From assembly GCA_021783915.1 (NCBI GenBank), contig JAJXTI010000001.1, positions 1,540 through 65,539 on the forward strand: DNA of 64,000 nucleotides, written 5' to 3'. The stretch comes from a bacterium (GTDB lineage: Bacteria; Omnitrophota; Gorgyraeia; Zapsychrales; Fredricksoniimonadaceae). How positions within the stretch are numbered: the stretch's first letter is position 1; each line of letters opens with the position of its first letter. The notes under the pieces are model-generated. The model was not told where the DNA came from. It saw only the letters and a list, made by a program, of their open reading frames with translations, and did no database searches. Positions 1 through 64,000 of the stretch are shown one piece after another. The position numbers were made by a program, and so were the translations under genes.

Positions 1-1612
1 CAAATTTTTCAAAATAAGTCCATCGGTCATAGCGGGGACGGTTGCCTTTATAGAAAAACCACTTGATGTTATCGACAAAGTCTTTCCAGTCTTTGCCGCG
101 TGGCACCAAAGAATTAGGGCCATAAAGGAGCCCTTTGTCTTTTTGGACAATGAGCTTGTAAGACATCTGTATCAAGTGAAACAAAAAATACCCTATGGTA
201 ATAAGGCCACACACCCTGTGAAAATACCTGGTCACTTCCATGCCGCCTAAAAATGAAGCCAAGGCCTTTGCCCAAGGGGCGTAATAGTATTTCAAAGGGA
301 GACCTGTCATGACAAGGCCGAGGAAAGAGGTGACAACAACCCCGTGAAGCCTTCGCTGCAAATCGGAAAAACGACGGACGTACTGCTGCGAGTCTCTGTC
401 CACGACGAATTCCCGGCGGATGATCGCCACCACGCTCCTTTGAAACCATAAAAGCGTGTGCACTCCCCAGAAACCAAAGACACAGATCATTAACCATTTC
501 ATGAACTGGAATGTGTAATAGATAAGGGGCGAGCTGTCCTTGTCTTGCGGGTTGGCGTGGGGATCGTACCCAATGAAACGGTTGTTGATGTTGTTATGGC
601 ATTTGGCGCAAGTGGCCCTTAAATTGGCCTTGTTAACGCTCGACCGGGGATCTTTCGCAGGTAAAATTTCATGGGTGCTGTGGCAATCCACGCACTTGGC
701 AGATCTCATAAAACCTAAAGAAGTCGACTGCCCATGGAATGTGTCTGAATACGTGGCCACCTTGCCATGGTGGCAATGCCCACATTCGCCGGCAATGGCC
801 ATCCGCGACTGTTTGGTCTGCGTTTCATCCACGCCGTGTTCGCTATGGCAAGAAGTACAGACCGGAGCGTCTGGGCGGCCAGCCAGCCATAATTTTCCAT
901 GAATGCTTGTTATATATTGTTTGTAAATACCTTCATGACACTTGGCACATGTCTTGGGAACATTTTTCTTGGAAACCTCCGAATCCGGGTCAGAAGCCGG
1001 CTGTATTTCATGGGCCCCGTGGCAGTCCGCGCAAGTGGCCGACACGTTAAGCCCTTTAAAATGAACCCCCCTGCCATGGACACTGGTCAAATATTTTCTC
1101 ACAAAATCCGCTTTAGGAAGGTCCGGGTATTGCTTGAGGATTTCTTTATTAGTATGGCACTTCAGGCACCCTCCATCACTTCTTAGGTGGTTGGCCAAAG
1201 ACCGGGGGTCTTTAATGCTGAAAATATCATGCTTGCCGTGGCAATCCGGGCAACCAGGTAAATTAGGTTTGCCTTGCTTGGCAAGTTTGGAATGGATGCT
1301 TAAGGCGAATTTTTTTCCAACGTCTTTATGGCAGGAAGAACAATCGACTTTAGCTAGTTTCTCGGCGTGGGAGGTGTCTTTGACATCGCTATGGCAATCC
1401 ACACAAGCCAGCTTATTGTGCACGGATTCATTGAATATTTTTTGATCTATGACAGGGTCATTGTCCGCGTGGCAATCAAGGCACGCCTGGTTAGTCAATT
1501 TCTCCTGTGGTTTCTCTTGCGCTTTCTCTTGGGCGTAAATAGAGACCGCAGGGAAGGACAAAACAAAGGCCCAGAAAACCACCACAACATGTTTTTTATA
1601 TTTAATATTCAT
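1..1612 (-). CDS. multiheme cytochrome c (about 11 CxxCH) fused to a C-terminal di-heme cytochrome b membrane domain (CbcL-like, HydC/FdnI family); partial, 3' end runs off the window
   Basis: Hand translation of the minus strand from ATG at 1612 gives MNIKYKKHVVVVFWAFVLSFPAVSIYAQE, a signal peptide. Eleven in-frame CxxCH motifs were checked (His codons at 1469, 1391, 1328, 1238, 1154, 1019, 935, 845, 770/767, 680, 596). Downstream is a hydrophobic domain with conserved His (WGVH, RRLH, YFHRV, FHLIQ). No stop in this frame down to position 2. It is absent from the ORF track because it is incomplete. Confidence 0.8.
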   Translation of the reverse strand, partial: MNIKYKKHVVVVFWAFVLSFPAVSIYAQEKAQEKPQEKLTNQACLDCHADNDPVIDQKIFNESVHNKLACVDCHSDVKDTSHAEKLAKVDCSSCHKDVGKKFALSIHSKLAKQGKPNLPGCPDCHGKHDIFSIKDPRSLANHLRSDGGCLKCHTNKEILKQYPDLPKADFVRKYLTSVHGRGVHFKGLNVSATCADCHGAHEIQPASDPDSEVSKKNVPKTCAKCHEGIYKQYITSIHGKLWLAGRPDAPVCTSCHSEHGVDETQTKQSRMAIAGECGHCHHGKVATYSDTFHGQSTSLGFMRSAKCVDCHSTHEILPAKDPRSSVNKANLRATCAKCHNNINNRFIGYDPHANPQDKDSSPLIYYTFQFMKWLMICVFGFWGVHTLLWFQRSVVAIIRREFVVDRDSQQYVRRFSDLQRRLHGVVVTSFLGLVMTGLPLKYYYAPWAKALASFLGGMEVTRYFHRVCGLITIGYFLFHLIQMSYKLIVQKDKGLLYGPNSLVPRGKDWKDFVDNIKWFFYKGNRPRYDRWTYFEKF

Positions 1613-1676
1613 CCTAGACTATATTAAATATAAAATCCCCTTCTTGTCTGTGATAAGAATCACATCCGTTGGGACC

Positions 1677-2825
1677 CTATGGTTTTGTACCATTTATCAA
1701 ATAACTTCTCAGGGCCGGGTTTTTGAGTAAACTCCCGTAGTGAAAAACAACACAAGCGCCGCCGCCCGATTTTTCACATATATTAAATTCGTGGACAAAA
1801 ACAGACGGTGAATTCTCCAATTTATATGCCCCTTCAGCAATGTTAACTTTTGAAAAGTTTAAAACTTTTTGTTTTGCCTCCAAAATGTTTTTTTCAAACC
1901 TTGGAATTTCATCAGAGTAATCCATAATCGTCACAAAATCCACGAGACGGCTGTTGAGCCATGAAGGCCAGTCCTGGAACGCTTCCCTGTAGGCCCGCGT
2001 ATAGGAAACGCAGGCTGTTGTCGATATTTTGATGTTGGGACGCAGTTCCCGTGTCTTTTTGACAAGCCTCCTAAGTAACCCCGTGACCTGGTCGCGCTTC
2101 CATTGTCTCCAAACAGCATTGTTCTCGTCAACTGCTTGGCGGCCCATCTTTTTTTTAAAACGTTCTATATTGATTTTTGTATAGCCATACGCGGGGCGCG
2201 TGTCTGGGTAGCGAATATAATCAAATTGTATCCCGTCCAGGTCAGGGTAAGCCCGTAAAATCTCCTCCACGATCCTCGAAAGGTCTTGGCCCACGCGAGG
2301 GTCTCCAGGTTCAAGAAAATACTGTCCATCTATTTTATAGTCTTCCAATTTCTTCTTTCTTTTCAGGTTTCTGGTCAAAATTTCCGGGCCGTATTTTTTA
2401 AGAAATAAGGCCCCCTTGTTGTTGCCAAGACTTAATAGGTTGAGCCAGGCATGGACTTGTAGGCCTTGTCTATGGGCCTCTCGTATCAAAAAACCAAACG
2501 GGTCGCCTGAAAGACCCTTACGGCAAGTTTCATAATGGGTGGCGTCTGCCATTTTCGACGGGAACCAAGCCTGGTCCGCACGGTAAATCTGCACAAAAAG
2601 GACGTTGATATGGGCCCGTTTCGCGAAATCGACAAGGTTTATGATGTCTTTCCGGCTTGAAAAAACGGAAGGGTCTTGCGCTACCGAAACAAAGAGTCCT
2701 CTCTGTGGGGCCTGTTCTGCCTTGACAGGGACAACAAGTAAAAATGACAGGCATAATAAACACAAGACTGTTCTTTTTAAGATAACATCTTCCAAGAGAA
2801 GGCGGTGATTCAACAATGGGAGCAT
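1677..2825 (-). CDS. glycoside hydrolase-like GHL10 (DUF4015, YngK-like) secreted protein
   Basis: ORF 1677..2885; likely start at the internal Met before a signal peptide (VLCLLCLSFLLVVPVKA). Sequence resembles the GH10-like TIM-barrel family (DGIQFDYIRYP). Confidence 0.55.
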   Translation of the reverse strand: MLPLLNHRLLLEDVILKRTVLCLLCLSFLLVVPVKAEQAPQRGLFVSVAQDPSVFSSRKDIINLVDFAKRAHINVLFVQIYRADQAWFPSKMADATHYETCRKGLSGDPFGFLIREAHRQGLQVHAWLNLLSLGNNKGALFLKKYGPEILTRNLKRKKKLEDYKIDGQYFLEPGDPRVGQDLSRIVEEILRAYPDLDGIQFDYIRYPDTRPAYGYTKINIERFKKKMGRQAVDENNAVWRQWKRDQVTGLLRRLVKKTRELRPNIKISTTACVSYTRAYREAFQDWPSWLNSRLVDFVTIMDYSDEIPRFEKNILEAKQKVLNFSKVNIAEGAYKLENSPSVFVHEFNICEKSGGGACVVFHYGSLLKNPALRSYLINGTKP

Positions 2826-2832
2826 AACGCGA

Positions 2833-3693
2833 TTATATACCAAAAAGCGCTGCTTCCTTTGCCAAAATTGCTTTCTTGCGGACAATCCCCCACCGGTACC
2901 CCCCTAAGTGCCCGCCTGAACGAATGACCCTGTGGCAAGGAATTAAGTAGGCAATCGGATTCTCCCCAATGGCATGGCCTACTGCTCGTACCGATCGCGC
3001 ATGCCCGATTGACTCGGCCACGGTCGCATATGTCGCTAACTTGCCGGGTGGGATCTTTAAAATGGCCTCCCAGACTTTAATCTGAAAATTGGTCCCTTGG
3101 CATAGTAACTTCATTGGAGAAAATTTCTTCATTCCCGTCGTCCATGGAGTGAATATGCGTCGAACATACCCTTGAGTGCGTTTTTGATTCTGGGCAAGAC
3201 TGGCTTTGTTCCACTGTTTACGAAACTTTGCCAACATGTTTTTACGAGAGGATTTTTCTACAAAAGAGAGCCCGCAAATGCCCCTGTCTGTCAAGGCAAT
3301 GAAACAATCTCCCAGAGGGCTTGGGTGAAATCCATACTCAATTTTTGGCCCCTGGCCTTTATGTTTATACTCCCCCGGGCTCATGGCTTCATACTTGACA
3401 AATAAATCATGCATGCGGCCCGGGGCCGAAAGCCCCGCGGCGTAAGCGGCATCCAGCACACTGGAATTCTTTAATACGGCTCTGGCGTGTTCTTTGGTCA
3501 GAAATTGCAGGAACCTCTTTGGGCTGACTCCTGCCCAACGTTGAAAAATACGTTGGAAATGATATTCGCTGACCCCGGCAACTTTGGCAATGTCTTTCAA
3601 GCCTGGATGGTTTTCAAAGTTTTCTTGCAAAAAACGGATGGCTTTTTCTATGCGGACATAATCTTTTGACAACTGTATTCTATCATCTTTCAT
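2833..3693 (-). CDS. ada: Ada-like bifunctional regulator: AraC-type HTH plus O6-methylguanine-DNA methyltransferase domain
   Basis: C-terminal PCHRV active-site motif (IPCHRVIRSGG) of MGMT. N-terminal AraC HTH (IAKVAGVSEYHFQRIF). Start taken at MKDDRIQ, with GGAGAGAG upstream. Confidence 0.7.
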   Translation of the reverse strand: MKDDRIQLSKDYVRIEKAIRFLQENFENHPGLKDIAKVAGVSEYHFQRIFQRWAGVSPKRFLQFLTKEHARAVLKNSSVLDAAYAAGLSAPGRMHDLFVKYEAMSPGEYKHKGQGPKIEYGFHPSPLGDCFIALTDRGICGLSFVEKSSRKNMLAKFRKQWNKASLAQNQKRTQGYVRRIFTPWTTGMKKFSPMKLLCQGTNFQIKVWEAILKIPPGKLATYATVAESIGHARSVRAVGHAIGENPIAYLIPCHRVIRSGGHLGGYRWGIVRKKAILAKEAALFGI

Positions 3694-3767
3694 GGGCGTC
3701 TCTCTCCTCGGACTGATTATACTTGTCCAGCGGAATCGCGCCACCCAATTCTTGCGATGAAAGAAAC

Positions 3768-4025
3768 CTATTGCCCTAGAAGGACACCATCAATGGAATA
3801 CCTCTTGATTGGCCCTACATGGATGCCATTTCTATATCTGCCCTGCTCTTTTAATTTCCCGTTTGGCCAATAATACTTATACGCTCCATTAAGCTGTTTT
3901 TTGTTGTTATATCTTACTACCGCTTTAATCCTTCCGTTGGGATAATGTTCTTTCATCACTTTAGCAAAACTTAAGCCGGTGAACGTAAGGACCAAAATAA
4001 CCGCTAACATTAAATATTTTCTCAT
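3768..4025 (-). CDS. small secreted MORN-variant repeat protein (YwqK-like)
   Basis: Signal peptide MRKYLMLAVILVLTFTGLSFA followed by YxNGxxK/GxYxNG repeats. Confidence 0.5.
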   Translation of the reverse strand: MRKYLMLAVILVLTFTGLSFAKVMKEHYPNGRIKAVVRYNNKKQLNGAYKYYWPNGKLKEQGRYRNGIHVGPIKRYSIDGVLLGQ

Positions 4026-4125
4026 TGTCCCCCCTTAATAAAAGTTGCCCTATTTGGACGAGTTTCGCAACTGGCTTTATTATGATTTGCCCGAGGAAAA
4101 ACATTTAATTCTTGCCTAATTGCCT

Positions 4126-4332
4126 CTATTCCTCGGCCTCTTCTTTTACCAGCTTGCCGTCCTTTAGGTAAAAAACTGCTTTATCAATCGGACACTCATA
4201 ACCAAATTCGGGAGAATCCTGCCGAACAACACAACCTCCCAAAAGATACCCGCTCGTGTCCTGTTCAGGAGTAATATACCCGTAAAGAACGGGCTTTTCA
4301 ATAAGAGTTGTTGAATGCTCGGGGCAATTCAT
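4126..4332 (-). CDS. hypothetical small protein, possible Cys/His metal-binding
   Basis: 68-aa ORF containing CPEH ... GGC ... ECP. No family recognised. Confidence 0.3.
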   Translation of the reverse strand: MNCPEHSTTLIEKPVLYGYITPEQDTSGYLLGGCVVRQDSPEFGYECPIDKAVFYLKDGKLVKEEAEE

Positions 4333-4461
4333 ATTTAAAGCCTCCCTGTCCCCGCATTAAATATCTTAAAAATCGTTTATGCCTTTTTCACTATTGGCAA
4401 ACATTATACTTTGCTATAAAATGAGAATCAATTAAAACAAATCACAATCCCCATAAATATA

Positions 4462-5580
4462 ATGGCTTATTACAAAACGACCAATAATCATACAAAGAGA
4501 TTCACTAAAAAGCATTACGCCTTGGTAATAGAAGCTATCCGGCATGAATACCTCAACAACCCTTTGCCTCATACCGAGAGCTTTAGCACTCTCTTGGGCG
4601 TTGCTTCACAAACGATAGATGACTATAGACCCCAAGGCATTCCAATAAATCTAAATATTCCTGAACACTCCACGTTAAAAGAAATCCCCTTAGACCTCGT
4701 TGACCAAGTCATAAGTTGGTTAGAATTAGTTGATAAGGCTGTTTATGACCGCTCTGCCAGGGATTACGAACCGCACACACCGCTCGGAAGAATACCAATT
4801 AGCACCCGCAAGGAACCTAATCGTTTTTATCTTATCATTCCTGATTCTTTTAATAACTGGTATAACGGATATGCTGTTCGTCGTGATACCGCCCTTAATG
4901 ATTTAAGTGCTTTAAACCTTGAAAAGATATTCAACCTGGTCATGGACATCAACGATCAATTACAAATGAAACCAACTGAAGAGGTGGTCATAGGAATCGA
5001 CTCCCTCAATATAGACAAATTCCCTTTAATGAGCAGTCACATCATAGGGGATTCAAAGATTATGACCAGCTTCCGGCAAGATGCTTTGGACTATATGGAA
5101 CATGAATTTCTTATTTCATATTCTAAAATCGTCCCTGAGCTCGATAAAATTGCAATTAAACTAAATATTGAAGAATTTACCGCCTTCAAAAAGGAACTCG
5201 CATTAGTGTTTAAGGCAAGGGCTTCCCCATCCAAAGAAGATGCTGAATTAAAAAATGAGGTTTCTTATACCGTTACATTCAACGAAATGACTGGCGAAAT
5301 CCTAATCAATGACAAGGTATTTAAAAAAACTAACTTAGACAGCCTCGCAGACAGCGTTTTTACATTCCTGCATAAAAACCCAAACCGGAAAATAACAATC
5401 GGCGAGCTAAAGAAGGCGACCGGAAAACCCATTAAGGACTTACCAAAAGTAATCGAAAACGCTGGTTTTACAGGCAATCGGCTACGGGCATTTTTCAGAG
5501 TTGGCAAAGACGCTATCTATTTTAGGCCACAAGTTACCAAAGCCGATTTAGAAAAATTAAACATTTCATCCCTTGATTAG
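4462..5580 (+). CDS. hypothetical protein (island cargo)
   Basis: 372-aa ORF after an AT-rich promoter-like stretch. No recognisable motifs. Confidence 0.5.
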   Translation: MAYYKTTNNHTKRFTKKHYALVIEAIRHEYLNNPLPHTESFSTLLGVASQTIDDYRPQGIPINLNIPEHSTLKEIPLDLVDQVISWLELVDKAVYDRSARDYEPHTPLGRIPISTRKEPNRFYLIIPDSFNNWYNGYAVRRDTALNDLSALNLEKIFNLVMDINDQLQMKPTEEVVIGIDSLNIDKFPLMSSHIIGDSKIMTSFRQDALDYMEHEFLISYSKIVPELDKIAIKLNIEEFTAFKKELALVFKARASPSKEDAELKNEVSYTVTFNEMTGEILINDKVFKKTNLDSLADSVFTFLHKNPNRKITIGELKKATGKPIKDLPKVIENAGFTGNRLRAFFRVGKDAIYFRPQVTKADLEKLNISSLD

Positions 5581-5661
5581 TCTTTTTCTTCCCTTAAACA
5601 GCCCTTAAAATTCCCTAAGTAGCCCTATCTCTCCCCAATATCCGTTCCACTATCAAACGCC

Positions 5662-5853
5662 ATGCTACCCTATTTTTGTATGGCGAAATATCCTAAAGAA
5701 TACCTTGAAAAAACAATCCGCCTCTGGCAACCGTACAGCCCAGAGCCATTGACCCTTGAAGACGCCCAGGAAATAGCGGACAACGTCATCGGCCTTTATT
5801 CTTATTTAATCGAACTCAAACAAAAACATGACCAAAAAGAACCGAACCTATAA
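5662..5853 (+). CDS. hypothetical small protein
   Basis: 63-aa ORF between island genes. No motifs. Confidence 0.25.
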   Translation: MLPYFCMAKYPKEYLEKTIRLWQPYSPEPLTLEDAQEIADNVIGLYSYLIELKQKHDQKEPNL

Positions 5854-6355
5854 CACAAAATATATTAAGGCACGGGACACCTACACGGTAAAGGAACTCG
5901 CTGAAGCAATGCCTGTTCATCCAAGAACGGTTCAAGCCTGGAGAAAGCAAGGTCTGTCGCCAGTGGCCGAGGACATGGGCTATCTTCTATTTTTAGGATT
6001 GGAGATTATTCGATTTTTAAAAGTTAAGCGTCAAAAACATAAGCATCCTCTTACCCCAGGGGAATTTTATTGTGTTACCTGCCGACAGCCGAGACACGGG
6101 CAGGCAGACAGCGTCTCCATTGTCCTTACAGGGAAGCCTCTTGGAAAATCTGCTAAACAAGCCTTCATTCGAGGCATTTGTGAAACTTGTGGCCGCCCGC
6201 TCCTGCTGTTTTCCTCTGACCTAAAAATAAGAAAAATGATAGATGGCGGATTGCTGTCCAAAGAACATCAAGCGGTATTATTGGGGGCTGATGATGGCTC
6301 CGTAAACACTGACATTAGGGGAGGTCAAAATAATGAAACTCAATTTAAAAAATGA
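5828..6355 (+). CDS. HTH (excisionase/MerR-like) DNA-binding protein with CxxC...CxxC zinc ribbon
   Basis: YTVKELAEAMPVHPRTVQAWRKQGL is a helix-turn-helix of the excisionase HTH_17 type. It has CVTC...CETCG and sits immediately upstream of the tyrosine integrase. Confidence 0.5.
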   Translation: MTKKNRTYNTKYIKARDTYTVKELAEAMPVHPRTVQAWRKQGLSPVAEDMGYLLFLGLEIIRFLKVKRQKHKHPLTPGEFYCVTCRQPRHGQADSVSIVLTGKPLGKSAKQAFIRGICETCGRPLLLFSSDLKIRKMIDGGLLSKEHQAVLLGADDGSVNTDIRGGQNNETQFKK

Positions 6356-7391
6356 ACTCATCAAACGTAAGTTTTACCGTCGCTTGAAAGAAGCCGAAGG
6401 CATGGCCGAGGCCACTGTTGCAAATATTAAAAAAGCCGTTTTGCTCTATGAAGACTTCACCAAACAAGCTGACTTTATAAAATTCAACACCGATAAAGCC
6501 GTTGAATTTAAAAAATGGCTTCAAAAACGGGAATTTCGGGGTCAAACAATTTCTCTTACTACCTATCACAGCTATTTGCGGTATTTAATAAAATTCTTTA
6601 TATGGCTTTCGGGCGAGCCAGGTTATAAAAGCAGGATAACCCCAGACAAGATAGCCTATTTAAAATTGTCCCGCAAAGAGGAACGGATTGCCACTCAATA
6701 CATTCCCTGCAATTTCCCATCTCTGGAATATGTCCGAAAACTGGCTGACTCCATCCAAATCAACTGTGAAGTGGATATGCGGGATCGGGCTTTGATTGCC
6801 TTCGCCCTTTTAAGCGGGGCAAGAGACAAGGCGTTAGCCACTATCTCCCTGGGGTGTTTTGACGAAGACAATTTAATCATCAACCAAAATCCCCGTGCGG
6901 GCGTTGAAACGAAATTCGCCAAATTCATTGTTACTACCCTGCTCTGCTTTGATGAAAAACTGCTGGGCTTTGTTATCGAATGGGTCAAGTATCTAAAAAC
7001 TAAAGGCTTTGGCTTCCAAGACCCGCTTTTCCCCCGCTCCAAAGCAGACCAGGGAGAAAACAATTTGTCCTTTGAAAGTGCTAAGGACGTTGAGCCTGCG
7101 TTCTGGAAAACCACTGGACGGATAAGGGCGATTTTCAAAAAACGGGCGGAAGAGGCCAAAATGCGCTACTTCCCTCCGCACACCTTTAGACACGCCGCTA
7201 TCCATTTAGGACTTAAATCCTGCGTCAATGGGGAACAAATAAAGGCCATCAGTCAAAATTTCGGACACGAAAATGTAGCCACAACACTATCTTCATACGC
7301 AAATTATGATTCCACGACACTTAACGGCATCATAAGCCGTATTGACTTCTTGAAAAATCCGCCTGGAGAAAACAAACAAAATAACATTTGA
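6333..7391 (+). CDS. tyrosine site-specific recombinase/integrase
   Basis: C-terminal catalytic signature: ALLSGAR ... HTFRHAA ... LSSYANY (R...HxxR...Y). Confidence 0.75.
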   Translation: MKLNLKNELIKRKFYRRLKEAEGMAEATVANIKKAVLLYEDFTKQADFIKFNTDKAVEFKKWLQKREFRGQTISLTTYHSYLRYLIKFFIWLSGEPGYKSRITPDKIAYLKLSRKEERIATQYIPCNFPSLEYVRKLADSIQINCEVDMRDRALIAFALLSGARDKALATISLGCFDEDNLIINQNPRAGVETKFAKFIVTTLLCFDEKLLGFVIEWVKYLKTKGFGFQDPLFPRSKADQGENNLSFESAKDVEPAFWKTTGRIRAIFKKRAEEAKMRYFPPHTFRHAAIHLGLKSCVNGEQIKAISQNFGHENVATTLSSYANYDSTTLNGIISRIDFLKNPPGENKQNNI

Positions 7392-7413
7392 CAACAGTAT
7401 AAAACGCTATATT

Positions 7414-7638
7414 ATGCAAAGAAAGGAACAAATCATGCCAGACCTCATCCGTCGACTCGATACCTACCGTCTGGAAAATAGAATTTCCCAGGAAGAACTT
7501 GCCCAACGGCTGAAAGTCGCTTTTTCGACAGTCAACCGCTGGCTCAACGGAAAATCGAAGCCAAACAAAATCCAAAGTTACCACATTGAAAAACTTGTAA
7601 AAACCGCCGCCAGGAGATCAAACAATGGCAACGCTTGA
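7414..7638 (+). CDS. XRE-family HTH regulator, candidate R-M controller (C-protein-like)
   Basis: 74 aa; ISQEELAQRLKVAFSTVNRWLNG is an XRE HTH. It overlaps the start of the downstream mod gene by 14 nt. Confidence 0.55.
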   Translation: MQRKEQIMPDLIRRLDTYRLENRISQEELAQRLKVAFSTVNRWLNGKSKPNKIQSYHIEKLVKTAARRSNNGNA

Positions 7639-9241
7639 TTTTAAGGGTAAGTCTATCATCCAAAACTATCACCTGACGGTTAAGTATCACGAACTTTTGC
7701 CTCAAAAATCCAAAAGTATGACTGATAAGGTAAGCCTTAATGATAATCTCATCATCCACGGCGATAACTTAAAAGCCCTGAAAGCCCTTTTGCCCACGTA
7801 TGCGGGAAAGGTCAAATGTATTTATATTGATCCTCCCTATAACACGGGAAACGAAAACTGGATTTATAACGATAACGTCAATTCCCCCATGATGCAAGAA
7901 TGGCTCGGCAAGACCGTTGACAAAGAAGACCTCACTCGTCATGACAAGTGGCTCTGCCTGATGACCCCAAGATTAAAATTATTAAAAGACCTGTTAAAAG
8001 AAGATGGCATAATATTTATCTCAATCGACGATAATGAAATACATCGACTACGATTACTCATGGACGAACTATTTGGGGAGGGAAATTTTATTGCTCAATT
8101 AGGCTGGCAAAAAGTATACAGCCCCAAAAACCAATCAACCTACTTCTCCAATGATTATGAGTTTGTTTTATGCTACGCAAAAGATTTATCCAAAATAGAA
8201 ATAAACCTATTGCCAAGAACTACCGAGATGGATTCAAGATATAAGAATCCTGACAATGATCCTCGGGGAGATTGGAAATCTGGCGACCTGATTGCCAGTG
8301 AGGAACGCAAAAATGGTCACTACATTGTTAAAAGTCCTAAAACTGGAAAAGAATTTGACGCGCCTCCAGGAAAACATTGGTCATGCTCAAAAGAAAATAT
8401 GGAAAATTTCTTAGCTGATAACCGTATCTGGTTTGGTAAAGATGGTACCGCCTTCCCAAGCATGAAACAATTTTTAAGTGAAGTAAAACAAGGTCGAAAA
8501 GCATCAAGCCTACTAATGTATAAAGATTATGGACATACTGACGAAGCTAAGAAAGAAATAAAAAGCATCTTTTATGATTCTGAAAAAATCCCGTTCGATA
8601 CGCCAAAGCCTTTAAAGTTAATCAAAAATCTTATTACCCTTGGTTCAAACAAGGATAGCATTATTCTGGATTCATTCGCAGGAAGCGGGACAACGGGTCA
8701 CGCTGTTTTAGATTTAAACCAAGAAGATGGCGGGAAACGAAAATTTATTTTGATCGAATGCGAAAATTATGCTGAAAAAATTACATCTGAAAGAATTAAG
8801 AGAATTATTGAAGGTTTGCCTAAATCTACCGATATATCTTTAAACAAAAAATTAAACGGGTCATTCAGTTATTTTGAATTAGGCAAGCCTATTGAAATGG
8901 AAAATATTTTATCGGGTAAGAATCTGCCTACCTACAAAGAATTAGCCAGGTATATCTTCTACACAGCAACGGGCGAAGAATTTGAAGAAAAAAAGATCAA
9001 CGAAAAGCGTCAATTTATTGGCGAGTCCAAGAATTATGAAATATTTTTGCTCTACAATCCAGACATCACCTCTTTAAAAAAGACAGCCCTGACCCTTGAA
9101 TTGGCAAACAAGCTGGGAGAATTTAAAGGCAAACGCCGTCTTGTTTTTGCGCCGACAAAATATCTGGATAATGAACAGCTAAACCAACTCAAAATTGATT
9201 TTGCCCAACTACCATTTGAAATATACAAATTCGCCGAATAA
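7625..9241 (+). CDS. mod: Type III restriction-modification DNA methyltransferase (Mod, beta-class N6A/N4C MTase)
   Basis: Motif IV DPPY (IYIDPPYNTG) lies N-terminal to motif I FAGSGTTGHAV, which is the beta-class order. It is followed, with overlap, by a Res helicase-nuclease gene. Confidence 0.85.
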   Translation: MATLDFKGKSIIQNYHLTVKYHELLPQKSKSMTDKVSLNDNLIIHGDNLKALKALLPTYAGKVKCIYIDPPYNTGNENWIYNDNVNSPMMQEWLGKTVDKEDLTRHDKWLCLMTPRLKLLKDLLKEDGIIFISIDDNEIHRLRLLMDELFGEGNFIAQLGWQKVYSPKNQSTYFSNDYEFVLCYAKDLSKIEINLLPRTTEMDSRYKNPDNDPRGDWKSGDLIASEERKNGHYIVKSPKTGKEFDAPPGKHWSCSKENMENFLADNRIWFGKDGTAFPSMKQFLSEVKQGRKASSLLMYKDYGHTDEAKKEIKSIFYDSEKIPFDTPKPLKLIKNLITLGSNKDSIILDSFAGSGTTGHAVLDLNQEDGGKRKFILIECENYAEKITSERIKRIIEGLPKSTDISLNKKLNGSFSYFELGKPIEMENILSGKNLPTYKELARYIFYTATGEEFEEKKINEKRQFIGESKNYEIFLLYNPDITSLKKTALTLELANKLGEFKGKRRLVFAPTKYLDNEQLNQLKIDFAQLPFEIYKFAE

Positions 9242-11766
9242 TGGAACTTAAAGAATACCAACAGCGGACATTAAAAGAAATACGGGGCTACCTTGAAAGC
9301 CTTTATAAGTGGTCTGTTAAAAACCAACAGGTTATAAAGGCCGCGGGCTCGGACGCCACCCTTGATTTTCCTTTAAAAGCCTGGGCTGAAACGGTCAAGA
9401 CAAGTTACCGTTCAAGACAAAACGGCCTTGGGCATTACCTCCCTAACTTTTGTCTCAAAATACCTACTGGCGGCGGGAAGACTCTCCTTGCTGTAAAGAC
9501 CATTGATATTATCAATACTGTTTATCGCAAAAAACAAACTGGCCTGGTTCTTTGGGTAGTGCCAAGCAACCAAATCTATAATCAAACCCTAAAAAGTTTA
9601 CGTAACAGGGAACACCCCTACCGCCAGCATTTAGACATTGCCAGCGGTGGACGCACTTCAATCATTGAAAAAATGGATCGTTTTACCCCGCTGGATATTA
9701 AAGAAAATCTGGTTATTTTGCTTTTAATGCTTCCCTCTGCATCCAGGCAAAACAAAGAGACCTTAAAAGTATTTAAGGACAACGGCGGCTTCCAAAATTT
9801 CTTCCCCAGTGAAGATGATGTTGAAGGTAATAAAAAATTGTTGGAAGCCTTCCCGAATCTTGACACCTTTGGCAAAGACAACAGCTTCTTCGGAAGACAG
9901 GTAAAAACCTCTTTGGGCAACACTCTACGGATATTGTCCCCCATCATTATTCTTGATGAAGGGCATAAAGCCTATAGTGATACCGCACAAAAAACCCTGC
10001 GAGGCTTCAACCCCTCCATCATTATTGAGCTGTCTGCCACTCCTAACAAAGAGAGCAATATTCTCGTTGATATTAAAGGCGTCGAATTAGCCCGTGAAGA
10101 AATGATTAAACTTGACCTTCATGTCATCAATAAAGCCAGCTTGGATTGGAAAGATACCATGCTGGCAAGCATTGAGAAACGAAATTTACTTGAAGAAAAG
10201 ACCAAAGACTATCTTGGTTTTACTGGCGAATACATACGGCCTATCTGCTTGATACAGGTTGAACGCACGGGGAAAGACCAAAGAAGCGGGCGATTCATCC
10301 ATGCCGAGGACGTGTTTGATTATCTCGAAAAAGTTTGTGGTATTCCAAAGGAACAAATCGCAATCAAAACAAGCGAAAAAGACGACATTGAGGGGATTAA
10401 CCTTCTATCGCCTTCCTGCCCTATTCGATATATCATCACCAAACAAGCCTTGCAAGAAGGCTGGGACTGTTCTTTTGCCTATGTTTTAACGATACTGACA
10501 AATCCCTCCTCAAAAAATAATTTGACCCAGCTTGTAGGCCGCATTTTAAGACAGCCCTTTGCAAGAAAGACAAAAATTCAAGACCTCGATGAAAGCTATG
10601 TTGTCTGCTTTCAACAAAAAAGCACCCTTGTTTTAAAAAGCATCAAGGAAGGCTTTGAAGATGAAGGCTTGGGCGATTTAACAGGAATGATTATAAGCGA
10701 CTCCTCTGAATCTGGAACTCCACTTGAAGGGGATCGGATTGTTAATATCCGAGATGATTTTAAGAAGCTGGCAGGACAAATATTCTTGCCCGTATTTGTT
10801 TTGAAAGACTTTAAGACATGGCGAAAAGTAAGCTATGAATCCGATATTGTGAGTTTAATTGATTGGGACAAGGCGGACTTCTCCCCTCTTTATAAACTTC
10901 CCTTGTCCTATATTGAAGATCGGGACATCGAAATTGCCGTTGGATTAAGCGACGATGACGATGAGGTCATCCAAAAGCACGGCACTCGCAAACTCAAAGA
11001 AGGCGGGCTGACCCTTGACCTTGTCTTTATTACCCGTCATTTAACTGACATCATCCCTAATCCGTGGGTATCATTTGAAATAGTCCAAAAAATATTTAAA
11101 GAAATAATCAAAAGAAATGACGCTAAAAAGGTCATCAACAACCTTGTCTTTCTTATCGAAGAACTCCGCAAACACGCTGAATCGGAAAAAGACCGTCTCT
11201 CCCAGGAAATATTCATCAATTTAATCGCCAAGAAAGAAATGCGGTTCTTGATTTTAAGAGAATCTGGTGATTACCGTTTGCCCAGCAAAATCAAGGTCAA
11301 GCGTTCCAGCAAAACATTGACGCAAAAAGACGGCCAGCCCCTTCAATACAGCCTCTTTGATTTTGTCCCAGAGGAAAACTTTAATGACGCTGAAAAAGAT
11401 GTGGCCTGGTATCTCGAAGACCAAGAACGGCTCTTGTGGTGGTATCGAAACATCTCCAGGCAGGATTATTCAATACAAGGATGGAAACGCCATAAAGTCT
11501 ACCCTGACTTTATCTTCTCTGACGTTAGAAATAGGGAAAAAGTCGAGTACGACAAAGTTTTTGTTGTTGAAACAAAAGGCATTCATCTTAAAAACAACGA
11601 TGACAGCAACTATAAAAAAGACCTTTTCGCATGGTGTAACAAACTTGCCGAAGAAAAAAGTTGGACGGAACTTGGGCTTTCTTTTCCCGAGAAGAAAATT
11701 ATCTTTGAAGTTATTTCCGAAGACGAGTGGCAAAAAAAGATCAACCAAATATTCTTAGCCAAATGA
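9241..11766 (+). CDS. res: Type III restriction enzyme Res subunit (SF2 helicase plus PD-(D/E)xK nuclease)
   Basis: Walker A KIPTGGGKT and DEGH box (IILDEGHKA). C-terminal nuclease-like YPDF...VVETKG. Its ATG overlaps the mod stop. Confidence 0.85.
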   Translation: MELKEYQQRTLKEIRGYLESLYKWSVKNQQVIKAAGSDATLDFPLKAWAETVKTSYRSRQNGLGHYLPNFCLKIPTGGGKTLLAVKTIDIINTVYRKKQTGLVLWVVPSNQIYNQTLKSLRNREHPYRQHLDIASGGRTSIIEKMDRFTPLDIKENLVILLLMLPSASRQNKETLKVFKDNGGFQNFFPSEDDVEGNKKLLEAFPNLDTFGKDNSFFGRQVKTSLGNTLRILSPIIILDEGHKAYSDTAQKTLRGFNPSIIIELSATPNKESNILVDIKGVELAREEMIKLDLHVINKASLDWKDTMLASIEKRNLLEEKTKDYLGFTGEYIRPICLIQVERTGKDQRSGRFIHAEDVFDYLEKVCGIPKEQIAIKTSEKDDIEGINLLSPSCPIRYIITKQALQEGWDCSFAYVLTILTNPSSKNNLTQLVGRILRQPFARKTKIQDLDESYVVCFQQKSTLVLKSIKEGFEDEGLGDLTGMIISDSSESGTPLEGDRIVNIRDDFKKLAGQIFLPVFVLKDFKTWRKVSYESDIVSLIDWDKADFSPLYKLPLSYIEDRDIEIAVGLSDDDDEVIQKHGTRKLKEGGLTLDLVFITRHLTDIIPNPWVSFEIVQKIFKEIIKRNDAKKVINNLVFLIEELRKHAESEKDRLSQEIFINLIAKKEMRFLILRESGDYRLPSKIKVKRSSKTLTQKDGQPLQYSLFDFVPEENFNDAEKDVAWYLEDQERLLWWYRNISRQDYSIQGWKRHKVYPDFIFSDVRNREKVEYDKVFVVETKGIHLKNNDDSNYKKDLFAWCNKLAEEKSWTELGLSFPEKKIIFEVISEDEWQKKINQIFLAK

Positions 11767-13325
11767 CACCTTCTGCCCTTCTATACGTGCGAGTATCCAG
11801 CAAAGACCAGGAAAAAGAAGGCTGGTCTTTGGATGCCCAGGAAAAACTGGGCTATGAATACGCCAAGCGCAAAGGCTTTAATATTGTCAAAATGTGGAAG
11901 GTGTCGGAATCTGCCTGGCGCAAGGAACGAGTTGCCTTCAATCAAATGGTGGAATATGCCAAGAACCATGACGAGATTAAGCATATTATCTTTGACGTAT
12001 TAGACCGCATGACCCGCAACGACTTTGATAAACTCAAAATCGTCACCCTCGTCAAAGAATACGGAAAGAATATCCACTTTTCCCGAAGCAACAAGATTTT
12101 CAACCGTGAATCAAGCACGGATGACGAATTTATGTTTGATATTGAGGTTGCCGTTGCCAAAAAGCAATCCAATGACATTTCCCGCAAAACTCAAATGGGC
12201 ATGGTTGAGAAAGCCGAGCAGGGCTTCTTCCCTGCCACCGCCCCGCTTGGCTATAAGAATAACCGAGAGAAAAAACTACTCGAACTAAACCCTGACCAGG
12301 CGGCCAGCATTAAAAAAGCCTTTGAATTGATGTCTACGGGAAAATATTCCCTCGATATGATTAGAGAAATTCCTGAAGTAAAGGGACTTAAAACTAACCG
12401 AAGCAACAAAGTTAATAAAAGTACCCTTTCCTATGTGCTAAACAACCCTTTCTATTATGGCCTCTTCCAATGGAAAGGAAAAATTTACCAAGGCAATCAT
12501 GAACCTTTAATCTCAAAAGAGCTTTTTGACCGCACCCAACAGGTCTTAAACGGAAAATTTCATACCCGCAAGAGTAAAAAGGGGTTTGCCTTTAATAATC
12601 TTCTGGTGTGCGGGGAGTGTAGCTGTAAGGTTCTGGGAGAGGAAAAGCGCAAGCCCAATAATCTCCACTATGTTTATTACCATTGTACTTTTTCAAAGGG
12701 CAGACACAACGGCAAAGGCTATATTCCTGAAACCCGTCTTGCCCAACTTTTTGAAAAACCCGTTATGGATGTTGTCTTGCCAGCAGAGATGTCTGACTGG
12801 ATTAAAGAAGGGCTTGGACATGACCGTAAAAACCTATCAGAAACGCACGAGAACCGCCTTAAATCGCTTCAAAGCCAACACAGTAAGGTCAATGACCGAT
12901 TAAACCGTCTTTACGACGATAGATTTGACGGTAAGGTGGATGATGAGGTCTTTAAAACAAAGGAAACTGAATACAAGGCGTTGTTGCTTGAGATAAAGGG
13001 CGAGATTGAAAAGGCCAAGAAAGTAAATCCAAACTTCTATGAAGACGGGCTTGCAACCCTCGAACTCCCGAACCTGTATATTTCCCAATATGATAAAGCA
13101 AGCTATCCAAACAAGGCCGTCATACTCAAAAAATTAGCCTCGAACTACACCCTAAATGACGTAACTATAACTGCCGCATATAGACAACCCTTCATCTTCT
13201 TAGCGAAAATGAAGGGTTGTCCAAACTGGTTGCCCCGTCTGGACTCGAACCAGAATACTGAGATCCAGAGTCTCATGTCCTACCAATTAGACGACAGGGC
13301 AAGTAAAACAAAAAACCGCCATTAA
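11763..13325 (+). CDS. large serine recombinase (resolvase/invertase catalytic domain plus zinc ribbon and coiled coil)
   Basis: ALLYVRVSSKDQ is the catalytic Ser motif. A recombinase domain, CGECSC...HC zinc ribbon and coiled-coil tail follow. Start ATG 11763 overlaps the res stop (ATGA). The last ~33 codons read through tRNA-Gln on the opposite strand. Confidence 0.8.
   Translation: MTPSALLYVRVSSKDQEKEGWSLDAQEKLGYEYAKRKGFNIVKMWKVSESAWRKERVAFNQMVEYAKNHDEIKHIIFDVLDRMTRNDFDKLKIVTLVKEYGKNIHFSRSNKIFNRESSTDDEFMFDIEVAVAKKQSNDISRKTQMGMVEKAEQGFFPATAPLGYKNNREKKLLELNPDQAASIKKAFELMSTGKYSLDMIREIPEVKGLKTNRSNKVNKSTLSYVLNNPFYYGLFQWKGKIYQGNHEPLISKELFDRTQQVLNGKFHTRKSKKGFAFNNLLVCGECSCKVLGEEKRKPNNLHYVYYHCTFSKGRHNGKGYIPETRLAQLFEKPVMDVVLPAEMSDWIKEGLGHDRKNLSETHENRLKSLQSQHSKVNDRLNRLYDDRFDGKVDDEVFKTKETEYKALLLEIKGEIEKAKKVNPNFYEDGLATLELPNLYISQYDKASYPNKAVILKKLASNYTLNDVTITAAYRQPFIFLAKMKGCPNWLPRLDSNQNTEIQSLMSYQLDDRASKTKNRH
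13227..13301 (-). tRNA. tRNA-Gln (anticodon CTG)
   Basis: Hand-folded cloverleaf. Acceptor TGCCCTG/CGGGGCA with U1:A72. Anticodon stem TGAGA/TCTCA with loop CTCTGGA. T-arm TCTGG-TTCGAGT-CCAGA. CCA encoded. Confidence 0.8.
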
Positions 13326-13350
13326 GCTAAAAGCTTAGCAACGGTTCTTA
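13306..13350 (-). terminator. imperfect hairpin followed by T-run on the minus strand, downstream of the gltX-lipoprotein operon
   Basis: aaccgccattaagct-aaa-agcttagcaacggtt; the minus-strand reading is followed by TTTTTTGTTTTAC. Confidence 0.4.
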
Positions 13351-13367
13351 AAAAGTCAATACTTGCT

Positions 13368-13559
13368 TTACCACAAATTTCTTTTGATCCAACCATCAAC
13401 GCTGGCCAGCGCGCTGTCCGATGACGCCGTCTGACTGGATTGTGTTTTGGATATTGAAAACTCACTCTTGTCATTAACTGTTTGATCAACGGCATACTTG
13501 GCTGTTTCACAGCCGGTCAATGTTAGAACGGTTACGGCTAATATCAGCGCTTTCTTCAT
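13368..13559 (-). CDS. small lipoprotein
   Basis: MKKALILAVTVLTLTGC is a lipobox signal peptide. Confidence 0.55.
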   Translation of the reverse strand: MKKALILAVTVLTLTGCETAKYAVDQTVNDKSEFSISKTQSSQTASSDSALASVDGWIKRNLW

Positions 13560-13597
13560 AAATTTCCCCTTTTCCCTGGAATGTCCTTCGGCTCTCA

Positions 13598-14875
13598 CTA
13601 ACGGTTAAAGCATTCTTGTAAACGGGAGATCGTTTTGTTCTGGCCAAGGACAACCATAGTTTCAAACAGCCCCGGCCCTACAGCGCGTCCAGTCAAGGCC
13701 ACTCTGACCGGGTGGACCAGGTCTCCGGCCGTTATCCCCAGTTGCTCTACAATCCGCCGGAACACCTCTTCGGTGGATTTTACATTAAACTCTTTGATTT
13801 CTCTCAACGCCTGCGCCAAGAGATGGAATTCCTTGGACTTGTCTTGGGACAAGTGCTTCTCTTTCGATTCCGGATCAAATTGAACCTTGTCGGTAAAAAT
13901 GAAATCTGTCCACTCCAAGAAATCCGTTAATGTCGCCATTCGGCCTTTAAACAATTGTACAATATTTTCCAATGCTTTGCCATCAGGGAATGTGTTTCCA
14001 GGATACTTTTCTTTTAAAAAATGGACCAGCAGTTGCGCCAGTCTGGCCGTGTCCATCTCTTTGATATATTGGCCATTGAGCCATCTGAGCTTATCCAACG
14101 CAAAAACAGCCCCCGCTTTATTGATCTTTTTAATGGAAAAATTCTTGACCGCTGAGGCAAAGGCTATCTTTTCCTGGTTATTGCCCGGGGACCAGCCTAA
14201 CAGCATCAAATAATTGACCACCGCCTCGGGCAAAAAACCCTGCCGACGATAATCGGAAACCGCCACTGCCCCGGCACGCTTGGACATACGCGCGCGCTCA
14301 TAATCAAGAATCAAAGGCAAATGGGCGAATTTAGGGGGCCTAAACCCTAAGGCTTCATAAATAACAATTTGTTTAGGAGTGTTGGAAATATGGTCTTCCC
14401 CTCGTATGACACAAGAGATTTCCATAAGGGCGTCATCAATGACACACGCAAAGCTGTACGTAGGTGACCCGTCGGATTTCATCAAGACCTGATCTTTGAT
14501 CTCTTTCGTATCCACGCTTATTTCATCACGGATAAGGTCATAAATCTTAATCTGCTTTTGCGGCATTTTAAGAATGACCGCCTCACCCTCTCTGTAGGCC
14601 TTGCCTTCATCCAGGAGTTTTTGCGCGTATTGACGGTATAAATCAAAACGGTCGCTCTGTTTATAAAATTCATCCCAATGAAAACCCAACCATTGCATGC
14701 TGTCCAGGATTTCATCGAGATATTCTTTTTTGGAACGGACTTTATCTGTGTCCTCAATGCGAAGGACAAATTTCCCTCCCAGGGCCTTGGCATACATCCA
14801 GTTAAACAAGGCGGTACGGGCTCCTCCTATGTGTAAATACCCCGTTGGAGACGGAGCAAAACGGACTCGGACCAT
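13598..14875 (-). CDS. gltX: glutamyl-tRNA synthetase (short form, 425 aa)
   Basis: HIGG motif (PSPTGYLHIGGARTALFNW) and KMSKR-type RMSKR. Class I GluRS catalytic core. Confidence 0.9.
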   Translation of the reverse strand: MVRVRFAPSPTGYLHIGGARTALFNWMYAKALGGKFVLRIEDTDKVRSKKEYLDEILDSMQWLGFHWDEFYKQSDRFDLYRQYAQKLLDEGKAYREGEAVILKMPQKQIKIYDLIRDEISVDTKEIKDQVLMKSDGSPTYSFACVIDDALMEISCVIRGEDHISNTPKQIVIYEALGFRPPKFAHLPLILDYERARMSKRAGAVAVSDYRRQGFLPEAVVNYLMLLGWSPGNNQEKIAFASAVKNFSIKKINKAGAVFALDKLRWLNGQYIKEMDTARLAQLLVHFLKEKYPGNTFPDGKALENIVQLFKGRMATLTDFLEWTDFIFTDKVQFDPESKEKHLSQDKSKEFHLLAQALREIKEFNVKSTEEVFRRIVEQLGITAGDLVHPVRVALTGRAVGPGLFETMVVLGQNKTISRLQECFNR

Positions 14876-14876
14876 T

Positions 14877-15242
14877 TTAATTATTGTTTTCTTGGGTTAA
14901 AAGCCTGTCAACTAATCCTTTAAGGTAGGCCACTTTAAATTCTTCAAGTCCCTCAAAAGCCAGGGCGACAGAATAAGATCTTCTGGGGTCATCGGGGTTT
15001 TGTGGCCTTTCCTGACAACGCAAAACGATGCCGTTGCATTCAAAAGAATCGTTTCTAGAAAAATCAATCCTGATTTCAACCTTGGCCCCTATCATTAAAC
15101 TTTGATCTAATTGCACCGAAAGCCCCCCTGCCCCGATGTTGGCTGTATTAGCTAATATGGTGCCAAACTTGCTGCCTTGCCAAATCGTCAAAAAACATGG
15201 GTAGTTGGCCCTGGGAAATTTTCGTTTGTTCTGGTCTGACAT
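14877..15242 (-). CDS. PilZ domain protein (c-di-GMP receptor)
   Basis: RKFPR...NIGAGGLSV matches the PilZ RxxxR / DxSxGG motifs. Confidence 0.7.
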   Translation of the reverse strand: MSDQNKRKFPRANYPCFLTIWQGSKFGTILANTANIGAGGLSVQLDQSLMIGAKVEIRIDFSRNDSFECNGIVLRCQERPQNPDDPRRSYSVALAFEGLEEFKVAYLKGLVDRLLTQENNN

Positions 15243-15244
15243 AA

Positions 15245-15637
15245 CTAATACAAGGCCTTCAAAACAGTGGCACCGTTTTTGATGATCCTGTCTATGGTTG
15301 TTTTTAGGTGATCTTTGTGCTGCTGGTCCAAGTTGACAAATTCAATGCCCACATCATAAAACATGGGCTTAATGGTCTCCCTCGATTGTCTTCGGACGAC
15401 CCAAACGACCTTGCCTGCCGCCTTAACATGCTCTCCTGTATCTAACAAATCTATTTCCAATTCAACGTCACTGAAAAGATTGACTTCTTGTTTAATAATA
15501 ACACACGCTCCGCCGATCCCTATGTTCTCCGTGTGTGTCAGGAGGTTCTTTGCTCTCCCAGTCTTGGATAAAAGTTTTATCAAACACGGATAAACTACTC
15601 TTGGAAATCTGCGACGATTCAACCCGTCCCAAATCAT
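15245..15637 (-). CDS. PilZ domain protein (second tandem copy)
   Basis: RRRFPR...NIGIGGACV, PilZ motifs. Confidence 0.7.
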   Translation of the reverse strand: MIWDGLNRRRFPRVVYPCLIKLLSKTGRAKNLLTHTENIGIGGACVIIKQEVNLFSDVELEIDLLDTGEHVKAAGKVVWVVRRQSRETIKPMFYDVGIEFVNLDQQHKDHLKTTIDRIIKNGATVLKALY

Positions 15638-15641
15638 AGCT

Positions 15642-16421
15642 TTACCCTTGTTGTAGGCGCAAGATACGACCGGCCCGCCCAGTTTTTTCGTCTATATGAA
15701 TGACCGCCCCGCACAATTTTACATCGGCCTCAGCCACTTCAAATTTCTGAGGGAGGCTTGTCAGAAAACGTTTCAAAATTTTTTCCTTGTTCTGTCCAAT
15801 GACAGAATCGTATGGCCCGCTCATGCCTAAATCCGTAATATAGGCCGTCCCCTTGGGCAGGATTCTTTCATCCGCTGTTTGAATATGGGTATGGGTGCCC
15901 ACGACAGCTGAAAGTCTTCCATCGGCATAATGCCCCATAGCGACCTTTTCACTGGTGGTCTCTGCGTGCATATCCAAGACTATAACTGGTGCCAAAGAAG
16001 AAAGTTCTTTAAGGATTTCATCTAACGTCCTGAAAGGACAATTGATATTATAACGCATAAAGGTTCGTCCCAAAAGGTTTATTACACCAACCTTGATGCC
16101 CTTGGAGGACTCCACCACCGTCCAACCACGCCCCGGCGCGCCATGGGGAAAATTGGCGGGCCGTATGATACGCTGGTCTTCGTCCAAATAACGATTGATT
16201 TCACCTTTGTCCCAGACATGGTCGCCTAAAGTAATGGCGTCGACCCCTGCTGCAAAGATTTCATCGGCCTGCCTCGGTAATATCCCGCTGCCGCCAGCCG
16301 CATTTTCACCATTGGCTATAACAAAATCGATGGAATGTTCTTGCTTAACGGCAGCCAACTCCTTAGCTAAAATTTCACGCCCAGGACGACCGACAATATC
16401 ACCAATACATAATATGTTCAT
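15642..16421 (-). CDS. ymdB: YmdB-family metallophosphoesterase (2',3'-cyclic-nucleotide phosphodiesterase)
   Basis: MNILCIGDIVGRPGR...GENAAGG...GDHVWD metallophosphoesterase motifs. Adjacent to rny, as in the conserved rny-ymdB pair. Confidence 0.8.
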   Translation of the reverse strand: MNILCIGDIVGRPGREILAKELAAVKQEHSIDFVIANGENAAGGSGILPRQADEIFAAGVDAITLGDHVWDKGEINRYLDEDQRIIRPANFPHGAPGRGWTVVESSKGIKVGVINLLGRTFMRYNINCPFRTLDEILKELSSLAPVIVLDMHAETTSEKVAMGHYADGRLSAVVGTHTHIQTADERILPKGTAYITDLGMSGPYDSVIGQNKEKILKRFLTSLPQKFEVAEADVKLCGAVIHIDEKTGRAGRILRLQQG

Positions 16422-16454
16422 ACCTTCCCCGTAAGGGGCGATTAATCCTCGCCC

Positions 16455-18041
16455 CTACTTTGCAAACTCGATGGCCCTGGTCTCCCGGACAACCATCACT
16501 TTGATGTGTCCGGGGTATTCCATCTCTTCTTCAATCCGCTTTCTAATGTCACGGGCCATAACAATGGCCTCATCATCATTGATTTTGTCCGGCATCACCA
16601 CCACGCGAATCTCCCGTCCAGCCTGGAGGGCGTAAGATTTCTCAACGCCTTTAAAAGAGTTGGATATCTTTTCCAAGTTCTCCAAACGTTTCATATAAGT
16701 TTCCATGCTTTCGGCGCGCGCGCCGGGACGCGCGGCGGAAATCGCGTCCGCCGCAGAAACTAAGATCCCATAAAGAGTGTTCATTTCAACTTCGCCGTGG
16801 TGGCTTTCGACCGCGTAGGAAACGTCCTCACTCTCACCGTACTTACGGCAAAGCCTCGCGCCAACAATGGCATGCGTCCCTTCTTCTACGTCCGAAGAGA
16901 CCACTTTACCTATATCATGCAGAAGTCCTGCGCGTTTGGCGGTCTTTACATCCACCCCCAACTGATGGGCCATGATTCCCATGATTTTGGCCACTTCTAT
17001 CGAGTGGTTCAATCCGTTTTGACCAAATGATGTGCGGTAACGCAATTTACCTATAAGTTTAATAAGTTCCGGGTGCATCCCATGAATGGCCAACTCCATG
17101 ACCGCCCGATCTCCTTCTTCCTTAATCTTTTTATCCAGATCTTCTTTGGCCTTGTCAACCACTTCTTCTATGCGTCCAGGATGAATTCGCCCGTCTCCTA
17201 TTAATTGTTCAATGGCCATACGCGCGATTTCACGGCGCATCATATCAAATCCGGAAATCGTCACGGCCTCCGGAGTGTCATCAATTATGATGTCTACCCC
17301 TGTTGCCTGTTCCAGGGCGCGAATATTCCGTCCTTCCCGGCCGATAATACGCCCTTTCATCTCGTCTGAGGGAAGAGGGACAACTGATATCGTTGTCTCC
17401 GCCGTATGGTCGGAAGCGCAGCGTTGGATCGCTATCGTGATGACTTCCCTTGCTTTTTTGTCCGCTGTATCTTTAACTTCTTCGTTCATATGGCGGATGC
17501 GAGTGGCCTTCTCCGTGGCTAATTCATCTTCGATTCGGGCCAGCAAAATTTTCTTGGCCTCCTCGCTTGACAGATTGGCCACAGCCTGCAGCCTCTGTTT
17601 TTCTTCTGCCAAAACTTTAATGAGTTCTTCTGTTTTTTCTTTTATCCTGACCTCCGCTTCGCGCAGGGCATCTAAACGGATGGACAAATCTTTTTCTTTT
17701 TTCTCCAATAAATCAACGCGTTTATCCAAATTTTCTTCGCGTGTTACAATACGTTTCTCGGTGTTGGCAAGCTCTTCGCGACGCTCCTTGGTCTGGGCCT
17801 CAAACTCCTGACGCATCTTAAGAAGGACATCCTTGGCTTGAAGTTCAGCTTCTTTACGGATGGTCTCAGCTTCCCGTTTGGCCAATTCACGGGTATCCGC
17901 AGCGTCTGTCTGCGCCTCTTTATATCTTTTGGAAGTCAAAAAATTATTTAAAAAGAACCCCGCAATAACACAACCAATCCCAGCAAAAATAAAAATGAAC
18001 AATCCTCCTAGGTTCCCCATGGTAATACCCCTTTCCTTCAT
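16455..18041 (-). CDS. rny: ribonuclease Y
   Basis: N-terminal TM helix, long coiled coil, KH domain (GRIIGREGRNIRALE) and HD domain (HSIEVA...LLHDIGK). Confidence 0.9.
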   Translation of the reverse strand: MKERGITMGNLGGLFIFIFAGIGCVIAGFFLNNFLTSKRYKEAQTDAADTRELAKREAETIRKEAELQAKDVLLKMRQEFEAQTKERREELANTEKRIVTREENLDKRVDLLEKKEKDLSIRLDALREAEVRIKEKTEELIKVLAEEKQRLQAVANLSSEEAKKILLARIEDELATEKATRIRHMNEEVKDTADKKAREVITIAIQRCASDHTAETTISVVPLPSDEMKGRIIGREGRNIRALEQATGVDIIIDDTPEAVTISGFDMMRREIARMAIEQLIGDGRIHPGRIEEVVDKAKEDLDKKIKEEGDRAVMELAIHGMHPELIKLIGKLRYRTSFGQNGLNHSIEVAKIMGIMAHQLGVDVKTAKRAGLLHDIGKVVSSDVEEGTHAIVGARLCRKYGESEDVSYAVESHHGEVEMNTLYGILVSAADAISAARPGARAESMETYMKRLENLEKISNSFKGVEKSYALQAGREIRVVVMPDKINDDEAIVMARDIRKRIEEEMEYPGHIKVMVVRETRAIEFAK

Positions 18042-18082
18042 CTATGTGATCTGCGGGAGAAGTCCTGCTTATCAAGCAGGGT

Positions 18083-18634
18083 TTAGTCGGCGATAACAGC
18101 TGTCAGAGGAACATCATGTTCCTCTATAGGAAGGCGATCAGTCAACTGAAAATCAAAGGCTAGACCAATAGTGGCTGTGTCCGAGGGCAGTGTTGACAGG
18201 AAACGGTCATAATAACCAGCGCCACGCCCCAAACGGTTCCTGGACTTATCAAAAGCAAGTCCTGGAACAATGACAACCTCAATGTCCTTTGGATCCACTG
18301 ACAGAGAAGCATCATAACGTGGCTGAGCTATTCCATAAACGCCATTTTCTAAATTTGCCAACTCCTTGGTTACTGTAGGAATCATTGTCCTTTGATTTTG
18401 CACCACAATAGGTAAACAAACACGTTTTTTCAGTTCGATAGCCTTATTTATCATCGCGAAAGTATCCACTTCACCCGGCAGGGAGGCGTAAAATAGGATT
18501 GTCTTTGCCTTTTGTATGGCCGAAAGTTTAAAAAGCTTGGCCGCAATAATCCGGCTTTTAGACTTCCTATCCTCGCTTGCCTGCTTATTTAGAAGCTCCA
18601 AATAATGCTTTCTTAAAGAGCTTTTATCCTTCAT
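18083..18634 (-). CDS. 5-formyltetrahydrofolate cyclo-ligase
   Basis: Family-like spacing of conserved G/D-rich motifs (GLAFD...GRGAGYYDR). Confidence 0.7.
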   Translation of the reverse strand: MKDKSSLRKHYLELLNKQASEDRKSKSRIIAAKLFKLSAIQKAKTILFYASLPGEVDTFAMINKAIELKKRVCLPIVVQNQRTMIPTVTKELANLENGVYGIAQPRYDASLSVDPKDIEVVIVPGLAFDKSRNRLGRGAGYYDRFLSTLPSDTATIGLAFDFQLTDRLPIEEHDVPLTAVIAD

Positions 18635-18715
18635 GTGGGCGCTATATTATCACTTTTTAAAAAAAAGCACAATAGTTGATTCTTAAGAACCGCCATTTAA
18701 AATTTTCCCTCAATC

Positions 18716-20038
18716 TTATTTTGTCTTTTTTCTCAGTTTTTCCAGGCGTTCTTTAATTCTAGCTTCGTAACCTTGCCCGGTTGGTTCATAATAAACCGCC
18801 TGCTCAGACATGTACTCTTGCGCAACATAATGTTGGGGATAATCATGGGCGTACTTATACCCCTCTCCACGCCCCAGTTGAGGGGCCCCTTTATAATGGG
18901 TATCTTTTAAATGCTTGGGAACAGCTTGTGTGCGTTTGTCCTTAACGTCGGCCAAGGCCTTATCCATGCCGAGGTAGACCGCATTGGATTTTGGCGCACA
19001 GGCCACATAGACCGCTGCTTGGGCCAATAGGATACGTGCCTCAGGCAAACCGACAAACTCGGTCGCCTGCATGGCAGAAGTGGCCACGACCAGAGCCTGA
19101 GGGTCCGCATTGCCTACGTCTTCGCTGGCGCAGATAACAATCCGGCGGGCTATAAAACGTGGGTCTTCTCCTGCATAAATCATTTTAGCCATCCAGTAAA
19201 GGGCAGCGTCCGGGTCCGAACCGCGCATGGATTTAATGAAAGCGGAAGCTGTATCGTAATGCTGGTCACCATCGGCGTCATACTGTACTTGTTTTTTCTG
19301 GATACTCTCTTCGATGGCTCTCGTATCTAAAATAATTTCTCCCTGGGCATTTTTAGGTGTAGTCAGGCAGGCAACTTCCAGTGCGTTGAGGGCCTTGCGC
19401 GCGTCTCCATCGCAAATTCTGGCCAAGAACTCCAACGCTGAAGGGGCCGGCTGAATGTTTAAAAACCCTATCCCCCTCTCCCTGTCTGCCAGCGCACGTT
19501 TAAGCAACACCATGACATCTTCTTTTGTCAAGGGTTGAAGTTCGAAAACCAATGACCTTGATAATAAAGGAGCGACTAGCACGAAAAAAGGGTTAAAAAC
19601 GGTGGCCCCGATGAGAACAATATTTCCTTCCTCGATATCGGGCATAAGTACGTCTTGCTGCGCTTTGTTAAAACGATGGATTTCATCTATAAAAAGAATC
19701 GTTTTCCGTCCCCCCATGCTTCGACGCTGTTGTGCGCCGGCGATGACTTTTCGCATTTCTTCCACGTTAGAAGAAACCGCATTGATCCTTTCAAAATGGG
19801 ACTGGGTTTTTTGGGCAATGCATAAAGCCAGCGTGGTTTTACCTGCCCCTGGTGGGCCATATAAAATTAAAGAAGAAATACGGTCGGCTTCGATAGCGCG
19901 GGTCAAAAGTTTTCCCTCCCCAAGGATGTGGCCCTGGCCAACATACTCCATCAAACTTTTAGGCCTCATCCGTGCGCTCAAAGGGGCATCTTGGGCCCCT
20001 GTTTCAATAGAAAATAGATCCTGGTTGGGGTTATTCAT
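18716..20038 (-). CDS. rarA: replication-associated recombination protein A (AAA+ ATPase)
   Basis: LILYGPPGAGKTTLA Walker A. MgsA/RarA-like C-terminal region. Confidence 0.85.
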   Translation of the reverse strand: MNNPNQDLFSIETGAQDAPLSARMRPKSLMEYVGQGHILGEGKLLTRAIEADRISSLILYGPPGAGKTTLALCIAQKTQSHFERINAVSSNVEEMRKVIAGAQQRRSMGGRKTILFIDEIHRFNKAQQDVLMPDIEEGNIVLIGATVFNPFFVLVAPLLSRSLVFELQPLTKEDVMVLLKRALADRERGIGFLNIQPAPSALEFLARICDGDARKALNALEVACLTTPKNAQGEIILDTRAIEESIQKKQVQYDADGDQHYDTASAFIKSMRGSDPDAALYWMAKMIYAGEDPRFIARRIVICASEDVGNADPQALVVATSAMQATEFVGLPEARILLAQAAVYVACAPKSNAVYLGMDKALADVKDKRTQAVPKHLKDTHYKGAPQLGRGEGYKYAHDYPQHYVAQEYMSEQAVYYEPTGQGYEARIKERLEKLRKKTK

Positions 20039-20105
20039 AAGCGTTTTGAATTATAACACTAAAAATATGGTTTCTTGTTTGTTTTTCCCCCTAATCCGTT
20101 TTATC

Positions 20106-21509
20106 ATGATTTATACTTATAAAGACACCCGTCCCGGTCAACATTTGGTTATGGTTCCTATTTCTATCAAATCAATTGAAGAAACTTCCGTCATACGAAA
20201 ATTTACCCTGCTTTTCCTTATAGCTTCTATCCTGCCTCTTCTTCTCCTTTGTTTGTTTTATCTTGAGTCTCTCCACAACGACAAACTCCCCCTGTTTATC
20301 AGCAATCTTAAACCTGCCCTTCTGTTGACCGTTATCGGTACGGGATTTGGGTATTGGGCCATGCGCAAAATCGTCTCTGAGTTTGTCCGGGCCACGAAAT
20401 CCAACCGCCAGGCCTTTTCAAAAATAATAGGGCAAGATCTTTTGCCCACTTCCGATGAAGAAACGAATGAACTCTTTTTGCTTATACGCACCTTTAACGA
20501 AATAAAGTCCTCGCTGGAAAAAGACATTCAACGTTTGGAATTGACCAAGCAAACTTTGAATTCTGTACTATTAAAAGTCAGCAAAGGGATCGCGTCAGCA
20601 AAAACTCTTGACCATTTTCTACAATTGATTATTGAAACCATTACCGAGGCCTTGATGGGGCGCGCTGGGAGTATATTTTTAATTGATAAACAAGAATTTT
20701 TCGTCAAATCCTCCTGGGGAGAAAACAGTGAATCTTTAACGGGAGTAAGGTTCAAGACAGATTCTCCTTTGTTTCAAGATGTCCTGCGCTCTAAAGGCGG
20801 ACTGATTATCTCTACCCCTGAATCTATTCTCCCTAGCGCCCCCTCTCAGGTCTCGGGTTTTCTTGAATTCCCATTGATTTGCTGTCCGCTGACTGTCAGC
20901 GACCGTCCAGTTGGCCTTATTTTGGTCTGCGGCAGAAGGATCCCGGAAGATTTTCAGGAATATGAACTGTCCCTGCTTAACAATGTGGCGGCCCAGGCGA
21001 CCCTGGCCATCAATAATGAAGAATTGAAACATCTCTCCCGTATTGACCCTTTGACCAATATATACAATTATCGCCATTTGGTGGAAACCCTGGATTATGA
21101 AATACACCGCTGCAAAAGATACCCTGAAAAGCTGTACCTCCTGCTGGTTGATATTGATGACTTTAAAGCCTATAACGATGCCTTGGGGCATCTTGCGGGG
21201 GATGCGTTATTACAAGAGATCCCTCGTGCGATGAGTCATCAACTGCGCATAAGCGATACCATTTGTCGTTACGAAGGCGATGAATTTTCGATCATCCTGC
21301 CACAAACAGACCTCCAGGGGGCCCAAACCGTCGCGAATAAAATAAAAGCATCTCTCGAGAACTCTGTCTTCGAAAAGAAAATAACAGCCTGCATCGGCAT
21401 CGCCGAGTGGTCCGAGGAGATTGACCGTAGAGAGTTAATGTTTAAGGCCGAAGGGGCCCTCTCCCAAGCCAAAAAAGAGGGTAAAAATAAGATTGTCGTG
21501 AGTCAATAA
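20106..21509 (+). CDS. GAF-domain diguanylate cyclase with degenerate GGDEF motif (RYEGDEF) and an intact RxxD I-site
   Basis: The ORF-track start at 19602 overlaps rarA on the opposite strand, so the start is moved to Met 20106 before an N-terminal TM segment. GGDEF-domain residues DIDDFKAYND, then RISD-TIC-RYEGDEF. Confidence 0.75.
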   Translation: MIYTYKDTRPGQHLVMVPISIKSIEETSVIRKFTLLFLIASILPLLLLCLFYLESLHNDKLPLFISNLKPALLLTVIGTGFGYWAMRKIVSEFVRATKSNRQAFSKIIGQDLLPTSDEETNELFLLIRTFNEIKSSLEKDIQRLELTKQTLNSVLLKVSKGIASAKTLDHFLQLIIETITEALMGRAGSIFLIDKQEFFVKSSWGENSESLTGVRFKTDSPLFQDVLRSKGGLIISTPESILPSAPSQVSGFLEFPLICCPLTVSDRPVGLILVCGRRIPEDFQEYELSLLNNVAAQATLAINNEELKHLSRIDPLTNIYNYRHLVETLDYEIHRCKRYPEKLYLLLVDIDDFKAYNDALGHLAGDALLQEIPRAMSHQLRISDTICRYEGDEFSIILPQTDLQGAQTVANKIKASLENSVFEKKITACIGIAEWSEEIDRRELMFKAEGALSQAKKEGKNKIVVSQ

Positions 21510-21710
21510 AAAATCCCGCAGATGCCGTTGGGCTGGTGTAATGAGAACCATCGTTCTCAAGTGGGCGCCGGTATGTGGACGACTAGGCGTGCCAGCAAGA
21601 ACCAGCTCCCTCGTGTATTGTTTGTGGTTCAATACATCCGAACCCTGACGCACACCGCAGGATAATTGAATTATATCACGGAAGAACTTTAGTGCAAATC
21701 GAATAAAAAA

Positions 21711-21742
21711 CCTCCAGCAAAAATTGTTGGAGGTCTTTTATT
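21711..21742 (+). terminator. intrinsic terminator hairpin plus T-run between the convergent GGDEF and hppA genes (possibly bidirectional)
   Basis: cctccagcaa-aaa-ttgttggagg then tcttttatt. The reverse strand reads the same hairpin with a C·A mismatch followed by TTTTTTATT. Confidence 0.6.
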
Positions 21743-21767
21743 GCCTATGATCCTTTATTCGTTTACT

Positions 21768-24173
21768 TTATTTATCCGCGGTAATACGCATATCATAAAA
21801 TGACCGGCACACAAACACTAGGGCAATGGCAAAAAAGATAATGGCCAATACTGTGTCCAGCCCGCGGCTTAAGCCAATGGCAATTTCAATGGCTAAGAGT
21901 CCAAACAGAGTAGTAAATTTAATAGTTGGATTCAACGCAACCGAAGAGGTATCTTTAAAAGGATCCCCTACGGTGTCGCCAACGACTGTGGCGGCATGAA
22001 CCTCTGTTCCTTTTTCCTTATAAGTGACCTCGACGAGCTTTTTGGCATTGTCCCAAGCCCCTCCTGCATTGGCCATAAAGATAGCTTGGTACAGGCCGAA
22101 GATGGCAATAGAAATAAGATAGCCGATAAAAAAGTACGGCTCTAAACAAGCAAAGGCCAGCGTTGAAAAAAGGATAGTAAGGAACAGATTGACCATCCCT
22201 TTCTGGGCGAAAATGGTGCATATCTCCACGACCCTGGTGCTGTCCACTTCCGAGGCCCTGTCTGATCCTTCGAGTTTAATATGTGCTTTGATATATTCAA
22301 CCGCATGGTACGCGCCTGTCGTTACCGCTTGGATGGAGGCCCCGGTAAACCAATAAATTACAGCGCCCCCTGTCAAAAGTCCCAATAAAAACGGCGGATA
22401 CAATAACGAAAGGTTTTCTATGTTCATGGTCAGTCCGTGGGTGAGAATCATAATGATGGAAAAAATCATCGTTGTCGCTCCCACAACCGCCGTACCGATG
22501 AGCACAGGCTTGGAAGTGGCCTTAAAGGTGTTTCCAGCACCGTCGTTGGCTTCCAAATGGTGCTTGGCATTTTCAAAATTCGGCTCAAATCCAAAATCTT
22601 TTTTGATCTCTTCTTTGATATTGGGAATCGTCTCAATCAAAGAGAGTTCATAAATAGACTGTGCGTTATCGGAAACCGGGCCGTAAGAATCCACCGCGAT
22701 GGTGACCGGCCCCATCCCTAAGAAACCGAAAGCAACCAACCCAAAAGCAAACACGGCGGGTGCGAGCATGAGTTGGCCCATCCCAAACAGGCTTACAAAA
22801 TACCCCATGCCCATTAAACCCACGATGATCAAACCCATCCAATAGGCGCTGAAATTACCCGCCACAAGTCCAGACAAAATATTAAGGGAAGTTCCCCCCT
22901 TTTTGGAACATTGATAAATATTTTTAACATAGGCAGACTCCGTGGAGGTGAACATCTTGACTGCCTCGGGAATCAGAGCGCCAGCGATATTGCCGCAGGT
23001 GATGATGGTTGCTAATTTCCACCAAAACGTGCCATCACCCAAATGAGGGATCAAAATATAAGAAGCCAGATAGGTCAAAAAGATGGACATCAACGAGGTG
23101 ATCCACACCAAGGAAGTCAAGGGGTCCTCGAAATTCATGGTTGTGACATGGGCATAACGTTTCTTGGCAATCCAATTGTTGATTTCATAGGAGACCCCGC
23201 TGGCAATGACCATCATTAATCGCATGGAAAAAATCCACACCAGAAGCTGGGCCTGGTTAAAAGGGTCTTTAACGGCCAAAAGAATAAAGGTAATCAGGGC
23301 GACCCCTGTGACCCCGTAAGTCTCAAAACCATCCGCCGTAGGCCCCACAGAGTCCCCAGCGTTATCCCCGACACAATCAGCAATGACCCCGGGATTGCGG
23401 GCATCGTCTTCCTTAATATTAAGAACGATTTTCATTAAATCAGAACCAATATCGGCAATCTTTGTAAAGATACCTCCTGCAATCCTTAAGACCGAAGCTC
23501 CCAAGGATTCGCCGATGGCAAAACCTATAAAGCAAGGGCCTGCATAATCAGGGCTGATAAAAAGAAGGATGCTCAACATAACAAAAAGTTCAATACTAAT
23601 CAGCAGCATCCCAATGCTCATCCCCGCCTGCAACGGGATGCTGTAAACTGGAAACGGGTTGCCTTTAAGGCTGGCAAACGCCGATCTGGAATTGGCCAAG
23701 GTATTAATGCGCATGCCAAACCATGCTACCCCATAACTTCCGGCAATGCCGATCAGGCTACAGATGAGAATGAGAATAACCCTGCTGGCATCAAAATGCC
23801 GTAACCAGCCAAAATAAACCACCATCACTATACCAATGAGGATCTCGAGAATAAGCAGAAACTTGCCTTGCTGGATTAAATAGGCCTTGCAAGTTGTATA
23901 GATAAGCTCAGAGACCTCTCTCATGCTCTTGTGTACAGGCATTTTTTTGATCTGTCCATACTGGAACACCCCGAAAAACGCACCGAAAGCACAGACAATA
24001 AGCCCCAGCAAAAGGGCCAAGTGGCCGTTTAAGTTAAAAATCAACGGTACCATGGACAAATCCGGAACCTTTAGGTCCGCTTCCCCGGCAAAAGCCATGG
24101 ACGTATTGAGAAAAACAACGGCCAAAACCATAAACCAAGCATGTTTTTTTAAAAAACTGTCCTTATTGCCCAT
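21768..24173 (-). CDS. hppA: membrane-bound proton- or sodium-translocating pyrophosphatase
   Basis: 801-aa polytopic membrane protein with H+-PPase signature regions (GGAWDNAKK, DxxGDxxGD-type motifs). Confidence 0.85.
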   Translation of the reverse strand: MGNKDSFLKKHAWFMVLAVVFLNTSMAFAGEADLKVPDLSMVPLIFNLNGHLALLLGLIVCAFGAFFGVFQYGQIKKMPVHKSMREVSELIYTTCKAYLIQQGKFLLILEILIGIVMVVYFGWLRHFDASRVILILICSLIGIAGSYGVAWFGMRINTLANSRSAFASLKGNPFPVYSIPLQAGMSIGMLLISIELFVMLSILLFISPDYAGPCFIGFAIGESLGASVLRIAGGIFTKIADIGSDLMKIVLNIKEDDARNPGVIADCVGDNAGDSVGPTADGFETYGVTGVALITFILLAVKDPFNQAQLLVWIFSMRLMMVIASGVSYEINNWIAKKRYAHVTTMNFEDPLTSLVWITSLMSIFLTYLASYILIPHLGDGTFWWKLATIITCGNIAGALIPEAVKMFTSTESAYVKNIYQCSKKGGTSLNILSGLVAGNFSAYWMGLIIVGLMGMGYFVSLFGMGQLMLAPAVFAFGLVAFGFLGMGPVTIAVDSYGPVSDNAQSIYELSLIETIPNIKEEIKKDFGFEPNFENAKHHLEANDGAGNTFKATSKPVLIGTAVVGATTMIFSIIMILTHGLTMNIENLSLLYPPFLLGLLTGGAVIYWFTGASIQAVTTGAYHAVEYIKAHIKLEGSDRASEVDSTRVVEICTIFAQKGMVNLFLTILFSTLAFACLEPYFFIGYLISIAIFGLYQAIFMANAGGAWDNAKKLVEVTYKEKGTEVHAATVVGDTVGDPFKDTSSVALNPTIKFTTLFGLLAIEIAIGLSRGLDTVLAIIFFAIALVFVCRSFYDMRITADK

Positions 24174-24281
24174 AATAAACTCCCTCCCTATAAGACATCT
24201 AAACTATTATTTGAGTATAAGTATGGCACAGCCGTGGGAAGCTGTCTGTGACGAAAATCACTGGTTGGGTGAGCTCGATGT

Positions 24282-26306
24282 TTATCGTAAAATAGCGCCA
24301 AATTCGCCGGTGATGGCCTGGATGATGCTTTGATGCGCCTTATGAACTTCTTCTTCCCGCAGGGTCTTGGTATTGGACTGATACAAGCAGGAAAAAACCA
24401 ATCCTTTGTAGCCGGGTTGGATTTTATCACCCAAATACTGTTCAATAAACTGGACATCTACCAAAATACTCCCCCCTTTACTTCGGCAGAGTTTTTCAAT
24501 AGCCCCGTAAGGAATTTCTTTTTTGACCGCCAAAGAAACATCACGAATAACTGCCGGGAACTCGGCCAGGGGCTTATAATGAACGCTCTTGGCGGGTAAC
24601 GCGAAAACTTTTTCCAAATCAATCTCCGCAAAATAAACATCTTGATGTTTTATGTCCCAATTACTAAGGATAGCTTTATTTAATTTTCCGGCGCACCCGA
24701 TTGCCTCTCCTTTGACTGTCAGGATGCTGCCGTCAGATTCATCCAAAGACATCTGTCCTTGCTTTTCAAAAGAAACATCCACTCCTAAAGCACAAAAACA
24801 ATTTTCTAAAACCCCCTTAATGTCAGAATATTCCATCTGTTCTTTTCGTGAGAGACGCCAGTCCTGATAACGACTACCTGTTAGAAGCAGCCCCAGCGTT
24901 GTCTTTTCCCCTTGGGGTGAATATGTCTTGGCAATTTCAAACACTCGTAAGTTTTTCTGTCCCCGGTTGAAATTTCCGATAACCACCGGCATAAAAACAG
25001 ACAACAGCGACGGTCGCATCAATTCCTGGTCAACAGTCAAAGGATTAAGAACTCTGACTTGTTTTAAATCTTTTTGAAGGCATTTATTTAAGTCCTTGGC
25101 ATTAGTCATGGACACTGTGACAACTTCATCCACCCCGCAAGCCATCAAGGCCTGCCTTAAGGTTTTTTTAACCCGTCTAGGATGGTCATCAACAGTCAAA
25201 TTCTTGGCTTTGATTTGAGGAAGGCTTGTCGGCAGATGGTCAAACCCTATGGTACGAGCGACTTCCTCAATCAAATCAACAGTTTCTTTGATGTCTGAGC
25301 GAAAAGACGGTGGGTTGACCGTTAGCTTGTCTGCTTTGACAGAAACTTTAAAATCAAGGCTGGTTAAAATACGTTTGACCTGTGCCAAAGAGACTTTTAA
25401 TCCCAAGAGGGTTTCAATCTGCTCCGGAATAATTTGTATTGGTTTAACGGGTGTTTTTGTTACAAAAGCTGCGTCTGTACGGGCAGCCAATTGCCCTCCG
25501 GTTAAATTTAACAACAGGTCTGTGGCACGGTCGGCCCCTGCAAGGACTCCTTGCCAATCGACGTTGCGTTCGAAACGATAAGAAGAGTCACTGCGCAACC
25601 CCAGCTTGCGGCTGGAGCGGCGGATGAGCGCCATGTCAAAATGCGCGCTTTCTAGTAAGACATTCTTCGTCGAAAGAGTCACTTCGGTGTCTTTCCCACC
25701 CATAATACCAGCAATGGCCACGGGTTTAACCTCATCGGCAATGACTAAAACTGTCGGGTCTAATACCCGTTCAATGCCGTCAATAGTTATGATCTTCTCC
25801 CCCTGCTTGGCCCGGCGTACAATGATTTTCCCACCGGTGAGTTTATCATAGTCAAAGACATGCAGTGGCTGGCCTATTTCCATGAGAACAAAATTAGTGA
25901 CATCCACCGCATTGCTGATGGGCCGCAACCCCAAGGAATTGACACGCACCTGAAGATTGCCGGGTGAATCTGCCACTGTCACGTTTTTGATTAAAGTACC
26001 GATGTATCGGCTGCAATCTTTCTTGTCTTCAATAGATATGGAGATTTTATCGGCGGTCGGCTTATAAGATTTGACTTTAGGGTATTGGACTCTTTTGCCC
26101 GTAATGGCTGAGATTTCACGGGCCAGGCCTAAAACATTTAAGCAATCCGACCGGTTGGGTGTGATCTCCAGTTCCAAGACTACCTCTTCCCCGACGGTTT
26201 CAACCGCTTCCACTTCCCATCCGGCCATGACCAGGCGGTGGGCAAGCTCCTCGGTCTTGAGCTTAGGGTCAATATAATCTTTTAGCCAATTTAAGGGAAG
26301 CTTCAT
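24282..26306 (-). CDS. pheT: phenylalanine-tRNA ligase beta subunit
   Basis: MKLPLNWLKDYI is the characteristic PheT N-terminus. B3/B4 and FDX-ACB-like regions. Immediately downstream of pheS. Confidence 0.9.
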   Translation of the reverse strand: MKLPLNWLKDYIDPKLKTEELAHRLVMAGWEVEAVETVGEEVVLELEITPNRSDCLNVLGLAREISAITGKRVQYPKVKSYKPTADKISISIEDKKDCSRYIGTLIKNVTVADSPGNLQVRVNSLGLRPISNAVDVTNFVLMEIGQPLHVFDYDKLTGGKIIVRRAKQGEKIITIDGIERVLDPTVLVIADEVKPVAIAGIMGGKDTEVTLSTKNVLLESAHFDMALIRRSSRKLGLRSDSSYRFERNVDWQGVLAGADRATDLLLNLTGGQLAARTDAAFVTKTPVKPIQIIPEQIETLLGLKVSLAQVKRILTSLDFKVSVKADKLTVNPPSFRSDIKETVDLIEEVARTIGFDHLPTSLPQIKAKNLTVDDHPRRVKKTLRQALMACGVDEVVTVSMTNAKDLNKCLQKDLKQVRVLNPLTVDQELMRPSLLSVFMPVVIGNFNRGQKNLRVFEIAKTYSPQGEKTTLGLLLTGSRYQDWRLSRKEQMEYSDIKGVLENCFCALGVDVSFEKQGQMSLDESDGSILTVKGEAIGCAGKLNKAILSNWDIKHQDVYFAEIDLEKVFALPAKSVHYKPLAEFPAVIRDVSLAVKKEIPYGAIEKLCRSKGGSILVDVQFIEQYLGDKIQPGYKGLVFSCLYQSNTKTLREEEVHKAHQSIIQAITGEFGAILR

Positions 26307-26321
26307 GTTTTATTTTACCAA

Positions 26322-27329
26322 TCAAAACTGTTTCAAAAAACGAACGTCATTTTCATAGAACAAACGGATGTCCTTGATGCCGTGCTTAAGCATGGCCATG
26401 CGCTCAATGCCCATCCCAAAGGCAAACCCCGTATACTTTCCCGACGGATAACTAACGGCCTTAAAGACGTTGGGATGGATCATGCCGCACCCTAAAATCT
26501 CGAGCCATTTTTTCCTGGCCAACCCCAAAGTTCCGGCGGAAATGTCCACCTCTGCTGACGGTTCGGTAAAGGGGAAAAAATGCGGACGAAAACGCATTTT
26601 CACGTCTTTACCAAAAAATCTCCGGCAAAATTCGGTCAAAAGTCCCTTAAGGTCCGAAAACTTCACCTTTTCATCGACCAGAAAACCCTCAAGCTGATGG
26701 AACATGAATGAATGGCTGGCGTCCACGGCGTCAGGCCGGTAAACCCGTCCCGGGACAATGACCGCTAAAGGGGGTTTGTGTTCTTTCATGATTCTCACTT
26801 GGCCCGGCGACGTATGGCTCCTAAGCAAAAGCCTTCGACCCTGGGCGCTTCTGTCTTGCTGGTCTAAATAAAAAGTATCAAATGAGTCGCGGGACGGATG
26901 GTCTAAGGGAATGTTTAACCCTGTAAAATTATGGAACTCGGTTTCAATTTCCGGCGTCTCAACGGTCACAAATCCCAATTTCTCAAAAACAGAGACTATT
27001 TCATCGATGGTTTGGGTCAAGATATGCTGATGGCCTAAAACAGAGGAGGTCCCCGGCAGGGAAATGTCCACTTGTTCTGGTTTTATGGACGTGCTCGCCG
27101 TTTTCTTGGATTTTTCTTCAATCAGGTGGTTAACTAGTGTCCTCAGATCATTGGCGGCTTTCCCTATAGCGGCTTTTTCATGAAGCGCCGCGCTTGACAA
27201 AGAGGCAAAAATTTCAGCAACTATTCCCTTCTTCCCCAAATACTTCAGCCGATACTCTTCCCTTGATTTGGTATCGGTGATATCTTGAGCTTCTTGTTTA
27301 GCTTGCTGTTGAAGTTGGGAAAAATCCAT
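26322..27329 (-). CDS. pheS: phenylalanine-tRNA ligase alpha subunit
   Basis: Class II aaRS motifs (FRPHFFPFTEPSAEVD, GFAFGMGIERMAML). Confidence 0.9.
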   Translation of the reverse strand: MDFSQLQQQAKQEAQDITDTKSREEYRLKYLGKKGIVAEIFASLSSAALHEKAAIGKAANDLRTLVNHLIEEKSKKTASTSIKPEQVDISLPGTSSVLGHQHILTQTIDEIVSVFEKLGFVTVETPEIETEFHNFTGLNIPLDHPSRDSFDTFYLDQQDRSAQGRRLLLRSHTSPGQVRIMKEHKPPLAVIVPGRVYRPDAVDASHSFMFHQLEGFLVDEKVKFSDLKGLLTEFCRRFFGKDVKMRFRPHFFPFTEPSAEVDISAGTLGLARKKWLEILGCGMIHPNVFKAVSYPSGKYTGFAFGMGIERMAMLKHGIKDIRLFYENDVRFLKQF

Positions 27330-27350
27330 GACTTTAAGAAAACCCTGACA

Positions 27351-27386
27351 AAATCAAAGCCCCGCGCCAAGGCGGGGCTTTGATTT
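27351..27386. promoter_or_regulatory. perfect 15-bp inverted repeat hairpin in the rplT-pheS spacer; candidate attenuator, terminator or processing site
   Basis: aaatcaaagccccgc-gccaag-gcggggctttgattt. The T-rich run ATTTTTAATTTTTATT follows on the plus strand. Confidence 0.5.
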
Positions 27387-27405
27387 ATTTTTAATTTTTA
27401 TTAAC

Positions 27406-27903
27406 TTACGCCTTGGCAGCAGTTCTTTTGGATACTGATGACTGTTTATCTTCTTTGGCTTTGGCAGCGGTCGCTTTTTTTTCGCTTTTAGTCGGTGCTG
27501 TTTTTGCAACAACCGGCTTCCCTTCTTTCTCGACCTTCTGCGTTTTAACCGCAGGGGCGTTCTTAGCCGTCTGAACGATTTGGCCGAAAACATCAGGCGA
27601 AGTGATCGCTAAATCCGACAAAATCTTACGGTCCAAGCCGATATTAGCGTTCTTTAATCCGTTAATAAAACGGCTATACGAGATCCCCTCTTCACGGCAA
27701 GCCGCATTTAACCGGACAATCCACAAAGAACGGAAGTCGCCCTTTTTCTTTTTTCTATCATAATAAGAGTATTGACGGGATCCCATCAAAGACTTGATGG
27801 CTTCCTTATAACGCTTGCTGCGATCGCCCCATTGGCCTTTGGCTTCTTTTAATATGCGCTTTTTCCTTTTATGTGAATACACATTTGTTTTAATTCGTAC
27901 CAT
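27406..27903 (-). CDS. rplT: ribosomal protein L20 with ~50-aa Lys/Ala-rich C-terminal extension
   Basis: MVRIKTNVYSHKRKKRILKEAKG is the L20 N-terminus. The tail is KTAPTKSEKKATAAKAKEDK... Confidence 0.85.
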   Translation of the reverse strand: MVRIKTNVYSHKRKKRILKEAKGQWGDRSKRYKEAIKSLMGSRQYSYYDRKKKKGDFRSLWIVRLNAACREEGISYSRFINGLKNANIGLDRKILSDLAITSPDVFGQIVQTAKNAPAVKTQKVEKEGKPVVAKTAPTKSEKKATAAKAKEDKQSSVSKRTAAKA

Positions 27904-28114
27904 ACGGCAACAACCTCCTAATACGCTTAGCATCGGTTGCTGAAAGGTAACCGTCCTTGCGCAACTGACGTTTATGTTTACGGGTCTTCTTTCCCAAAAT
28001 GTGCTGACGACCTGCGTTGCGTTTTTTCAAAAGACCTGACTTGGTCATACGCAAACGTTTCGCCGCGCTTTTATTGGTCTTTAATTTTCCTTTTTTACCT
28101 ATTGCCATATTCAT
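27890..28114 (-). CDS. rpmI: ribosomal protein L35
   Basis: KTNKSAAKRLRMTKSG...KKRNAGRQH is L35-like. Confidence 0.8.
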   Translation of the reverse strand: MNMAIGKKGKLKTNKSAAKRLRMTKSGLLKKRNAGRQHILGKKTRKHKRQLRKDGYLSATDAKRIRRLLPYGTN

Positions 28115-28144
28115 TCCGTCCTTTTGTCCAATGACGCTGGAGCA

Positions 28145-28660
28145 TCATTTGTCTGCTTTAGGTGCTAAAACCAGCGAAACAATGCGGCCTTCGGCCAAGG
28201 GTTCTTTTTCAATGACCGCATGTTCTGCCGTCTTAGTGATAATTTTTTCCAATACCGCTTTCCACTGATCCTTAAAAGACATTTCGCGGCCTTGGAACAC
28301 CATGTTAATTTTTACCTTGTCTCTCTTGCTCAAAAAAACAATCGTCTGCTTCATCTTAATGTCCAAATCGTGATCGCCAATATGCGGCTTGATACGTATC
28401 TGTTTCAAATGAGTGACATGTTGGTGTTTCTTGACCTTGCGTTCTTTTTTTTCCTGGTCGTATTTATATTTGCTAAAATCTATAATACGGCAAACCGGAG
28501 GAGTCGCCGTCGGAGCCACTTCCACCAGGTCCAATTCATATTCATTAGCCAATTCTAAAGCTCTTTGTATGGAAACCACCCCCAATTGTTCCGAATTGGG
28601 ACCAATCACGCGTATTTCTTTGGAACGAATTTGGTTGTTTATGCGAATGTTTTTTAAAAT
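28145..28660 (-). CDS. infC: translation initiation factor IF-3, with atypical AUU start codon
   Basis: The ORF-track Met MIGPNSEQLGVV is internal. Upstream in frame is ATT-LKNIRINNQIRSKEIRV, preceded by GGAGG (28668-28672) at 7-nt spacing. Confidence 0.85.
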   Translation of the reverse strand: MLKNIRINNQIRSKEIRVIGPNSEQLGVVSIQRALELANEYELDLVEVAPTATPPVCRIIDFSKYKYDQEKKERKVKKHQHVTHLKQIRIKPHIGDHDLDIKMKQTIVFLSKRDKVKINMVFQGREMSFKDQWKAVLEKIITKTAEHAVIEKEPLAEGRIVSLVLAPKADK

Positions 28661-28769
28661 AGTCTTTCCTCCGACTTTAGGTTAATAAATTTTTCATCGC
28701 CACATTTTCATAAAACACAAAAAACGGGCTTATTTAAGGCTCTTTATTATCCTTACTTTTTACTTCTTG

Positions 28770-31700
28770 TCAATCCCTCTGTTTCTGATACAGATTTGGA
28801 AGGATCGAAGGGGAAAACCAGTCGCCGCTGTGCCCGGAAGAACCTAAAAACAATCGCGAGGGATTTGGGATCGGCTGGAATTTGACAACTTGAAAATTAA
28901 ACCCTTGGAATGACTGAAGAGAAAGAGAATCCGGCTTGGGTGCTAAAAGACTTGATGCGCTGAATAATGAATTCTTGTTGTCTTTAAAAACAACTCTGCC
29001 GTTTATTGTTGAAAGATCTATCCCTCCGCTTTGAGCAGATGAAGAGGAGACTTGAGCCGCATTGACCACTTCTTTGATGCGAGCAACCGCATTGGACGAA
29101 CTGCCCCCGTTGGCAATACGCATTAATTGCGACATCCTTGAATTCGGTTCAAAAATATCCGTCTCCACCTTAGGAGAACCATCAATTTCGGAATCAGCTG
29201 CCTGAAGGACTTCATACAACGCCCTTAAACTTTGTTCTTCTACCTGCCTGCCATCTCTTTTCCTTAAATTACCCCATTCAGTGCGTTCATCCAAATAATC
29301 ATTGATTTCTTCCTTAAAATCAACTGGATCAGTGATCTGATGCTGGATAATTAACGGGTTTAGTAAATCCCATTCCAAACTTAAAGGTAAAGTTTCCCAT
29401 AATTCGTTCTTGTCCATATATTCGGCAATATCCGTCAACACTTTCACAGCGTCCCTGGCAATGGCTATTCTTCCGTTTAAAACCGGATACTGCTTAAAGG
29501 TACGGATTTTCGGCAGAAATCTTTCTACTAAAATGGCCCATACTCCTTTTTTATACGATTTTTTGTCTCTTTCCAGATCAGCAATGTCCAGATTTCTATA
29601 AATGTGGTAGGCCTCCGAGTAAGTCTTTGAGGAGGCCATTTCTCCTGCGGTATCAACAAAGCTGAATTCTTTTAGATCCTCCCCATTAACTTTTGCTCCG
29701 GCCATTCTAATGCCTTTGACCGGAAAATACGGCATCAGGCCAAAATAGGCATCCTGTGTATAGACGAGGATATGCCCGTCCACTGGATGGGCCTTGGATG
29801 TTGGGTCTTTTCTTGCAAACCGGTACCCATCCTTGATCGCTAGGTCAAGCAAGAAATATTCCAGGCCCTTCTGACTGGAAGCATATTTTCCATGAAAAAC
29901 AAACATAACGTTTAAATCATCCCAGGATTTTGCATGCGGCATCTTTTCATATTTCTTTTTAGCTTTCAATAACGCATACAGATATGCATTGCCGCTCCCC
30001 TTGTGCTCCGACGGCACGAAAATGACAGGAACGTCGTTTCTGATTAAAGTCCCCCGCCTGCTGCTCTCATACTCATCAAGATTGGAAGAATCATCAGGAT
30101 TTTCTGATACTATGACGATCAGGCCTACGGTGGGCTTGCCAGATGCCAACTCAATCCTGGCTTGCTCGTCGCCTTCACGATTGGACATCGCAACAATATC
30201 TTTTTCCCCCTGCTCACTTACCGTTATCTTTCTTTTCCCAGGTGGGTTAAGGGTTTTTTCTAATTCAATATCTTGTTTTCCGAGGGATGCCTCGGTGTCT
30301 TTTTTCCAAGCTATTTCTAATTTTGTAAAGACATGTCCCCAAGATGTAAAATAGGTAATGGTAAAAAACAACGCCGTGCCAACCAATGAAAATCTTGCCC
30401 CTAAGAATTTGTACCCTAAAATAATCGCCCCTATTGAGACAGCCAGCCAGGCGGCTCCAAGCACATATTTCATTTTTCCAAAGAAAGTACCCAGCCTCGA
30501 TTGATGGCGCACATCCTGTGTCAAAGGATTGGTCAAACTCCCTCCCCTTTTGCCGGCACTCTCCAATAATTCTTTGCTTTTAAACAGGATCCTGGCTTTA
30601 TCCGGATATAATCCCATGAGTTCATTGCCTTGGTCTAATGTTGAGGAAATGTCTTTCATAATTTTTCTGCTTGAGACATTCCAAAGCCTGGTCTCACCTA
30701 AAATAAATCGAGAAATTTTGGCCCAAGGCCATTCCGTAGGATGCCTGTTTGAAAATTTATACCGTATAACCTCATCAATGTTCCCGCGATGGGACAAAAC
30801 ACTGCGGTAAGTGACGACGTAGTCGATATACCTCTTAAAAATTTCATTCTGAGCCAGTAACTGTTCCCGTTGGGTATCATCTAAATCCTGGCCCTTTAGA
30901 CGATCCTTGATGATTTCACGCGTATCAAGGGCCAGAACTAAAACATAGTCAAATGTCCTCGAATAATTCTCCTGTTTTAAAGCCTCTTGGCCTCCTTCTG
31001 CCCCTTCCCTGCTGTTCATCAACTCAGGTGTATAGGGCATTTTCATCAGGGCTTCTTCAAAACGGTTAAGCACTGTATTGAACTCAGGGATCAAGACCTC
31101 CGCCTTTACTTGGCTTTCTTTGTCCCAATCAGCAACTAAATCATACCAAATTCTTAAAGCCGGCATGGTAAACTCATACTCATTTTTAGGTGGGGGGACA
31201 TCAAGCATGCTCTCAATGACCCTCGCATGATTTCTACCGTTAGTATGGGGGCGGCCATAAAATCTTCTATATATTCTTCGATTTAGGCTGGCGGAACCCG
31301 CGAAATGTCTGAAGATCCTTCCATACATTCTTTTTAAAAAACTGACCGTAAGGGCCGCTCCACATAAAAATATAACACTTAACTCGCTCTTGGATATCAT
31401 GGGGATGTGTTGATCATTGGTCCTTATCTTCCCGGCAATGTCATCCCGTATTGACTTTAGATCCTCAAGCATAGATTTAACCTGAGGGTCTTTGGCGGTA
31501 TTTAAGCACTCCAAAAAATATGCGTCAACCTTTCTGGGATCTGTTTCCAGCGTAATCCTATGCTCAATTTTCACCCACTCATCCTTGACCCTGGTCTCCA
31601 TCTTGCGGTAACCTGACCACGGGGTCCAAATACTCTGCTTCTTATCATAAACCAGCCATGCCCTGCTTAACGCTACCACATTAATCCGCGCCTCTTTGAT

Positions 31701-34700
31701 AGATCCCTCAGGTAATAAATGTAATTCTCCGGCGGAATAGGCTTGTAGGCCCACTAATGAATATTCCTCTTGCCCCGTTCTGGTGGCCATTTTATTTAAA
31801 GCATCCCTATAGATCCTTTTAACAGCAGCATTTGTCATCTTAGGCATGTCTGTCATCGCAATCTGTTTCCATGGACGCTGTTCAATTAAACCAAGGAGGT
31901 TGGCCTCTGAGCTCTCCAAGTATGTCCGCAAAACCAACGCTCGTCCTAGATCTGAGCCCATTAAACGATCCAGTGCAACATTACGCAGAGGAGTTGAAGA
32001 TGTCGGAAGCTCAAAAATTTGGTTCACTTCTGAAATATCTGCTTTATTTATGTAAGCTTCTTGATCCCCTCTCACTGATTCCCCTGGCCTTCCATTTAAT
32101 CCCAGAATCTTTAAATAATCTTCTTCGTAAGATGTCCTCGGAGCGGAAAGATCATACAATGGATCTCCCCCTTCAATCCCTGAGGCATTATTGAGGGTCT
32201 TTTGCGTTTCCTGGAGAGAGCTGTCGTACAGCATGGGAAGAACATTTTGTATGTTTCGCCAATCAGGAGAAGTTTTAAGATAATTTTCAGCATCTTGCTC
32301 ATTAGCGGCGATTTGAACACTAGTAATGACATCTGTTGTAAAAAATGCGTCGATGATTCCAAGATTATCAAAACCTCCCAAGATATAAACGTCATCAATA
32401 TCTGCCAAGGCCACCTTCCTTAAAATTGTATCATGGATCAAATCACGCAATCTCTTGGCCCTGCTGACATCCTGTCGGGTCTCCTGATTGTCAATATAAG
32501 CCCCCATCTGATGGTATATTTTGGCTAAATCATCAGTGTCCCAAAAATCGCTTTGTAAAATATTTTCTGTAGCAATCGAATATTTCGGTTGCTGGGACAG
32601 GAGGGTCAAAAAAACCTTGTTGGCTATTTCAGGAGATACTTGCGGGGATAACGCCGTAGGTGTTAAATTTGTCAAAACTTCCGGATGCAGGGTGATCATG
32701 TGGTCCAGGGCTTGAAACCCAAGGCCGGCAAGAAGAGGATTATTATTTTTCTCAGCTCCATCAATGGTTTGCATAAAAAACCCGACATCCCGATCCCTGC
32801 GTCCGCTCATGTATTTTAAAAGTTTCCAGATGACCTCAGGATATGGCGAATGATTAAGAACGTCTTTTAAGGCCGGAAGGAATTCTCCCTTGCTCTGGTA
32901 TTCAGTCAAAAAATGATCCAAGTCCTCCGCGCGCATATAAATATTAGGTTCACTGATTAAAATTTTTTTCATCTCTGCCAGCGGGCGCGGGTGCATCAAG
33001 GCCCAAGTGCTGGGGACATCGCTGTATACATGATAATTCACAGATCCCGGAACCAAAACTTGGCCCTGCAGTGGATTCGGGCCATTAATTGAAATACCCT
33101 CCGGAGGCCCAGGCAAAGCCAGCAACGGTGACGCCGTAAACCAATTAGTTGAAAGATGTCCTCCGATCGCTGAGGACACGGCCAAGGCAAAACGATTATC
33201 CAGATCAGTGGAATTGTCCTCTCCTAATACGCGCATTTCCCTTAAACGCGCTTCCTCTTTCAGATATTGGGCTTTAAGATCAATGAGGAGTGCGGCTTGT
33301 TTGCTTATTTGAATACGTTCCTGGCTGATTTGATAAGGCAAATATAAACCGGATTCCTCTTTCATTTTCCAGACAGAAAAAGCATCTTGATAAGCCTTTT
33401 CAGATTCCTTGATCTGCCGGCTTAAAAAATTAATGTTATTCACCGCCTCTTTGAGTTCTTCAGACAGCCTTACTTTGGTTGCCTTTATATTTAAATCAAT
33501 TCTTTTCTTTTCCAAGGCCATGATCTTTGTTTCTGCTTTAAGTCTGGAATTAAATATAGGAATATTGAACTGCGCGCCTAAATTATTGTTGCGAGTTACT
33601 TCGGAAGTCCGTTGGAGATATTCATTGTCGGAAATATTATGGATCGCGCTGGTAGCGGAACCCCCGTTGATTTCAATGTCCTGCGCGTAAAGAGTGGGCA
33701 GTTTTTCCAGTCCCTGCAATTGCGCTGCCAAATCCGTTGACTGGCCCGTGATCAGCGCCTCCTGCATCCTTGGATTGGGACTGTCCTTGCCGGTCAACTC
33801 CTTCTCCATCAGGTTTTGAGCGGCCACATCAATGGAAGAAAATTCTTTTCCCCAGGGCAGAGAAGCAGCTATAGGCCTGTCAAAATTAATATGGCCGTTT
33901 GCGTCCGGACCCATAAAACTATTTAAGGCCACCGTCCAATTCTGAAGATCATCCTCGAGAGCCAAGCGCTGGGCATGAATATTTTGGATCGCAAGATCAT
34001 ATTCGCTGTTTTCCACAGGCAGACTGAAGACCCCTGCCTGGCGTTTGAGCATCGCTTCCTTGGCCTTTTGCGATTCAGATTCCAACGCTTTCAATTGTTC
34101 GATTTTTTGTTCAGCGCTGCCGATGTCGATCAACAGATCCTGGGCCTCCTTGACCTGCTGAAAGACCACTGTCTGCATATGATGGACAGCCAGGTCAGTC
34201 GCTTTTTGGGCCATCCTTGTTTCTTTGGCAACTTTACCAGTCAAAAGGTCCGTGATGTTGCCCAAAATCTGGGAGACAATCGGTGAGGAAGCTCCAAGGG
34301 CGTTGCCCGATTGAAGTCCTCCTCCTATCATATTATTAAACATCCCTCGGGCCCCTCCATCAAAAGTTAATTTCCCATCCTTAAAATAAACACCCCCGTT
34401 TAAACTAAACCGAGTGGCTTTAGGCAAGGCCTCAGCCAATTTTTTCTGGATAATTTCAATGTTTTGAGGGCCAATCGCCAATTCATTGGAGGCAACGGCC
34501 TGCCGCACGCCTGATAAATTCACAGCAAAAGATGGGGCCCCGGGCATAGTTAGCGACGTATTTGACCGTGCAGTCCCTGTAAATGCATAGGGTGAAATTA
34601 AAGAAAACAGGTCTTGCTGCTCAAAAGGAGGAGGCTGGTTTCCGCCAACCCCTGCAGGCATCGGTGTCATGCTGCTGGCGGTAAAAGCGCCGAAAGCGTC

Positions 34701-37700
34701 CAGAATGCTTTTTTTTTCATTCTCCATCGGCACAATGACCTTGACCGGTAAATCAGGATAAAGGATGTTTTGTTGGTCCACCGCCATGACCTCAAGGGAC
34801 TGGTATTTACTCAAGTCTATAGAAGAGGCAAAGGGGGTTTGATTGACGGCAACCACCCTTCCGGGCAAGAATATCCCTTGTACTGTTTCAATGGCTATAG
34901 GATCTCCATCATGGAATGGCATGCCTTGGGGAAATAAAACAGGACCTTTGACATCATTGATACCTCCTATCAGAACCTTGCCTGTGCCTATGGTCAAAAG
35001 CCTGTCTTCTGCTTGAAATACTTTTGAACCATAGGTCAATCCATGGACAAAGCCACTATGTGGAGCGCGGATGTTCATGCGTTCAATTTGTTCATAAAGA
35101 AGTTTACCCCGAGCCAGAAGCTCGGCCTTTTGCGTTTTCAAATTGTCCAATTCAGCGCGAGGTATCATACGCGAGGCTTCTGCCGTCCCTATCTCCATGT
35201 TCTTGGCGGCCAAGGCCAAGGAGATGCTTTGATATTCATCATCTAAATGCTTATGGTCAACAACAGCCACTATCTGCCCTTCCCTGACATTCTCTCCTTC
35301 ATAGACTAAAAACCGTACCTGTCCTTGCATAGGGGCCCTGACCACATACTCCTCAACTTGCCTGACCTGGGCGATCGTCGAAATTTTTCCCGTAATAGGG
35401 ACAAGGGTTTGACCCTGCGTTTGGGGAAAAAGAAAATCAGCATCCAAGCTAAAGGCCCCTTGCGCGTCAGCGGTAGGTGCCGATGGGAAAACCCCGACAA
35501 ATTTTAATTGGGCCTTTTGTTGCAGTGGGTCCAGGGACCAATCAATATTCATAATACTCTTGGCCGGCACCCCATTAATCTTAAAATTTTTGATCCTGTT
35601 AAAATAATTTACGTCAAGTGGCAGTTTGAAGCTGACTTGCAGCCGTTGATTGTCATAATACCTTGCTAGCCGATCGTTCTTCGCTACTTGTTGGCCAAGG
35701 GCCACCAGCCAGTCACCATCAACCGTCATATCATCAGCCGCAATGACAACAGCTGCCTCCTTTTCCTGGCTGGCCTTGTCTAATTGCTGGTTGATCTCCT
35801 CTTTTTCTTGTTGGACCTTGACGAGTTCTTGAAGGGTCGCCGCCTGTTGTGCATACAATCCTTTCAGTTCTGTCAGTCTTTTCGTGATGATTTCTTTTTG
35901 GGAGGTCAATTTTTCAATACGCTTTTCCAGTTCTAAATTCATGATAGAACATATTTCTTCCCCGGCCAAATAATGCTTTTTATCAGGATTCAGGCCTGTG
36001 ATGACCCCATCGCTTCCTGCCAGAATATTATCTTCTAAAGCCGTCACCGATACCTTTCGTAAAAAATGGAATCCGCCGACATCGGCCTGCGACGATGACC
36101 TTGCAAATGCAACAGGATGAGAGGTTGCAACAACAGCAAACGCAGGTAAAGGCGGTCTGACAACAGGAGTAAACTTACCAAAGGTGCTCGGTGATGTAGC
36201 GACCGCTGTAAAAGTGGTTGCTGGCTGAGCCACCGGCGCTGCTGGTTGAACAACTGGTGGCGTTACCTGAACCCCCGGTGCTGCTGGTTGAACAACTGGT
36301 GGCGTTGCCTGAGCCACCGGCGCTGCTGGTTGAACAACTGGTGGCGTTACCTGAACCACCGGTGCTGCTGATTGAACAACTGGTGGCGTTGCCTGAGCCA
36401 CCGGCGCTGCTGGTTGAACAACTGGTGGCGTTACCTGAGCTACCGGCGTAGCCGGAACAAAGCCTTGCCATTCTTGTTCTAACTGCCCTAATCTCTTTTC
36501 TTCAAATCCCAAAGACCCCATTATCATCAGGCGTTGACCACCCTTCATCCAGGGATCCCGCACTAACTGCCTTTTATAGGCCATATCTTCTTTGAGGCCG
36601 GTAATGTCTTTTTCGACTTGTTCCACAGAGGAATGGTGTTCTTGGGCGTGAAAGACATGAGACGGTATGGTATCGGCATTGGCCAGACGCACTCCTCCTG
36701 CCAGAAGCATTCCGGCCCACAAAGACATCAACGTCTTTCTCGATACGCCGATGGGGTTTAACAGCACAGTGATTTGAGCATAATCTTTCCCGAACATCCG
36801 CTGGGCCTCAGGCAATTCACCTATCAGGGCGGCAGGCCTGAATGTGACATGCTCGGACGCATGAGTAAAAGAAAATCCGCCTGAAAAATATTTACGGGGA
36901 ACCACTTGGTGCAAATTTTCATCATAATCCTCGCGGATAAAATTGTACGCCCCTTTTTTGAGGGCCCGGAGATATTGGGCGTATATTTTTTCTTTTATCA
37001 ACTTTTCATGCAACAAAATTCCGGAAGTCTTTTTCTTGTCCGCATACACATCCTTGATCAAATCTTCTTTTAATCTTTTCTTAAACCAAATCGCAAGGAC
37101 AAGTGAATTAAACATCTGACGCAGGGAAGCAAAATATTTTCCTTTATTGACCTCTCGTTCCAATTCGGGAATGATAAGCTCACGCATTAATTGAGTGGAC
37201 AAATAATCAACCTGCGAGTTTTTTTCTGACAGTTTCTTGAACCTGCTGCTGTTTTTCTGCATGCTCAAATAATCCTCTTCAACCATCACTTTCAACCGGC
37301 TTTCAGCTATAAAAGCTGAGCCGTTGCCCTCATACACCACGGCCTTATCAGGCACCACCCAGACTTTATTGAAACTCTTGATCGGTACCTTGGTACTGCC
37401 GTATTCAGCTCGGGCTCTGTCAAAAATCCTTTTCCAAAAAATTCTGCCTAATTCATGGTTGGGATAGGTGAGGGAAGATGCCAGCTGTTTAAGAATATAA
37501 TCCTGAACCAGCATGTCACGACCGGCATTGGTGCCTTCAAAATCGGAAGGGATGATATGTCCCTTTTCATAAGGTGAGAGATTCACCCACAGGTCTTCTT
37601 CCGGAAGGGTCAAAAAACCCAAAAAATATTTAATAAGAAGGTTGACTTGTTCTTGATCGAGTTTCTCGGTTTGATTTCGGCCCGGGACATCAACCACAAA

Positions 37701-37901
37701 ATTGATCTTAAAGGGATCCTTAGGGTCGATGGCGATGGCTTTGAACGTAGGCAGAGAAAAAGCCCGTGAGGGGGTCATCAACGTGCCTGCCGGTAGCATG
37801 ATATCATTGGGCTGTGCGGAAAAGGCTCTGGCAGCGTCCGTCCCTATAATGTGAACGCCAAAAACAACGATAAAGATCAAACGAAAGACATTTTTTCGCA
37901 T
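28770..37901 (-). CDS. giant (3043 aa) secreted/membrane multidomain protein with proline-rich tandem repeats, HlyD-like adaptor barrel, TolC-like coiled-coil region, internal TM helices and a large C-terminal region of unknown function
   Basis: Single uninterrupted 9132-nt ORF. N-terminal signal peptide. PPVVQPAAPVAQA repeats. Lipoyl/HlyD-like FLVYEGENVREGQIVAVVD...IRAPHSGFV. Long coiled coils resembling OMF repeats. Hydrophobic helices around aa 2250 and 2440. Confidence 0.85.
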   Translation of the reverse strand: MRKNVFRLIFIVVFGVHIIGTDAARAFSAQPNDIMLPAGTLMTPSRAFSLPTFKAIAIDPKDPFKINFVVDVPGRNQTEKLDQEQVNLLIKYFLGFLTLPEEDLWVNLSPYEKGHIIPSDFEGTNAGRDMLVQDYILKQLASSLTYPNHELGRIFWKRIFDRARAEYGSTKVPIKSFNKVWVVPDKAVVYEGNGSAFIAESRLKVMVEEDYLSMQKNSSRFKKLSEKNSQVDYLSTQLMRELIIPELEREVNKGKYFASLRQMFNSLVLAIWFKKRLKEDLIKDVYADKKKTSGILLHEKLIKEKIYAQYLRALKKGAYNFIREDYDENLHQVVPRKYFSGGFSFTHASEHVTFRPAALIGELPEAQRMFGKDYAQITVLLNPIGVSRKTLMSLWAGMLLAGGVRLANADTIPSHVFHAQEHHSSVEQVEKDITGLKEDMAYKRQLVRDPWMKGGQRLMIMGSLGFEEKRLGQLEQEWQGFVPATPVAQVTPPVVQPAAPVAQATPPVVQSAAPVVQVTPPVVQPAAPVAQATPPVVQPAAPGVQVTPPVVQPAAPVAQPATTFTAVATSPSTFGKFTPVVRPPLPAFAVVATSHPVAFARSSSQADVGGFHFLRKVSVTALEDNILAGSDGVITGLNPDKKHYLAGEEICSIMNLELEKRIEKLTSQKEIITKRLTELKGLYAQQAATLQELVKVQQEKEEINQQLDKASQEKEAAVVIAADDMTVDGDWLVALGQQVAKNDRLARYYDNQRLQVSFKLPLDVNYFNRIKNFKINGVPAKSIMNIDWSLDPLQQKAQLKFVGVFPSAPTADAQGAFSLDADFLFPQTQGQTLVPITGKISTIAQVRQVEEYVVRAPMQGQVRFLVYEGENVREGQIVAVVDHKHLDDEYQSISLALAAKNMEIGTAEASRMIPRAELDNLKTQKAELLARGKLLYEQIERMNIRAPHSGFVHGLTYGSKVFQAEDRLLTIGTGKVLIGGINDVKGPVLFPQGMPFHDGDPIAIETVQGIFLPGRVVAVNQTPFASSIDLSKYQSLEVMAVDQQNILYPDLPVKVIVPMENEKKSILDAFGAFTASSMTPMPAGVGGNQPPPFEQQDLFSLISPYAFTGTARSNTSLTMPGAPSFAVNLSGVRQAVASNELAIGPQNIEIIQKKLAEALPKATRFSLNGGVYFKDGKLTFDGGARGMFNNMIGGGLQSGNALGASSPIVSQILGNITDLLTGKVAKETRMAQKATDLAVHHMQTVVFQQVKEAQDLLIDIGSAEQKIEQLKALESESQKAKEAMLKRQAGVFSLPVENSEYDLAIQNIHAQRLALEDDLQNWTVALNSFMGPDANGHINFDRPIAASLPWGKEFSSIDVAAQNLMEKELTGKDSPNPRMQEALITGQSTDLAAQLQGLEKLPTLYAQDIEINGGSATSAIHNISDNEYLQRTSEVTRNNNLGAQFNIPIFNSRLKAETKIMALEKKRIDLNIKATKVRLSEELKEAVNNINFLSRQIKESEKAYQDAFSVWKMKEESGLYLPYQISQERIQISKQAALLIDLKAQYLKEEARLREMRVLGEDNSTDLDNRFALAVSSAIGGHLSTNWFTASPLLALPGPPEGISINGPNPLQGQVLVPGSVNYHVYSDVPSTWALMHPRPLAEMKKILISEPNIYMRAEDLDHFLTEYQSKGEFLPALKDVLNHSPYPEVIWKLLKYMSGRRDRDVGFFMQTIDGAEKNNNPLLAGLGFQALDHMITLHPEVLTNLTPTALSPQVSPEIANKVFLTLLSQQPKYSIATENILQSDFWDTDDLAKIYHQMGAYIDNQETRQDVSRAKRLRDLIHDTILRKVALADIDDVYILGGFDNLGIIDAFFTTDVITSVQIAANEQDAENYLKTSPDWRNIQNVLPMLYDSSLQETQKTLNNASGIEGGDPLYDLSAPRTSYEEDYLKILGLNGRPGESVRGDQEAYINKADISEVNQIFELPTSSTPLRNVALDRLMGSDLGRALVLRTYLESSEANLLGLIEQRPWKQIAMTDMPKMTNAAVKRIYRDALNKMATRTGQEEYSLVGLQAYSAGELHLLPEGSIKEARINVVALSRAWLVYDKKQSIWTPWSGYRKMETRVKDEWVKIEHRITLETDPRKVDAYFLECLNTAKDPQVKSMLEDLKSIRDDIAGKIRTNDQHIPMISKSELSVIFLCGAALTVSFLKRMYGRIFRHFAGSASLNRRIYRRFYGRPHTNGRNHARVIESMLDVPPPKNEYEFTMPALRIWYDLVADWDKESQVKAEVLIPEFNTVLNRFEEALMKMPYTPELMNSREGAEGGQEALKQENYSRTFDYVLVLALDTREIIKDRLKGQDLDDTQREQLLAQNEIFKRYIDYVVTYRSVLSHRGNIDEVIRYKFSNRHPTEWPWAKISRFILGETRLWNVSSRKIMKDISSTLDQGNELMGLYPDKARILFKSKELLESAGKRGGSLTNPLTQDVRHQSRLGTFFGKMKYVLGAAWLAVSIGAIILGYKFLGARFSLVGTALFFTITYFTSWGHVFTKLEIAWKKDTEASLGKQDIELEKTLNPPGKRKITVSEQGEKDIVAMSNREGDEQARIELASGKPTVGLIVIVSENPDDSSNLDEYESSRRGTLIRNDVPVIFVPSEHKGSGNAYLYALLKAKKKYEKMPHAKSWDDLNVMFVFHGKYASSQKGLEYFLLDLAIKDGYRFARKDPTSKAHPVDGHILVYTQDAYFGLMPYFPVKGIRMAGAKVNGEDLKEFSFVDTAGEMASSKTYSEAYHIYRNLDIADLERDKKSYKKGVWAILVERFLPKIRTFKQYPVLNGRIAIARDAVKVLTDIAEYMDKNELWETLPLSLEWDLLNPLIIQHQITDPVDFKEEINDYLDERTEWGNLRKRDGRQVEEQSLRALYEVLQAADSEIDGSPKVETDIFEPNSRMSQLMRIANGGSSSNAVARIKEVVNAAQVSSSSAQSGGIDLSTINGRVVFKDNKNSLFSASSLLAPKPDSLSLQSFQGFNFQVVKFQPIPNPSRLFLGSSGHSGDWFSPSILPNLYQKQRD
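36175..36471. repeat. ~42-nt in-frame tandem repeats (7 units) encoding TPPVVQxAAPVxQA inside the giant gene
   Basis: Repeating ccaccggcgctgctggttgaacaactggtggcgttacctga units with few substitutions. Confidence 0.9.
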
Positions 37902-38129
37902 GATCCATTTATAATCTATCCATATTAATTTAATATGAAGGTTAAATAAAATTTTGAATCCGGCACGTAAACGGCTGATTGAAAAGATGTTATGATGCAG
38001 AAATCATGTCCTGACATACCCGAATGTGAAGCGAAGGCATGCCGCAGATCATGGAAATGAAATTTTTTATACCCGATTTACGCAGGGTTATCTAGAATGT
38101 TTTTCTAAATATACTCCAGTTTCTGGGCG

Positions 38130-39863
38130 CTACAAACGGTCACTGATCTGTTGCTGAAGCCTCTCTAACAGGGCCTGCGGGCCCATTGGACCCAGGTCTC
38201 CGGCCCCATGCGAACGCACGCTCAGCGTTTGAGAAGAGAATTCTTTGTCTCCTATGATAATTTGATAAGGAACCTTCTTCATCGAGGACTCACGGATACG
38301 CTTAGATAAAGATTCATTGCGGTCATCCACGGCCACTCGAAGTCCTTCATCGGAGAATGTCTTTTTTATAGTCTGGGCATATTCGTTATGTTCCGGCTTA
38401 ATGGGAAGAATGACTACCTGATTAGGGGCCAGCCATAGTGGAAAATGTCCCGCATAGTGTTCAATCAGCGTGCCAATAAAACGTTCCAGGCTCCCCAAAA
38501 TCGCGCGGTGCAACATAATAGGCCTGACCTGTGCCCCTTTATCGTCAATATAATGGATATCAAACCTCTCAGGCAAATTAAAATCGCACTGGATGGTCCC
38601 GCATTGCCAAAGGCGGCCGATGGCGTCTTTAAGTTTAAAATCTATCTTGGGGCCGTAGAAGGCTCCCCCTCCTTCATCTACTCTGTAAGAAATTCCCTTG
38701 GCCTTTAAAGCGCCCTTAAGGGCCTCGGTGGCCTTGTCCCAATTCTCTTGGGCCCCCATAAAATCTTTGGGCTGGGTGGAAAGCTCGATATGTAAATCGT
38801 GGAAACCGAAATCATTCATGACTTCAAAAACAAAATCAATGACGCGGACGACCTCCTCTTTGATCTGGTCCGCCCTGCAAAAAATATGGGCATCATCTTG
38901 AGTAAACCCGCGCACGCGTAAAAGTCCGTGCAACACCCCGACCTTTTCCTGGCGGTATACGGTACCCAGTTCGAAATAACGGATAGGCAAGTCACGGTAA
39001 GAACGTATTTGTGACTGATAAATCAAAATATGTCCGGGGCAATTCATAGGCTTGACCGCATAATCCTCGTCATCAACCTTAAAATAATACATGTTTTCTT
39101 TATAATGGCCGGAGTGGCCGGAAATGTCCCACAGCTTGCCCTTTAAAATATTAGGGGTCATGACCATTTTGTAGTCATGCTTTAGATGCTGCGCCCGCAG
39201 ATAATCTTCAATGGTCTTGCGCAGCATCGCACCGTTAGGATGGTAAAACACCAGTCCGGCACCTGCGGTGTCATGATAAATGTGGAACAAGTCCAGTTGG
39301 GTGGCAATTTTTCGGTGGTCGCGCTTGGCCGCTTCTTCGAGCAGATTCAAATAGTCTTCGAGTTCTTTCTGGGTAAAAAAAGCGGTGCCGTAAATACGCT
39401 GGAGCATCTGATTTTTTTCATCCCCCCGCCAGTAAGCGCCGGCGACGGAAAGCAATTTAAACCCTCTGATTTCCCCCGCATTATCAACATGCGGACCTTT
39501 GCACAGATCAATCCATTCATTGCCTGTCTTATAAATGGAAATCTCCTCGTTCTCAGGCAGGTTTTCTATAAGCTCGACTTTATAGGTCTCCCCTTTAGAA
39601 CGGAAATACTCGATGGCCTGAGCGCGTGTCCAGACTTCCTTGGCAAGGACGGGCTTTTTATTGATGATTTTATGCATCTGTTTTTCGATTGTCCTTAAAT
39701 CATTGTCGGAAAAAGGCTCTTTCTTATCAAAATCATAATAGAACCCGTTGTCGATGGCGGGGCCAATGGTGACTTTGGCTTGCGGCCAAAGTTCCTGGAC
39801 CGCCTGGGCCATCACATGCGCACAGGTATGACGAAGTTTATCAATATCTCTGGAATAATCCAT
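38130..39863 (-). CDS. thrS: threonyl-tRNA synthetase (no N-terminal TGS domain)
   Basis: Class II aaRS motifs. Begins in the editing-domain zinc motif (HTCAHVMAQAV). 577 aa. Confidence 0.9.
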   Translation of the reverse strand: MDYSRDIDKLRHTCAHVMAQAVQELWPQAKVTIGPAIDNGFYYDFDKKEPFSDNDLRTIEKQMHKIINKKPVLAKEVWTRAQAIEYFRSKGETYKVELIENLPENEEISIYKTGNEWIDLCKGPHVDNAGEIRGFKLLSVAGAYWRGDEKNQMLQRIYGTAFFTQKELEDYLNLLEEAAKRDHRKIATQLDLFHIYHDTAGAGLVFYHPNGAMLRKTIEDYLRAQHLKHDYKMVMTPNILKGKLWDISGHSGHYKENMYYFKVDDEDYAVKPMNCPGHILIYQSQIRSYRDLPIRYFELGTVYRQEKVGVLHGLLRVRGFTQDDAHIFCRADQIKEEVVRVIDFVFEVMNDFGFHDLHIELSTQPKDFMGAQENWDKATEALKGALKAKGISYRVDEGGGAFYGPKIDFKLKDAIGRLWQCGTIQCDFNLPERFDIHYIDDKGAQVRPIMLHRAILGSLERFIGTLIEHYAGHFPLWLAPNQVVILPIKPEHNEYAQTIKKTFSDEGLRVAVDDRNESLSKRIRESSMKKVPYQIIIGDKEFSSQTLSVRSHGAGDLGPMGPQALLERLQQQISDRL

Positions 39864-39867
39864 GGCG

Positions 39868-40089
39868 TTAATCCGTCCGGGTAAAAACCAAGGAAGGGTT
39901 TAACAATATATTAAACAAAAAAATTTGTTGAAGTTTCTGGTCAAATTCCGGGGCCTTTAATTCTTTCTTTTTAACTTCTACCTCTAGCCTGGCTTGCATC
40001 AGTCTCTGTGTTTTTATCGCCATGCCTAAATAAATTGACAATAGAACAACCAGTCCCACGGCCAGCAATTTTTTACCCGTTTGACTCAT
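39868..40089 (-). CDS. small membrane protein, possibly FtsB/DivIC-like
   Basis: N-terminal TM helix (LLAVGLVVLLSIYLGMAI) then a short coiled coil. Weak call. Confidence 0.3.
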   Translation of the reverse strand: MSQTGKKLLAVGLVVLLSIYLGMAIKTQRLMQARLEVEVKKKELKAPEFDQKLQQIFLFNILLNPSLVFTRTD

Positions 40090-40115
40090 AGGCGTTGAAC
40101 TTCTTGTTTGAAGTC

Positions 40116-40202
40116 TGGTGGGCGGGGAGGGACTTGAACCCTCACAGCCTTACGGCCACAGGATTTTAAGTCCTGCGTGTATACCGATTCCACCACCCGC
40201 CC
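40116..40202 (-). tRNA. tRNA-Leu (anticodon TAA), type II with long variable arm
   Basis: Hand fold. Acceptor GGGCGGG/CCCGCCC. Anticodon stem CAGGA/TCCTG with loop CTTAAAA. T-arm GAGGG-TTCAAGT-CCCTC. CCA encoded. Confidence 0.8.
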
Positions 40203-40217
40203 CCCAACATAAAAATA

Positions 40218-40295
40218 TGGTGGACCCGACAAGACTCGAACTTGTGACCTTTTCCATGTCAAGGAAACGCTCTAACCAAACTGAGCTACGGGTCC
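40218..40295 (-). tRNA. tRNA-Val (anticodon GAC)
   Basis: GGACCCG acceptor. Anticodon stem TTTCC/GGAAA with loop TTGACAT. T-arm ACAAG-TTCGAGT-CTTGT. CCA encoded. Confidence 0.8.
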
Positions 40296-40316
40296 GGTGG
40301 TCTTTCAAAAGATCTT

Positions 40317-40391
40317 TGGAGGCGACGATCGGAATCGAACCGATGTATAGAAGTTTTGCAGACTTCTGCCTTACCACTTGGCTACGTCGCC
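40317..40391 (-). tRNA. tRNA-Cys (anticodon GCA)
   Basis: GGCGACG acceptor. Anticodon stem GAAGT/ACTTC with loop CTGCAAA. T-arm ATCGG-TTCGATT-CCGAT. CCA encoded. Confidence 0.8.
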
Positions 40392-40392
40392 G

Positions 40393-40938
40393 TCAATCCT
40401 TCAAAACAGCTCTAACAATGTCATCTGCGTCCGCCAAATGACCGACACCGACGATGCCACAGGCCAATTTGCCTTTAACAGGTTCGATAAATTTGACTCC
40501 GTGCTTTTTTAATATCTGGCAGTTAGCCTGGACAAACGCATTCTTATACATGTTCTCATTCATGGAAGGGGCCACAAAAATGGGCGCCCGGGACGCGATA
40601 AAAAGGGTCGTTAAAAAATCATCGGCCAACCCATTGGCCATCTTCCCTATGATGTTTGCCGTTGCCGGAGCAACGACAATCGCATCCGCTTTGGACAGTT
40701 CAATGTGCCCCATTTCCCAAGCTTGGCCGTCTGTACCTCTTGCAAACATGTCGCTATAAACATTTTTGCCGGAAAGGGTCGCCAGCGTCAAAGGCGTAAT
40801 AAACTCCGCGGCTCCTTTGGTCATCACAACCGTCACGTCACAGCCGTTTTCTTGAAAACGGCGGACAATATCAGCGGCCTTATAGGCGGCAATACTGCCG
40901 GTGACGCCTAAAACAATTTTATTGATTTTCCTGGACAT
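40393..40938 (-). CDS. coaC: phosphopantothenoylcysteine decarboxylase flavoprotein (CoaC-type, stand-alone)
   Basis: IVLGVTGSIAAYKAADIVR flavoprotein N-terminus...PAMNENM-like PSMNENMY motif. Confidence 0.75.
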   Translation of the reverse strand: MSRKINKIVLGVTGSIAAYKAADIVRRFQENGCDVTVVMTKGAAEFITPLTLATLSGKNVYSDMFARGTDGQAWEMGHIELSKADAIVVAPATANIIGKMANGLADDFLTTLFIASRAPIFVAPSMNENMYKNAFVQANCQILKKHGVKFIEPVKGKLACGIVGVGHLADADDIVRAVLKD

Positions 40939-41171
40939 TATTTGCCCTTTTTGGCCTTTTCAGCCTCGAGATCGACGACAAGCTTATCAACAACCAACCC
41001 TTGCCTGATTTCTTCAAAGGCCGTTGTCGTCAACTTTTCTTCCGATGGAACAGTGATTAATTTGGCCCCTGTTTCGGAGATTTCTAAGGCACGCTTAGAG
41101 GCCAAACGAACCAGACGATAAACGCTGTAATTGGCTCTGGGCAGCAATTCTTCTAATGGTTGATACGTCAT
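40938..41171 (-). CDS. rpoZ: DNA-directed RNA polymerase omega subunit
   Basis: NYSVYRLVRLASKRALEIS is the RpoZ core. Its stop overlaps the coaC ATG. Confidence 0.65.
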   Translation of the reverse strand: MTYQPLEELLPRANYSVYRLVRLASKRALEISETGAKLITVPSEEKLTTTAFEEIRQGLVVDKLVVDLEAEKAKKGK

Positions 41172-41271
41172 TGTTCCTCCTGAATAGGTTCCCCACCCTC
41201 CCGACATGGCAGAAGTAACGGGGAAAGGATGCTTAAAGAAACGTTATTTATAACATAGCCCAAGTGTATTG

Positions 41272-41865
41272 TCAACGAATACCAAGAGCCTTGGCGACGA
41301 GTTTTTCTAAATCGGCCTTGGCCCTCTCTAAAGAACCGTTAATAATGACGTAATCGTAGTCCTTGGCCCTTTTAAGCTCTTGCTGGGCGACCTTAATCCT
41401 TCTTTGCAGACTCTTGGGGGTCTCTGAGGCACGCTTGCGCAGACGTTGATGCAACGCCTGTATTGACGGAGGCTTGATAAAAATTTTTACGGCCTGGGGG
41501 AATTGCCGGTTGATGTGGTCCGCCCCCTTGACATCAATACACATCAGCACGTGCTTGCCTTTTTTCAAAAGATTTAAAACCTGCCTTTTAGGAGTGCCGT
41601 AATAATTGTCGAAGACTTTTTCCCATTCCAGGAAATATCCCCTCAGGATACGTTTGGCAAAAACCGTTTCCGTCAAAAAAAGGTAATCTTTGTTCTCGCG
41701 TTCCCCCTGGCGTTTGGCCCTCGTCGTCGCGGAAATGGATTTGACAATTTTTCCTTTAAGTTTGGGAGACCCCAGCAAGGCTTTGTGCAAGGTGGTCTTG
41801 CCGCTTCCCGAAGGGCCGGAAAGGATAAGGACCTTCCCTTGCTTGTGCTTTTTTTTACTCGACAT
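41272..41865 (-). CDS. gmk: guanylate kinase
   Basis: GPSGSGKTTL P-loop and GMP-binding region. Confidence 0.85.
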   Translation of the reverse strand: MSSKKKHKQGKVLILSGPSGSGKTTLHKALLGSPKLKGKIVKSISATTRAKRQGERENKDYLFLTETVFAKRILRGYFLEWEKVFDNYYGTPKRQVLNLLKKGKHVLMCIDVKGADHINRQFPQAVKIFIKPPSIQALHQRLRKRASETPKSLQRRIKVAQQELKRAKDYDYVIINGSLERAKADLEKLVAKALGIR

Positions 41866-42676
41866 TGTTGGCCTGTTCACGGATTTTTTCCACCTTGGAT
41901 TTTATAGAAATCACGGCTACAGAAATCTCTTTGTCTTGAACCTTTGAACCGATCGTATTTGTCTCTCTTTGCATCTCCTGGGCGATAAAATCAAGCTTCT
42001 TGCCCGCCCCGTCAAACGTTTTAAGCAATGCCTTGGCCTCGTCGATATGGTGCAAAAGGCGCGAAATTTCTTCATTGATATCGTTGCTTTTTTGATAACT
42101 TAAAAATTCATCGTTGTTCAGCCCCGTCTTTTTTTCTTTTAACAGGGCCTTAACGCGGGACTTGATTTGAACAATGCGCTCTGACATACGCTTGAGCTGC
42201 TCATTAATGTTCACCGACAGTGATCGTCCCTCCCGTTTACGCATGGCCACCACCGAAACAACGGCCCTCTCAAGGCTTTTTTCCACAATCGGCCAAATGT
42301 CCGCGGCTTGCACAAAGGTTTCTTTGGCCTCAACGACCCCCGGCATTTTCATCAAATCTGCCGTAGACAAATCATTTTTCAAGTTCAATTCTTTGCTCAA
42401 AGACCTTGCGATCTCCACGTAACGATCGACCGCCTCTTTGTTAAGCTGGACCGTCATCTGGTGCTTCTCGGTGATGCGCACGGCAACGGTCACTCTTCCG
42501 CGTTTAATGGTACGGCCTATCAGTTTCTGTATTTTGTCTTCGTAAGAAGAAAATCCCGACGGCAGATAAAATGCCAAATCCAGGAAACGATGGTTGACAC
42601 TCTTGATTTCAACATTGCCTTTGACCTTGCCCAAAGAGATGTCGCAACTGCCAAATCCTGTCATTCCGCTGATCAT
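41855..42676 (-). CDS. yicC: YicC-family protein
   Basis: YicC N- and C-terminal conserved regions. The yicC-gmk-rpoZ neighbourhood is classic. Confidence 0.75.
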   Translation of the reverse strand: MISGMTGFGSCDISLGKVKGNVEIKSVNHRFLDLAFYLPSGFSSYEDKIQKLIGRTIKRGRVTVAVRITEKHQMTVQLNKEAVDRYVEIARSLSKELNLKNDLSTADLMKMPGVVEAKETFVQAADIWPIVEKSLERAVVSVVAMRKREGRSLSVNINEQLKRMSERIVQIKSRVKALLKEKKTGLNNDEFLSYQKSNDINEEISRLLHHIDEAKALLKTFDGAGKKLDFIAQEMQRETNTIGSKVQDKEISVAVISIKSKVEKIREQANNVE

Positions 42677-42686
42677 ATGTTTTTCC

Positions 42687-43130
42687 TTATTTTAATAATT
42701 CTCTTTTTTTAAACCATAAGGACACTTCCCGGCTGGCCTGCGGGCCATCGCTTGAAACATGCACGATGTTTTCAAACAGGCCTTGGGTGGTGATGCGTCC
42801 GAATTTACCTCGTACGCTTTTGGGGGAGGCCTCTTCGGGGTTGGTGGCGCCGGCAATGTCACGGCATTTCTTGACAGCCGATGGCCCTTGGAAAACCATG
42901 GCCACGACTGGCGAGCCTTCATGGAATTTTCCTGTTAAATAATCAACAATCTGGTTATAAAAAGATTTATCTTTTAACTGAATGTAATGTTTCCTGGCCA
43001 AGGATTTCGTCGGTTTGACTAACTTAAGACCCGCTAATTTCAAATCGCTGTTGATAAACGGCCTTAACACATCCCCAACGATTGCTTTATGCAGGCCCTC
43101 AGGCTTGATCAATACCAATGCTTGTTCCAT
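42687..43130 (-). CDS. ndk: nucleoside diphosphate kinase
   Basis: LVLIKPEG...NIVHVSSDGP (NxxHxSD active-site His). Confidence 0.8.
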   Translation of the reverse strand: MEQALVLIKPEGLHKAIVGDVLRPFINSDLKLAGLKLVKPTKSLARKHYIQLKDKSFYNQIVDYLTGKFHEGSPVVAMVFQGPSAVKKCRDIAGATNPEEASPKSVRGKFGRITTQGLFENIVHVSSDGPQASREVSLWFKKRELLK

Positions 43131-43151
43131 AAATTATTTTAATGTCCTCCG

Positions 43152-44087
43152 CTACCGGCCCGACGAATTGTCTTTGCGAATGACTGCTAGTACCCTGTCT
43201 AAGTCATCCAACGAGTAATATTCCACAATGAGCTTGCCCTTGCCTTTTTTGTCCTCGACGGTGACCTTGGTCCCAAGGATTTTCCGCAGTTCATCCTCAA
43301 GATTGGCAATATCAGGGTCCTTGGCCCTTTGTGCCTTGGTCTTCTTGGGCTTTTTGCCTGAAGTCTGTTTGGTCAACCCTTCGACGGAACGCACGGACAA
43401 ATTTTGATTGATGATGTCTTGCACCATCTTGCGTTTTTGATCCACATCACTAACGGCCAATAGCGCACGCGCATGCCCCATCGTGAGCCTTCCATCGATA
43501 AGATAATCCTGTATGTCCGACGGCAGAGTCAACAAACGCAACATATTAGAGATCGTCGAACGGTCTTTGCCCACGGCCTGGGCCACCTGATCCTGGGTCA
43601 GCTTAAAACCCTGTATCAAGGTATCAAACGCGCTGGCCTCCTCAATGGGGTTAAGATCCTGGCGCTGGATATTTTCCACCAAGGCCAACAGCAAACAATC
43701 GGCATCAGAGACATTCTTGATCACAGCAGGAACGCTCTCAAGTCCCAAGGCGCGAGCGGCGCTAAGGCGACGCTGGCCGGCAACCACCTGGAACCGACCT
43801 TCCTTTTGACGCACAAGAATAGGCTGCAAAATTCCCTTGTCTTTAATGGAAATTTTAAGTTCTTCAAGGGCGGCCGGATCATAATTGACCCTTGGTTGAC
43901 AAGGGTTATTGTCAATCAAATCGGTCCTTATCGTAGCGACTTCTTGTTGAGATATATTTTGGGGATCCATTCCCTGCTCTTTCTGACGCGATTGGCTCAT
44001 CTGTTCCAAGGCGGTCTCCATCCTGGCCTTATCCGTTGCCGAGGAAATAAGCGCTGAGAGTCCTTTGCCTAAAGCTTTATTGTCCAT
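43152..44087 (-). CDS. parB: chromosome partitioning protein ParB
   Basis: GLGKGLSALI N-terminus and ParB box LVENIQR. Confidence 0.85.
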   Translation of the reverse strand: MDNKALGKGLSALISSATDKARMETALEQMSQSRQKEQGMDPQNISQQEVATIRTDLIDNNPCQPRVNYDPAALEELKISIKDKGILQPILVRQKEGRFQVVAGQRRLSAARALGLESVPAVIKNVSDADCLLLALVENIQRQDLNPIEEASAFDTLIQGFKLTQDQVAQAVGKDRSTISNMLRLLTLPSDIQDYLIDGRLTMGHARALLAVSDVDQKRKMVQDIINQNLSVRSVEGLTKQTSGKKPKKTKAQRAKDPDIANLEDELRKILGTKVTVEDKKGKGKLIVEYYSLDDLDRVLAVIRKDNSSGR

Positions 44088-44160
44088 GTCCTTCCCCTCC
44101 TTCTAAAGGTTCTCTTCTGACCTATGGTTCAGTTTTTATAAATACATAACTTATTTATTA

Positions 44161-44940
44161 TCAACTATTTACAATATTTAACTTGCCATTTAATATTTCT
44201 TGCCCCATCTCTTTATATTTAACTGCCCCTATAGAAGCTTGGTCATAAACATGAATAGGTTTACCGAAACTTGGAGCTTCGCTAAGCCTGACATTACGAG
44301 GAATGATCGTATTATAAACTTTATCTTTAAAAAAATTTTTTATTTCCCCTATGACTTCATTAGTCAAATTCGTACGAAAATCTGCCATTGTCATAAGAAC
44401 CCCTTCAATAGCTAAGTTTGGATTTAATCCATCCTTAACAAGGTTAATAGTATTGAGTAAGCCACTCACACCTTCCAGGGCATAGAATTCGCATTGGATG
44501 GGAATAATAATAGAGTCTGCCGCAACCAAAATATTTAAAGTTAACAATCCTAAAGATGGCGGCGAATCAATAAATATAAAATCATAATTGGATTTAATAC
44601 TGTCTATGGATTTTTTAAGTCTTGTTTCTCGGGACAACACTCCAACAAGCTCTATCTCTGCTCCGGTGAGATTAATATTACAAGGAAGTAAATTTAGATT
44701 TTTATAAACAGTGGGGATGATAACATCTGTAATACAGGACTTATGGATTAGGACATCGTAAACAGAAGCTTTTATTTCGTTCTTATTGACCCCTACCCCG
44801 CTTGTAGCATTGCCTTGTGGATCCATGTCCACCAATAAAATTTTTTTACCTGAATCGGCTAAGACTGCTGAAAGATTAACTGCTGTAGTAGTTTTTCCTG
44901 TACCACCTTTTTGATTACAGATAGCAATAGTTTTAGGCAT
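44161..44940 (-). CDS. parA: chromosome partitioning ATPase ParA/Soj
   Basis: IAICNQKGGTGKTTTAVNLS deviant Walker A. Confidence 0.85.
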   Translation of the reverse strand: MPKTIAICNQKGGTGKTTTAVNLSAVLADSGKKILLVDMDPQGNATSGVGVNKNEIKASVYDVLIHKSCITDVIIPTVYKNLNLLPCNINLTGAEIELVGVLSRETRLKKSIDSIKSNYDFIFIDSPPSLGLLTLNILVAADSIIIPIQCEFYALEGVSGLLNTINLVKDGLNPNLAIEGVLMTMADFRTNLTNEVIGEIKNFFKDKVYNTIIPRNVRLSEAPSFGKPIHVYDQASIGAVKYKEMGQEILNGKLNIVNS

Positions 44941-44978
44941 GATCTTCTCCGGTGTTTCACGTGAAACATGACTATGGT

Positions 44979-45176
44979 CTATTTTTTGATAACCTTAATC
45001 TTTGCTTGTTTGGCTCCCTTCATTCCAAAAAGCCCCTTCTTCTCTTCACAAACAATCTTAATATCCATCTGTTCTCTATCTATTCCAAGCGTTTTTTCAG
45101 CTTTTTTTATAGCTTCTTCTGTAGTATCTGCTTCAAATTCAGATTCTATATTGCCATTATCATTATTAAAATACAT
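44979..45176 (-). CDS. Jag/KhpB N-terminal domain only (65 aa)
   Basis: EFEADTTEEAIKKAEKTLGIDREQMDIKIV matches Jag_N. KH and R3H domains are absent. Sits between yidC and parA. Confidence 0.5.
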   Translation of the reverse strand: MYFNNDNGNIESEFEADTTEEAIKKAEKTLGIDREQMDIKIVCEEKKGLFGMKGAKQAKIKVIKK

Positions 45177-45205
45177 AAATCCACCGCCTGTTTCACGTGA
45201 AACAC

Positions 45206-46804
45206 CTATCGACTTTTAGCCATTTTCCACTGGGTCCAAGTAGATAAAGCATAAAAAACTGTAAAATAAAGAGATTGTCCACTTGCAAAATGATAAAAGA
45301 TAAATCCGATGAAAAACGGGAAAAAATATCTCATCATCTTCTGCTGCATAGCTTGAGACTCATCGGTAACAACCATGTTTTTAGCTGAAATTTTTTGCTG
45401 TAAAAACATTACGGCCCCCATAGCTATAGGTAATATATTAATCTCATTCCCTATAAAAGGCAAGTATTTAGGCAAAAGAATTAATCTGTCTGGTTGGGTC
45501 AAATCTTTAATCCATAGGAATCCTTTGCCTTGAAAATAATAGGCACGCCAAAGAATCTGGTAAAGAGCCATAAAAATTGGCATTTGCAATAGAAAAGGTA
45601 AGCATCCCCCTAAAGGATTAACTCCCTCCCTTTTGTATAATTCAACCATTTCAGCATTAAGTTTTTGTGGATTATCTTTATATTTCTGTTGCAACGCTGC
45701 CACTTTAGGTTGTACAGATTGCATTTTTTTCATCGATCCCATGCTCTTAACAGTGAGAGGATATGTAATACCATAAATTAAAAGGCTTACTAATATTATA
45801 GAAAGCCCCCAGTTACGGCAAATACTATGTATGGCTGGTATGGTATAATAAACGGCTTTGGCAAAGATATCAATAATCCACCAGCCGCTAAAAGCTACGA
45901 TTTTTTCAAATCCTTCTTTATAGGTTTTAAGCCAGATTATATTTTGATCTCCAGCTACTACGGTAAAATTGTAATTAACTGTTTGCCCAGGTTCAATGGT
46001 TTGCGTTTTTGGTTGAACATTAACATTCAGTTGACTATTACTAACCACATCATTTTCATAGCCTTTTGTTTCAAATTTAGGCTTTATAATGACAGCATGA
46101 TAATGATCTCGAAAACCTATCCAATCAAATTCACTATTATTAGGAGCATTATTTATTTTATTATCTTTAGAATTAAATTTATAAGCTCCACCTTTACGAA
46201 ACACATGATTTTTTTCCAGAATGGAAAGTTCATACAACATTGCATTTCTAGTATTTTTAGTATCAACAGTACTTCCGTTTATACTTAAACCTCTAATATA
46301 TATATTTTCCAGTCTGGAAGTTTTGCTTAAATTTTTAATATTAACATCAACATTTAGGGTGTTTTTGTCTTTAATTTTAAAATATTTTGTTATTTCCCAT
46401 TCTTTTGTTGTATAAACGTAGGTTGCACTATCTTTATTTTGATCAACTAAAACGAAGGGCACTTTCTCAAATCCTTTAATTAGAAACATGTTTTCTATAG
46501 GAAGCGGTTCCTCTGAACCCGATATGTCTAATTTGTGGAGAGATCCACCCACATTTGATAATTCTATATCCATATTAGTGGTTTGTAATTTTATTTCTTT
46601 TTCTTTAAAACTTTGATTTGTGGTTTTTGTTTGCTCAATAGGTGTGACTGTGGTCGGATTTGTTGATTTTTCTATATCTTCATTTTTTTGAATGAGTTGC
46701 GCTTGTTTTATCATTTGTGCTCTCTTAGGAAGCACAAAAATACTCTGATAAAGAGATAAAACTAGCATTGATACCGCAAGAGCTAAAATAAGATTTCTAT
46801 CCAT
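45206..46804 (-). CDS. yidC: membrane protein insertase YidC
   Basis: Large periplasmic domain then the conserved 5-TM core (GCLPFLLQMPIFMALY). Confidence 0.85.
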   Translation of the reverse strand: MDRNLILALAVSMLVLSLYQSIFVLPKRAQMIKQAQLIQKNEDIEKSTNPTTVTPIEQTKTTNQSFKEKEIKLQTTNMDIELSNVGGSLHKLDISGSEEPLPIENMFLIKGFEKVPFVLVDQNKDSATYVYTTKEWEITKYFKIKDKNTLNVDVNIKNLSKTSRLENIYIRGLSINGSTVDTKNTRNAMLYELSILEKNHVFRKGGAYKFNSKDNKINNAPNNSEFDWIGFRDHYHAVIIKPKFETKGYENDVVSNSQLNVNVQPKTQTIEPGQTVNYNFTVVAGDQNIIWLKTYKEGFEKIVAFSGWWIIDIFAKAVYYTIPAIHSICRNWGLSIILVSLLIYGITYPLTVKSMGSMKKMQSVQPKVAALQQKYKDNPQKLNAEMVELYKREGVNPLGGCLPFLLQMPIFMALYQILWRAYYFQGKGFLWIKDLTQPDRLILLPKYLPFIGNEINILPIAMGAVMFLQQKISAKNMVVTDESQAMQQKMMRYFFPFFIGFIFYHFASGQSLYFTVFYALSTWTQWKMAKSR

Positions 46805-46806
46805 AA

Positions 46807-47016
46807 TTATTTTACCGGATCGTATCCGCCTTTAGATAGGGGAGAGCAGCGTAAGATGCGCCAGGCGCCCATAAACAGGCCTTTAAAAGCCCCATGTCTG
46901 CGTATGGCCTCGACTGTGTACTGCGAGCACGTCGGATAAAACCGACAAGCATTAATGCCAAAAGGCCGACTTAACCTTTGATAAGCTTTTACGGCAAACA
47001 ATAACAGTCTGTCCAT
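46807..47016 (-). CDS. yidD: membrane protein insertion efficiency factor YidD
   Basis: AVKAYQRLSRPFGINACRFYPTCSQY. Confidence 0.8.
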   Translation of the reverse strand: MDRLLLFAVKAYQRLSRPFGINACRFYPTCSQYTVEAIRRHGAFKGLFMGAWRILRCSPLSKGGYDPVK

Positions 47017-47057
47017 GGGAAAGCAACCTTAGACGAGAGCCTCGTCCTTGACCTTAT

Positions 47058-47195
47058 TTATGGAATTAGCTGGTGACGGCCTTTGGCTCGACGGCGGGCT
47101 AAGACCTTGCGTCCGTCTTTGGTGGCCATGCGCTTTCTAAATCCGTGCTTCCTGACCCCGACAATGTTCGTTGGTGTTTTCAAATGCTTTTTCAT
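47058..47195 (-). CDS. rpmH: ribosomal protein L34
   Basis: Hand-translated [45 protein letters not shown]. Not in the ORF track because it is under 60 aa. Confidence 0.8.
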
Positions 47196-47380
47196 AATGG
47201 GGCAAATTATAACACAGGCAATTGTCGCGTCAAGCTTTTTACAATAAAGACAAAACCCCTTAGACGAAGAGGGGTTAAGTTTTTACTCAAATTCCGTCGT
47301 GAAAAAAACCGTTGCAATGGAAGAACGCTTTGTTATAATGACCAGCTACTAAAGCCTGCCTGACGGCAGGCAAGCTGGTT

Positions 47381-47401
47381 TTATCCACAGCTGTGAATAA
47401 C
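47381..47401. promoter_or_regulatory. inverted pair of DnaA boxes upstream of dnaA (TTATCCACA-gct-TGTGAATAA)
   Basis: Perfect consensus TTATCCACA and its near-complement separated by 3 nt. Confidence 0.75.
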
Positions 47402-47423
47402 TTGTGTACGAATCTCGTCGAAA

Positions 47424-48761
47424 ATGACACTGACCGACCTCTGGCAAAAAACCCAAAGTACCCTCAAAGAACAAATAGGATCCACCAGCTATGACACCTG
47501 GCTTTCCAGTCTCAGGGCCATCGACAAAGACACCGGTACCCTGGTTCTTCAGGCGCCTGATGAGTTCTTTAAGAACTGGATCATCGAGCATTATGCCCCT
47601 GCCATTGAACGCTGTCTTAACGCCGAGGCGGGTAGGGAAGTGGATCTGGAATTCGAGGTCAACGGCCAACTCATGGCCGTCCCTCCACAAAAACTGCTGC
47701 AGTCTTTTGAAAAACAATTTGACCAAACCACCCCTAAAACCACCGTCCATTTGAATCCGCGTTTCCTTTTTGAAAATTTTGTCGTTGGGCCTTCGAACCG
47801 CTTTGCTTTCGCCGCGGCCCAGGCCGTTGCCGAGGCGCCGGCCAAAATGTATAATCCTTTTTTTATCTATGGCCCAGTCGGTCTTGGAAAAACACATTTG
47901 ATGCAGTCCATCACCCATGAAGTTGCCCGTAAACATCCAGCACTTAAAGTTTGCTATCTTTCTTCGGAACAATTTACCAATGAACTGATTAACGCTATCC
48001 GCCACCGTTCGGCAGACAGTTTTCGTCAAAAGTACCGCACCATTGATGTGCTTCTCATCGATGACATTCATTTCATCGCCGGGAAAGAAAGCACCCAGGA
48101 AGAGTTTTTCCATACCTTTAACGTGCTGCACGACAACCGCAAACAAATTATCATCTGTTCCGACAGGCCGCCCAAGGAAATCGCTCATTTGGAAGAACGC
48201 CTGGTCTCGCGTTTTAATTGGGGGTTGATCGCCGATGTTCAACCGCCGGACTATGAAACCCGCGTGGCCATTTTGCGTAAAAAGCTTGAGCTGGAATCCG
48301 TAAAAGTGCCCGATGATGTATTAATTTTTATTGCCAGTGAAATAAAAACCAATATCCGGGAACTGGAAGGAGCGCTGCTCCGCGTGGTGGCCTATTCAAT
48401 GCTGGAAGAAAAACCCGTCAACCTTTCCATTGCCAAGTCCGTTCTTAAAGATATGGTCAAGGAAACGGTCAAAACAATCAGCGTTGATATGGTGCAAAAA
48501 GAGGTGGCAGGATTTTTTAATATTTCCTTAAATGACCTTAAAAACAAATCTCGGCATAAAAATGTGGTGGTGCCCAGACAAGTAGCTATGTATTTATCGC
48601 GTAAATTAACAACGCATTCTTTGCCGGAAATCGGGGCTGCTTTTGGAGGTAAAGACCATACTACAATTTTACATGCAGTAAAAAAAGTTGAAGAAATTCT
48701 TTTAAAAGACGAACAAATAAGGAAAATAGTAGATACATTAACAAATAGTCTGTTAGTGTAG
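47424..48761 (+). CDS. dnaA: chromosomal replication initiator DnaA
   Basis: AAA+ Walker A GPVGLGKTHL and DnaA signature C-terminal HTH (VAMYLSRKLT). Confidence 0.95.
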   Translation: MTLTDLWQKTQSTLKEQIGSTSYDTWLSSLRAIDKDTGTLVLQAPDEFFKNWIIEHYAPAIERCLNAEAGREVDLEFEVNGQLMAVPPQKLLQSFEKQFDQTTPKTTVHLNPRFLFENFVVGPSNRFAFAAAQAVAEAPAKMYNPFFIYGPVGLGKTHLMQSITHEVARKHPALKVCYLSSEQFTNELINAIRHRSADSFRQKYRTIDVLLIDDIHFIAGKESTQEEFFHTFNVLHDNRKQIIICSDRPPKEIAHLEERLVSRFNWGLIADVQPPDYETRVAILRKKLELESVKVPDDVLIFIASEIKTNIRELEGALLRVVAYSMLEEKPVNLSIAKSVLKDMVKETVKTISVDMVQKEVAGFFNISLNDLKNKSRHKNVVVPRQVAMYLSRKLTTHSLPEIGAAFGGKDHTTILHAVKKVEEILLKDEQIRKIVDTLTNSLLV

Positions 48762-48763
48762 CT

Positions 48764-48925
48764 GTGAATAGCTTTTAGAAGTTACCCTCAAGTTATCCAC
48801 AGCTGTGAATATTGTAAAGCCTTGAAAAAAATAAAGTTTTGAGCCTTATTCAATTTATCCACAGGGCTTACTAATATTACTACTAATTGTAAAACGTTAA
48901 CCATTTAGTTAAATTAGCTAAGGGT
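48764..48925. promoter_or_regulatory. oriC candidate: four DnaA boxes plus an AT-rich unwinding element in the dnaA-dnaN spacer
   Basis: tgtgaatag (48764), ttatccacagctgtgaata (48793-48811, a repeat of the upstream 19-mer), ttatccaca (48856), then an AT-rich stretch 48866-48925. Confidence 0.7.
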
Positions 48926-48931
48926 GTGATT

Positions 48932-50020
48932 ATGAAAATTAAAGTGAATAAAGAGGAATTATTGAGAGTTATAGGTGTTGTGGGCAATATAGTTTCTACA
49001 CGGGCCACCTTACCTATATTATCCAATATGATGCTGGAGGCCAAAGATGATATTTTAAAGCTTAACACAACGGATTTGGATATCGGTATATCCTGTGAAT
49101 TGCCTGTGTATATATATGAACAAGGAGCGATTACGGTCCCAGCTAAAAAATTTTCAGACATTATCCGTGAACTCCCTTTAGGGGAAGTTGTTTTATATGT
49201 AAGAAAAAATAATCAGGTGGAGATTGAAGGGACCAATTGCCGTTTTAAACTTAACGGGCTTCCTAAAGAAGAATTTCCGAAGTTTCCGGAATTTAAAGAT
49301 AAAGATGTAGTTTTAATTAAACAAAATAATTTAAAAGAAATGATTCGTTTGACAAACTTTGCGGTGTCTTTCGAAGAGTCGCGGTATGTTCTTAATGGTA
49401 TTTTACTGGAAGTTTCAGGAGACATGGTTCGTATGGTGGCCACCGATGGCAGGCGTTTGGCAAAAATGGAAAAAAAGCTTGTTCAGTCCAGCCACAAAGA
49501 ATTAAGTATTATTATCCCTATTAAAGCCATTAGTGAAATCAACCGTAACCTTAAAGACACAGGGGAGTGTTCTATTATTTACGGCACAAACCAGGTCTTG
49601 TTTAACATCGACGGTGTTTTAATTGCCACTCGCATTATTGAAGGGGAATTTCCCAATTATAAACAAGTCATTCCTAAAGAGATTTTTACCAAAGCCAAGG
49701 TCAAAACACAAGATCTCTTGGCAGCGATCCGTCGCGCGAATCTTTTATCCACCCCGGATTTTCAGGCGATCAAATTTGAATTATTCAAAGACAAAATGGT
49801 CATTTCCAAATCTACCCCTGATGTGGGCGAATCCAGGGAAGAAGTGGACATTGAATACGGCCAGCAGGAACTAATGGTTGGCTTTAACCCGCAGTTTTTT
49901 ATCGATGTCCTTAAAAATTTAAGTGATGAAAAAATAGATCTGGAATTTTTAGGGCCGGATAAGCCCTGCGTGCTACGTTTAAGAGATTATCTTTATTTAG
50001 CATTACCGATGAGGTTGTAA
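48932..50020 (+). CDS. dnaN: DNA polymerase III beta sliding clamp
   Basis: Three-domain clamp. Start taken at MKIKVNKEELL; the ORF-track start is 6 nt upstream. Confidence 0.9.
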   Translation: MKIKVNKEELLRVIGVVGNIVSTRATLPILSNMMLEAKDDILKLNTTDLDIGISCELPVYIYEQGAITVPAKKFSDIIRELPLGEVVLYVRKNNQVEIEGTNCRFKLNGLPKEEFPKFPEFKDKDVVLIKQNNLKEMIRLTNFAVSFEESRYVLNGILLEVSGDMVRMVATDGRRLAKMEKKLVQSSHKELSIIIPIKAISEINRNLKDTGECSIIYGTNQVLFNIDGVLIATRIIEGEFPNYKQVIPKEIFTKAKVKTQDLLAAIRRANLLSTPDFQAIKFELFKDKMVISKSTPDVGESREEVDIEYGQQELMVGFNPQFFIDVLKNLSDEKIDLEFLGPDKPCVLRLRDYLYLALPMRL

Positions 50021-50024
50021 ACAG

Positions 50025-52741
<2,717 letters not shown>

Positions 52742-52812
52742 CCCTCCCCTCCCCCGGAGCTGGAAATTTTCTAACCCCGGGGGTTATGAAGGTATGGAAA
52801 GGTCTATGTTTT

Positions 52813-55266
52813 ATGCGTGACGCGAATAAAAAAGAAAAAATAATTCCTGTATACATTGAAGATGAGATGAAGAATTCTTATCTTTCCTATTCCATGTCCG
52901 TCATCGTCGGACGCGCTTTGCCGGATGTGCGTGACGGGCTAAAACCCGTGCACCGGCGCATTCTGTACGCGATGAAAGAACTAAACCTAGAGCACAACAA
53001 ACCTTATAAGAAAAGCGCCCGTATTGTCGGTGAAGTTTTGGGCAAGTACCATCCCCATGGCGACACGGCCGTCTACGATACCATGGTGCGCATGGTGCAG
53101 GACTTTTCCCTGCGCTACCCCTTGATTGATGGGCAGGGCAACTTCGGTTCCATCGATGGAGACGCTGCGGCGGCGATGCGCTATACGGAGGCACGCATGG
53201 CTTCCGTGGCCCAGATCATGCTCGACGACATTGAAAAAGAGACTGTTGAATTTTCCCCTAATTTCGACGGGTCTTTGACAGAGCCGGACATCCTGCCGGC
53301 TCTGGTGCCCAATTTACTGGTCAACGGTTCATCGGGGATCGCTGTTGGCATGGCCACCAACATGCCCCCGCAAAATTTAGGGGAAGTAGTCGAGGGGATC
53401 ATGTACCTGTTAGACTCCCCGGACGCGTCCATCAAGGACCTGATGAAGCTTGTCAAGGGGCCTGATTTTCCAACGGGAGGGATCATCTGCGGCAGAGAGG
53501 GGATCGTGGACGCTTACAATACAGGACGGGGCAAGATCATTATCCGTGCCCGTGCTTTAATTGAACAACAAAAGGCAAACAGGGAAGCCATTATCATCAC
53601 CGAGGTTCCCTACCAGGTCAATAAGGCCAATTTGATTTCAACGATCGCGGACCTTGTGCAAAACAAACAAATTGACGGAATCACAGATATTCGCGATGAA
53701 TCAGACAAAGACGGCATTCGTGTGGTCATTGAGCTTAGGCGCGACGTGGACCCCAATATTGTCTTGAACTACCTCTTTAAACACACGCAAATGGAGGTGA
53801 CCTTTGGCATCATCAATTTGGCCCTGGTCAACAAATCCCCCCGGGTATTGACCCTTAAGCAGTTGATGCAGCAGTATATCGATCACAGGCGTCATGTGAT
53901 TCGCCGCCGCACACAGTTTGATCTGGACAAAGCTCTTCGACGGGCCCATATTTTAGAAGGACTTAAGATCGCCTTTAAGTTTTTGGATGAGATCATCAAA
54001 ACTATCCGCGCTTCCAAAACGACCGCCGAGGCCAAGGAAGCTCTGATTAAAAAATTCGAACTTTCCGACGCGCAAGCCCAGGCCATTCTGGAAATGCAGT
54101 TGCAGCGTCTAGCGGCCCTTGAAAGAGACAAAATTGAAGCGGAATACCAGCAGCTTTTAAAAGACATTGACAATCTCCGTGCGATTTTGGCCTCCGAGAA
54201 AAAAGTTGACGGTATTATTAAAGAAGAGTTGGAGGGGTTGAAAAAGAAATACGCTGATGAGCGTCGCACGGAAATCGCTGCTAAGGCGGAGGACATTGAA
54301 ATCGAAGACATGATTGCCGAGGAGGACATGGCGATCACTATCAGCAACAAGGGATATATCAAGCGTTTGTCTGTCGATGCGTATCGTTCACAAAGGCGCG
54401 GCGGCAAAGGCGTGACCGCCATGACCACTTCCGAGGAGGACTTTGTTGAGAGGTTGTTTGTGGCGTCCTCAAAAGATTATTTGCTCATCTTCTCTAACCA
54501 GGGAACGGTGCGCTGGCTTAAAGTCTATGAAATTCCCGTGGCCTCAAAGACGGCCAAAGGCAAGGCCATCGTGAACCTTCTTTCTTTTAAACCCGGCGAA
54601 GGAATCAGCGCTATCGTGGCCGTTAAGGAATTCAGGGAAGATGAATTCTTGGTCTTTGCCACGAAGCAGGGTTTGGTCAAAAAGACAAAGGTCTCTGCCT
54701 ATAGCAACCCGCGCAAAGGAGGTATCGTCGGAATCGGTTTGGAAAAAGGCGACGAGCTCATCGGTGTCGCTTTGAGCAATGGGAAAGAAGAGGTTCTTTT
54801 GGCGACCCATGAAGGGATTGCGTTGCGTTTTCCCGAAAAATTATTGCGCGATATGGGACGCTCCGCCAAGGGAGTGAGGGGCATTAAACTAAGCAAAGGT
54901 GATTATCTGGTCGCCATGCTCGTTTTCGCTCCGGACGTGGATAAGACGGGAGCAAAACTATTGACGGTCTGCGAGTTGGGCTACGCAAAGCGTTCGGACT
55001 TTGCCGATTACAGGACCCAATCCAGGGGGGGCAAGGGCATCATCAACGTCAAGGTGACCGAGAAAAACGGCCGTGTTGTCGGTGTTTTGACCGTCATGGA
55101 TGACGACCAGATTATGGCCGTTACCAAAAAGGGGATGGTGGTGAGATCTTCCCCTTCGGAAATTCGGGAGACCGGCCGTTCCGCCATCGGTGTGCGGTTG
55201 ATTTCTTTGGAAAGCGGAGACCAGGTCTCCTCGGTTGCCCACGCTTTTTCCCGTGAGGAGGAATAA
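52813..55266 (+). CDS. gyrA: DNA gyrase subunit A
   Basis: Active-site region with AAMRYTE and HPHGD motifs, C-terminal beta-pinwheel repeats. Confidence 0.95.
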
Positions 55267-55342
55267 ATAAACCCGCAGGTTTGGAAAAATCTTGACGACC
55301 CTAAAGAGGCCGCTATAATAGGCACTCTTGTTTGGTTCTTTT

Positions 55343-55419
55343 GACCCTATCGTCTAGCCCGGTCAGGACAAGAGCTTTTCAAGCTCTCGGCACGAGTTCA
55401 AATCTCGTTAGGGTCACCA
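55343..55419 (+). tRNA. tRNA-Glu (anticodon TTC)
   Basis: Acceptor GACCCTA/TAGGGTC. Anticodon stem AGAGC/GCTCT with loop TTTTCAA. T-arm ACGAG-TTCAAAT-CTCGT. CCA encoded. Confidence 0.75.
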
Positions 55420-55441
55420 TTTTTATTTAAGGAGGATCATT

Positions 55442-56089
55442 ATGTTAACGATCTACGGTTCAGACCTCTCAGGCCCTGCCAATAAAGTCCGTTTTGTGGC
55501 CAATTATTTAGGAATATCTTATGAATACCGTCAAGTTAATTTGCGCGAAGGGGAACAAAAACAAGAATGGTTTTTGAAGATTAACCCTATCGGCAAGGTG
55601 CCGGCGATGGATGACAATGGTTTCTGCCTGTTTGAAAGCGGTGCGATTTCTAAATACCTTTGCGATAAAAACGGTTCAAGTTTATACCCCCAAGATTTAA
55701 AACAAAGAGCGATCGTCGAACAATGGACGGACTTCGCGTCGTTACACATCATGGTCAATGTGGCCAAAGTCACGTACAATCGCCTGTTTGCTCCACGCAG
55801 AGGGCTTCCTGTAAGCCAGGAGTCCATTGATGATGGGACTAAATGTTTAGAACAATATTTCCCCTCTATTGAAAAACAATTGGGCCAACATAAATATTTG
55901 GCGGGGATCCAAATAACTTTGGCAGACATGACATTGTTGGCGGCCATGGATCCGTGTGAACTTTCCGGGATCGATTTGAGCAAATACCCTAAAATCACAG
56001 CTTGGCGCAAGGAACTAAAGATACAAAGCTTTTATATTAAATGCCATAAGGAATACGGGGAAAGCCTTAAAGCAGCATTAGGCCGATGA
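55442..56089 (+). CDS. glutathione S-transferase family protein
   Basis: Thioredoxin-like N-domain with KVPAMDDNGFCLFESGAISKYL. Confidence 0.75.
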   Translation: MLTIYGSDLSGPANKVRFVANYLGISYEYRQVNLREGEQKQEWFLKINPIGKVPAMDDNGFCLFESGAISKYLCDKNGSSLYPQDLKQRAIVEQWTDFASLHIMVNVAKVTYNRLFAPRRGLPVSQESIDDGTKCLEQYFPSIEKQLGQHKYLAGIQITLADMTLLAAMDPCELSGIDLSKYPKITAWRKELKIQSFYIKCHKEYGESLKAALGR

Positions 56090-56883
56090 AAGTTGCGCTG
56101 ATCCAGTTTCAAGCGACAGACAATAAAAACGATAATATTCGACGGGCAAAAGAATCTGTTAAAGAGGCGATTGCGAAAAAAGCCAAATGGGTTCTTTTGC
56201 CGGAGATTTTCAGTTTTCGTGGGGACCTCCGCGACAAAGAAATTCTGCAGCAGGTCCGCGAACACATACCGGGCAAAACCACCCAGGAATTCCTGAAATT
56301 AGCCCAAGCGCATAAAGCAGACATTCTGTTGGGCTCTTTATTGGAAGAAGCTCCTGGAGCTAAAGCGTACAACACAACGGTGGCTTTAAACGGATCCTCG
56401 GGGAAGATAAGAAAATATCGAAAAATTCATTTATTCGAGGCTGTTTTGGGTGATAAGATATTGAACGAGTCCGTTTGTTTTTCCAAAGGGAACCGGTTGG
56501 GAACAGTTTACGTCGGAGAATTTAAGGTAGGGTTGAGCGTTTGTTACGATTTAAGATTTCCTGGTCTTTATCAAAAATATGCGCAGATGGGGGCCACGGC
56601 TTTAACTGTCCCGTCATGTTTTACCAAGCAAACCGGACGGGCGCATTGGGAAAGCTTGTTAAAAGCCAGGGCCATTGAAAACCTTTGTTATGTGTTCGCT
56701 CCCAATCAAGTTGGCAAAGATACCCGGGGGATTGAAGCGTACGGCCACAGCATGGTTGTAGACCCTTGGGGGCGCGTGGTGGCTTGTGGATTGTCGAACA
56801 AAGAAGAAATCATTTACGCGGACGTTTTTCTCCAAGAAGTTAAAGAGGCCCGGAGGAGATTGCCGGGAATAATCAAGGACTAA
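56086..56883 (+). CDS. carbon-nitrogen hydrolase (nitrilase superfamily)
   Basis: E-K-C triad context ([24 protein letters not shown]). Confidence 0.8.
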
Positions 56884-56888
56884 ACAAC

Positions 56889-57869
56889 ATGACTCAACGT
56901 ATTAAAGTAGCGGTTACCGGGGCAGCAGGACAAATCGGATATGCTTTGCTTTTTCGCATTGCCTCAGGGGAGATGTTCGGCAAAGACACCCAAATCGATT
57001 TAAGTCTTTTGGAGCTAGAAAAAGCTTTGCCGGCCTTAGGCGGCGTTGTTATGGAATTGGACGATTGCGCCTTCCCTTTGTTAAAAAGCGTCCAAACGGC
57101 GTCCGATGCCAACATTGCATTTAAGGATGCCGACTGGGCATTGTTGGTCGGGAGCGTGCCTCGCAAAGAAGGCATGGAGCGAGCAGACCTCTTAAAAATC
57201 AACGGAGGGGTTTTTATTGAACAAGGCAAGGCCCTTTCTAATAATGCTAAACCGTCATGTAAAGTCCTCGTTGTAGGGAATCCATGCAATACCAATTGCT
57301 ATATTGCCAAGAGTGTTTGTAAAAACATTTCCCCTAGGAATTTTTTTGCCATGACGATGCTTGATCAAAATCGCGCGACGACTCAATTGGCCCAGAAAGC
57401 AAAAGTTGCGGTCATGGATGTCAAAAGAATGGTCATTTGGGGCAATCATTCGGCAACACAGTACCCTGATTTTTATAATGCCCTTATTAAAGGGCGTCCG
57501 GCAACGGAGGCCATCAGTGATTTGAACTGGCTTCAAACAACTTTTATTGACACCATACAAAAGCGCGGGGTGGCTGTCATTAAAGCAAGAGGGCTCTCTT
57601 CAGCAGCCTCAGCAGCCAATGCCATTATTGATACCGTACACGCTATTGTTACCCCTACAGCAACCGGGGAGTGTTTTTCAGCAGTGGTGAATTCTGATGG
57701 GAGCTACGGCATACCCGAGGGAGTTATGTTTGGCTTCCCCTTACAAAGCGATGGGCTCAACTGGAAAATCGTGCAAGGGATTGTGCACAATGATTTTTCC
57801 AAAAATAAGATCAAAGCGACGAAGGAAGAACTCTTAAGCGAGGCAGATGCGGTAAAAGGGTTGATTTAA
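56889..57869 (+). CDS. mdh: malate dehydrogenase (NAD-dependent, LDH-like family)
   Basis: [15 protein letters not shown] Rossmann motif and MDH-type catalytic region. Confidence 0.85.
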
Positions 57870-58034
57870 TAAAAACGCACCGTTTTTTAACTTATTAGGG
57901 GGCCATAGGTTATATAGGCAAGGTGGATGGAAGGTAAAAATTTTTTGAACGGAAGTTGCACATAGGGCATTCAACGGGTATACTTAATATATATTTTTGG
58001 GCGTTTTGGAAAGAGATTTTTTATTTTTATTTTT

Positions 58035-58943
58035 GTGGGCATCCTGGCCGGAGGTTTGACTGGTTGCGATCTGTTCTCTCCTGCCAAAAAGACGGAAAAA
58101 ACTTCTTCCGCAGAAGTTACAACCAACACGGCCGCCAACACAGTATCGGAGACGGCCAATGAAAACGCCAGTGACCAAGGGCCCCTGCCCCCTGATGTCG
58201 TTGCCCGCGTGGGCAGCTGGACATTGACAACAGACGACTTTAACCAAAAGCTTAAACTTTTTAAACAGGTGCAGCCGAATTTCAATGACAAAGACCCAAA
58301 GGTCGAAGCTTCTGTTGTGGATGAATTAATCCGCCAGCAGTTGTTAGTCCAAGACGCACAAAATTCTGACATCGGAGACCAAAAAGACATCAAAGCTGCC
58401 GTGGAGGATTTTCGCCGTTCGTTGTTGATGCAAGCATTGGCCAACCGTATCACCAAAGGAGTGGTCGCAACCGAAGCAGACGCGTTAAAATATTATGACG
58501 AGAATAAAAATATTTTTGTAAAATGGAAAGTCCGTCAAATCGTTGTCGCGGATGAAACCACCGCCAAGAACCTGTTGGTCCAAGTTTTACAAGGAGGAGA
58601 TTTTGCCGCTTTGGCCAAGGAACAATCCATAGATAAAACTGCCAAGCAAGGCGGCCTGATAGCGGACCCTAATAAGGCCCCCGTTGAGGTGCAAAAAGCC
58701 ATCGCTCCTTTAGACTCTGGGGGAACGAGCGCAGTATTCAAAGGCAAGGAAGGGTACTATTTAGTCCATGTTGATGAAAAAAACCCGGTCCCTTTTACAG
58801 AAGTCAAAGCGGAATTGGTTTCGGCGTTGACGGTCCGCAAGCAACAAAACGCTATATTAGAGTACATTAACAAATTGGCCCAGAAAACCAAGGTGGAAAT
58901 AAATAAAGAGCTCTTAGGGCTTAGCGATAATAAGCAGCCTTAA
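58035..58943 (+). CDS. parvulin-type peptidyl-prolyl isomerase lipoprotein (SurA/PrsA-like)
   Basis: LTGC lipobox, SurA-like N-domain and PpiC domain (GGLIADPNK...GYYLVHV). GTG start; exact start uncertain. Confidence 0.7.
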   Translation: MGILAGGLTGCDLFSPAKKTEKTSSAEVTTNTAANTVSETANENASDQGPLPPDVVARVGSWTLTTDDFNQKLKLFKQVQPNFNDKDPKVEASVVDELIRQQLLVQDAQNSDIGDQKDIKAAVEDFRRSLLMQALANRITKGVVATEADALKYYDENKNIFVKWKVRQIVVADETTAKNLLVQVLQGGDFAALAKEQSIDKTAKQGGLIADPNKAPVEVQKAIAPLDSGGTSAVFKGKEGYYLVHVDEKNPVPFTEVKAELVSALTVRKQQNAILEYINKLAQKTKVEINKELLGLSDNKQP

Positions 58944-58960
58944 AGGGTGGAGGTAATTTT

Positions 58961-59803
58961 ATGGCTATGGACAACAGAAGACAAATTGTTTTAATCGCTA
59001 TTGCCGTCGTTGCTGGGATTGGTGCGACGGTGCTGACCAGTCAGTATGTCACCAATAAAATCGATGAAAAGACCACAGAGCTTCATGATCAATATATGGC
59101 CCAGCAAAAAGAAGCGACAGAAAAATTGCAACTGCAAAGTCAACAGCAAATGGCGACCTTAGAAAATGAAATAAACCAGGTGCGTCAAGAGCAGCAGCAA
59201 GCTTTACAACAGGCCACTGCCGCCATGCGCGCCCAGCAGCAAGCTATGCAACAGGCGACAAAAGTAAAAAGAAGCAGCGTCCTGTTGACCGAAAAAACGC
59301 CTCCCGGCAAACGCGCAGTGACGGTCATGATTGATTCGTTGGCCGCAGTAGGGGGGTTATTAAACGCAGGTGATTTTGTGGACGTTATCGCCCACTTAAA
59401 CGTACCTCAAGAAAATGACGCGGCAGGAAAGACAAAGACGATAACGGCCATGGTTTTTCAAGATTTACAGGTGTTGGCCATTAACACTAATTTAGATAGC
59501 CCCGGGGAGTATGACGAACAACAGTCCGCTCCATCTTTAAAGATAACTTTTGCCGTGGATCCGCAGGAAGCGGGACTTTTGGCTTTTGCCGATAAAAACG
59601 GCAAATTGGAATTGGCCCTGAGGGCTCCCAACGAAAATGAAAAACAAATGGTCAAAACCTCAACGTGGAAAACGTTAGCAGACTATGTATTACAAAACCA
59701 AGGGGCTTCCCTTGATGTTCCTAATGAAGAAGGAGCACCAAAGGTGCAAGAGCCTGAACAAAAGCCTTACATTCAAATCTTTCGTGGAGGCAAGGAGCTT
59801 TAA
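58961..59803 (+). CDS. cpaB: Flp/Tad pilus assembly protein CpaB
   Basis: N-terminal TM, Gln-rich linker, SAF/CpaB C-domain. Confidence 0.7.
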   Translation: MAMDNRRQIVLIAIAVVAGIGATVLTSQYVTNKIDEKTTELHDQYMAQQKEATEKLQLQSQQQMATLENEINQVRQEQQQALQQATAAMRAQQQAMQQATKVKRSSVLLTEKTPPGKRAVTVMIDSLAAVGGLLNAGDFVDVIAHLNVPQENDAAGKTKTITAMVFQDLQVLAINTNLDSPGEYDEQQSAPSLKITFAVDPQEAGLLAFADKNGKLELALRAPNENEKQMVKTSTWKTLADYVLQNQGASLDVPNEEGAPKVQEPEQKPYIQIFRGGKEL

Positions 59804-59806
59804 TTC

Positions 59807-61651
59807 ATGAGAATATTTTTATCTAGAAGTTTGAGCATATTGCTGGTAACTGCTTTTGTGTTTTCCAACATGGTTCCTTTAGCGGCACTGGCCCAAGAAC
59901 AGGGCCTTGACCAAAATATGCCCCAAAAGGAAGAGCCACCGTTAAACCCGCAAGGAGGCCCTGCTAAGCCCGCGGAGTTAATTAACCTGTTGGTCGGAGA
60001 TGTCCAGAAGATTGAAACCAAGAACCTGACTAGGGTCGCCGTTACCGATCCTGCCATTGTAGATATTTCAGATGTAAAACCAGGAGGAATCTTTGTTGTC
60101 GGCAAAAGACCAGGACAGACGCAGGTCTTTGTTTGGGATGACGGCGGCAAACGCGGCATTACCATCCGCGTTGCCATTGAAGACCTGGACATGCTTAAAA
60201 CCAGGATCCAGGAAGTCATTGACAGGGCGCAGATAAAAGGGGTCTCTTTAGACAAAGATGTTTACGAAGGCAAGCTTGTTTTGTCCGGAGCGATCACAAA
60301 AGAGGACAAAGACACCTTGGACAAGATCATGGAACCTTTCAGCGACAGGATCATCAACTTGGTCAAAAAAAAGGTGATTGAAGATTTGGTGGAAATAGAC
60401 ATGCAGATCATGGAGATTAATGTAACGTTTGAAAAGAACCTTGGCATAGATTGGAGCAACGCCTTCACCGCCGCTTCTTCTGGAAACAACGGGACCACCG
60501 GCGCCAATCTTTTGCAGCCAAGCTATCAAGAAACGCTCCCCAGCCTTAACGGCAAGCCGGAAGACTTCTTTAAGATTGGCAAATTTTACCGGACCACACC
60601 CCTTCAGGCGAACGTCAACGCTTTAATCAACGAAGGGAAGGCAAGGATCCTTTCTAAACCCAGACTGTTAGTTCTTAACGGCAAGGAAGCGAGCTTCCTG
60701 GTCGGTGGTGAAATCCCGATCCAAAACACCACGACCTCTTCCAGCAGCACAACCACCCAAACAAGCACGACATTTAAGCAGTACGGGGTCAATGTGGTCG
60801 TTACTCCAACAATAAGGGAAGGCAAAATTGATATTTTGCTGAACGTTCAAATCAGCGATATTGATCCTTCAACCCCTATAACCAGCGGGGACGTGGCTTA
60901 CGTGACTCGCCAGGCGCAAACGGAACTGTTTTTGGATAATATGCAGACGGTCGTGTTGGCGGGGTTGATAAAGCATAATGATTCGAATACCGTAAAGAGA
61001 GTGGCCTTTTTAGGCAACATTCCTGTCATCGGGGCTTTGTTTAGGAATCGAGACAAAGGGCCCAATAAGGACACAGAAGTTGTGATTACCTTGACCCCTA
61101 TAATTTTAAAATCCAAAAAGCTTGCCACGGACCAGGTGGTCATGCCCTCCAAGCGTCTGAACAGGCTTAAAAATGAAGTGGAAAGTAATTTTGATAAAGA
61201 ACCATTGAGCGCCCTTACCAATCCCAAACAAGAACTCCTCAAGAGCCCCCTTAAGAGTGTTGAGACAAGAACCGTTCTCAATCCAGCCATGACAACGCCA
61301 TTGGTGGATGTTCCAGACACAGCGCTATTGCCTTATGTGAGGGACATTCAATTAAGGATTTCTCAGGCCATTTCGTACCCTTATGAAGCGATACAAAAAA
61401 ATTGGGAAGGCACCGTGAAATTAAGGCTGCGCATCCTCAGGGACGGTTCTTTGGCCGATTGTGACCTGCTCGAGAGTTCCGGGCACGATATTTTTGACAG
61501 AGACGCCCTTAATACGGCAAAAATGGTGGCCCCATTCTCACCTTTCCCTGAGCAGATGCACCGGAAGGATTTGGTGGTGACAGTCCCTATTGTCTATAAC
61601 CAGCACAGCGTTTCCAGAGGCAACACGCAGACGGTAGTGGCCTCTTATTAA
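59807..61651 (+). CDS. cpaC: Tad/type II secretion-family secretin (CpaC/RcpA-like) with fused C-terminal TonB_C-like domain
   Basis: Signal peptide, pilus N-domain, secretin core (ARILSKPRLLVLNGKEASFLVGGEIP ... FLGNIPVIGALF). C-terminal YPYEAIQKNWEGTVKLRLRILRDGSLADCDLLESSGHDIFDRDALNTAKMVAPFSPFP resembles the TonB C-terminal domain. Confidence 0.75.
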   Translation: MRIFLSRSLSILLVTAFVFSNMVPLAALAQEQGLDQNMPQKEEPPLNPQGGPAKPAELINLLVGDVQKIETKNLTRVAVTDPAIVDISDVKPGGIFVVGKRPGQTQVFVWDDGGKRGITIRVAIEDLDMLKTRIQEVIDRAQIKGVSLDKDVYEGKLVLSGAITKEDKDTLDKIMEPFSDRIINLVKKKVIEDLVEIDMQIMEINVTFEKNLGIDWSNAFTAASSGNNGTTGANLLQPSYQETLPSLNGKPEDFFKIGKFYRTTPLQANVNALINEGKARILSKPRLLVLNGKEASFLVGGEIPIQNTTTSSSSTTTQTSTTFKQYGVNVVVTPTIREGKIDILLNVQISDIDPSTPITSGDVAYVTRQAQTELFLDNMQTVVLAGLIKHNDSNTVKRVAFLGNIPVIGALFRNRDKGPNKDTEVVITLTPIILKSKKLATDQVVMPSKRLNRLKNEVESNFDKEPLSALTNPKQELLKSPLKSVETRTVLNPAMTTPLVDVPDTALLPYVRDIQLRISQAISYPYEAIQKNWEGTVKLRLRILRDGSLADCDLLESSGHDIFDRDALNTAKMVAPFSPFPEQMHRKDLVVTVPIVYNQHSVSRGNTQTVVASY

Positions 61652-61653
61652 GA

Positions 61654-62802
61654 ATGCTCAACTATCAAAATAGTTTTCTCCCAAGGATTGTTTTCTTTTC
61701 CAGCACAGGCATTCTTTTTTTATCCTCGATGTCTTACGCGGGACTGTCCCGGGATCAGATCATGCAAAGGGAGATGGACTGCGTTAACAGACATCTTCAA
61801 GAAGGAAAAATGTCGTGGCAGGACGTTTGTTATACCGGCTCCTCTAAGGATGGCGGGAGACGACGGGTAATCAATGAGCAAATGAATCAAATAGAGGAGC
61901 AGGGGCAACAAGTTTCCGACACTCAGCGGCAACCGGCCCTGGGGGATCAAACGGGGCAAACACCTTCGGCAGAAAAACAACCAACAGAAATTTCGCAGGA
62001 AACTCCAAAGAAACGGTATTCATTGGCCCCTGCAAGAGTCCATACATTTGACATAGGGGTGGATCCTTATTATAACCGCTATAACGAACACGATACCGGT
62101 GTTTTCTTAACGGGCGCCATGGTCGGTTATTATGGGAACTATGCTTTCCGTCCTCCCAAGGGGAACGTATTGAACAATGAAATCCTTGATTTTTACAGTT
62201 TACAAGGCCACTACGCTCAAGGCAAATTAGATTATAAAGGTTCAGGGACCGACAATGGTTACCCCAATAAGATGTTTGAGGTCAGGGGGCTGGTGGGCAA
62301 GGATTTTGATTTTACTGATTCTTCACGCGTAACGGGCTATTTTGGCTATGGGTACCGTTTTTTGCAAGACAACAGCCAAGGGCAGATGACCTCAACGGGC
62401 GCCTGGGGATACCATCGCAGGTCTCATTATTTTTATATTCCTATAGGCGCCACAGCGGACATCCCCACTGGTAAAGATACTCAGGTGAGTTTGAACCTCG
62501 AATACGACTACTTTATTCAGGGATACCAAAAAAGCTGTCTGAGCGATGGCAACCACTTTACCACCCATGGGCTTAGCACAGACGTCAAAAACCATCAAGA
62601 CAATGGTTTTGGCCTGCGCGGTTCAGTGAGGTTTTTGAAACACTATCCCCAACTGGACGTGTATTTTGAACCCTTCATCCGTTTTTGGAACATCGAGGAT
62701 TCGAAAGTGGAAGACACCATAATCGACGGAAAATTTTCAAGTGGTTTGGAGCCCCACAATACAACCGTTGAGACTGGATCCAAATTTGGCGTTCAGTTTT
62801 AA
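61654..62802 (+). CDS. predicted outer-membrane beta-barrel protein
   Basis: Signal peptide, alternating aromatic/Gly-rich strands, C-terminal ...KFGVQF ending in Phe. Confidence 0.5.
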   Translation: MLNYQNSFLPRIVFFSSTGILFLSSMSYAGLSRDQIMQREMDCVNRHLQEGKMSWQDVCYTGSSKDGGRRRVINEQMNQIEEQGQQVSDTQRQPALGDQTGQTPSAEKQPTEISQETPKKRYSLAPARVHTFDIGVDPYYNRYNEHDTGVFLTGAMVGYYGNYAFRPPKGNVLNNEILDFYSLQGHYAQGKLDYKGSGTDNGYPNKMFEVRGLVGKDFDFTDSSRVTGYFGYGYRFLQDNSQGQMTSTGAWGYHRRSHYFYIPIGATADIPTGKDTQVSLNLEYDYFIQGYQKSCLSDGNHFTTHGLSTDVKNHQDNGFGLRGSVRFLKHYPQLDVYFEPFIRFWNIEDSKVEDTIIDGKFSSGLEPHNTTVETGSKFGVQF

Positions 62803-62846
62803 ATGCTTTACGCGGTGAATCTAAATCCCCTGATGACAAAATAAAA

Positions 62847-62882
62847 AACCGTGGTACAATAGAAGTTGTCCGCGGTTTTTTC
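62847..62882 (+). terminator. intrinsic terminator after the OMP gene
   Basis: aaccgtgg-(15 nt loop)-ccgcggtt followed by TTTTTCGTT. Confidence 0.5.
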
Positions 62883-62966
62883 GTTCCTCGTTAGTCGTCC
62901 TTCGTAAGAAATAGGAAACGAAATGCCAGATGTTTATAGGAACAACAAACACGCAGAATTCAAAAA

Positions 62967-64000
62967 ATGTCTTGCAAAATCATAACAGTATTTAGCAATA
63001 AAGGAGGGGTGGGAAAGACCTTTGTTTCAGTCAACGTGGCTGCCGCTCTGACTCTTAAGGGCAAGAAAGTTCTGACCGTTGATTTAGATCTTCAGGCCGG
63101 ACAGAACATGGCGCGCATGTTTAATTTGACGCCTTCTTTCTCGTTGGTGGATCTCCTGGAGACTGATGAAAAAGATCAGAACATCCCCAAATATGCCACG
63201 GCCCATTCCAGCGGACTGGATTTTATCCCCGCCATCAATAACCTCGGCCAAGTGGGGCACCTCACCGCAGACAACGTGCGGCCATTTTTTAAAAAAGCGT
63301 CAACCATTTATGATTATATCATCATCGACGCAGATAAGATATTTACTGAGACCCTCATCAGTATTTTAGACAACACCAATTTAATATTGCTTGTCACGAC
63401 CCCAGACATCCTGGCTGTCTACCAGGCCAAGAACAGCCTCGACATTTTACAGGGCCTGCATTTCCCGTTAAAGATGTCAAAATTGATCTTAAACCGGGCG
63501 GAAAGCCGGGGAGGAGTGGCCTGGCAAGAAGTGCAGAGTGTTCTGTCTTGTGAAATCCTTTCCCTTGTCCCATCCGATGGAAGGACCGTGGGTCTGGCTT
63601 TAAACAGGGGGATTCCTTGCGTTATCGACAGCCCCAAGACGCGTGTCTCCGAAGTGTTTTTTGAATTGGCGGACAAACTCCAATCGGAAGAAATCTACGT
63701 ACCATCTTCCGATATCGTTAAGGTGCGCGCTGTTGATGGTGTCGTCCCCAAGGGCAACGCATTCTGGCAGAAATTTGGCATTGCTTTCGACACCTCTTCA
63801 CCGATACAGGCGTCGTATAAAAAAGAAGAAGACGATCTCATCAAATTAAAGAAGGCGATCCACCACAAACTTGTTGAGAAGATGAATTTGAAAAAAATAT
63901 CGACGGAAATTTTGACTGACGCGCAACAGTCCGCCAATATCCGAAAAGCGGCGGAAAAAGTCGTCACGGAGCTGCTCGCGGAAACTTCAGGGGCCATTAT
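62967..64000 (+). CDS. CpaE/TadZ-like MinD/ParA-family ATPase ORF that continues in frame into a CpaF/TadA-like N-terminal region; partial, runs off the window
   Basis: Hand translation in frame 0: MSCKIITVFSNKGGVGKTFVSVNVAAAL (deviant Walker A) ... no stop up to 64000. Distal part is ...SYKKEEDDLIKLKKAIHHKLVEKMNLKKISTEILTDAQQSANIRKAAEKVVTELL. Confidence 0.55.
   Translation, partial: MSCKIITVFSNKGGVGKTFVSVNVAAALTLKGKKVLTVDLDLQAGQNMARMFNLTPSFSLVDLLETDEKDQNIPKYATAHSSGLDFIPAINNLGQVGHLTADNVRPFFKKASTIYDYIIIDADKIFTETLISILDNTNLILLVTTPDILAVYQAKNSLDILQGLHFPLKMSKLILNRAESRGGVAWQEVQSVLSCEILSLVPSDGRTVGLALNRGIPCVIDSPKTRVSEVFFELADKLQSEEIYVPSSDIVKVRAVDGVVPKGNAFWQKFGIAFDTSSPIQASYKKEEDDLIKLKKAIHHKLVEKMNLKKISTEILTDAQQSANIRKAAEKVVTELLAETSGAI

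Follow-up and report, generated by a model that had tools for sequence, protein, structure and literature searches.

A predicted CbcL/MtrH/MtoC-family inner-membrane electron gate fusing an 11-haem cytochrome c domain to a dihaem cytochrome b domain in an Omnitrophota bacterium

Proteins of the CbcL/MtrH/MtoC family connect the quinone pool to periplasmic electron carriers, contain 3-23 CxxCH motifs and typically six transmembrane (TM) helices, and share 28.6-100% identity (PMC6295460). Homologs have been catalogued in 15 phyla, Omnitrophica included (Zhong & Shi 2018, PMC6295460, Table S2). CbcL itself consists of a 9-haem periplasmic N-terminal domain followed by six TM helices and two b haems, and its purified c-type domain exchanges electrons with the periplasmic cytochrome PpcA (PMC9129911), while its Q site has been argued to lie on the cytoplasmic side (bioRxiv 10.1101/2022.08.31.506072). 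The MtoC/MtrH proteins of Dechloromonas aromatica, Gallionella capsiferriformans and Rhodoferax ferrireducens belong to the same family at ~35% identity to CbcL, and their genes are often clustered with mtrAB/mtoAB (PMC6295460). MtoC is thought to run inward, towards quinone reduction, in Fe(II) oxidisers.

A gene of this type is encoded at the start of the 64-kb stretch of Omnitrophota DNA analysed here (the window), where it is truncated by the window edge. The phylum assignment of the window follows from GyrB. The features of this gene (product P0001) and its upstream region are as follows:

2..1612, minus strand: P0001 gene, codons 1-537 of 680, CbcL/MtrH/MtoC-family multihaem c/dihaem b fusion (stop-free translation and identical full-length protein)
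1532..1612, minus strand: Sec-type signal peptide, aa 1-27 (sequence features)
548..1531, minus strand: periplasmic 11-haem c-type domain, aa 28-355 (CxxCH count and Pfam)
419..529, minus strand: first TM helix, aa 362-398, with the invariant His385 (AF2 helix 362-398 and hydropathy window 370-389)
2..373, minus strand: FdnI/HydC-type cytochrome b core, N-terminal portion, aa 414-537 (PF01292, FdnI profile alignment and Foldseek)
1627..1656, minus strand: sigma-70-like promoter match TTATCA-18-TATATT (consensus match only; L001 9033-9062)

The P0001 ORF begins with a minus-strand ATG at window positions 1610-1612 and is open to the window start, with no stop in its frame across the 537 codons of window positions 1-1612, and is thus cut by the window edge and not by a stop. 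Residues 538-680, which comprise TM helices 4-6, His578 and His593, lie beyond the window start (L001 10688-11119). The full-length protein of 680 aa, found in both NCBI GCA_027356455.1 and an ENA/Logan assembly, is 100% identical to the window part. The first-pass annotation had described, with the strand unstated, eleven CxxCH motifs in one frame behind a Sec leader, continuing stop-free into a hydrophobic b domain, and had named a frameshift between the two parts as the observation that would speak against a fusion. The motif count and the uninterrupted frame are confirmed, and there is no such frameshift, as a single 680-aa ORF joins the c and b parts in the two independent assemblies. The fused layout is common to more than 5,400 database proteins. 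The sigma-70-like match falls inside the 64-bp gap upstream of the ATG; the promoter scan returned 15 sites versus 6.8 expected, so that any single site constitutes weak evidence.

The N-terminus of P0001, which reads MNIKYKKHVVVVFWAFVLSFPAVSIYA followed by QE, has the n/h/c arrangement of a Sec leader, with a Lys-rich n-region, a hydrophobic stretch at residues 7-29 and small residues ahead of Gln28, and is probably cleaved after Ser24 or Ala27. In the AF2 model residues 1-36 are placed at low pLDDT. The first Cys residues of the eleven CxxCH motifs are located at aa 44, 70, 91, 121, 149, 194, 222, 252, 277, 307 and 335 (first motif at window positions 1469-1483, last at 596-610), against a chance expectation of ~0.06 motifs given the Cys and His content of the protein itself, and the Pfam models Cytochrome_C7, c3_2 and Paired_CXXCH exceed their thresholds. 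Of the eleven candidate distal His residues in the domain, ten recur in 40 or more of the 42 homologs compared, while conservation of the remaining one, His82, is restricted to the short 11-haem form. Because no conserved Met was found, bis-His ligation is proposed for the c haems, most likely for all eleven.

The AF2 model of P0001 (pLDDT 87.4, pTM 0.74) contains six TM helices (residues 362-398, 417-441, 457-489, 533-557, 569-598 and 647-677), five of which are backed by hydropathy; helices 1-3 and the start of helix 4 are encoded within the window. The first TM helix of this model crosses from the periplasmic to the cytoplasmic side and precedes the FdnI-like core, of which the window encodes TM helices 2 and 3, a cytoplasmic loop and the beginning of the invariant motif RWTYxEKFDY. 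PF01292 scores 48.4 bits on the full-length protein against a threshold of 30.1, while on the window fragment, which includes just His423 (at 344-346) and His465 (at 218-220, minus strand) of the four haem-b ligand His residues, it scores a sub-threshold 26.4 bits. The best Foldseek match of the model in the PDB is E. coli FdnI (1kqf_C; probability 1.00, TM-score 0.71 over FdnI), with the cytochrome b chain of E. coli hydrogenase-1 (4gd3_A) at rank 4. A sequence search of the PDB returned only a weak multihaem match, 28pb_A. When a profile of the b domain is aligned with 1kqf_C (E 0.0013), His18, His57, His155 and His169 of FdnI correspond to His423, His465, His578 and His593 of P0001, all four of which are invariant in the 42 homologs. 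The first-pass assignment to the HydC/FdnI cytochrome b type, and the four conserved His residues by which it was to be judged, are therefore upheld. In the same weak alignment the Q-site loop N110-Q113 of FdnI falls on T532-E535. FdnI (1KQF chain C, the gamma subunit of E. coli formate dehydrogenase-N) and P0001 share the four-helix dihaem b core at 16% identity, but FdnI contains neither a fused c-type domain nor the two extra TM helices. Two further residues, His385 and His598, are invariant yet unexplained by the FdnI model. The former, situated in the extra TM helix, is found in 42 of 42 homologs and is also kept in the Geobacter-type CbcL fragment, and the pair may point to a quinol, proton or regulatory site particular to this family.

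CbcL of Geobacter sulfurreducens (GSU0274, WP_010940947.1, 619 aa) has the same domain order as P0001, with six TM helices, an FdnI/HydC-type dihaem b domain and, likewise, no accessory FeS or Mo subunits, and the two share the family-specific b-domain motifs GPxSLxP, RWTYxEKFDxxAVFWG, HSDEALLA and HFF. They differ in phylum, in length (680 versus 619 aa) and in haem number (11 versus 9), with haem 7 (Cys222) and haem 9 (Cys277) as the extra haems of P0001. Identity was determined against database relatives rather than against G. sulfurreducens CbcL itself. These relatives were reached with text read by machine from a supplementary figure in PMC9129911, where character recognition was unreliable and rows were duplicated. 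As a query this text returned only short fragments (P0121-P0133), which are genuine database sequences and were used for BLASTP and a representative search. P0001 is colinear with 9-haem CbcL-type proteins of 615-654 aa at 34-38% full-length identity (E 1e-115 to 1e-148), over alignments of ~590-720 columns with nine haem motifs in register. It further shares 40% identity over 408 aa with a Geobacter-type CbcL fragment (E 5e-101) and 42-44% with CbcL-type b-domain fragments. Its overall distance to the CbcL-type proteins (~34-40% identity, against at least 57.6% inside the Geobacter/Desulfuromonas clade) resembles that of MtoC/MtrH to CbcL, set side by side here by description.

With an exported multihaem N-terminus, a six-TM C-terminus, PF01292 with its His ligands, a single polypeptide and colinearity, P0001 is, as judged from its sequence, an unremarkable member of the widely distributed CbcL/MtrH/MtoC family in the broad sense. 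CbcL in the strict sense is a menaquinol oxidase needed to reduce low-potential extracellular acceptors; it has nine haems and at least 57.6% identity within its clade, while P0001 has 11 haems and 34-44% identity, and by the same comparison it is not a strict CbcL ortholog. The CbcL-like architecture suggested initially therefore stands for domain order, six TM helices and colinearity, but not for strict orthology (11 versus 9 haems, ~35-40% identity). A CbcL-specific model is lacking in NCBIfam, and all matches of the window fragment there were far under cut-off. An already described counterpart is OGX07562.1 of Omnitrophica WOR_2 bacterium GWA2_47_8, likewise a protein from the Omnitrophota with 11 CxxCH motifs and six TM segments (PMC6295460, Table S2). 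Compared by motif spacing, its motifs at 10, 36, 57, 87, 115, 160, 188, 218, 243, 273 and 301 equal the P0001 positions minus exactly 34, and at 649 aa it is 31 residues shorter, probably owing to a later start call. The gene had been flagged as worth following and is indeed real and intact, but its novelty is small, as the family and an 11-haem Omnitrophica member were published in 2018 (PMC6295460).

P0001 is predicted, with a probability of about 80%, to act as a CbcL/MtrH/MtoC-family electron gate in the inner membrane of this Omnitrophota bacterium. The Sec leader would export the N-terminal domain, in which 11 c-type haems would be bound, the first TM helix would return the chain to the cytoplasm, and the four-helix FdnI-type core would bind two b haems, one near the cytoplasm (His423/His593) and one near the periplasm (His465/His578), with the sixth TM helix following. 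The invariant RWTYxEKFDY aligns with the menaquinone-site loop of FdnI at the cytoplasmic face, albeit in the weak profile alignment noted above (E 0.0013). If P0001 works like FdnI and the published CbcL, this site may oxidise (mena)quinol and release the protons to the cytoplasm. The electrons would pass through the two b haems across the membrane and along the 11-haem wire, with soluble cytochromes or reductases of the periplasm as their recipients. Sequence does not reveal which way the electrons flow, and no feature separates quinol oxidases from quinone reductases in the family (Zhong & Shi, PMC6295460).

The neighbours of P0001 are a GHL10 glycosidase-like gene, an Ada/AraC-like gene and a gene for a sensor-like membrane protein, and a mobile island lies ~3 kb away. 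Partner periplasmic cytochromes, which the first-pass annotation had proposed to look for, were not found here: no other ORF of at least 80 aa with two or more CxxCH motifs, and no partner cytochrome, porin or ImcH-like gene, was found in the 64-kb window. Among 80 related loci, ~43 contain an ImcH-like gene, which mostly shares the strand and is directly adjacent in about half of the cases. The three closest relatives possess a cluster of a small monohaem ORF, a heptahaem MtrA/DmsE-like gene, a gene for a ~700-aa signal-peptide protein (porin-like) ending in an aromatic residue, an ImcH-like gene and the cbcL-like gene. [quoted passage not shown] The closest relatives with an EET-like cluster share 58-64% identity with P0001, and by analogy their cluster suggests an extracellular end point for electron flow of the P0001 type. 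This clustering with MtrA-like and porin-like genes resembles that of mtoC/mtrH, while mtoAB-like genes are lacking in the P0001 window. Homologs from the beta- and gammaproteobacteria are also found among the related loci.

Several other readings can be weighed against an outward gate. The solitary position of P0001 in 64 kb, with no porin, MtrA-like, ImcH-like or other multihaem ORF, together with its unrelated neighbours and a promoter-like site that may be its own, would suit a general periplasmic quinol dehydrogenase that feeds soluble reductases or detoxification enzymes in the manner of CymA/NrfH, with no EET. This is considered somewhat unlikely, as relatives at 58-64% identity keep the EET-like cluster and the absence of partners pertains to the 64-kb window only. 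P0001 might instead work in reverse, in MtoC-like fashion, with periplasmic electrons, supplied by Fe(II), a partner cell or a host, passing through the 11-haem wire and the b haems to quinone. Quinone would then be reduced on the cytoplasmic side and protons taken up there, as happens in Fdn-N, and proton-motive force would be generated. FdnI (1KQF), the best fold match, itself runs electrons inward, towards quinone reduction. The beta- and gammaproteobacterial homologs among the related loci also accord with inward flow, as does the inclusion in the family of MtoC of Fe(II) oxidisers, with direction unmarked in sequence (PMC6295460). Against this, the window shows no markers of Fe(II) oxidation, and in the closest relatives the gene is accompanied by genes for ImcH-like proteins; ImcH homologs were found only in Fe(III) reducers (Zhong & Shi, PMC6295460). 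Such inward flow, together with the proton-motive force it would generate, is judged unlikely. A doubtful further idea is that the P0001 gate has been split from the ImcH-like/MtrA-like/porin cluster kept by its closest relatives and forms a stand-alone link between quinone pool and periplasm, in which case it may serve electron exchange with a partner or host, or a periplasmic process new to the family.

The PF01292 match and FdnI fold would also be expected of a cytochrome b subunit of a formate dehydrogenase or [NiFe] hydrogenase, and JGI labels many homologs 'cytochrome b subunit of formate dehydrogenase'. FdnI, however, partners with the catalytic subunits FdnGH, and neither these nor other catalytic subunits were detected among all 32 window ORFs of at least 250 aa that were scanned. 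Genes for molybdopterin, FeS or NiFe subunits flank neither P0001 nor its relatives, the fused 11-haem domain takes the place of a catalytic partner, and the NCBIfam equivalogs score far below their cut-offs (FdnI 20.7 versus 115.9, HydC 16.3 versus 121.5). This identity, by now very improbable, was dropped because no catalytic partner genes are present. Truncation at the window edge and the nearby mobile island could point to an assembly artefact or a decaying pseudogene, but the two independent assemblies agree on the ORF, thousands of homologs share the layout, and the 11 haem motifs, the ten conserved distal His residues and His82, and the four b-haem His residues are all intact, which refutes this reading and leaves it a negligible likelihood. 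A protein of the ImcH or NapC/NirT type was likewise rejected, as PF03264 scores 16.4 against 24.1 bits on the window fragment and the N-terminal TM anchor of such proteins, which precedes a NapC/NirT-type haem domain, does not match the predicted C-terminal, b-haem-binding membrane domain of P0001.

As an inner-membrane electron gate, P0001 would provide this Omnitrophota genome with a haem-based connection between the membrane quinone pool and the periplasm, which implies a capacity for respiratory, possibly extracellular, electron transfer and assists the metabolic reconstruction of an uncultivated lineage. The wide phylogenetic spread and variable haem number of the family, like the 11-haem Omnitrophica layout, were already known in 2018 (PMC6295460). 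The gain in annotation is that the product can be termed CbcL/MtrH/MtoC-type instead of 'formate dehydrogenase cytochrome b subunit' or 'cytochrome c3 family protein'. A 19-haem long form of ~925 aa (e.g. P0018) shares the b domain and the last haem modules with P0001 (38-41% identity), but carries eight more periplasmic haems. This long form occurs in Acidobacteriota, Zixibacteria, Ignavibacteria, Verrucomicrobia and other taxa.

The minus-strand ORF at window 1-1612 comprises 537 stop-free codons from the ATG at 1610-1612 and is open past the window start. Exactly 11 CxxCH motifs are encoded (first Cys at residues 44, 70, 91, 121, 149, 194, 222, 252, 277, 307 and 335), where about 0.06 would be expected by chance from the protein's own Cys and His content, and hydrophobic helices with His residues follow in the same frame, C-terminal to the last haem motif. 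The N-terminus, MNIKYKKH-VVVVFWAFVLSFPAVSIYA-QE, resembles a Sec leader as judged by its sequence. The first-pass annotation of eleven motifs behind a Sec signal peptide, in a frame continuing without a stop into a His-containing hydrophobic domain, thus agrees with the translation. A 680-aa protein (P0001, to which residue numbers refer) is 100% identical over the window portion, and is encoded at locus L001 of an NCBI metagenome-assembled genome (GCA_027356455.1) and again on L002, an ENA/Logan contig of independent origin, so that the last 143 residues are absent from the window. Of the haem-b ligands to be expected, four in all, the window fragment holds only two, and it scores 26.4 bits against PF01292, below the Pfam threshold of 30.1 bits, while the full-length protein passes with 48.4 bits over residues 414-593.

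The AlphaFold2 model of P0001 (42 homologs) is of high confidence (pLDDT 87.4, pTM 0.74) and contains six long TM helices, at residues 362-398, 417-441, 457-489, 533-557, 569-598 and 647-677. The single significant Foldseek match in the PDB is FdnI, the E. coli formate dehydrogenase-N gamma subunit (1kqf_C; E 1.9e-4, probability 1.00, TM-score 0.71 over FdnI), with the cytochrome b chain of E. coli hydrogenase-1 (4gd3_A) ranking fourth at a non-significant E-value. FdnI is also the only PDB match of the b-domain profile (E 0.0013), and in this alignment its haem ligands His18, His57, His155 and His169 correspond to His423, His465, His578 and His593, all invariant across the 42-sequence alignment; the four conserved His expected of such a domain are therefore all present in the full-length protein. 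The menaquinone-site loop N110-Q113 of FdnI aligns, in the same profile alignment, to the invariant T532-Y533-x-E535-K536 of an RWTYxEKFDY motif. Two further His are invariant in 42/42 aligned homologs, His385 (window 457-459) in the extra first TM helix and His598, outside the window and five residues past the haem ligand on the cytoplasmic side; no FdnI haem ligand corresponds to either, and the FdnI template leaves both unexplained. In the periplasmic domain, ten non-motif His are kept in at least 40 of the 42 homologs, the 11-haem form conserves one more, His82, and no Met is conserved in the 42-homolog alignment, making bis-His ligation of all 11 c haems likely.

A single polypeptide combines an exported 11-haem domain, an FdnI-type dihaem b core with all its ligands and two extra TM helices. 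Quinol would be oxidised at a cytoplasmic-face site equivalent to that of FdnI, with electrons passing outward from the cytoplasmic-side to the periplasmic-side b haem and along the c-haem wire to periplasmic acceptors. An outward, quinol-oxidising route is the mechanism argued for CbcL, although the sequence is also compatible with a reversed, MtoC-like electron flow.

Published accounts of CbcL (GSU0274, 619 aa) describe nine haems in the periplasmic domain (residues 30-279), six TM helices after it, two b haems and no accessory subunits (PMC9129911; bioRxiv 10.1101/2022.08.31.506072); the domain order and topology of P0001 are the same. Sequence comparison was made via database relatives recovered with machine-read GSU0274 fragments from a supplementary figure. 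These retrieved genuine database fragments of Desulfuromonadales-type b domains, one of them from Desulfuromonas thiophila; P0001 shows 44% identity to one of the database fragments over 211 aa (E 8e-62) and 42% to another. With a database fragment of this kind as query, 1,557 clusters were matched at E <= 0.001 (228 at E <= 1e-30) among 1.84 billion cluster representatives. Full-length 9-haem proteins of 615-654 aa, matching CbcL in size and haem count, are among these clusters and align with P0001 end-to-end (34-38% identity, E 1e-115 to 1e-148), their nine haem motifs in register and haems 7 (Cys222) and 9 (Cys277) being the extras of P0001. A 413-aa Geobacter-type fragment is 40% identical over 408 aa (E 5e-101), a stretch that runs from the last two haems through the extra first TM helix, His included, and across the entire b domain. 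The CbcL-like c+b fusion proposed initially is thus supported: the protein belongs to the CbcL/MtrH/MtoC family in the broad sense, without being a strict CbcL ortholog, given its 11 rather than 9 haems and 34-44% identity.

The window GyrB is 84-88% identical to proteins named Candidatus Omnitrophica/Omnitrophota at NCBI, and Omnitrophota also supplies the cytochrome's nearest homolog among species representatives (60% identity). This is a large family, with more than 5,400 clusters (90% identity) matching at E <= 1e-5. Two forms make up most of the aligned set, one of ~670 aa with 11 haems and one of ~925 aa with 19, and they come from many phyla. The 19-haem form (P0010, P0018 and others) is commonest in the top matches and has members in Acidobacteriota, Zixibacteria, Ignavibacteria, Verrucomicrobia, Hydrogenedentota and others, and P0082 is a single intermediate with 15 haems. 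In P0255 and P0257, database proteins with CbcL-type b domains, N-terminal non-haem repeats (LGE[IV]L...G.IS...L..AL..Q) replace the multihaem domain and first TM helix, suggesting a variant whose N-terminal module lies in the cytoplasm. In the survey of Zhong & Shi (Front Microbiol 2018; PMC6295460), which covers this very family, CbcL/MtrH/MtoC homologs span 15 phyla, Candidatus Omnitrophica contributing three, and have 3 to 23 haem motifs, 416 to 1034 aa and mostly six TM segments. OGX07562.1 in their Table S2, from an Omnitrophica WOR_2 genome, is 649 aa long with six TM segments, and its 11 CxxCH, at 10, 36, 57, 87, 115, 160, 188, 218, 243, 273 and 301, all lie at the P0001 position minus 34. 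The 11-haem fusion architecture has therefore been on record in Omnitrophota since 2018, and the cytochrome, a new sequence of a kind already known and reported for its phylum, is of low interest.

In the window, the gene follows a same-strand GHL10 glycosidase-like gene after a 64-bp gap, in which a sigma-70-like match provides weak evidence of a promoter-type element, with an Ada/AraC-type regulator farther out; past the window edge, a ~300-bp gap precedes a sensor-like membrane protein without a Pfam match. The search for partner periplasmic cytochromes nearby found none in the 64-kb window, where no other ORF of at least 80 aa carries two or more CxxCH. By comparison, ~43 of 80 related loci encode a protein of ~500 aa that has a NapC/NirT-type region and 5-6 CxxCH, on the same strand as the cytochrome in most and directly adjacent in about half; L083, the example looked at, shows three N-terminal TM helices, and the arrangement is that of ImcH. 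At 58-64% identity, the closest three homologs (L083 4880-12013, L085 191-12037, L087 5145-11989) have a common cluster made up, in order, of a ~90-aa ORF (with a single CxxCH in L083, whose copy alone was checked), a heptahaem MtrA/DmsE-like gene, the gene of a ~700-aa porin-like protein, an ImcH-like gene and the cbcL-like gene. The porin-like product carries a signal peptide, ends in an aromatic residue and has an outer-membrane-barrel-like composition, with no Pfam family. hemA lies ahead of the cluster, which hemerythrin, CRP or ResB/CcsA genes sometimes interrupt. The cluster looks like an Omnitrophota porin-cytochrome conduit, and MtrC/OmcA-like decahaem proteins are added at some gammaproteobacterial loci. 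This context supports the suggested extracellular electron-transfer role for the clade, but not for the window genome, where the gene is detached from the ImcH-like/MtrA-like/porin-like module.

About 3 kb from the cytochrome gene begins a region of lower GC (0.40-0.42) and positive AT skew, window 4462-13325. This probable mobile or defence island, acquired by integration, may explain the lost synteny of the cytochrome gene. Its features are:
6333-7391, tyrosine integrase
7414-7638, HTH protein
7625-9241 (mod) and 9241-11766 (res), type III restriction-modification pair
11727-13325, serine recombinase
13230-13301, minus strand, tRNA gene overlapped by the serine recombinase ORF on the opposite strand

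The chromosomal origin region lies at window 45206-55266:
43152-44940, minus strand, parA/parB, beside the origin region
45206-46804, minus strand, yidC
47424-48761, plus strand, dnaA
48926-50020, plus strand, dnaN, followed by gyrB and gyrA

As GC skew changes sign, GC falls to 0.38 and gene orientation flips at ~46-48 kb, oriC is probably located at ~46.8-47.4 kb. A 6S RNA (21509-21666, minus strand; Rfam RF00013, 60 bits) directly adjoins a membrane H+-pyrophosphatase gene (21768-24173, minus strand), and its other edge touches the end of a GAF-GGDEF ORF (19602-21509, plus strand). For a giant minus-strand ORF of 3,043 aa (28770-37901), Pfam gives no match at E <= 1e-4, and a plus-strand ORF at 59807-61651 encodes both a secretin domain and, C-terminally, a TonB_C domain.

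Follow-up and report, generated by a model that had tools for sequence, protein, structure and literature searches.

Large serine recombinases (LSRs) such as phiC31, Bxb1, A118, TnpX, CcrA/B and XisF combine Resolvase, Recombinase and zinc-ribbon domains with a catalytic Ser, and their genes lie at the very end of the element beside the attachment (att) site. To our knowledge, the characterised large serine integrases have protein-coding or intergenic targets and a shared core of only 2 bp, and tRNA 3′ ends are regarded as the territory of tyrosine integrases. For the SSV1-type archaeal integrases, attP lies inside the int ORF and integration at a tRNA splits the gene, and in the mycobacteriophages BPs and Brujita attP lies in the repressor gene, where integration removes a C-terminal tag (integration-dependent immunity). 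Islander-type/P4-like tRNA islands (PMC4383910) integrate in the 3′ part of a tRNA gene, which is restored, leave the displaced fragment at the far end, and show accretion and relics at the same tRNA. Pipolins (PMC11551731) and the P4-like satellite and ICE hotspots comprise small tRNA-sited elements with a conserved backbone and exchangeable defence genes. The C proteins of restriction-modification (R-M) systems are encoded by small XRE-type HTH genes that immediately precede and overlap the first R-M gene, under a promoter with an overlapping operator-like repeat.

Here we describe an element that shares these features with each of the systems except SSV1, BPs and Brujita, which it resembles in other respects. 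It lies in a window of Omnitrophota DNA (the whole stretch that was analysed, 64 kb). Unlike the characterised LSRs, its family targets tRNA 3′ ends, with 6-10 bp of tRNA identity and attP within the LSR's own ORF. In contrast to the Islander-type islands, the tRNA-adjacent gene encodes a serine recombinase, and the tyrosine recombinase lies inside the element, with some members of the family doing without it. As in SSV1, a tRNA-identical segment lies in the integrase coding sequence and integration would alter the integrase product, but SSV tyrosine recombinases are cut into two large halves, whereas the LSR would lose only a tail of ~25 aa. As in BPs and Brujita, integration would change the C-terminus of a protein and mark the integrated versus the free state; there, however, the repressor is altered and the integrase is a tyrosine enzyme, whereas here the serine integrase itself would be altered. 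The element has no piPolB, has an LSR in place of the XerC-like integrases of pipolins and, unlike pipolins and the P4-like satellite and ICE hotspots, carries its cargo inside the integrase operon, packed between regulator and LSR. Its XRE protein differs from C proteins in belonging to the element and not to the R-M system; the same promoter and operator occur in relatives with no cargo or with unrelated cargo. A literature search found no description of this element family. Taken as a whole, the locus is probably best explained as one LSR-family element at tRNA-Gln(CTG), in which the LSR integrates, its tail is swapped, and a restriction slot is fronted by the XRE gene.

The ends of the element comprise the following features.

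4042..4050, no strand: attL core, AAGTTGCCC, the displaced remnant of the native tRNA-Gln 3′ end; its TTGCCC repeats at 13230-13235
4051..4119, plus strand: P′ arm of the attachment site, containing the family-wide motif TTGGACGAGTTTCGCAACTGG at 4054-4074, in frame with the LSR
13183..13221, no strand: hairpin in the coding part of the LSR gene, formed by an inverted repeat of 17 nt (fold of 19 pairs), at a distance of 5 nt from the tRNA 3′ end
13227-13301, minus strand: tRNA-Gln(CTG), the integration target (attR), with the core TTGCCC in its 3′ acceptor strand

Judged from these junctions and from related loci, positions 4045-13235 are a single integrated, putatively mobile element of ~9.19 kb in the end of an Omnitrophota tRNA-Gln gene. 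An intact tRNA-Gln stands at one end and its displaced 3′ fragment at the other as a direct repeat; the check for such a repeat, proposed with the original prediction for 3.7-4.5 kb, found TTGCCC near 4.0 kb, at 4045-4050, and at 13230-13235. The left limit had been set at 4340, and it moves to ~4045-4050, where it is marked by the 21-nt motif TTGGACGAGTTTCGCAACTGG, so that a 68-aa ORF (4126-4332, minus strand) falls inside the element. A generic repeat search (seed 10) returned no direct repeat of the tRNA end, and the 6-bp core and the P′ arm came to light through family comparison alone. One att pair only (attL/attR) was detected. Alignment of the att junctions gave the common core TGGTTGCCYC, the tandem junction of one relative (L081) equalled the P arm of another (L016) plus P′, and the flank left of attL (TTAATAAAAG) was similar to the native downstream flank in the closest relative, L001 (TTAAATAAA-TTGCCCC).

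The CCA end of the tRNA (13227-13229) comes from the element, which would provide the last tRNA bases together with a hairpin. This hairpin (−32.3 kcal/mol, z −6.8; position conserved in the family) probably replaces the native terminator on the tRNA strand, and the empty site in L001 bears a terminator hairpin of its own. A terminator scan did not flag 13183..13221 as a canonical terminator, because the copy in this window has no good U-tract.

Comparison with related genomes, which had been suggested as a way of finding the empty site, supported integration at tRNA-Gln as first proposed. The gltX / lipoprotein / tRNA-Gln arrangement is conserved in Omnitrophota relatives, and similarity stops at the tRNA 3′ end. 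No element genes lie in the ~9.6 kb past the tRNA in the close relatives L004 and L043, or in the ~5-6 kb available in L001 and L003; L005 covers just ~0.7 kb. The search for an empty site in the same strain yielded none: every contig with the identical flanking MORN85 protein carries the element, and a search for GltX by exact sequence retrieved no record. All ORFs lie at the coordinates that the original prediction had given, and composition agreed with its expectation of an AT-richer stretch of ~9 kb: G+C was 41.0% in the element versus 45.3% in the remaining window, and the lowest-G+C 9-kb sliding windows in the 64 kb overlap the element (minimum 40.9%). The deviation is real, though modest.

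The gene at the right end crosses the attachment site.

11727..13325, plus strand: LSR (Resolvase 1.3e-20, Recombinase 6e-15, PHROG 95 integrase 3.7e-78)

The true start of the LSR is likely ATG 11763, which overlaps the res stop. The LSR does not end short of the tRNA; its ORF runs antisense through the entire tRNA gene, with the final 33 codons (13227-13325) antisense to tRNA-Gln and its upstream flank. In the catalytic domain, R10, S12 and S13 are invariant in 47 homologues, with the Ser in an RVSS motif. The zinc-ribbon call rests mainly on C283, C286, C288, H307 and C308, which are likewise invariant, because the Zn_ribbon_recom match (0.0026) is sub-threshold. The best named NCBIfam models were CcrB (2.7e-26) and XisF (7.7e-25), both far under their cut-offs, and comparison with solved structures gave no match outside the catalytic domain.

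At least 448 LSR homologues were found at E<1e-60. Most of 120 C-termini read ...KPFxFxAKGxSRxxWLPxxDSN, which is tRNA 3′-end antisense, and ARAGORN placed an antisense tRNA (Asn, Asp, His, Gln, Arg or Glu) at the LSR end in 36 of the 60 loci found with the LSR query; other loci adjoin group-I-intron tRNAs. LSR elements without a tyrosine recombinase are also located at tRNAs (L096, L099 and L112 at tRNA-Gln(TTG), L137 and L142 at tRNA-Asn), and no Phage_integrase was present among 35 upstream ORFs of six LSR loci (L093, L099, L114, L137, L142 and L150). Because the ORF enters the tRNA in these 36 loci and relatives without the tyrosine enzyme also sit at tRNAs, the LSR is likely the tRNA integrase of the element. 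One locus counts against this main reading: in L141, which has the closest R-M relative, the LSR tail is neither tRNA-like nor P′-like.

In the proposed mechanism, the LSR would insert the element, as a circle, at the acceptor-stem/CCA end of the tRNA, and the junction sequences suggest a common core of 6-10 bp, TTGCCC in this element. Since attP lies inside the LSR ORF, integration would change the LSR C-terminus, swapping a conserved tail of ~25 aa (LDEFxNWL..., coded at the far end of the element) for tRNA-antisense codons. The P′ arm codes for YLDEFRNWLYYDLPEEKHLILA followed by a stop, the alternative C-terminus expected in the excised circle. The circle would therefore encode ...CPNWLP-YLDEFRNWLYYDLPEEKHLILA, and the integrated copy ...CPNWLP-RLDSNQNTEIQ... 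(tRNA antisense).

The P′ arm itself is conserved. The motif TTGGACGAGTTTCGCAACTGG matches the window exactly once and 100 shuffles not at all, shows no mismatch to the family consensus, and marks the left end in more than 20 related elements. Past NW, all 26 instances keep the P′ reading frame open for 10-32 codons, compared with the other two frames, which are open for at least 8 codons in 62% and 50%. Conservation outside the search pattern is highest at second codon positions, and the encoded tails have DEFxNWL(Y/F)xxEE...L(A)L(I) in common.

This coding pattern bears on the alternative that the locus is a fixed, no longer mobile remnant or domesticated defence island, with the LSR-tRNA overlap a functionless incidental read-through. 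Such a state would fit the presence of the element on all contigs with the identical MORN protein, the search for an excised circle or circular junction, which found none, and an integrated-state tail set by the tRNA sequence alone. Nevertheless, we regard it as quite improbable: the nine ORFs of the element are all intact, the att arms match the family consensus, and the family preserves the P′ tail frame as coding sequence, which would require recurrent passage through the excised form. One relative, L086, was rejected as a circle, having neither a terminal overlap nor a continuous ORF across its ends; as it is not evidently circular, its attP-like junction may come from a tandem array or from an excised form. 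Single-protein scans of viral contigs with the LSR and the tyrosine recombinase, and a scan for the exact P′ motif, gave no match.

Two further genes encode a second recombinase and its putative partner.

5828..6355, plus strand: excisionase-like HTH/Zn-ribbon protein (N-terminal HTH_17/MerR-like, under the Pfam gathering cut-offs; CxxC...CxxC)
6333..7391, plus strand: tyrosine recombinase (Pfam Phage_integrase 1.8e-07, 31.5 bits against a cut-off of 27.1; PHROG integrase 1.8e-14)

The HTH/Zn gene is translationally coupled to the tyrosine recombinase gene. The catalytic set of the recombinase is intact (R164, K194, H283, R286, H312 and Y322, conserved in at least 95% of 34 homologues), and C82, C85, C118 and C121 of the HTH/Zn protein are conserved in at least 95% of 28 homologues; by these residues, the pair is a conserved, catalytically intact accessory module. 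The tyrosine recombinase had no match among PDB sequences. Repeat search and family comparison found no second att-like repeat as a site of its own, and it might act on the same core as the LSR. Our best guess is that the pair serves excision, or multimer/tandem resolution, at that core.

Alternatively, the tyrosine recombinase and the excisionase-like protein could be the real tRNA integrase, with the LSR employed in another process, for example resolution, inversion or secondary transposition. Tyrosine integrases classically leave an identical core of 6-10 bp where the tRNA ends, a displaced fragment, and tandem arrays or relics. The locus has a restored tRNA 3′-end target with such a core and fragment, an Xis-like gene immediately before that of the tyrosine recombinase, and a catalytic set under purifying selection; tandem arrays or recombinase-less relics at the same tRNA, common products of tyrosine systems, are found among relatives (L081, L089, L008 and L010). 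The model now current for large serine integrases would disfavour recombination of attP x attR, so that tandem arrays are harder to explain by the LSR. We nonetheless consider this alternative unlikely, as the LSR elements without a tyrosine recombinase listed above are joined to tRNAs likewise, with no Phage_integrase in the 35 upstream ORFs of the six loci, the att site is adjoined and crossed by the LSR gene and never by the tyrosine recombinase gene, and the P′ arm codes for a conserved LSR tail. Moreover, among the 37 LSR-query loci with at least 4 kb of upstream sequence, the tyrosine recombinase is absent from 11.

Both recombinases are present in the other 26 of these loci, and three of three tyrosine-recombinase homologues sampled by context lie upstream of resolvase or LSR genes or fragments. 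Two recombinase classes within 9 kb, with the R-M genes between them, had raised the idea of a composite element or an island mobilised by either enzyme. A chance nesting or fusion of independent tyrosine and serine elements, one of them owning the R-M system, appears very improbable, however, because dozens of loci, at seven tRNA species and with protein identities down to 36-72% for the tyrosine recombinase and 45-70% for the LSR, have the genes in the same order, a single att pair was detected, and R-M is missing from otherwise identical architectures. The recombinases form a conserved pair, and the idea did not hold. Sequence comparison instead makes the element a member of a large family, bounded on the right by the LSR gene and on the left by the conserved P′ arm, which ranges over Omnitrophota, Planctomycetota, Zixibacteria and other uncultured lineages. 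The family order is small protein, HTH/Zn protein, tyrosine recombinase, XRE, cargo slot, LSR and antisense tRNA.

The left part of the element contains four further features.

4126..4332, minus strand: 68-aa ORF, "left cargo" between attL and the core genes; the same ORF was called by gene callers on other contigs of the strain
4333..4461, no strand: divergent intergenic region, promoter-like at +4394-4422 and -4431-4403 (consensus matches only)
4462..5580, plus strand: 372-aa core protein with a highly conserved C-terminal 100 aa
5662..5853, plus strand: small conserved core protein of 57-63 aa, likely start 5680

The original prediction saw no recognisable function in the last two products, and neither of them, nor the 68-aa ORF, matched a family in Pfam, NCBIfam, PHROG or PADLOC. 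The profile search proposed for the 372-aa protein reached 849 cluster representatives with its own profile, and its 13 word-indexed homologues all occur in the same element context. It is probably a multi-winged-helix DNA-binding protein, as predicted from an AF2 model (pLDDT 75) whose top Foldseek matches were RepE, ToxR/OmpR and RepA WH1, all non-significant; nothing in PDB or BFVD reached E<=0.001, and the RepE, RepA, TrfA and OmpR winged-helix matches are hints. Aequorin (E 0.04) was dismissed as noise, leaving no PDB sequence relative. Where relatives lack the tyrosine recombinase, the gene of the small core protein is the immediate upstream neighbour of the LSR gene.

The genes between the two recombinases begin with a regulator.

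7388..7415, plus strand: promoter-like site, TTGACA-16-TATTAT (11/12), overlapped by the conserved operator-like ACGCTATAnnATGCAA
7414..7638, plus strand: XRE-family HTH protein (HTH_3 7.8e-09), overlapping the mod start
7625..9241, plus strand: Mod, Type III R-M methyltransferase, cargo (PADLOC MTase_III 1.8e-162 over the full model; Pfam N6_N4_Mtase 2.7e-39)
9241..11766, plus strand: Res, Type III R-M restriction subunit, cargo (PADLOC REase_III 3.7e-184, model positions 70-878 of 883; Pfam ResIII 3.3e-16)

Mod (538 aa) has IDPPYNTG before DSFAGSGTTG (DPPY motif IV, then FxGxG motif I), and Res has the SF2 helicase motifs PTGGGKT and DEGH with a C-terminal PD...ExK (YPDF...VVETKG). The mod gene lies upstream of res with a 1-nt overlap, as in the single operon of a Type III system. 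Since three relatives (L016, L081 and L090) carry the same element at the same tRNA without Type III R-M, the system is counted, on this comparison, as cargo, in keeping with the proposal that an integrated element carries it. The slot between XRE and LSR in relatives holds other Type III, I, II, IIG or IV restriction genes, Fic, or nothing; a census of 51 slot ORFs comprised 12 Type III Mod, 9-10 Res and other restriction families, indicating that many relatives have R-M or other defence genes in this slot. We think it unlikely that the tyrosine recombinase captures cargo as integrons do, as the XRE/mod and res/LSR overlaps leave no space for cassette sites.

The XRE protein likely starts at ATG 7435 (67 aa). 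It had been read as a C protein of the R-M system, that is, co-inherited with and specific to it. This reading failed: in ~17 cargo-free loci the gene 11-59 nt upstream of the LSR encodes an XRE homologue (60-78% identity), and elsewhere such homologues precede Mrr, GmrSD, Type I, IIG, Fic and M48 cargo. The same promoter/operator-like architecture precedes the XRE gene in ~40 related loci, the putative operator being a conserved repeat that overlaps the -10 hexamer. These contexts make XRE a core gene of the element family, as opposed to a C protein specific to R-M. It would head a single operon, XRE / cargo / LSR, under this promoter/operator, which XRE probably autoregulates, and the regulator would thus be supplied by the element and not by the R-M system.

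An additional, rather doubtful proposal is that the att site in the LSR gene acts as a state switch. The circle would make a full-length integrating LSR with the LDEFxNWL...EE helix, the tail-swapped LSR of the integrated copy would be unable to integrate or would behave differently, and the tyrosine recombinase and HTH/Zn pair would excise at the same 6-10-bp core. If true, two enzymes would divide integration and excision between them, for a cargo slot dedicated to R-M and defence.

Should the LSR prove to be the integrase, conserved tRNA 3′ ends (Asn, Asp, His, Gln, Arg and Glu) would be natural targets for hundreds of serine integrases. The attB sites of these enzymes would be predictable, an attraction where uncultured phyla are to be engineered with integrases. 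A conserved LSR tail that is exchanged in frame would offer a new handle on the direction control of serine integrases, an open problem. The locus also advises caution, in that a small HTH gene before mod need not encode a C protein. The fixed, regulator-fronted slot shows how restriction systems come packaged, and how they move, in Omnitrophota, Planctomycetota and Zixibacteria.

Annotation next to tRNA-Gln(CTG) gave the following features.

4462−5580, + strand, 372-aa protein, no family match in profile searches
5662−5853, + strand, 63-aa protein, no family match in profile searches
5828−6355, + strand, HTH_17/MerR-like protein (HTH/Zn), Pfam matches below cut-offs only
6333−7391, + strand, tyrosine recombinase (profile searches)
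7414−7638, + strand, XRE HTH protein (profile searches)
7625−9241, + strand, full-length Type III Mod (PADLOC, 1.8e-162)
9241−11766, + strand, Type III Res (PADLOC, 3.7e-184)
11727−13325, + strand, large serine recombinase (LSR), Resolvase and Recombinase domains, sub-threshold Zn-ribbon match
13227−13301, − strand, tRNA-Gln(CTG) (tRNA call)

The ORFs and the tRNA thus agree with the original prediction, as does the AT-richer composition: the G+C content is 41.0% in the element versus 45.3% elsewhere in the window, and across the 64 kb, G+C in 9-kb sliding windows is lowest where they overlap the element (minimum 40.9%). The 372-aa and 63-aa proteins, described there as having no recognizable function, indeed matched no profile, and neither did a 68-aa protein (4126−4332). 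The LSR coordinates also held, but it had been overlooked that this ORF has no stop ahead of the tRNA and reads antisense across the entire tRNA gene.

A search for a repeat of the tRNA-Gln 3′ end had been proposed for 3.7−4.5 kb, and TTGCCC at 4045−4050 matches 13230−13235. In junction alignments, the right end (attR) consists of the LSR 3′ end, TGGTTGCCYC and the tRNA body, and the left end (attL) of an unrelated flank, (TG)GTTGCCY and the P′ arm, the element sequence next to the core. The ends share a core of 6−10 bp, made up of acceptor-strand sequence and CCA and represented in the window by the two TTGCCC copies. The flank left of the window attL core, TTAATAAAAG-TTGCCC, is akin to the native tRNA-Gln flank of the related locus L001, TTAAATAAA-TTGCCCC. 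Judged from these junctions, the element spans about 4045 to 13235 (9.19 kb), including the 68-aa ORF. Its excision is predicted to give ...GGTTGTCCAAACTGGTTGCCCTATTTGGACGAGTTTCGCAACTGG... as the attP junction of the circle and ...CCCCTTAATAAAAGTTGCCCCGTCTGGACTCGAACC... as the attB junction of the emptied tRNA-Gln site; a circular junction of the element was not found. CCA is not encoded in the native tRNA-Gln(CTG) of several relatives (e.g., L001 5691−5762) but is encoded at occupied sites (13227−13229 in the window), because the element supplies the tRNA end.

The comparison with related genomes that had been suggested did reveal empty sites. The GltX encoded beside the tRNA assigns the window to Candidatus Omnitrophota. 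The order gltX, small lipoprotein gene, tRNA-Gln is kept in dozens of relatives, and nucleotide similarity to the window ends at the tRNA 3′ end (13227−13230). Element genes are absent past tRNA-Gln in L004 and L043, where ~9.6 kb was inspected, and within ~5−6 kb in L001 and L003; L005 has too little downstream sequence to judge. In L001, whose GltX is 85% identical, synteny picks up again at the homologue of window ORF 1677−2885. Contigs with an identical flanking MORN protein yielded no same-strain empty site; the strain is represented in ERZ27233572, SRR13162838 and the GCA_027425475.1 assembly. Elsewhere around these loci, pfkA comes after the ORF 1677−2885 homologue in L001, and window positions 540−1627 contain no long ORF, with overlapping ~100-aa ORFs in different frames, and could be non-coding or the remains of a gene. 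The window also contains a 6S RNA at 21509−21666 on the − strand (Rfam RF00013, 60 bits).

The P′ arm carries a 21-nt motif, TTGGACGAGTTTCGCAACTGG, which occurs once in the window (4054−4074) and in 0 of 100 shuffles. With up to 4 mismatches, more than 20 related elements have it on the left side of their core genes, invariably after a tRNA-acceptor-like TGG-N7. It is also found immediately 3′ of some LSR genes (e.g., in L086, L089 and L110, and after a degraded remnant of an LSR in L081), as expected for an attP-like junction of an excised form or a tandem array. In L081 (7334−7548), the degraded LSR 3′ end runs into a P′ arm, and an intact element lies to the right of this fusion, a tandem or accreted arrangement at tRNA-Gln; in the junction alignment, this tandem junction corresponds to the L016 P arm joined to P′. 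In L089 (7071−9017), two short P′-bounded segments separate the intact element from tRNA-Gln. Two other loci, L008 (13021−13054) and L010 (10939−10979), have the motif downstream of tRNA-Gln, and what separates the two is not a set of recombinase genes but a 0.6-kb pair of small genes and one 2282-aa gene, respectively; both loci resemble relics without recombinases, or units that could be mobilized in trans.

The LSR belongs to a family of at least 448 members (E<1e-60). Most of the 120 listed end in ...Y(R/K)KPFxFxAKGxSRxxWLPxxDSN..., in which W reads antisense to CCA, LP and the residues after it correspond to the acceptor strand, and DSN corresponds to the T-loop. Of 60 loci retrieved by searching with the LSR, 36 have an ARAGORN-called antisense tRNA at the LSR end (Asn 17, Asp 6, His 5, Gln 4, Arg 3, Glu 1). 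Some loci without a called tRNA adjoin tRNA genes that were missed because they contain a group I intron (L082 15405−15633, L100 11495−11697, L106 4259−4477 and L115 11492−11698; Rfam RF00028, 69−84 bits). The main reason for assigning tRNA integration to the LSR is that LSR elements lacking the tyrosine recombinase also sit at tRNAs, joined identically, at tRNA-Gln(TTG) in L096, L099 and L112 and at tRNA-Asn in L137 and L142. No Phage_integrase domain was detected in any of the 35 ORFs upstream of the LSR in L093, L099, L114, L137, L142 and L150. These ORFs include Rep_1, Replic_Relax, a DnaB-like helicase, PolA (family A polymerase), R-M and ThsB, which suggests that the wider LSR family is replicative and plasmid- or phage-like. 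We infer both the crossover point and the responsible enzyme, the LSR, from these alignments and gene contents. The tandem arrays and recombinase-less relics (L081, L089, L008, L010) are easier to reconcile with tyrosine systems than with serine-integrase synapsis as currently modelled, and we therefore retain, as an improbable alternative, that the tyrosine recombinase acts at the tRNA; the elements joined to tRNAs even where that enzyme is absent speak against it.

The presence of two recombinases had been taken as a possible sign of a composite element, which was not borne out. In L016, L081 and L090, LSRs 61−70% identical lie at the same tRNA-Gln, preceded by homologues of the tyrosine recombinase, HTH/Zn and the 63-aa protein, and no R-M system is present ahead of the LSR. 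Homologues of the 372-aa protein recur in all contexts in the order 372-aa protein, small protein, HTH/Zn, tyrosine recombinase, XRE, variable genes, LSR. Scanning metagenome contigs with an LSR profile gave 80 loci, and among the 37 whose sequence extends 4 kb or more ahead of the LSR, the tyrosine recombinase occurs in 26, XRE in 31 and the 63-aa protein in 25. Three tyrosine-recombinase homologues sampled from long contigs are each trailed by an HTH gene and cargo, with resolvase/LSR genes or fragments beyond these in L174 and L179; in L178, an uncalled 2-kb gap lies where the LSR would sit, and the available sequence of L176 ends before any LSR. The recurring order and co-occurrence argue that the two recombinases are a conserved pair rather than a chance composite. 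L174 (3295−8732 and 10368−12557), from a Zixibacteria MAG, carries a complete type I-E CRISPR-Cas operon in its left-cargo region, and its LSR gene is apparently split by a Fic gene.

Each catalytic residue of the tyrosine recombinase (R164, K194, H283, R286, H312, Y322) and each of the four Cys in its HTH/Zn partner is retained by at least 95% of homologues, which indicates a functional pair. Where the pair is missing, the 63-aa gene sits immediately upstream of XRE or the LSR, as if the pair had been inserted as a module of two genes. The module might excise the element at the shared core, resolve multimers or tandem arrays, or integrate at a second site. The 372-aa family comprises 849 representatives by profile; its AF2 model (pLDDT 75) gave winged-helix matches, none significant, among them the plasmid initiators RepE, RepA and TrfA, and our guess is a DNA-binding protein, possibly with a replication or maintenance role.

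The XRE protein is more conserved (60−78% identity) than the tyrosine recombinase. In ~40 loci, its gene is preceded by TTGAC(n)-17-TATAnnAT, overlapped by a ACGCTATAnnATGCAA or ATGYTA repeat, the window version being TTGACA-16-TATTAT (7388−7415). In ~17 cargo-free loci, XRE lies 11−59 nt upstream of the LSR. The slot between them spans 0−5 kb of tightly packed, same-strand genes; its 51 ORFs in 25 loci include 12 Type III Mod and 9−10 Type III Res, along with Type I, IIG/ISP, EcoRI-methylase/HindIII, GmrSD, Mrr, HNH, Fic and M48 peptidase genes. The nearest relative of the window mod-res is in L141 (67−68% identity). Since XRE and its promoter-like upstream sequence are present in cargo-free loci and before unrelated cargo, the regulator ahead of mod is an element gene; it may act like the C protein it had been likened to, but it is not co-inherited with the R-M system.

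The P′ arm and the LSR share a reading frame: when 13235 is joined to 4051, the LSR ends in ...KMKGCPNWLP-YLDEFRNWLYYDLPEEKHLILA*, its stop codon lying at 4117−4119. In 26 of 26 distinct P′ arms, the LSR frame is open for 10−32 codons past NW; the other two frames are open for at least 8 codons in 62% and 50%. The pattern DEFxNWL(Y/F)xxEE...L(A)L(I)* is common to the tails, and beyond the search pattern, conservation is highest at second codon positions, with Leu, Val, Asp and Glu codons varying synonymously, so that the far end of the element encodes a conserved ~25-aa LSR tail. This tail would be attached to the LSR in the circular form only, and the LSR of the integrated copy would finish with arbitrary tRNA-antisense residues. 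Such a C-terminal swap may regulate integration or excision; the nearest precedents known to us are the split integrases of the SSV1 type and phage BPs, whose immunity depends on integration.

A 17-nt inverted repeat at 13183−13221, in LSR coding sequence and 5 nt away from the end of the tRNA, folds into a hairpin of 19 pairs (−32.3 kcal/mol, z −6.8), whose position is kept across the family. On the tRNA strand, relatives have a stem and U-tract there, the U-tract of the window copy being poor, and the native tRNA of L001 has a terminator hairpin of its own. The element would thereby bring a replacement terminator for the tRNA.

No description of this element family was found in the literature, and large integrase catalogues may still contain members. 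The element is a member of a widespread and apparently undescribed family, apparently characterized by LSR-driven tRNA targeting, an att site in the integrase gene, a regulator-fronted defence slot and a conserved accessory tyrosine recombinase. We regard the finding as real and the element as more interesting than a generic defence island.

What the first reader, a model, noticed from the sequence alone, without database searches (positions are those of the whole stretch)
28770..37901. A 9.1-kb giant gene (3043 aa) sits between thrS and infC
thrS-infC-rpmI-rplT-pheS-pheT is among the most conserved operon arrangements in bacteria. Here thrS and infC are separated by one uninterrupted 9132-nt ORF. 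It starts with a signal peptide, then has an N-terminal ~470-aa region with no recognisable family. Then come seven 42-nt proline-rich tandem repeats, then a coiled-coil and lipoyl-barrel segment like HlyD/periplasmic adaptor proteins. After that are long alpha-helical repeats like TolC outer-membrane factor, then two strongly hydrophobic helices, then a ~600-aa C-terminal region of unknown function. A single polypeptide carrying both adaptor-like and OMF-like modules plus TM anchors does not match any described efflux or secretion architecture. It could be a cell-surface, adhesion or cell-cell contact machine of the giant-gene kind reported from some uncultivated episymbiotic lineages.
Basis: partly seen in the sequence, partly recalled or inferred. 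Interest (0 to 1): 0.85.

Follow-up and report, generated by a model that had tools for sequence, protein, structure and literature searches.

The report
Single-chain adaptor–TolC envelope protein in Omnitrophota
A real, conserved 3043-residue Omnitrophota protein joins two efflux-pump adaptor modules, a TolC-like outer-membrane channel unit, membrane anchors and a sugar-nucleotide-enzyme-like domain in one chain, belongs to a very large family I could not find described, and was recently inserted as a single gene into the last codons of thrS.

Summary
A 9132-nt ORF (28770-37901, minus strand) lies between thrS and infC. A second, near-identical assembly has the same arrangement.

About 45 collinear Omnitrophota orthologues (22-41% identity) show it is a real gene.

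Its parts, in order:
- a signal-peptide-like start;
- a ~320-aa "N-module" with no Pfam, NCBIfam or PDB match, found at the N-terminus of proteins in over 8000 clusters;
- a second signal-like hydrophobic segment;
- a proline-rich repeat spacer;
- two tandem periplasmic-adaptor (HlyD/MFP) modules;
- one TolC-like unit;
- a ~530-aa unannotated region;
- three hydrophobic segments, read as membrane spans;
- a ~280-aa predicted cytoplasmic segment;
- a domain with the fold of GDP-fucose pyrophosphorylase;
- a ~70-aa family "C-motif".

A homotrimer would hold 3 channel units and 6 adaptors, the ratio in known tripartite pumps. I therefore read it as a self-contained envelope-spanning duct. Its cargo and energy source are unknown.

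In about 76 other Omnitrophota species infC directly follows thrS. Here a 9.36-kb cassette (leader plus ORF) sits inside the last codons of thrS. The ORF's stop codon lies in the -35 box of the infC promoter.

The adhesin reading is not supported.

The parts
28770..37901 (-). Whole ORF, 3043 aa
   Evidence: Collinear with about 45 orthologues.
37824..37901 (-). aa 1-26: signal-peptide-like N-terminus (MRKNVFR, a 13-aa hydrophobic core, then ARA|F)
   Evidence: Read from the sequence. Whether it is cleaved or acts as an export signal was not tested.
36867..37823 (-). aa 27-345: N-module (invariant WVNLSPYE and RKYFSGG motifs), the most conserved part of the protein
36678..36749 (-). aa 385-408: second signal-like segment (SRK-TLMSLWAGMLLAGGV-RLANA). 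Either an internal in-to-out signal-anchor or a fossil signal peptide.
   Evidence: Present in all 31 aligned orthologues. Its presence across the family correlates with downstream TM segments (odds ratio 10.3, p 3e-8).
36042..36677 (-). aa 409-620: variable spacer containing the 42-nt (14-aa, PVAQxTPPVVQPAA) tandem repeats at 36183-36497
   Evidence: Low conservation and occupancy. Copy number differs between the two assemblies.
35397..36041 (-). aa 621-835: periplasmic-adaptor (MFP/HlyD) module 1: lipoyl half, coiled-coil hairpin, lipoyl half, then a likely beta-barrel
   Evidence: PDB profile hits EmrA (E 6.9e-7) and ZneB. hhalign against module 2: 96.7% probability, E 4.5e-10.
34497..35396 (-). 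aa 836-1135: periplasmic-adaptor module 2 (lipoyl, hairpin, beta-barrel)
   Evidence: NCBIfam RND_mfp E 7.4e-9. MacA, MexA and MexC-like chains, E 5.6e-11 to 7e-5. HlyD_D23 in 9/15 and HlyD_3 in 6/15 orthologues.
32982..34454 (-). aa 1150-1640: TolC-like outer-membrane-factor unit, with two candidate beta-hairpins and long helices
   Evidence: Pfam OEP on the query: E 4.5e-4, 2 stretches, below the gathering cut-off. OEP in 13/15 orthologues, best 4.1e-11. OprJ-like chain E 0.036 and 1yc9 E 0.3 with the family profile. The hairpin motifs were read by eye.
31392..32981 (-). aa 1641-2170: conserved region of unknown fold between the TolC-like unit and the first TM. I infer it is a periplasmic stalk.
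   Evidence: Conserved and collinear. No Pfam or PDB hit. Retained in the short variant P0039, which lacks the adaptor and TolC parts.
31326..31391 (-). aa 2171-2192: TM1, followed by a strongly basic stretch (KRMYGRIFRHF...RR)
30474..31325 (-). aa 2193-2476: predicted cytoplasmic segment, function unknown
   Evidence: Conserved. No hits.
30330..30473 (-). aa 2477-2524: TM2-TM3, two hydrophobic helices joined by a short turn (hairpin)
   Evidence: The Pro-Gly turn in orthologues was read.
29049..30191 (-). aa 2571-2951: sugar-1-phosphate nucleotidylyltransferase-like domain (GSGNAY loop; conserved R2621, G2635, G2721, Q2804, D2845, Y2869, R2873)
28833..29048 (-). aa 2952-3023: family C-motif (GGIDL ... 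FQGFNFQVVKFQP)
   Evidence: HMM built from paralogues matches the giant at E 2e-16. Present in 113 of 121 family proteins. AF2 pLDDT < 40.
28775..38138 (-). Inserted cassette (9364 nt): a 237-nt leader plus the ORF without its last 5 nt (its final codon and stop lie mostly in the duplicated ATTGAC)
   Evidence: Comparison with thrS-infC loci of relatives.
38139..38144 (-). Left copy of the possible target duplication (AGTGAC) at the end of thrS. The new thrS C-terminus is ...QQISDRL*.
28769..28774 (-). Right copy of the possible target duplication (ATTGAC). It contains the ORF's TGA stop.
28746..28773 (-). infC promoter-like site TTGACA-16-GATAAT (11 of 12). In relatives it overlaps the thrS stop; here it overlaps the giant ORF's stop.
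38130..39863 (-). thrS (upstream neighbour; its last codons are altered by the insertion)
28145..28660 (-). infC (downstream neighbour; ATT start at 28660)

Best explanation
The ORF encodes a genuine, phylum-conserved Omnitrophota envelope protein. It places in one polypeptide the parts that normally form the periplasmic and outer-membrane sections of a tripartite efflux or type-1-secretion duct.

Shown:
- the order of parts: signal-like N-terminus, N-module, second signal-like segment, proline-rich spacer, two tandem adaptor modules, one TolC-like unit, a ~530-aa conserved region, TM1, a ~280-aa segment, a TM2-TM3 hairpin, a GDP-fucose-pyrophosphorylase-like nucleotidyltransferase fold, and the C-motif;
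- conservation of this layout in about 45 orthologues;
- membership of a very large family whose proteins begin with the N-module; 113 of 121 examined also end with the C-motif.

Inferred:
- The protein trimerises through its TolC-like unit. Three chains then supply 3 OMF units and 6 adaptor modules, the 3:6 ratio of AcrA/MacA-TolC type assemblies.
- The result is a self-contained duct from the inner to the outer membrane, anchored by 9 or more TM helices.
- Three nucleotidyltransferase-like domains sit on the cytoplasmic face. They either sense or make a sugar nucleotide linked to what the duct handles, most plausibly a glycan or sugar-derived substrate.

No transporter or energising domain is present in the chain, and no conserved neighbour gene supplies one.

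Preferred topology: the N-module and C-motif are cytoplasmic. The segment at aa 385-408 takes the chain out to the periplasm, and TM1 brings it back.

Genomic position. The gene reached the thrS-infC gap by a recent insertion of one gene with its own leader into the last codons of thrS. The position says nothing about function.
For: Reality and conservation.

Two adaptor modules.

TolC-like unit.

TM layout conserved in 31 orthologues, with a basic stretch after TM1.

Nucleotidyltransferase fold.

Family bookends.

Topology argument:
- Most paralogues carry cytoplasm-type cargo with no TM after the N-module.
- A signal-like segment follows the N-module mainly in proteins that also have downstream TM segments, 40/10 against 19/49, p 3e-8.
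- In P0088 a LysM domain lies beyond the single strong internal hydrophobic segment (KD >= 1.7). In P0081 a peptidoglycan-binding fragment lies between two hydrophobic segments.

Insertion:
- infC directly follows thrS in about 76 other Omnitrophota species.
- The ancestral thrS end and infC promoter now sit at the 3' end of the giant ORF.
- Six orthologues lie in six unrelated contexts, one between kdpC and kdpD.
- G+C content matches the neighbouring genes.
Against: - Oligomeric state, duct formation and substrate were not tested.
- On the query itself the OEP match is below Pfam's cut-off, and the two TolC halves are not detectably alike by hhalign.
- Some family variants have a shortened TolC part or none (P0021/22/24/36, P0030, P0039), so a complete channel is not universal.
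- The N-terminus looks like a textbook cleavable Sec signal: basic n-region, short h-region, AxA. That favours a periplasmic N-module and conflicts with the preferred topology.
- In P0088 the C-motif would be periplasmic under the same logic.
- The nucleotidyltransferase assignment rests on fold only. No Pfam or PDB sequence match reached significance and catalytic residues were not verified.
- The 4-6-bp target duplication is short and imperfect.
Confidence: 0.55

Rival explanations
1. Structural envelope staple. The adaptor and TolC-like modules have been co-opted to rivet the outer membrane to the inner membrane and to a cytoplasmic scaffold in these very small cells. Nothing is transported.
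For: - The chain has only three or four membrane crossings and no ABC, RND or MFS domain.
- No partner gene is conserved next to it.
- Variants lacking the adaptor and TolC parts keep the rest of the scaffold (P0039).
Against: - Both adaptor modules keep the lipoyl and coiled-coil-hairpin layout that contacts the OMF tip.
- OEP similarity is kept in 13 of 15 orthologues.
- The conserved nucleotidyltransferase-like domain has no obvious role in a pure staple.
Confidence: 0.15
2. Dedicated exit duct or dock for the other N-module/C-motif proteins. The family's conserved ends would be recognition signals, and this member would be the conduit that shares them.
For: - It carries both family bookends.
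- The C-motif lies near the C-terminus (within the last ~100 residues in the eight sequences printed), like the C-terminal signals of type 1 and type 9 secretion substrates (that comparison is my own knowledge).
- The protein search returned roughly one orthologue per twenty or so family members, which fits one copy per genome.
Against: - Cargo domains of the paralogues are cytoplasm-type: glycolytic enzymes, receiver domains, HTH, SNF2 helicases.
- There is no ATPase or transporter in the chain or next to it.
- In the giant itself the C-motif is predicted to be cytoplasmic.
Confidence: 0.12
3. Surface adhesin or cell-cell contact protein of the giant-gene kind.
For: - The host phylum is reported to be episymbiotic or predatory and rich in giant surface proteins (preprints 10.1101/2023.11.21.568195 and 10.64898/2026.06.07.730766).
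- The proline-rich spacer varies in copy number between the two assemblies.
Against: - Pfam finds no adhesin-type repeat or any other domain.
- By domain identity most of the chain is periplasmic, membrane-embedded or cytoplasmic. A TolC-type barrel exposes only short loops.
- At 9.1 kb it is far shorter than the published classes, and Pfam finds no dockerin, SecA-DEAD or C39 domains.
Confidence: 0.05
4. Artefact: an assembly chimera, a fused or frameshifted pseudogene, or a chance ORF.
For: - The locus comes from a metagenome assembly.
- The tandem-repeat copy number differs between the two assemblies.
Against: - Full-length collinear orthologues exist in many independent assemblies.
- The second assembly has identical junctions.
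- The junction sequences make evolutionary sense: the ancestral thrS end is retained.
Confidence: 0.02

Closest known systems
Tripartite efflux pumps and type 1 secretion ducts (AcrAB-TolC, MacAB-TolC, MexAB-OprM, HlyBD-TolC)
   Same: The adaptor modules have a lipoyl domain, a coiled-coil hairpin and a likely beta-barrel. There is a TolC/OEP-like unit. Two adaptors per OMF unit reproduce the 6:3 ratio of the assembled pumps (the ratio is from my own knowledge and review PMC8277102).
   Different: - All parts are in one 3043-aa chain, in the order adaptor-adaptor-OMF.
- There is no inner-membrane transporter or ATPase in the chain or in a conserved neighbour gene.
- Extra parts are present: the N-module, a ~530-aa unannotated region, three TM segments, a nucleotidyltransferase-like domain and the C-motif.
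- The review and my searches mention no natural adaptor-OMF fusion.
GDP-fucose pyrophosphorylase domain of FKP (L-fucokinase/L-fucose-1-P guanylyltransferase; PDB 9iis, 9iit) and other sugar-1-P nucleotidylyltransferases
   Different: - Only 10-11% sequence identity, and no significant Pfam or PDB sequence hit.
- It is tethered to the membrane at the end of an envelope-spanning chain.
- Activity and catalytic residues are untested.
Omnitrophota giant proteins: Archaeovorins, dockerin-type proteins and 'multi-enzyme metabolic clusters' (preprints 10.1101/2023.11.21.568195 and 10.64898/2026.06.07.730766)
   Same: - Same phylum.
- Paralogues with the same N-module carry the same kinds of sugar-metabolism and signalling domains (PGM/PMM, ROK, radical SAM, receivers, HATPase) listed for the multi-enzyme class.
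- They raise the same signal-peptide versus cytoplasmic-cargo puzzle.
   Different: - 3 kaa rather than the 10-147 kaa of the 2026 catalogue.
- Pfam finds no dockerin, SecA-DEAD or C39 domains.
- Term searches of the two preprints found no mention of TolC or HlyD, and none of their N-/C-terminal passages describes the N-module or C-motif.
Conserved N-proximal secretion or retention domains of very large exoproteins (the TPS domain of two-partner secretion; the N-terminal retention module of LapA-type adhesins). Analogy from my own knowledge only.
   Same: A conserved module follows the N-terminus on otherwise highly variable, very long proteins.
   Different: - No sequence or fold similarity was found.
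- Cargo domains here are cytoplasm-type.
- Which side of the membrane the module sits on is unresolved.

Membership tests
Periplasmic adaptor proteins (MFP/HlyD family) | Lipoyl (barrel-sandwich) domain split by an alpha-helical hairpin | tested here: met
   NCBIfam RND_mfp E 7.4e-9. MacA, MexA and EmrA matched with the family profile. The internal duplication aligns A-P-x-x-G-x-V, coiled coil, I-x-A-P-x-x-G-x-V in both modules.
Periplasmic adaptor proteins (MFP/HlyD family) | Beta-barrel domain after the lipoyl domain | tested here: met
   MexC-like chain residues 60-313 align to profile positions 876-1109. HlyD_D23 in 9/15 and HlyD_3 in 6/15 orthologues. Shown clearly for module 2 only.
Periplasmic adaptor proteins (MFP/HlyD family) | Separate protein encoded next to its inner-membrane transporter | tested here: not met
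   The modules are embedded in a 3043-aa chain. Seven loci show no conserved transporter neighbour.
Outer membrane factor (TolC/OEP, PF02321) | Two OEP repeats scoring above Pfam's gathering threshold | tested here: inconclusive
   Query: 20.5 bits against a cut-off of 22, two stretches. 13 of 15 orthologues match at E <= 0.01, best 4.1e-11. The two halves are not alike by hhalign.
Outer membrane factor (TolC/OEP, PF02321) | Homotrimer forming a 12-stranded barrel and a helical tunnel | not testable with these tools
Outer membrane factor (TolC/OEP, PF02321) | Stand-alone protein of about 450-500 aa with its own signal peptide | tested here: not met
   The unit is internal, at aa ~1150-1640.
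Sugar-1-phosphate nucleotidylyltransferases (FKP GDP-fucose pyrophosphorylase type) | Nucleotidyltransferase alpha/beta fold | tested here: met
Sugar-1-phosphate nucleotidylyltransferases (FKP GDP-fucose pyrophosphorylase type) | Sequence signature and catalytic residues; a family HMM match | tested here: inconclusive
   No Pfam or PDB sequence match for the query. One orthologue hits CofC at E 0.004. Conserved R2621, the GSGN loop and D2845 are compatible with activity but were not mapped onto a solved active site.
Published Omnitrophota giant genes (Archaeovorin, dockerin-type) | Far greater length, with dockerin, SecA-DEAD or C39 peptidase domains and many TM segments | tested here: not met
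   9.1 kb. None of these domains is found by Pfam. Class definitions taken.
Type 1 secretion substrates and RTX adhesins | RTX or adhesin repeats and no N-terminal signal peptide | tested here: not met
   No such Pfam hits. The N-terminus is signal-like.
N-module/C-motif family of Omnitrophota (no description found) | N-module directly after a hydrophobic N-terminus | tested here: met
N-module/C-motif family of Omnitrophota (no description found) | C-motif of about 70 aa near the C-terminus | tested here: met
   E 2e-16 against an HMM built from paralogues. Present in 113 of 121 family proteins.
Transposable element (IS or transposon) | Transposase gene, terminal inverted repeats and a target-site duplication | tested here: not met
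   Pfam and NCBIfam find no transposase domain in the ORF, which with its 237-nt leader makes up the whole insert. None of the 25 longest inverted-repeat pairs listed pairs the two ends. Only a short imperfect duplication, AGTGAC/ATTGAC, is present.

The most novel reading that the evidence does not exclude
The N-module and C-motif define a phylum-wide system I could not find described. In it, thousands of very long multi-enzyme polypeptides are pinned by their ends to the cytoplasmic face of the membrane, despite their signal-peptide-like starts. This adaptor-TolC member would be the one paralogue that continues across the envelope. It would physically couple that membrane-bound sugar and central-carbon enzyme layer to an outer-membrane duct, for example to exchange sugars or glycans with a host or prey cell. 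Because its adaptor and TolC parts must be periplasmic, the protein would also serve as a built-in topology reporter for the whole family, including the published giant proteins.
Probability: 0.15. Interest if true: 0.9.

Novelty: new variant of a known kind. Interest (0 to 1): 0.72.

Why it matters
1. A natural single chain carrying two adaptors and one TolC-like unit would encode the 6:3 ratio of tripartite pumps in one gene. It would be a compact model for how adaptors dock on OMF channels, and it raises the question of how such a duct works without a recognisable transporter.

2. The gene exposes a family of over 8000 protein clusters. They share an N-terminal module of about 320 aa with no detectable known fold, and 113 of 121 examined also share a C-terminal motif. 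Neither is in Pfam or NCBIfam. These bookends flank much of the odd multi-enzyme protein repertoire of Omnitrophota.

3. Two preprints struggle with whether those proteins are exported or cytoplasmic. This protein's obligately periplasmic and cytoplasmic modules turn that into a testable question.

4. The locus is a base-pair-resolved example of a 9.4-kb single-gene cassette landing inside a housekeeping operon without breaking it. thrS gains a new three-residue tail, and the infC promoter is kept and supplies the new gene's stop codon.

Tried and rejected
- Whole-protein phmmer against PDB gave no hit. Only the family profile found adaptor and OMF chains.
- A protein search with the C-terminal domain alone returned a single 411-aa fragment and taught nothing.
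- Profile and Pfam searches of the C-terminal region gave nothing significant, only gp120 noise and one CofC hit.
- hhalign found no similarity between the two TolC halves, or among the aa 1650-2165 and 2195-2475 regions.
- The afdb50 library was unavailable.
- I hoped a short natural protein with N-module plus C-motif would let me test whether the two ends dock. The short family members I read were contig-truncated fragments without the C-motif.
- No terminal inverted repeats or long direct repeats were found at the insert ends.
- I tested whether a shared promoter or leader marks the whole N-module family. It does not: only the giant orthologues share CTTAAC-N(14-24)-TATACTTG, found 3 times in 87 loci and always 40-90 nt upstream of the start. 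The window's own leader has only a weak version.
- My first reading of the left junction (thrS ending in ...TATATTTAG) was wrong. It was corrected by codon-level comparison with ten relatives.
- An exact contig look-up for the window's own protein failed.
- Synteny gave no clue to function: six orthologues lie in six unrelated neighbourhoods.
Full report
**1. The observation**

The window holds one uninterrupted ORF on the minus strand, 28770..37901 (ATG start, 3043 aa).

Same-strand neighbours:
- thrS at 38130..39863;
- infC, then rplT, pheS and pheT;
- an H+-pyrophosphatase.

infC most likely starts at an ATT codon at 28660, preceded by GGAGG.

The 42-nt repeat is real. TRF finds 5.3 copies at 36225-36448. 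With two degenerate flanking copies the array spans about 7.5 units, 36183-36497. G+C content in the ORF (0.42-0.47) is like that of its neighbours.

**2. Is it a real gene?**

A protein search returned 1053 hits.
- About 45 are proteins of mostly 2700-3600 aa (a few are shorter or partial) that align with the query from end to end at 22-41% identity.
- Occupancy is high everywhere except the spacer at aa 400-600.
- Every hit that carries a source name is from Omnitrophota/Omnitrophica.

One hit (P0001, 99% identical) lies on NCBI MAG contig DAIEEH010000005.1.
- That contig has the same order: thrS, giant, infC, rpmI, rplT, pheS, pheT, H+-PPase.
- Its DNA is 99.96-100% identical to the window over 25 kb, apart from two missing repeat units.
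- The window's exact protein is on a different NCBI contig of 70.8 kb.

A chance ORF, a chimera or a frameshift fusion can be set aside.

**3. Anatomy**

- **aa 1-26.** Basic n-region, a 13-residue hydrophobic core, then ARA|F. This looks like a Sec signal peptide.
- **aa 27-345, the N-module.** This is the best-conserved stretch, at 45-60% identity to other proteins, with invariant WVNLSPYE and RKYFSGG motifs.
- **aa 385-408.** A second n-h-c segment (SRK-TLMSLWAGMLLAGGV-RLANA) is present in all 31 aligned orthologues.
- **aa 409-620.** A variable, proline-rich spacer that holds the tandem repeats.
- **aa 621-835 and 836-1135, two adaptor modules.**
  - NCBIfam RND_mfp scores E 7.4e-9.
  - The family profile finds MacA and a putative efflux transporter at about 5.5e-11, plus EmrA, MexA, MexC-like and ZneB chains at weaker E-values.
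  - The two modules align to each other at 96.7% hhalign probability, E 4.5e-10. The shared pattern is lipoyl half, coiled-coil hairpin, lipoyl half.
  - HlyD_D23, HlyD_3 and Biotin_lipoyl recur in the orthologues.
- **aa ~1150-1640, the TolC-like unit.**
  - Pfam OEP on the query scores E 4.5e-4 in two stretches, just below the gathering score.
  - 13 of 15 orthologues match OEP, best E 4.1e-11.
  - The profile touches an OprJ-like chain and 1yc9 weakly.
  - Two LP...beta-hairpin...IP.F motifs typical of OMF repeats are visible by eye.
- **aa 1641-2170.** Conserved, with no match to anything.
- **aa 2171-2192, TM1.** Followed by a very basic stretch.
- **aa 2193-2476.** A conserved segment with no match.
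- **aa 2477-2524.** Two hydrophobic helices joined by a short turn.
- All three hydrophobic segments are conserved across the orthologues.
- **aa 2571-2951.** AlphaFold2 with a 22-sequence alignment gives pLDDT about 90.
  - There is no significant sequence-level match.
- **aa 2952-3023, the C-motif.** See section 4.

**4. The family behind it**

Hits P0048-P0120 share only the first ~340 residues with the query, at 40-53% identity. They are 1700-5000-aa proteins. Their precomputed Pfam domains include:
- central-carbon and sugar enzymes: triose-phosphate isomerase, PGK, enolase, PGM/PMM, PGI, UDP-glucose pyrophosphorylase, PPDK, isocitrate lyase and malate synthase;
- signalling and other domains: receiver domains, HATPase, SNF2 helicases, M48 peptidases, UbiB kinases and methyltransferases.

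A profile of the N-module found 8276 clusters among 1.84 billion representatives (6732 at E <= 1e-30). In all 150 listed matches the module starts within the first ~75 residues.

The module has:
- no Pfam or NCBIfam match;
- no PDB sequence match;
- no detectable fold match, using a model with pLDDT 71.8 and pTM 0.74.

At the other end, a ~70-residue motif (GGI[DN]L...LQIKRDGNGIPLP...GF.PVIINITPI.NLP.LLG) occurs in 113 of 121 family proteins. The giant matches it at E 2e-16.

Term searches of the two Omnitrophota giant-protein preprints found no mention of TolC or HlyD, and none of the N-/C-terminal passages returned describes these bookends. One search for Omnitrophota, TolC and fusion found no paper. 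A second search for fused adaptor-OMF proteins returned 18 papers, among them the 2021 review of tripartite systems, which mentions no natural adaptor-OMF fusion in the part held here.

**5. Which side of the membrane?**

This is unresolved, and it matters.

Model A takes the N-terminus at face value. The signal peptide is cleaved, the N-module is periplasmic, aa 385-408 is a fossil of the ancestral adaptor's signal peptide, and three TM segments put the nucleotidyltransferase-like domain and C-motif in the cytoplasm.

Model B puts the N-module in the cytoplasm. Evidence for it:
- 45 of 73 paralogues have no internal TM, yet carry domains that only make sense in the cytoplasm.
- A signal-like segment with a basic N-side follows the N-module in the giant orthologues and in TM-bearing paralogues such as P0049, P0068, P0070 and P0081. 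Its presence tracks downstream TM segments: 40/10 against 19/49, odds ratio 10.3, Fisher p 3e-8.
- In P0088 a LysM domain lies beyond the single strong internal hydrophobic segment (KD >= 1.7; a weaker one lies just before it). In P0081 a peptidoglycan-binding fragment lies between two hydrophobic segments.
- In the giant, model B gives four crossings. The N-module, the nucleotidyltransferase-like domain and the C-motif are then cytoplasmic, and the adaptors and TolC unit periplasmic. The charges flanking aa 385-408 and TM1 obey the positive-inside rule.

Against model B:
- The N-terminus has textbook signal-peptide features.
- P0088's C-motif would end up outside.

I lean towards B, at roughly 55-60%.

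**6. How it probably works**

Shown: the domain composition, order and conservation.

Inferred: TolC-family proteins work as trimers and bind six adaptors (my own knowledge and PMC8277102). A chain with two adaptor modules and one OMF unit gives exactly that ratio as a homotrimer. The simplest reading is a self-contained duct spanning the envelope. It would be held in the inner membrane by its own helices, with three nucleotidyltransferase-like domains at its cytoplasmic base.

Points that limit this reading:
- There is no ABC, RND or MFS domain in the chain.
- No neighbour gene is conserved across seven loci. Energy source and cargo are therefore unknown.
- A sugar- or glycan-related substrate is my best guess. 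It rests on the FKP-like domain and the sugar-nucleotide enzymes common among paralogues.
- Variants exist. P0039 lacks the adaptor and TolC parts, P0030 lacks the TolC part, and P0021/22/24/36 have a shortened one. This suggests the adaptor-TolC cassette was added to an older scaffold of N-module, stalk, TM segments, nucleotidyltransferase-like domain and C-motif.

**7. Why it sits between thrS and infC**

Six orthologues lie in six unrelated contexts:
- P0033 sits between kdpC and kdpD.
- P0007 sits between two genes that are adjacent in the P0037 locus.

A ThrS-based scan returned 80 Omnitrophota species representatives at 57-85% ThrS identity. In all of the roughly 76 with downstream sequence, infC follows thrS within 50-240 nt. 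None has an N-module gene in between.

Codon-level comparison fixes the junctions:
- In relatives thrS ends ...CAA CAG AT(C/T) (A/G)TT GAC AAG AAA TAA. A TTGACA-16-GATAAT promoter for infC overlaps that stop codon.
- In the window thrS ends ...CAA CAG ATC AGT GAC | CGT TTG TAG.
- The ancestral tail, ATTGAC AAGAAGTAA AAAGTAAGGATAATA, now follows ...CAG AGG G at the 3' end of the giant ORF.
- The giant's TGA stop lies inside the TTGACA box. That site is the best promoter-like match in the region, 11 of 12.

The insert is therefore 9364 nt (28775-38138): a 237-nt leader plus the ORF. It is flanked by AGTGAC and ATTGAC, a possible 4-6-bp duplication or a microhomology. Pfam and NCBIfam find no transposase domain in the ORF, and none of the 25 longest inverted-repeat pairs listed pairs the two ends. 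The mechanism of the move is unknown.

Three orthologues share an upstream CTTAAC-N(14-24)-TATACTTG motif found nowhere else in 87 loci. This suggests the gene travels with its own promoter. The window's leader has only a 9-of-12 sigma-70-like site at 38003-38030.

**8. Comparison and verdict**

The closest known systems are the tripartite efflux and type 1 secretion ducts.
- The adaptor features that define the family are met.
- The OMF sequence criterion is met by the family but only marginally by the query.
- The criterion of separate proteins next to a transporter is not met.

The C-terminal domain has the fold of nucleotidyltransferases, but family membership by sequence is not shown. The gene is not one of the published giant-gene classes, and nothing points to an adhesin.

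I rate it a new variant of a known kind, set within a family I could not find described. Its function is only partly inferred.

Noticed in passing
window 45206-55266; GC-skew minimum about 46000-48000: The window spans the chromosomal origin region: yidC (minus strand), then dnaA, dnaN, gyrB and gyrA (plus strand). Cumulative GC skew reaches its minimum at 46-48 kb. The giant gene lies 10-19 kb from that point and is co-oriented with replication.
   Followed up: partly
window about 4400-13325: A low-G+C (0.39-0.43) island holds a tyrosine integrase (6333-7391), an N6/N4 DNA methylase (7625-9241), a ResIII helicase (9241-11766) and a large serine recombinase (11727-13325). It is probably an integrated mobile element carrying a type III-like restriction-modification system.
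   Followed up: no
window 59807-61651 (+): One ORF combines a secretin (T2SS-T3SS_pil_N plus Secretin) with a C-terminal TonB_C domain, an unusual fusion.
   Followed up: no
window 28658-28773; L008, L009, L039 and other thrS loci: infC starts with ATT after a GGAGG. Its TTGACA-16-GATAAT promoter-like site overlaps the thrS stop codon in related Omnitrophota. The same promoter-in-stop arrangement is now re-used by the inserted gene.
   Followed up: yes
L026, L030, L038, L041, L051, L058, L068-L076, L079, L083, L086, L087 (rplT-pheS gap); L079:12910-15857: In about 25 of 76 Omnitrophota species roughly 3.4 kb separates rplT from pheS. In L079, the one gap I read, the proteins look like trkA-trkA-trkH by eye; I did not run a family search. 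This 'conserved' operon is thus interrupted elsewhere in the phylum too.
   Followed up: partly
L010:6523 onward; L019:16246 onward; L050:7788 onward: Other N-module family genes sit inside or right after the same operon. In L010 and L019 they lie directly downstream of pheT, and in L050 directly after rplT.
   Followed up: partly
L003:6290-18946; L001 and L002: The orthologue P0033 lies between kdpC and kdpD. P0007 lies between an Mrp/ParA-like gene and a CbiA/DRTGG gene that are adjacent in the P0037 locus. Orthologues repeatedly sit inside otherwise contiguous gene pairs.
   Followed up: partly
L002:6925-6959, L003:6935-6969, L004:6916-6950: The motif CTTAAC-N(14-24)-TATACTTG(GAGC) occurs only 3 times in 87 loci (roughly 1.4 Mb). 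Each copy lies 40-90 nt upstream of a giant orthologue's start codon. It may be a gene-specific promoter, possibly ECF-like (AAC...CGTC).
   Followed up: partly
window 36183-36497 versus L007: The two near-identical assemblies differ by two 42-nt repeat units (3043 vs 3014 aa). This is either a real length polymorphism of the proline-rich spacer or a short-read collapse.
   Followed up: partly
proteins P0048, P0060, P0064, P0067, P0099, P0101, P0108 (C-termini): In paralogues the core of the C-motif (GF[LV]PVIINITPIxNLPxLLG) is hydrophobic enough (Kyte-Doolittle 1.7-2.0) to score as a TM segment. It might be a tail anchor or a membrane-interacting element.
   Followed up: no

Follow-up and report, generated by a model that had tools for sequence, protein, structure and literature searches.

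A Tad secretin of Candidatus Omnitrophota with a fused TonB-type C-terminal domain

Secretins need piloting, assembly and alignment in the envelope, and the well-studied systems use differing parts for these tasks, including pilotins, AMIN/LysM proteins and GspAB. PilQ AMIN domains, the LysM protein TsaP and S-domain/pilotin pairs fix or pilot secretin rings in the envelope; the AMIN domains are N-terminal, the S-domain is a short helix-rich segment, and none of these elements is a TonB_C domain. TonB itself docks through its C-terminal domain (CTD), the final strand of which pairs with the TonB box in the TonB-BtuB and TonB-FhuA complexes. Binding of targets by beta-strand addition has been described for the C-terminal domains of both TonB and TolA (PMC12204202). 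In type II secretion, the GspB/ExeB-GspA/ExeA systems provide a TonB-like periplasmic protein that contacts a secretin: while the secretin ExeD is being assembled ExeB binds its periplasmic domain, and secretin assembly requires ExeB along with a partner that binds peptidoglycan (PMC4098917). Situated in the inner membrane and working in trans, ExeB engages the N0-N1 region of the T2SS secretin. Other secretin systems thus accomplish tethering in trans or by other domains (GspB/ExeB, pilotins, PilQ AMIN, TsaP). In the gliding machinery of Myxococcus, GltG and GltJ carry TonB_C domains on flexible linkers and these have been proposed to engage TonB-box-like outer-membrane motifs (bioRxiv 10.1101/2020.07.22.216333).

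The gene described here lies at 59807..61651 of the window (the whole 64,000-nucleotide stretch of DNA that was analysed), on the forward strand like all features given below, and encodes 614 aa plus stop in an ORF located exactly where the initial annotation had placed it. We confirm that this outer-membrane Tad pore protein of an uncultured bacterium truly bears a flexibly tethered TonB-type domain at its C-terminal end. Its N-terminal part resembles the RcpA/CpaC secretins, represented by the Pseudomonas aeruginosa RcpA-TadD structure (8odn) and that of Acidithiobacillus caldus (8jvb/9wfd), in having a pil_N domain, an N-domain and a Secretin barrel. Whereas the ordinary proteins end shortly past the barrel, however, the Omnitrophota protein adds 179 residues (linker roughly 70, TonB_C 93, tail 15); the presence of extra residues past the Secretin domain had been noted from the first, but their number had been put at only about 100.

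Residues 56-435 are a CpaC/RcpA-type Tad secretin. They are preceded by a signal peptide (residues 1-29, 59807..59893) recognised by a hydrophobic helix at residues 3-21 of the AF2 model and by a hydropathy scan, with cleavage predicted after ALA (...PLAALA/QEQ). The T2SS-T3SS_pil_N domain at residues 56-122 (59972..60172; PF13629, E 4.8e-13, 49 bits against a cut-off of 23) is all-beta with pLDDT above 95 in the AF2 model, and is followed by an alpha/beta N-domain at residues 127-188 (60185..60370), delimited by its AF2 secondary structure (H127-140, E146-151, E156-163, H165-178, E182-188; pLDDT above 90) and presumed to be a periplasmic ring-building domain. The beta-barrel core spans residues 194-435 (60386..61111), with the Pfam Secretin model PF00263 matching at 272-435 (E 4.4e-39, 134.2 bits against 27.5), and it contains, at residues 401-412 of the translation, the motif FLGNIPVIGALF quoted in the initial annotation. 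The AF2 model of the secretin part is confident. Of the sequences in the PDB, its N-terminal 440 residues are closest to 8jvb, the secretin of A. caldus (E 8e-30), and next to RcpA 8odn (E 1.8e-25); by fold, Foldseek finds 40 secretin structures with E below 1e-9, 9wfd/8jvb being the best; PilQ-TsaP (6ve2) is found among both the sequence and the Foldseek matches. A secretin_N domain, which had also been claimed, was not borne out, since neither STN nor Secretin_N gives a Pfam match in the protein at E up to 1 and the N-terminal modules are instead pil_N and the alpha/beta N-domain. The pil_N domain is a hallmark of CpaC/RcpA-type secretins, T2SS and T3SS secretins carrying an N0/STN domain in its place. 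STN ('Secretin and TonB N-terminus', PF07660) is an N-terminal domain common to some secretins and TonB-dependent receptors; it is linked to the present case by name only, being unrelated to TonB_C and absent here.

Beyond the barrel, the linker at residues 436-506 (61112..61324) consists of a short helix at 449-459 followed by a disordered tether rich in Glu, Ala, Lys and Pro, with pLDDT below 50 at 437-445 and 467-501 of the AF2 model. Among 200 family members the linker ranges from 26 to 227 aa, with a median of 55, and is composed of 11% E, 11% A, 10.5% K and 10% P. The TonB/TolA-type C-terminal domain then occupies residues 507-599 (61325..61603), as supported by Pfam, AF2, Foldseek and phmmer. 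The suggested profile search with PF03544 gave a match well over threshold (residues 522-598, E 2.6e-17, 63.5 bits against a gathering score of 24.6), with further matches to Pfam TonB_2 (527-584, E 3.6e-5) and NCBIfam TIGR01352 tonB_Cterm (56.8 bits against a cut-off of 27.1), and the pattern YPY...EGTVKLRLRILRDG...SSGHDIFDRDALNTAKMV...PFP is indeed present in the translation, starting at residue 524. Structure prediction likewise bears out a confident TonB/TolA C-terminal fold (pLDDT 93-98), for which Foldseek gives TonB-CTD 5lw8/6sly as the best match (E 2e-6, target-normalised TM 0.75) and TolAIII, HasB, FusB and E. coli TonB as the next.

The likeness to TonB-CTDs is close in several respects. 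The fold matches those of 5lw8/6sly, HasB (2m2k) and E. coli TonB (1u07/2gsk) with target-normalised TM values of 0.70-0.75 and rmsd of 1.5-2.3 A, with 31% identity to the H. pylori TonB-CTD, which phmmer against the PDB also matches (E 1.8e-5), and the YP motif, the SSG-x3-(L/F)D motif (here SSG-x3-FD) and the PIxY last strand (here VPIVY) are shared. The polarity, however, is inverted: from its inner-membrane anchor TonB extends up to outer-membrane receptors, while the secretin TonB_C, fixed to an outer-membrane pore, hangs down, and the fusion is without an ExbB/ExbD-binding anchor and so without direct coupling to the proton-motive force. The NCBI product name, 'TonB family protein', and the strong TonB_C profile match would be expected of a genuine TonB energy transducer, but the protein has no N-terminal TM anchor or ExbB/D-binding region; its sole hydrophobic segment is residues 1-19, and with the TonB model NF008082 it reaches 13 bits where the cut-off is 265. 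Where TonB has its ExbB/ExbD-binding membrane anchor, the protein has a cleavable signal peptide and then 400 residues of secretin, and for this reason it is no TonB-type energy transducer. The fusion is not an artefact of assembly or frameshift, and an annotation error joining two genes is likewise argued against: hundreds of independent assemblies have the same uninterrupted ORF, its linker varying in length but staying in frame. Taken together, a true TonB or an artefactual joining of two genes is extremely improbable.

The survey of homologues that had been suggested shows the extension to be missing from ordinary CpaC/RcpA yet universal inside the protein's own large clade. The TonB_C fusion is found in all of the 120 best 90%-identity clusters, in 139 of the top 150 50%-identity representatives, and, down to 29% identity, in 80 of 81 related loci, 80 of these loci being from species-representative genomes. 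In some lineages TonB_C is tandemly duplicated to give two domains, and the long variants of 836-1091 aa have merely longer linkers, a second TonB_C or sub-threshold TPR, with no further domain that would hint at function. Nearly all of the loci bear the label Candidatus Omnitrophota, and they have one conserved Tad operon in common; three bear other phylum labels (L034 Phycisphaerae, L039 Elusimicrobia, L059 Deltaproteobacteria) with an identical operon, these being labels only. A search for the family boundary or for examples beyond Omnitrophota stayed inside the fused family throughout the top 150 representatives and likewise the top 80 genome loci, and of 978 plasmid records matching the secretin none reaches the TonB_C part or covers 80% or more of the query, ordinary plasmid CpaC aligning at about residues 39-465 only. 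No solved secretin shows the TonB_C extension in the PDB sequence and Foldseek comparisons. Because ordinary CpaC/RcpA and the solved secretins lack the extension, it is not a generic S-domain. To judge from these sequence comparisons, the fusion is a conserved family hallmark, the rule across Omnitrophota and under strong selection. The initial annotation had suspected the architecture to be undescribed, which holds for the literature searched, where no description of a secretin-TonB_C fusion was found, but not for the databases, which already annotate its domains and name it: NCBI as 'TonB family protein' and JGI as 'pilus assembly protein CpaC', with all three Pfam domains precomputed.

The operon again resembles RcpA/CpaC systems in having CpaB/RcpC, a TadA/CpaF ATPase, a TadZ-like ATPase and Flp-type pilins, and differs from them in having a lipoprotein PPIase, a TadZ-TadA fusion, DUF192 and an unknown cytoplasmic protein; CpaB, the TadZ-TadA ATPase and several Flp-type pilins are syntenic in about 80 loci. 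Its first gene (58035..58943) encodes a SurA/PrsA-like PPIase (Pfam Rotamase_2, E 9.5e-17; SurA_N-like) that is probably a lipoprotein, the G-C of the lipobox being kept in an alignment of 70 sequences, and it lies upstream of CpaB in 70 related loci. CpaB/RcpC, a Flp-pilus assembly protein (58961..59803; TIGR03177, 103.8 bits against 71; Pfam RcpC, E 8.9e-25), has an N-terminal TM segment, a Q-rich spacer, an RcpC domain and a conserved C-terminal KPxIQIFRGG, and adjoins the secretin in every related locus having that flank. On the other side of the secretin is a secreted protein of 382 aa with OMP-like composition, ending in ...GVQF (61654..62802) and without a Pfam or NCBIfam family, followed by the start of a TadZ (ParA/MinD-like)-TadA/CpaF fusion ATPase (62967..64000; Pfam AAA_31/ParA in the frame 62967-63998) that runs off the end of the window. 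The TadA continuation in locus L001 scores 329 bits with TIGR03819, under the equivalog cut-off of 373, and 203 bits with Pfam T2SSE. In 72 of 76 loci one ORF of about 721 aa encodes TadZ-TadA; an XXXX stretch of undetermined contig bases lies at the point where it is split in L001. Weak Flp/class-III signal matches occur on 4 or more small ORFs bearing G/xxxxEY motifs. The operon showed no TadD-like TPR pilotin, and T2SSF (TadB/TadC) gave no match either among the ORFs upstream of the secretin in the window or in ten ORFs within 8.4 kb downstream, where the contigs end at the p411 gene; TadB/TadC have been reported in Omnitrophota genomes (Seymour et al. 2023, PMC10066038). The window is an oriC region with housekeeping genes, and among its scanned ORFs of 150 aa or more there are no ExbBD, Ton/Tol or TonB-dependent receptor genes.

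Since the C-terminus of a secretin lies on the periplasmic side in the established topology, the TonB_C domain would be expected there too. By analogy with solved Tad-type secretins (8odn is C13, and 8jvb has 14 chains per entry), the assembled ring probably has about 13-14 subunits, and as many TonB_C domains would be suspended from it in the periplasm, surrounding the pilus channel. The fusion probably links the pore with either a partner protein or the cell wall, roles that were both suggested in the initial annotation and that are still the two leading hypotheses. Most likely in our estimation, though held with only about even confidence, is that TonB_C serves as a cis-tethered periplasmic docking module that binds a partner strand by beta-augmentation. 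In an alignment of 101 sequences the domain has 11 invariant and about 17 nearly invariant columns, including P594, I595, V596 and Y597 of the last strand, which is nearly invariant across the family as (V/I)PI(V/I)Y; its VPIVY form aligns with the end of the TonB-CTD structures. Docking by beta-strand addition is therefore proposed from the retention of the hallmark residues and this last strand. Conservation of the strand is also expected simply from fold stability, and a PIxY/F-type strand is found in the alignments in H. pylori TonB and HasB as well. That the linker varies freely in length while TonB_C is fixed fits a tethered binding module. The domain would capture an extended strand of a partner protein by strand addition, and the outer-membrane pore would thereby be tied to another envelope component, candidates for which include CpaB or the inner-membrane platform, a pilin, and assembly factors, the lipoprotein PPIase among them.

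Several possible ligands were considered among the neighbours. The 382-aa OMP-like protein was rejected as the partner, having a homologue in only 4 of 81 loci (L001, L008, L013 and L014), and is a clade-specific neighbour rather than a conserved part of the system. Neither the N-terminal linker of the lipoprotein PPIase, in the 70-sequence alignment, nor DUF192 shows a conserved short or TonB-box-like motif, and both were set aside as TonB-box-like ligands. The KPxIQIFRGG of CpaB lies inside the span of the generic CpaB model, and because an ordinary Azospirillum CpaB aligns as far as residue 278 the motif region is not system-specific; it was rejected as a specific TonB_C ligand and may nevertheless be a ligand.

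The main rival to protein docking is that the tethered TonB_C domains bind the wall, acting as an anchor or spacer that would fix the secretin ring relative to the sacculus and do the job of PilQ AMIN domains, the LysM protein TsaP or ExeA/GspA. The C-terminal domain of E. coli TonB has been reported to bind peptidoglycan, a disordered tether of 26-227 residues (median 55) could bridge the distance from outer membrane to peptidoglycan, and neither the secretin nor the scanned genes of the conserved operon yielded another domain that binds the wall. A wall-binding element is moreover needed by many secretin systems, as in ExeA-ExeB-ExeD (PMC4098917). The established binding mode of the fold, however, is protein strand addition (PMC12204202), binding of peptidoglycan by TonB_C being a minority, in-vitro observation; the long variants gain linker or a second TonB_C but never a classical wall-binding domain, and the sequence analysis shows nothing specific for glycan or peptide-stem binding. 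We regard a wall anchor as possible but doubtful.

The protein ends in a clade-specific tail (residues 600-614, ...GNTQTVVASY; 61604..61648), and its resemblance to TonB boxes such as DTLVVTA and DTIVVTA raises the idea that TonB_C binds the tail (…QTVVASY or …EKVIASY) of the same or a neighbouring protomer, which would build a head-to-tail ring or a latch beneath the pore. An ending of the V(I/V)A(S/A)Y type is kept in 63 of 120 close homologues, and its absence from variants with two TonB_C domains has been counted both for and against the idea, but nine homologues have an SFLKN-type tail instead, and in the distant clades, where proteins stop 1-2 residues past the last TonB_C strand, the ending is missing altogether and cannot explain a universal domain. 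Both AF2 monomer models give the tail low confidence and leave it undocked. The idea of an intramolecular TonB-box mimic was accordingly kept as a minor rival only, and self-association is quite unlikely.

A more ambitious version of docking, an 'inverted TonB', would have the outer-membrane-tethered ring of TonB_C domains grip a TonB-box-like strand and transmit force or conformational change to the secretin gate, the strand coming from an inner-membrane, motor- or ATPase-driven Tad component or, via the C-terminal tail, from neighbouring protomers. We think this unlikely; if true, a phylum of putatively predatory or parasitic nanobacteria would have a mechanically coupled pilus pore in place of the pilotin and alignment subcomplexes known elsewhere.

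Set beside the described systems, the docking module we favour has partial precedents. In contrast to ExeB, the Omnitrophota TonB_C is a true one, above the Pfam threshold, and is present in cis, as a C-terminal fusion to a Tad secretin without N0. GltG and GltJ similarly have globular periplasmic TonB_C domains on flexible linkers in a non-transport machine, but they are inner-membrane, motor-associated proteins rather than outer-membrane pores. The fusion adds an outer-membrane-anchored, motor-independent setting to the known uses of the TonB_C fold. It also flags a systematic mis-annotation, as GenBank calls these secretins 'TonB family protein'. Omnitrophota are ultra-small bacteria for which Tad pili have been proposed to serve in predation or parasitism (PMC10066038). 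Throughout an entire phylum the Tad secretin carries a built-in TonB-type binding domain, and the fusion offers a concrete, testable handle on the strand or wall component that TonB_C binds.

The open reading frame at 59807..61651 on the forward strand encodes, as the initial annotation proposed, a secretin of 614 amino acids that carries a TonB_C domain. Pfam places T2SS-T3SS_pil_N at residues 56-122 (E 4.8e-13), the Secretin domain at residues 272-435 (E 4.4e-39) and TonB_C at residues 522-598, the last bearing out the PF03544 match expected in the C-terminal region (E 2.6e-17; 63.5 bits against a gathering score of 24.6); TonB_2 is also matched, and the NCBIfam model tonB_Cterm gives 56.8 bits against 27.1. 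All of the sequence motifs first named are found in the translation. The extension beyond the Secretin domain exists, at 179 residues rather than the approximately 100 first claimed, and the secretin_N domain assigned to the core was not recovered, Pfam Secretin_N giving no match.

In an AF2 model of the full-length protein, built from a 101-sequence alignment, a signal-peptide helix (residues 3-21) and a disordered stretch (residues 24-55) are followed by a pil_N beta domain (residues 57-123), an alpha/beta N-domain (residues 127-188) and the secretin core (residues 194-434), all predicted with confidence, and then by a short helix (residues 449-459), a disordered linker (residues 467-501; pLDDT below 40), the alpha/beta domain corresponding to TonB_C (residues 507-599; pLDDT above 90) and a tail disordered from residue 604. 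Modelled separately, residues 480-614 give a confident TonB-type fold for the domain (pLDDT 93-98), in agreement with the likeness to TonB first read from the sequence. Foldseek ranks H. pylori TonB-CTD as the top PDB match of this second model (E 2e-6; target-normalised TM 0.75, rmsd 2.3 A, 31% identity), a match also obtained from the sequence of the C-terminal region alone (E 1.8e-5), and next come TolA domain III, HasB, FusB and E. coli TonB, including chains of the latter from BtuB and FhuA complexes. The N-terminal 440 residues, on the other hand, are closest to the Tad-type secretin 8jvb of A. caldus (E 8e-30) and also match that of P. aeruginosa, RcpA 8odn (E 1.8e-25); sequence and fold searches of the PDB found no TonB_C domain on any solved secretin. 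The protein is a Tad secretin that lacks the TonB membrane anchor and bears, on a tether, a canonical and strongly conserved TonB_C domain; that it should be a true TonB, or the product of an artefact, is extremely improbable.

The fusion is a hallmark of the family and no curiosity of one genome. At 90% identity, each of the 120 best clusters combines PF13629, PF00263 and PF03544, and the named members are Candidatus Omnitrophota MAGs; NCBI names the proteins 'TonB family protein' and JGI 'pilus assembly protein CpaC'. A domain scan found at least one TonB_C in 120/120, nine of them having a tandem pair. Among 1.84 billion representatives at 50% identity, searched exhaustively, 446 proteins reached E <= 1e-30, and among the top 150 of these 139 have core and TonB_C (11 with two TonB_C), 2 are TonB_C-only fragments, and the 9 without TonB_C are short (203-418 amino acids), most ending at or just past the core. 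In data with one genome per species, the family patterns matched 398 stretches that encode a relative; in the best 80 the alignment reaches residue 597-614, with identities down to 29%, except at one locus (L053) where it ends at residue 414, and TonB_C is present in 80/81 loci when the window's own contig (L001) is included. Ordinary CpaC/RcpA proteins of Caballeronia, Sinorhizobium, Ralstonia and Bradyrhizobium, in contrast, align only over about residues 39-465, and the extension missing from them is present throughout the fused family. In the plasmid control that supplied these proteins, none of 978 records with a secretin match covered >= 80% of the query. Nearly all organism labels name Omnitrophota, the phylum to which Ca. 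Aceula lacicola, for one, belongs; 'uncultured Planctomycetales' is the title of many SPIRE MAGs, and three loci labelled with other phylum names (L034, L039, L059) have the same operon as the Omnitrophota loci. The initial observation is confirmed, and its interpretation as a secretin-TonB_C protein is supported.

Eleven TonB_C columns are invariant in the 101-sequence alignment (Y510, G535, V537, G547, S558, G559, D564, A567, P576, F580 and P594), and about 17 more are conserved at >= 90%, including the YP motif (Y524-P525) and I595-V596-Y597 of the last strand. The linker, with a median of 55 residues, ranges between 26 and 227 in 200 family sequences and is enriched in Glu, Ala, Lys and Pro, a composition resembling that of the spacer in TonB itself. 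Among long members of 836-1091 amino acids (P0220, P0251, P0258 and P0263), some have two TonB_C domains and extra C-terminal extensions without a recognisable domain, and the linkers of some exceed the 227-residue maximum of the 200 sequences measured. After TonB_C, 63/120 close homologues carry a tail ending (Q/E)(T/K)V(V/I)A(S/A)Y (window 61604-61648, residues 600-614), similar to a TonB box; nine have an SFLKN-type alternative, and distant clades and two-TonB_C variants have none. Clade-specific and undocked in both AF2 models, the tail was rejected as a general ligand, and self-association through it appears quite unlikely.

The gene order of the operon, which L001 carries onward beyond the window end, is kept in about 80 loci: a lipoprotein PPIase (58035-58943), CpaB (58961-59803), the secretin, a clade-specific OMP-like gene (61654-62802), a TadZ(ParA-like)-TadA fusion ATPase (62967-64000, on into L001 4005-6120), DUF192 (PF02643; L001 6141-6482) and a cytoplasmic protein of about 456 amino acids without annotation (L001 6546-7916). 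Next (L001 7947-12114) comes a run of at least seven small ORFs (101-139 amino acids), most with prepilin-like G/xxxxEY N-termini and longer than classical Flp: four have weak Flp or class-III-signal profile matches and three more have similar G/xxxxEY N-termini. After them lies the gene of a large pilin-like protein of at least 411 amino acids with a Cys-rich region, a candidate tip or adhesin subunit. In classical Tad loci TadZ/CpaE and TadA/CpaF are separate genes; in 72/76 related loci a ParA/MinD ATPase of the TadZ/CpaE kind is fused to the TadA/CpaF secretion ATPase in one ORF of about 721 amino acids, and the apparent split in L001 falls at undetermined bases (Ns). The SurA/PrsA-like PPIase, with a conserved lipobox, is always first in the Tad operon (70 loci) and may serve the secretin as a dedicated chaperone or a pilotin-like factor; the operon showed no TadD-type TPR pilotin. 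The OMP-like product (382 amino acids, secreted, Tyr/Gly-rich, C-terminus ...GVQF) matched no family, and a homologue directly 3' of the secretin gene occurs in just 4/81 loci, those of the closest relatives. DUF192 and the ~456-amino-acid protein are conserved operon members placed between ATPase and pilins, the latter protein apparently cytoplasmic, with no TM segment and a weak HTH-like N-terminus.

The window is a chromosomal origin region, with parB, parA and yidC on the reverse strand and dnaA, dnaN, gyrB and gyrA on the forward strand (43000-55300) and a GC skew that changes sign, its cumulative minimum lying at about 46-48 kb; dnaA is only about 10 kb away from the start of the Tad operon. 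No Ton/Tol genes occur among the scanned window ORFs. An ORF of 3042 amino acids between infC and thrS (28770-37901, reverse strand) has zero Pfam matches, very large ORFs of unknown function being a known Omnitrophota trait (PMC10066038; bioRxiv 10.64898/2026.06.07.730766). A probable mobile element of low GC (0.39-0.43) at 4400-13400 holds a tyrosine integrase (6333-7391), a DNA methylase (7625-9241), a ResIII helicase/restriction subunit (9241-11766) and a large serine recombinase (11727-13325).

The secretin C-termini are expected on the periplasmic side, so that if the ring has about 13-14 subunits, as 8odn and 8jvb suggest, an equal number of TonB_C domains would be arrayed around the channel. 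The established activity of the fold is beta-strand addition, the capture of a partner's extended strand (PMC12204202), and the TonB-like ExeB contacts a secretin during assembly (PMC4098917); for these reasons we favour TonB_C as a cis-tethered docking module that may link the pore to a protein partner, a reading we consider about evenly balanced between right and wrong. Its main rival, a peptidoglycan anchor, is possible but less probable: the geometry of the tether agrees with it, as does the lack of other wall-binding domains, but nothing specific speaks for it and the long family variants bring no added wall-binding domain. As partners of a docking module, the OMP-like neighbour was set aside as not conserved, and the C-terminal strand of CpaB was set aside as a specific ligand because ordinary CpaB proteins align over that part of the sequence too; a search of the PPIase linker for a conserved motif as docking ligand found none.

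Seymour et al. 2023 (PMC10066038) analysed the Tad/RcpA of Omnitrophota and proposed a role in predation or parasitism, never mentioning TonB, and a 2026 preprint describes 'TonB C-terminal domain' genes adjoining pilus cassettes without recognising the secretin. We found no published description of the fusion in the literature on secretin, RcpA, TonB, TonB_C or TonB-like proteins, but the architecture is already visible in precomputed database annotations, and the fusion is therefore an undescribed form of a machine type already known and does not amount to a machine of a new kind. Assembled from two well-known modules, it is phylum-wide and under selection, and it offers a testable way into how non-proteobacterial Tad secretins integrate into the envelope.
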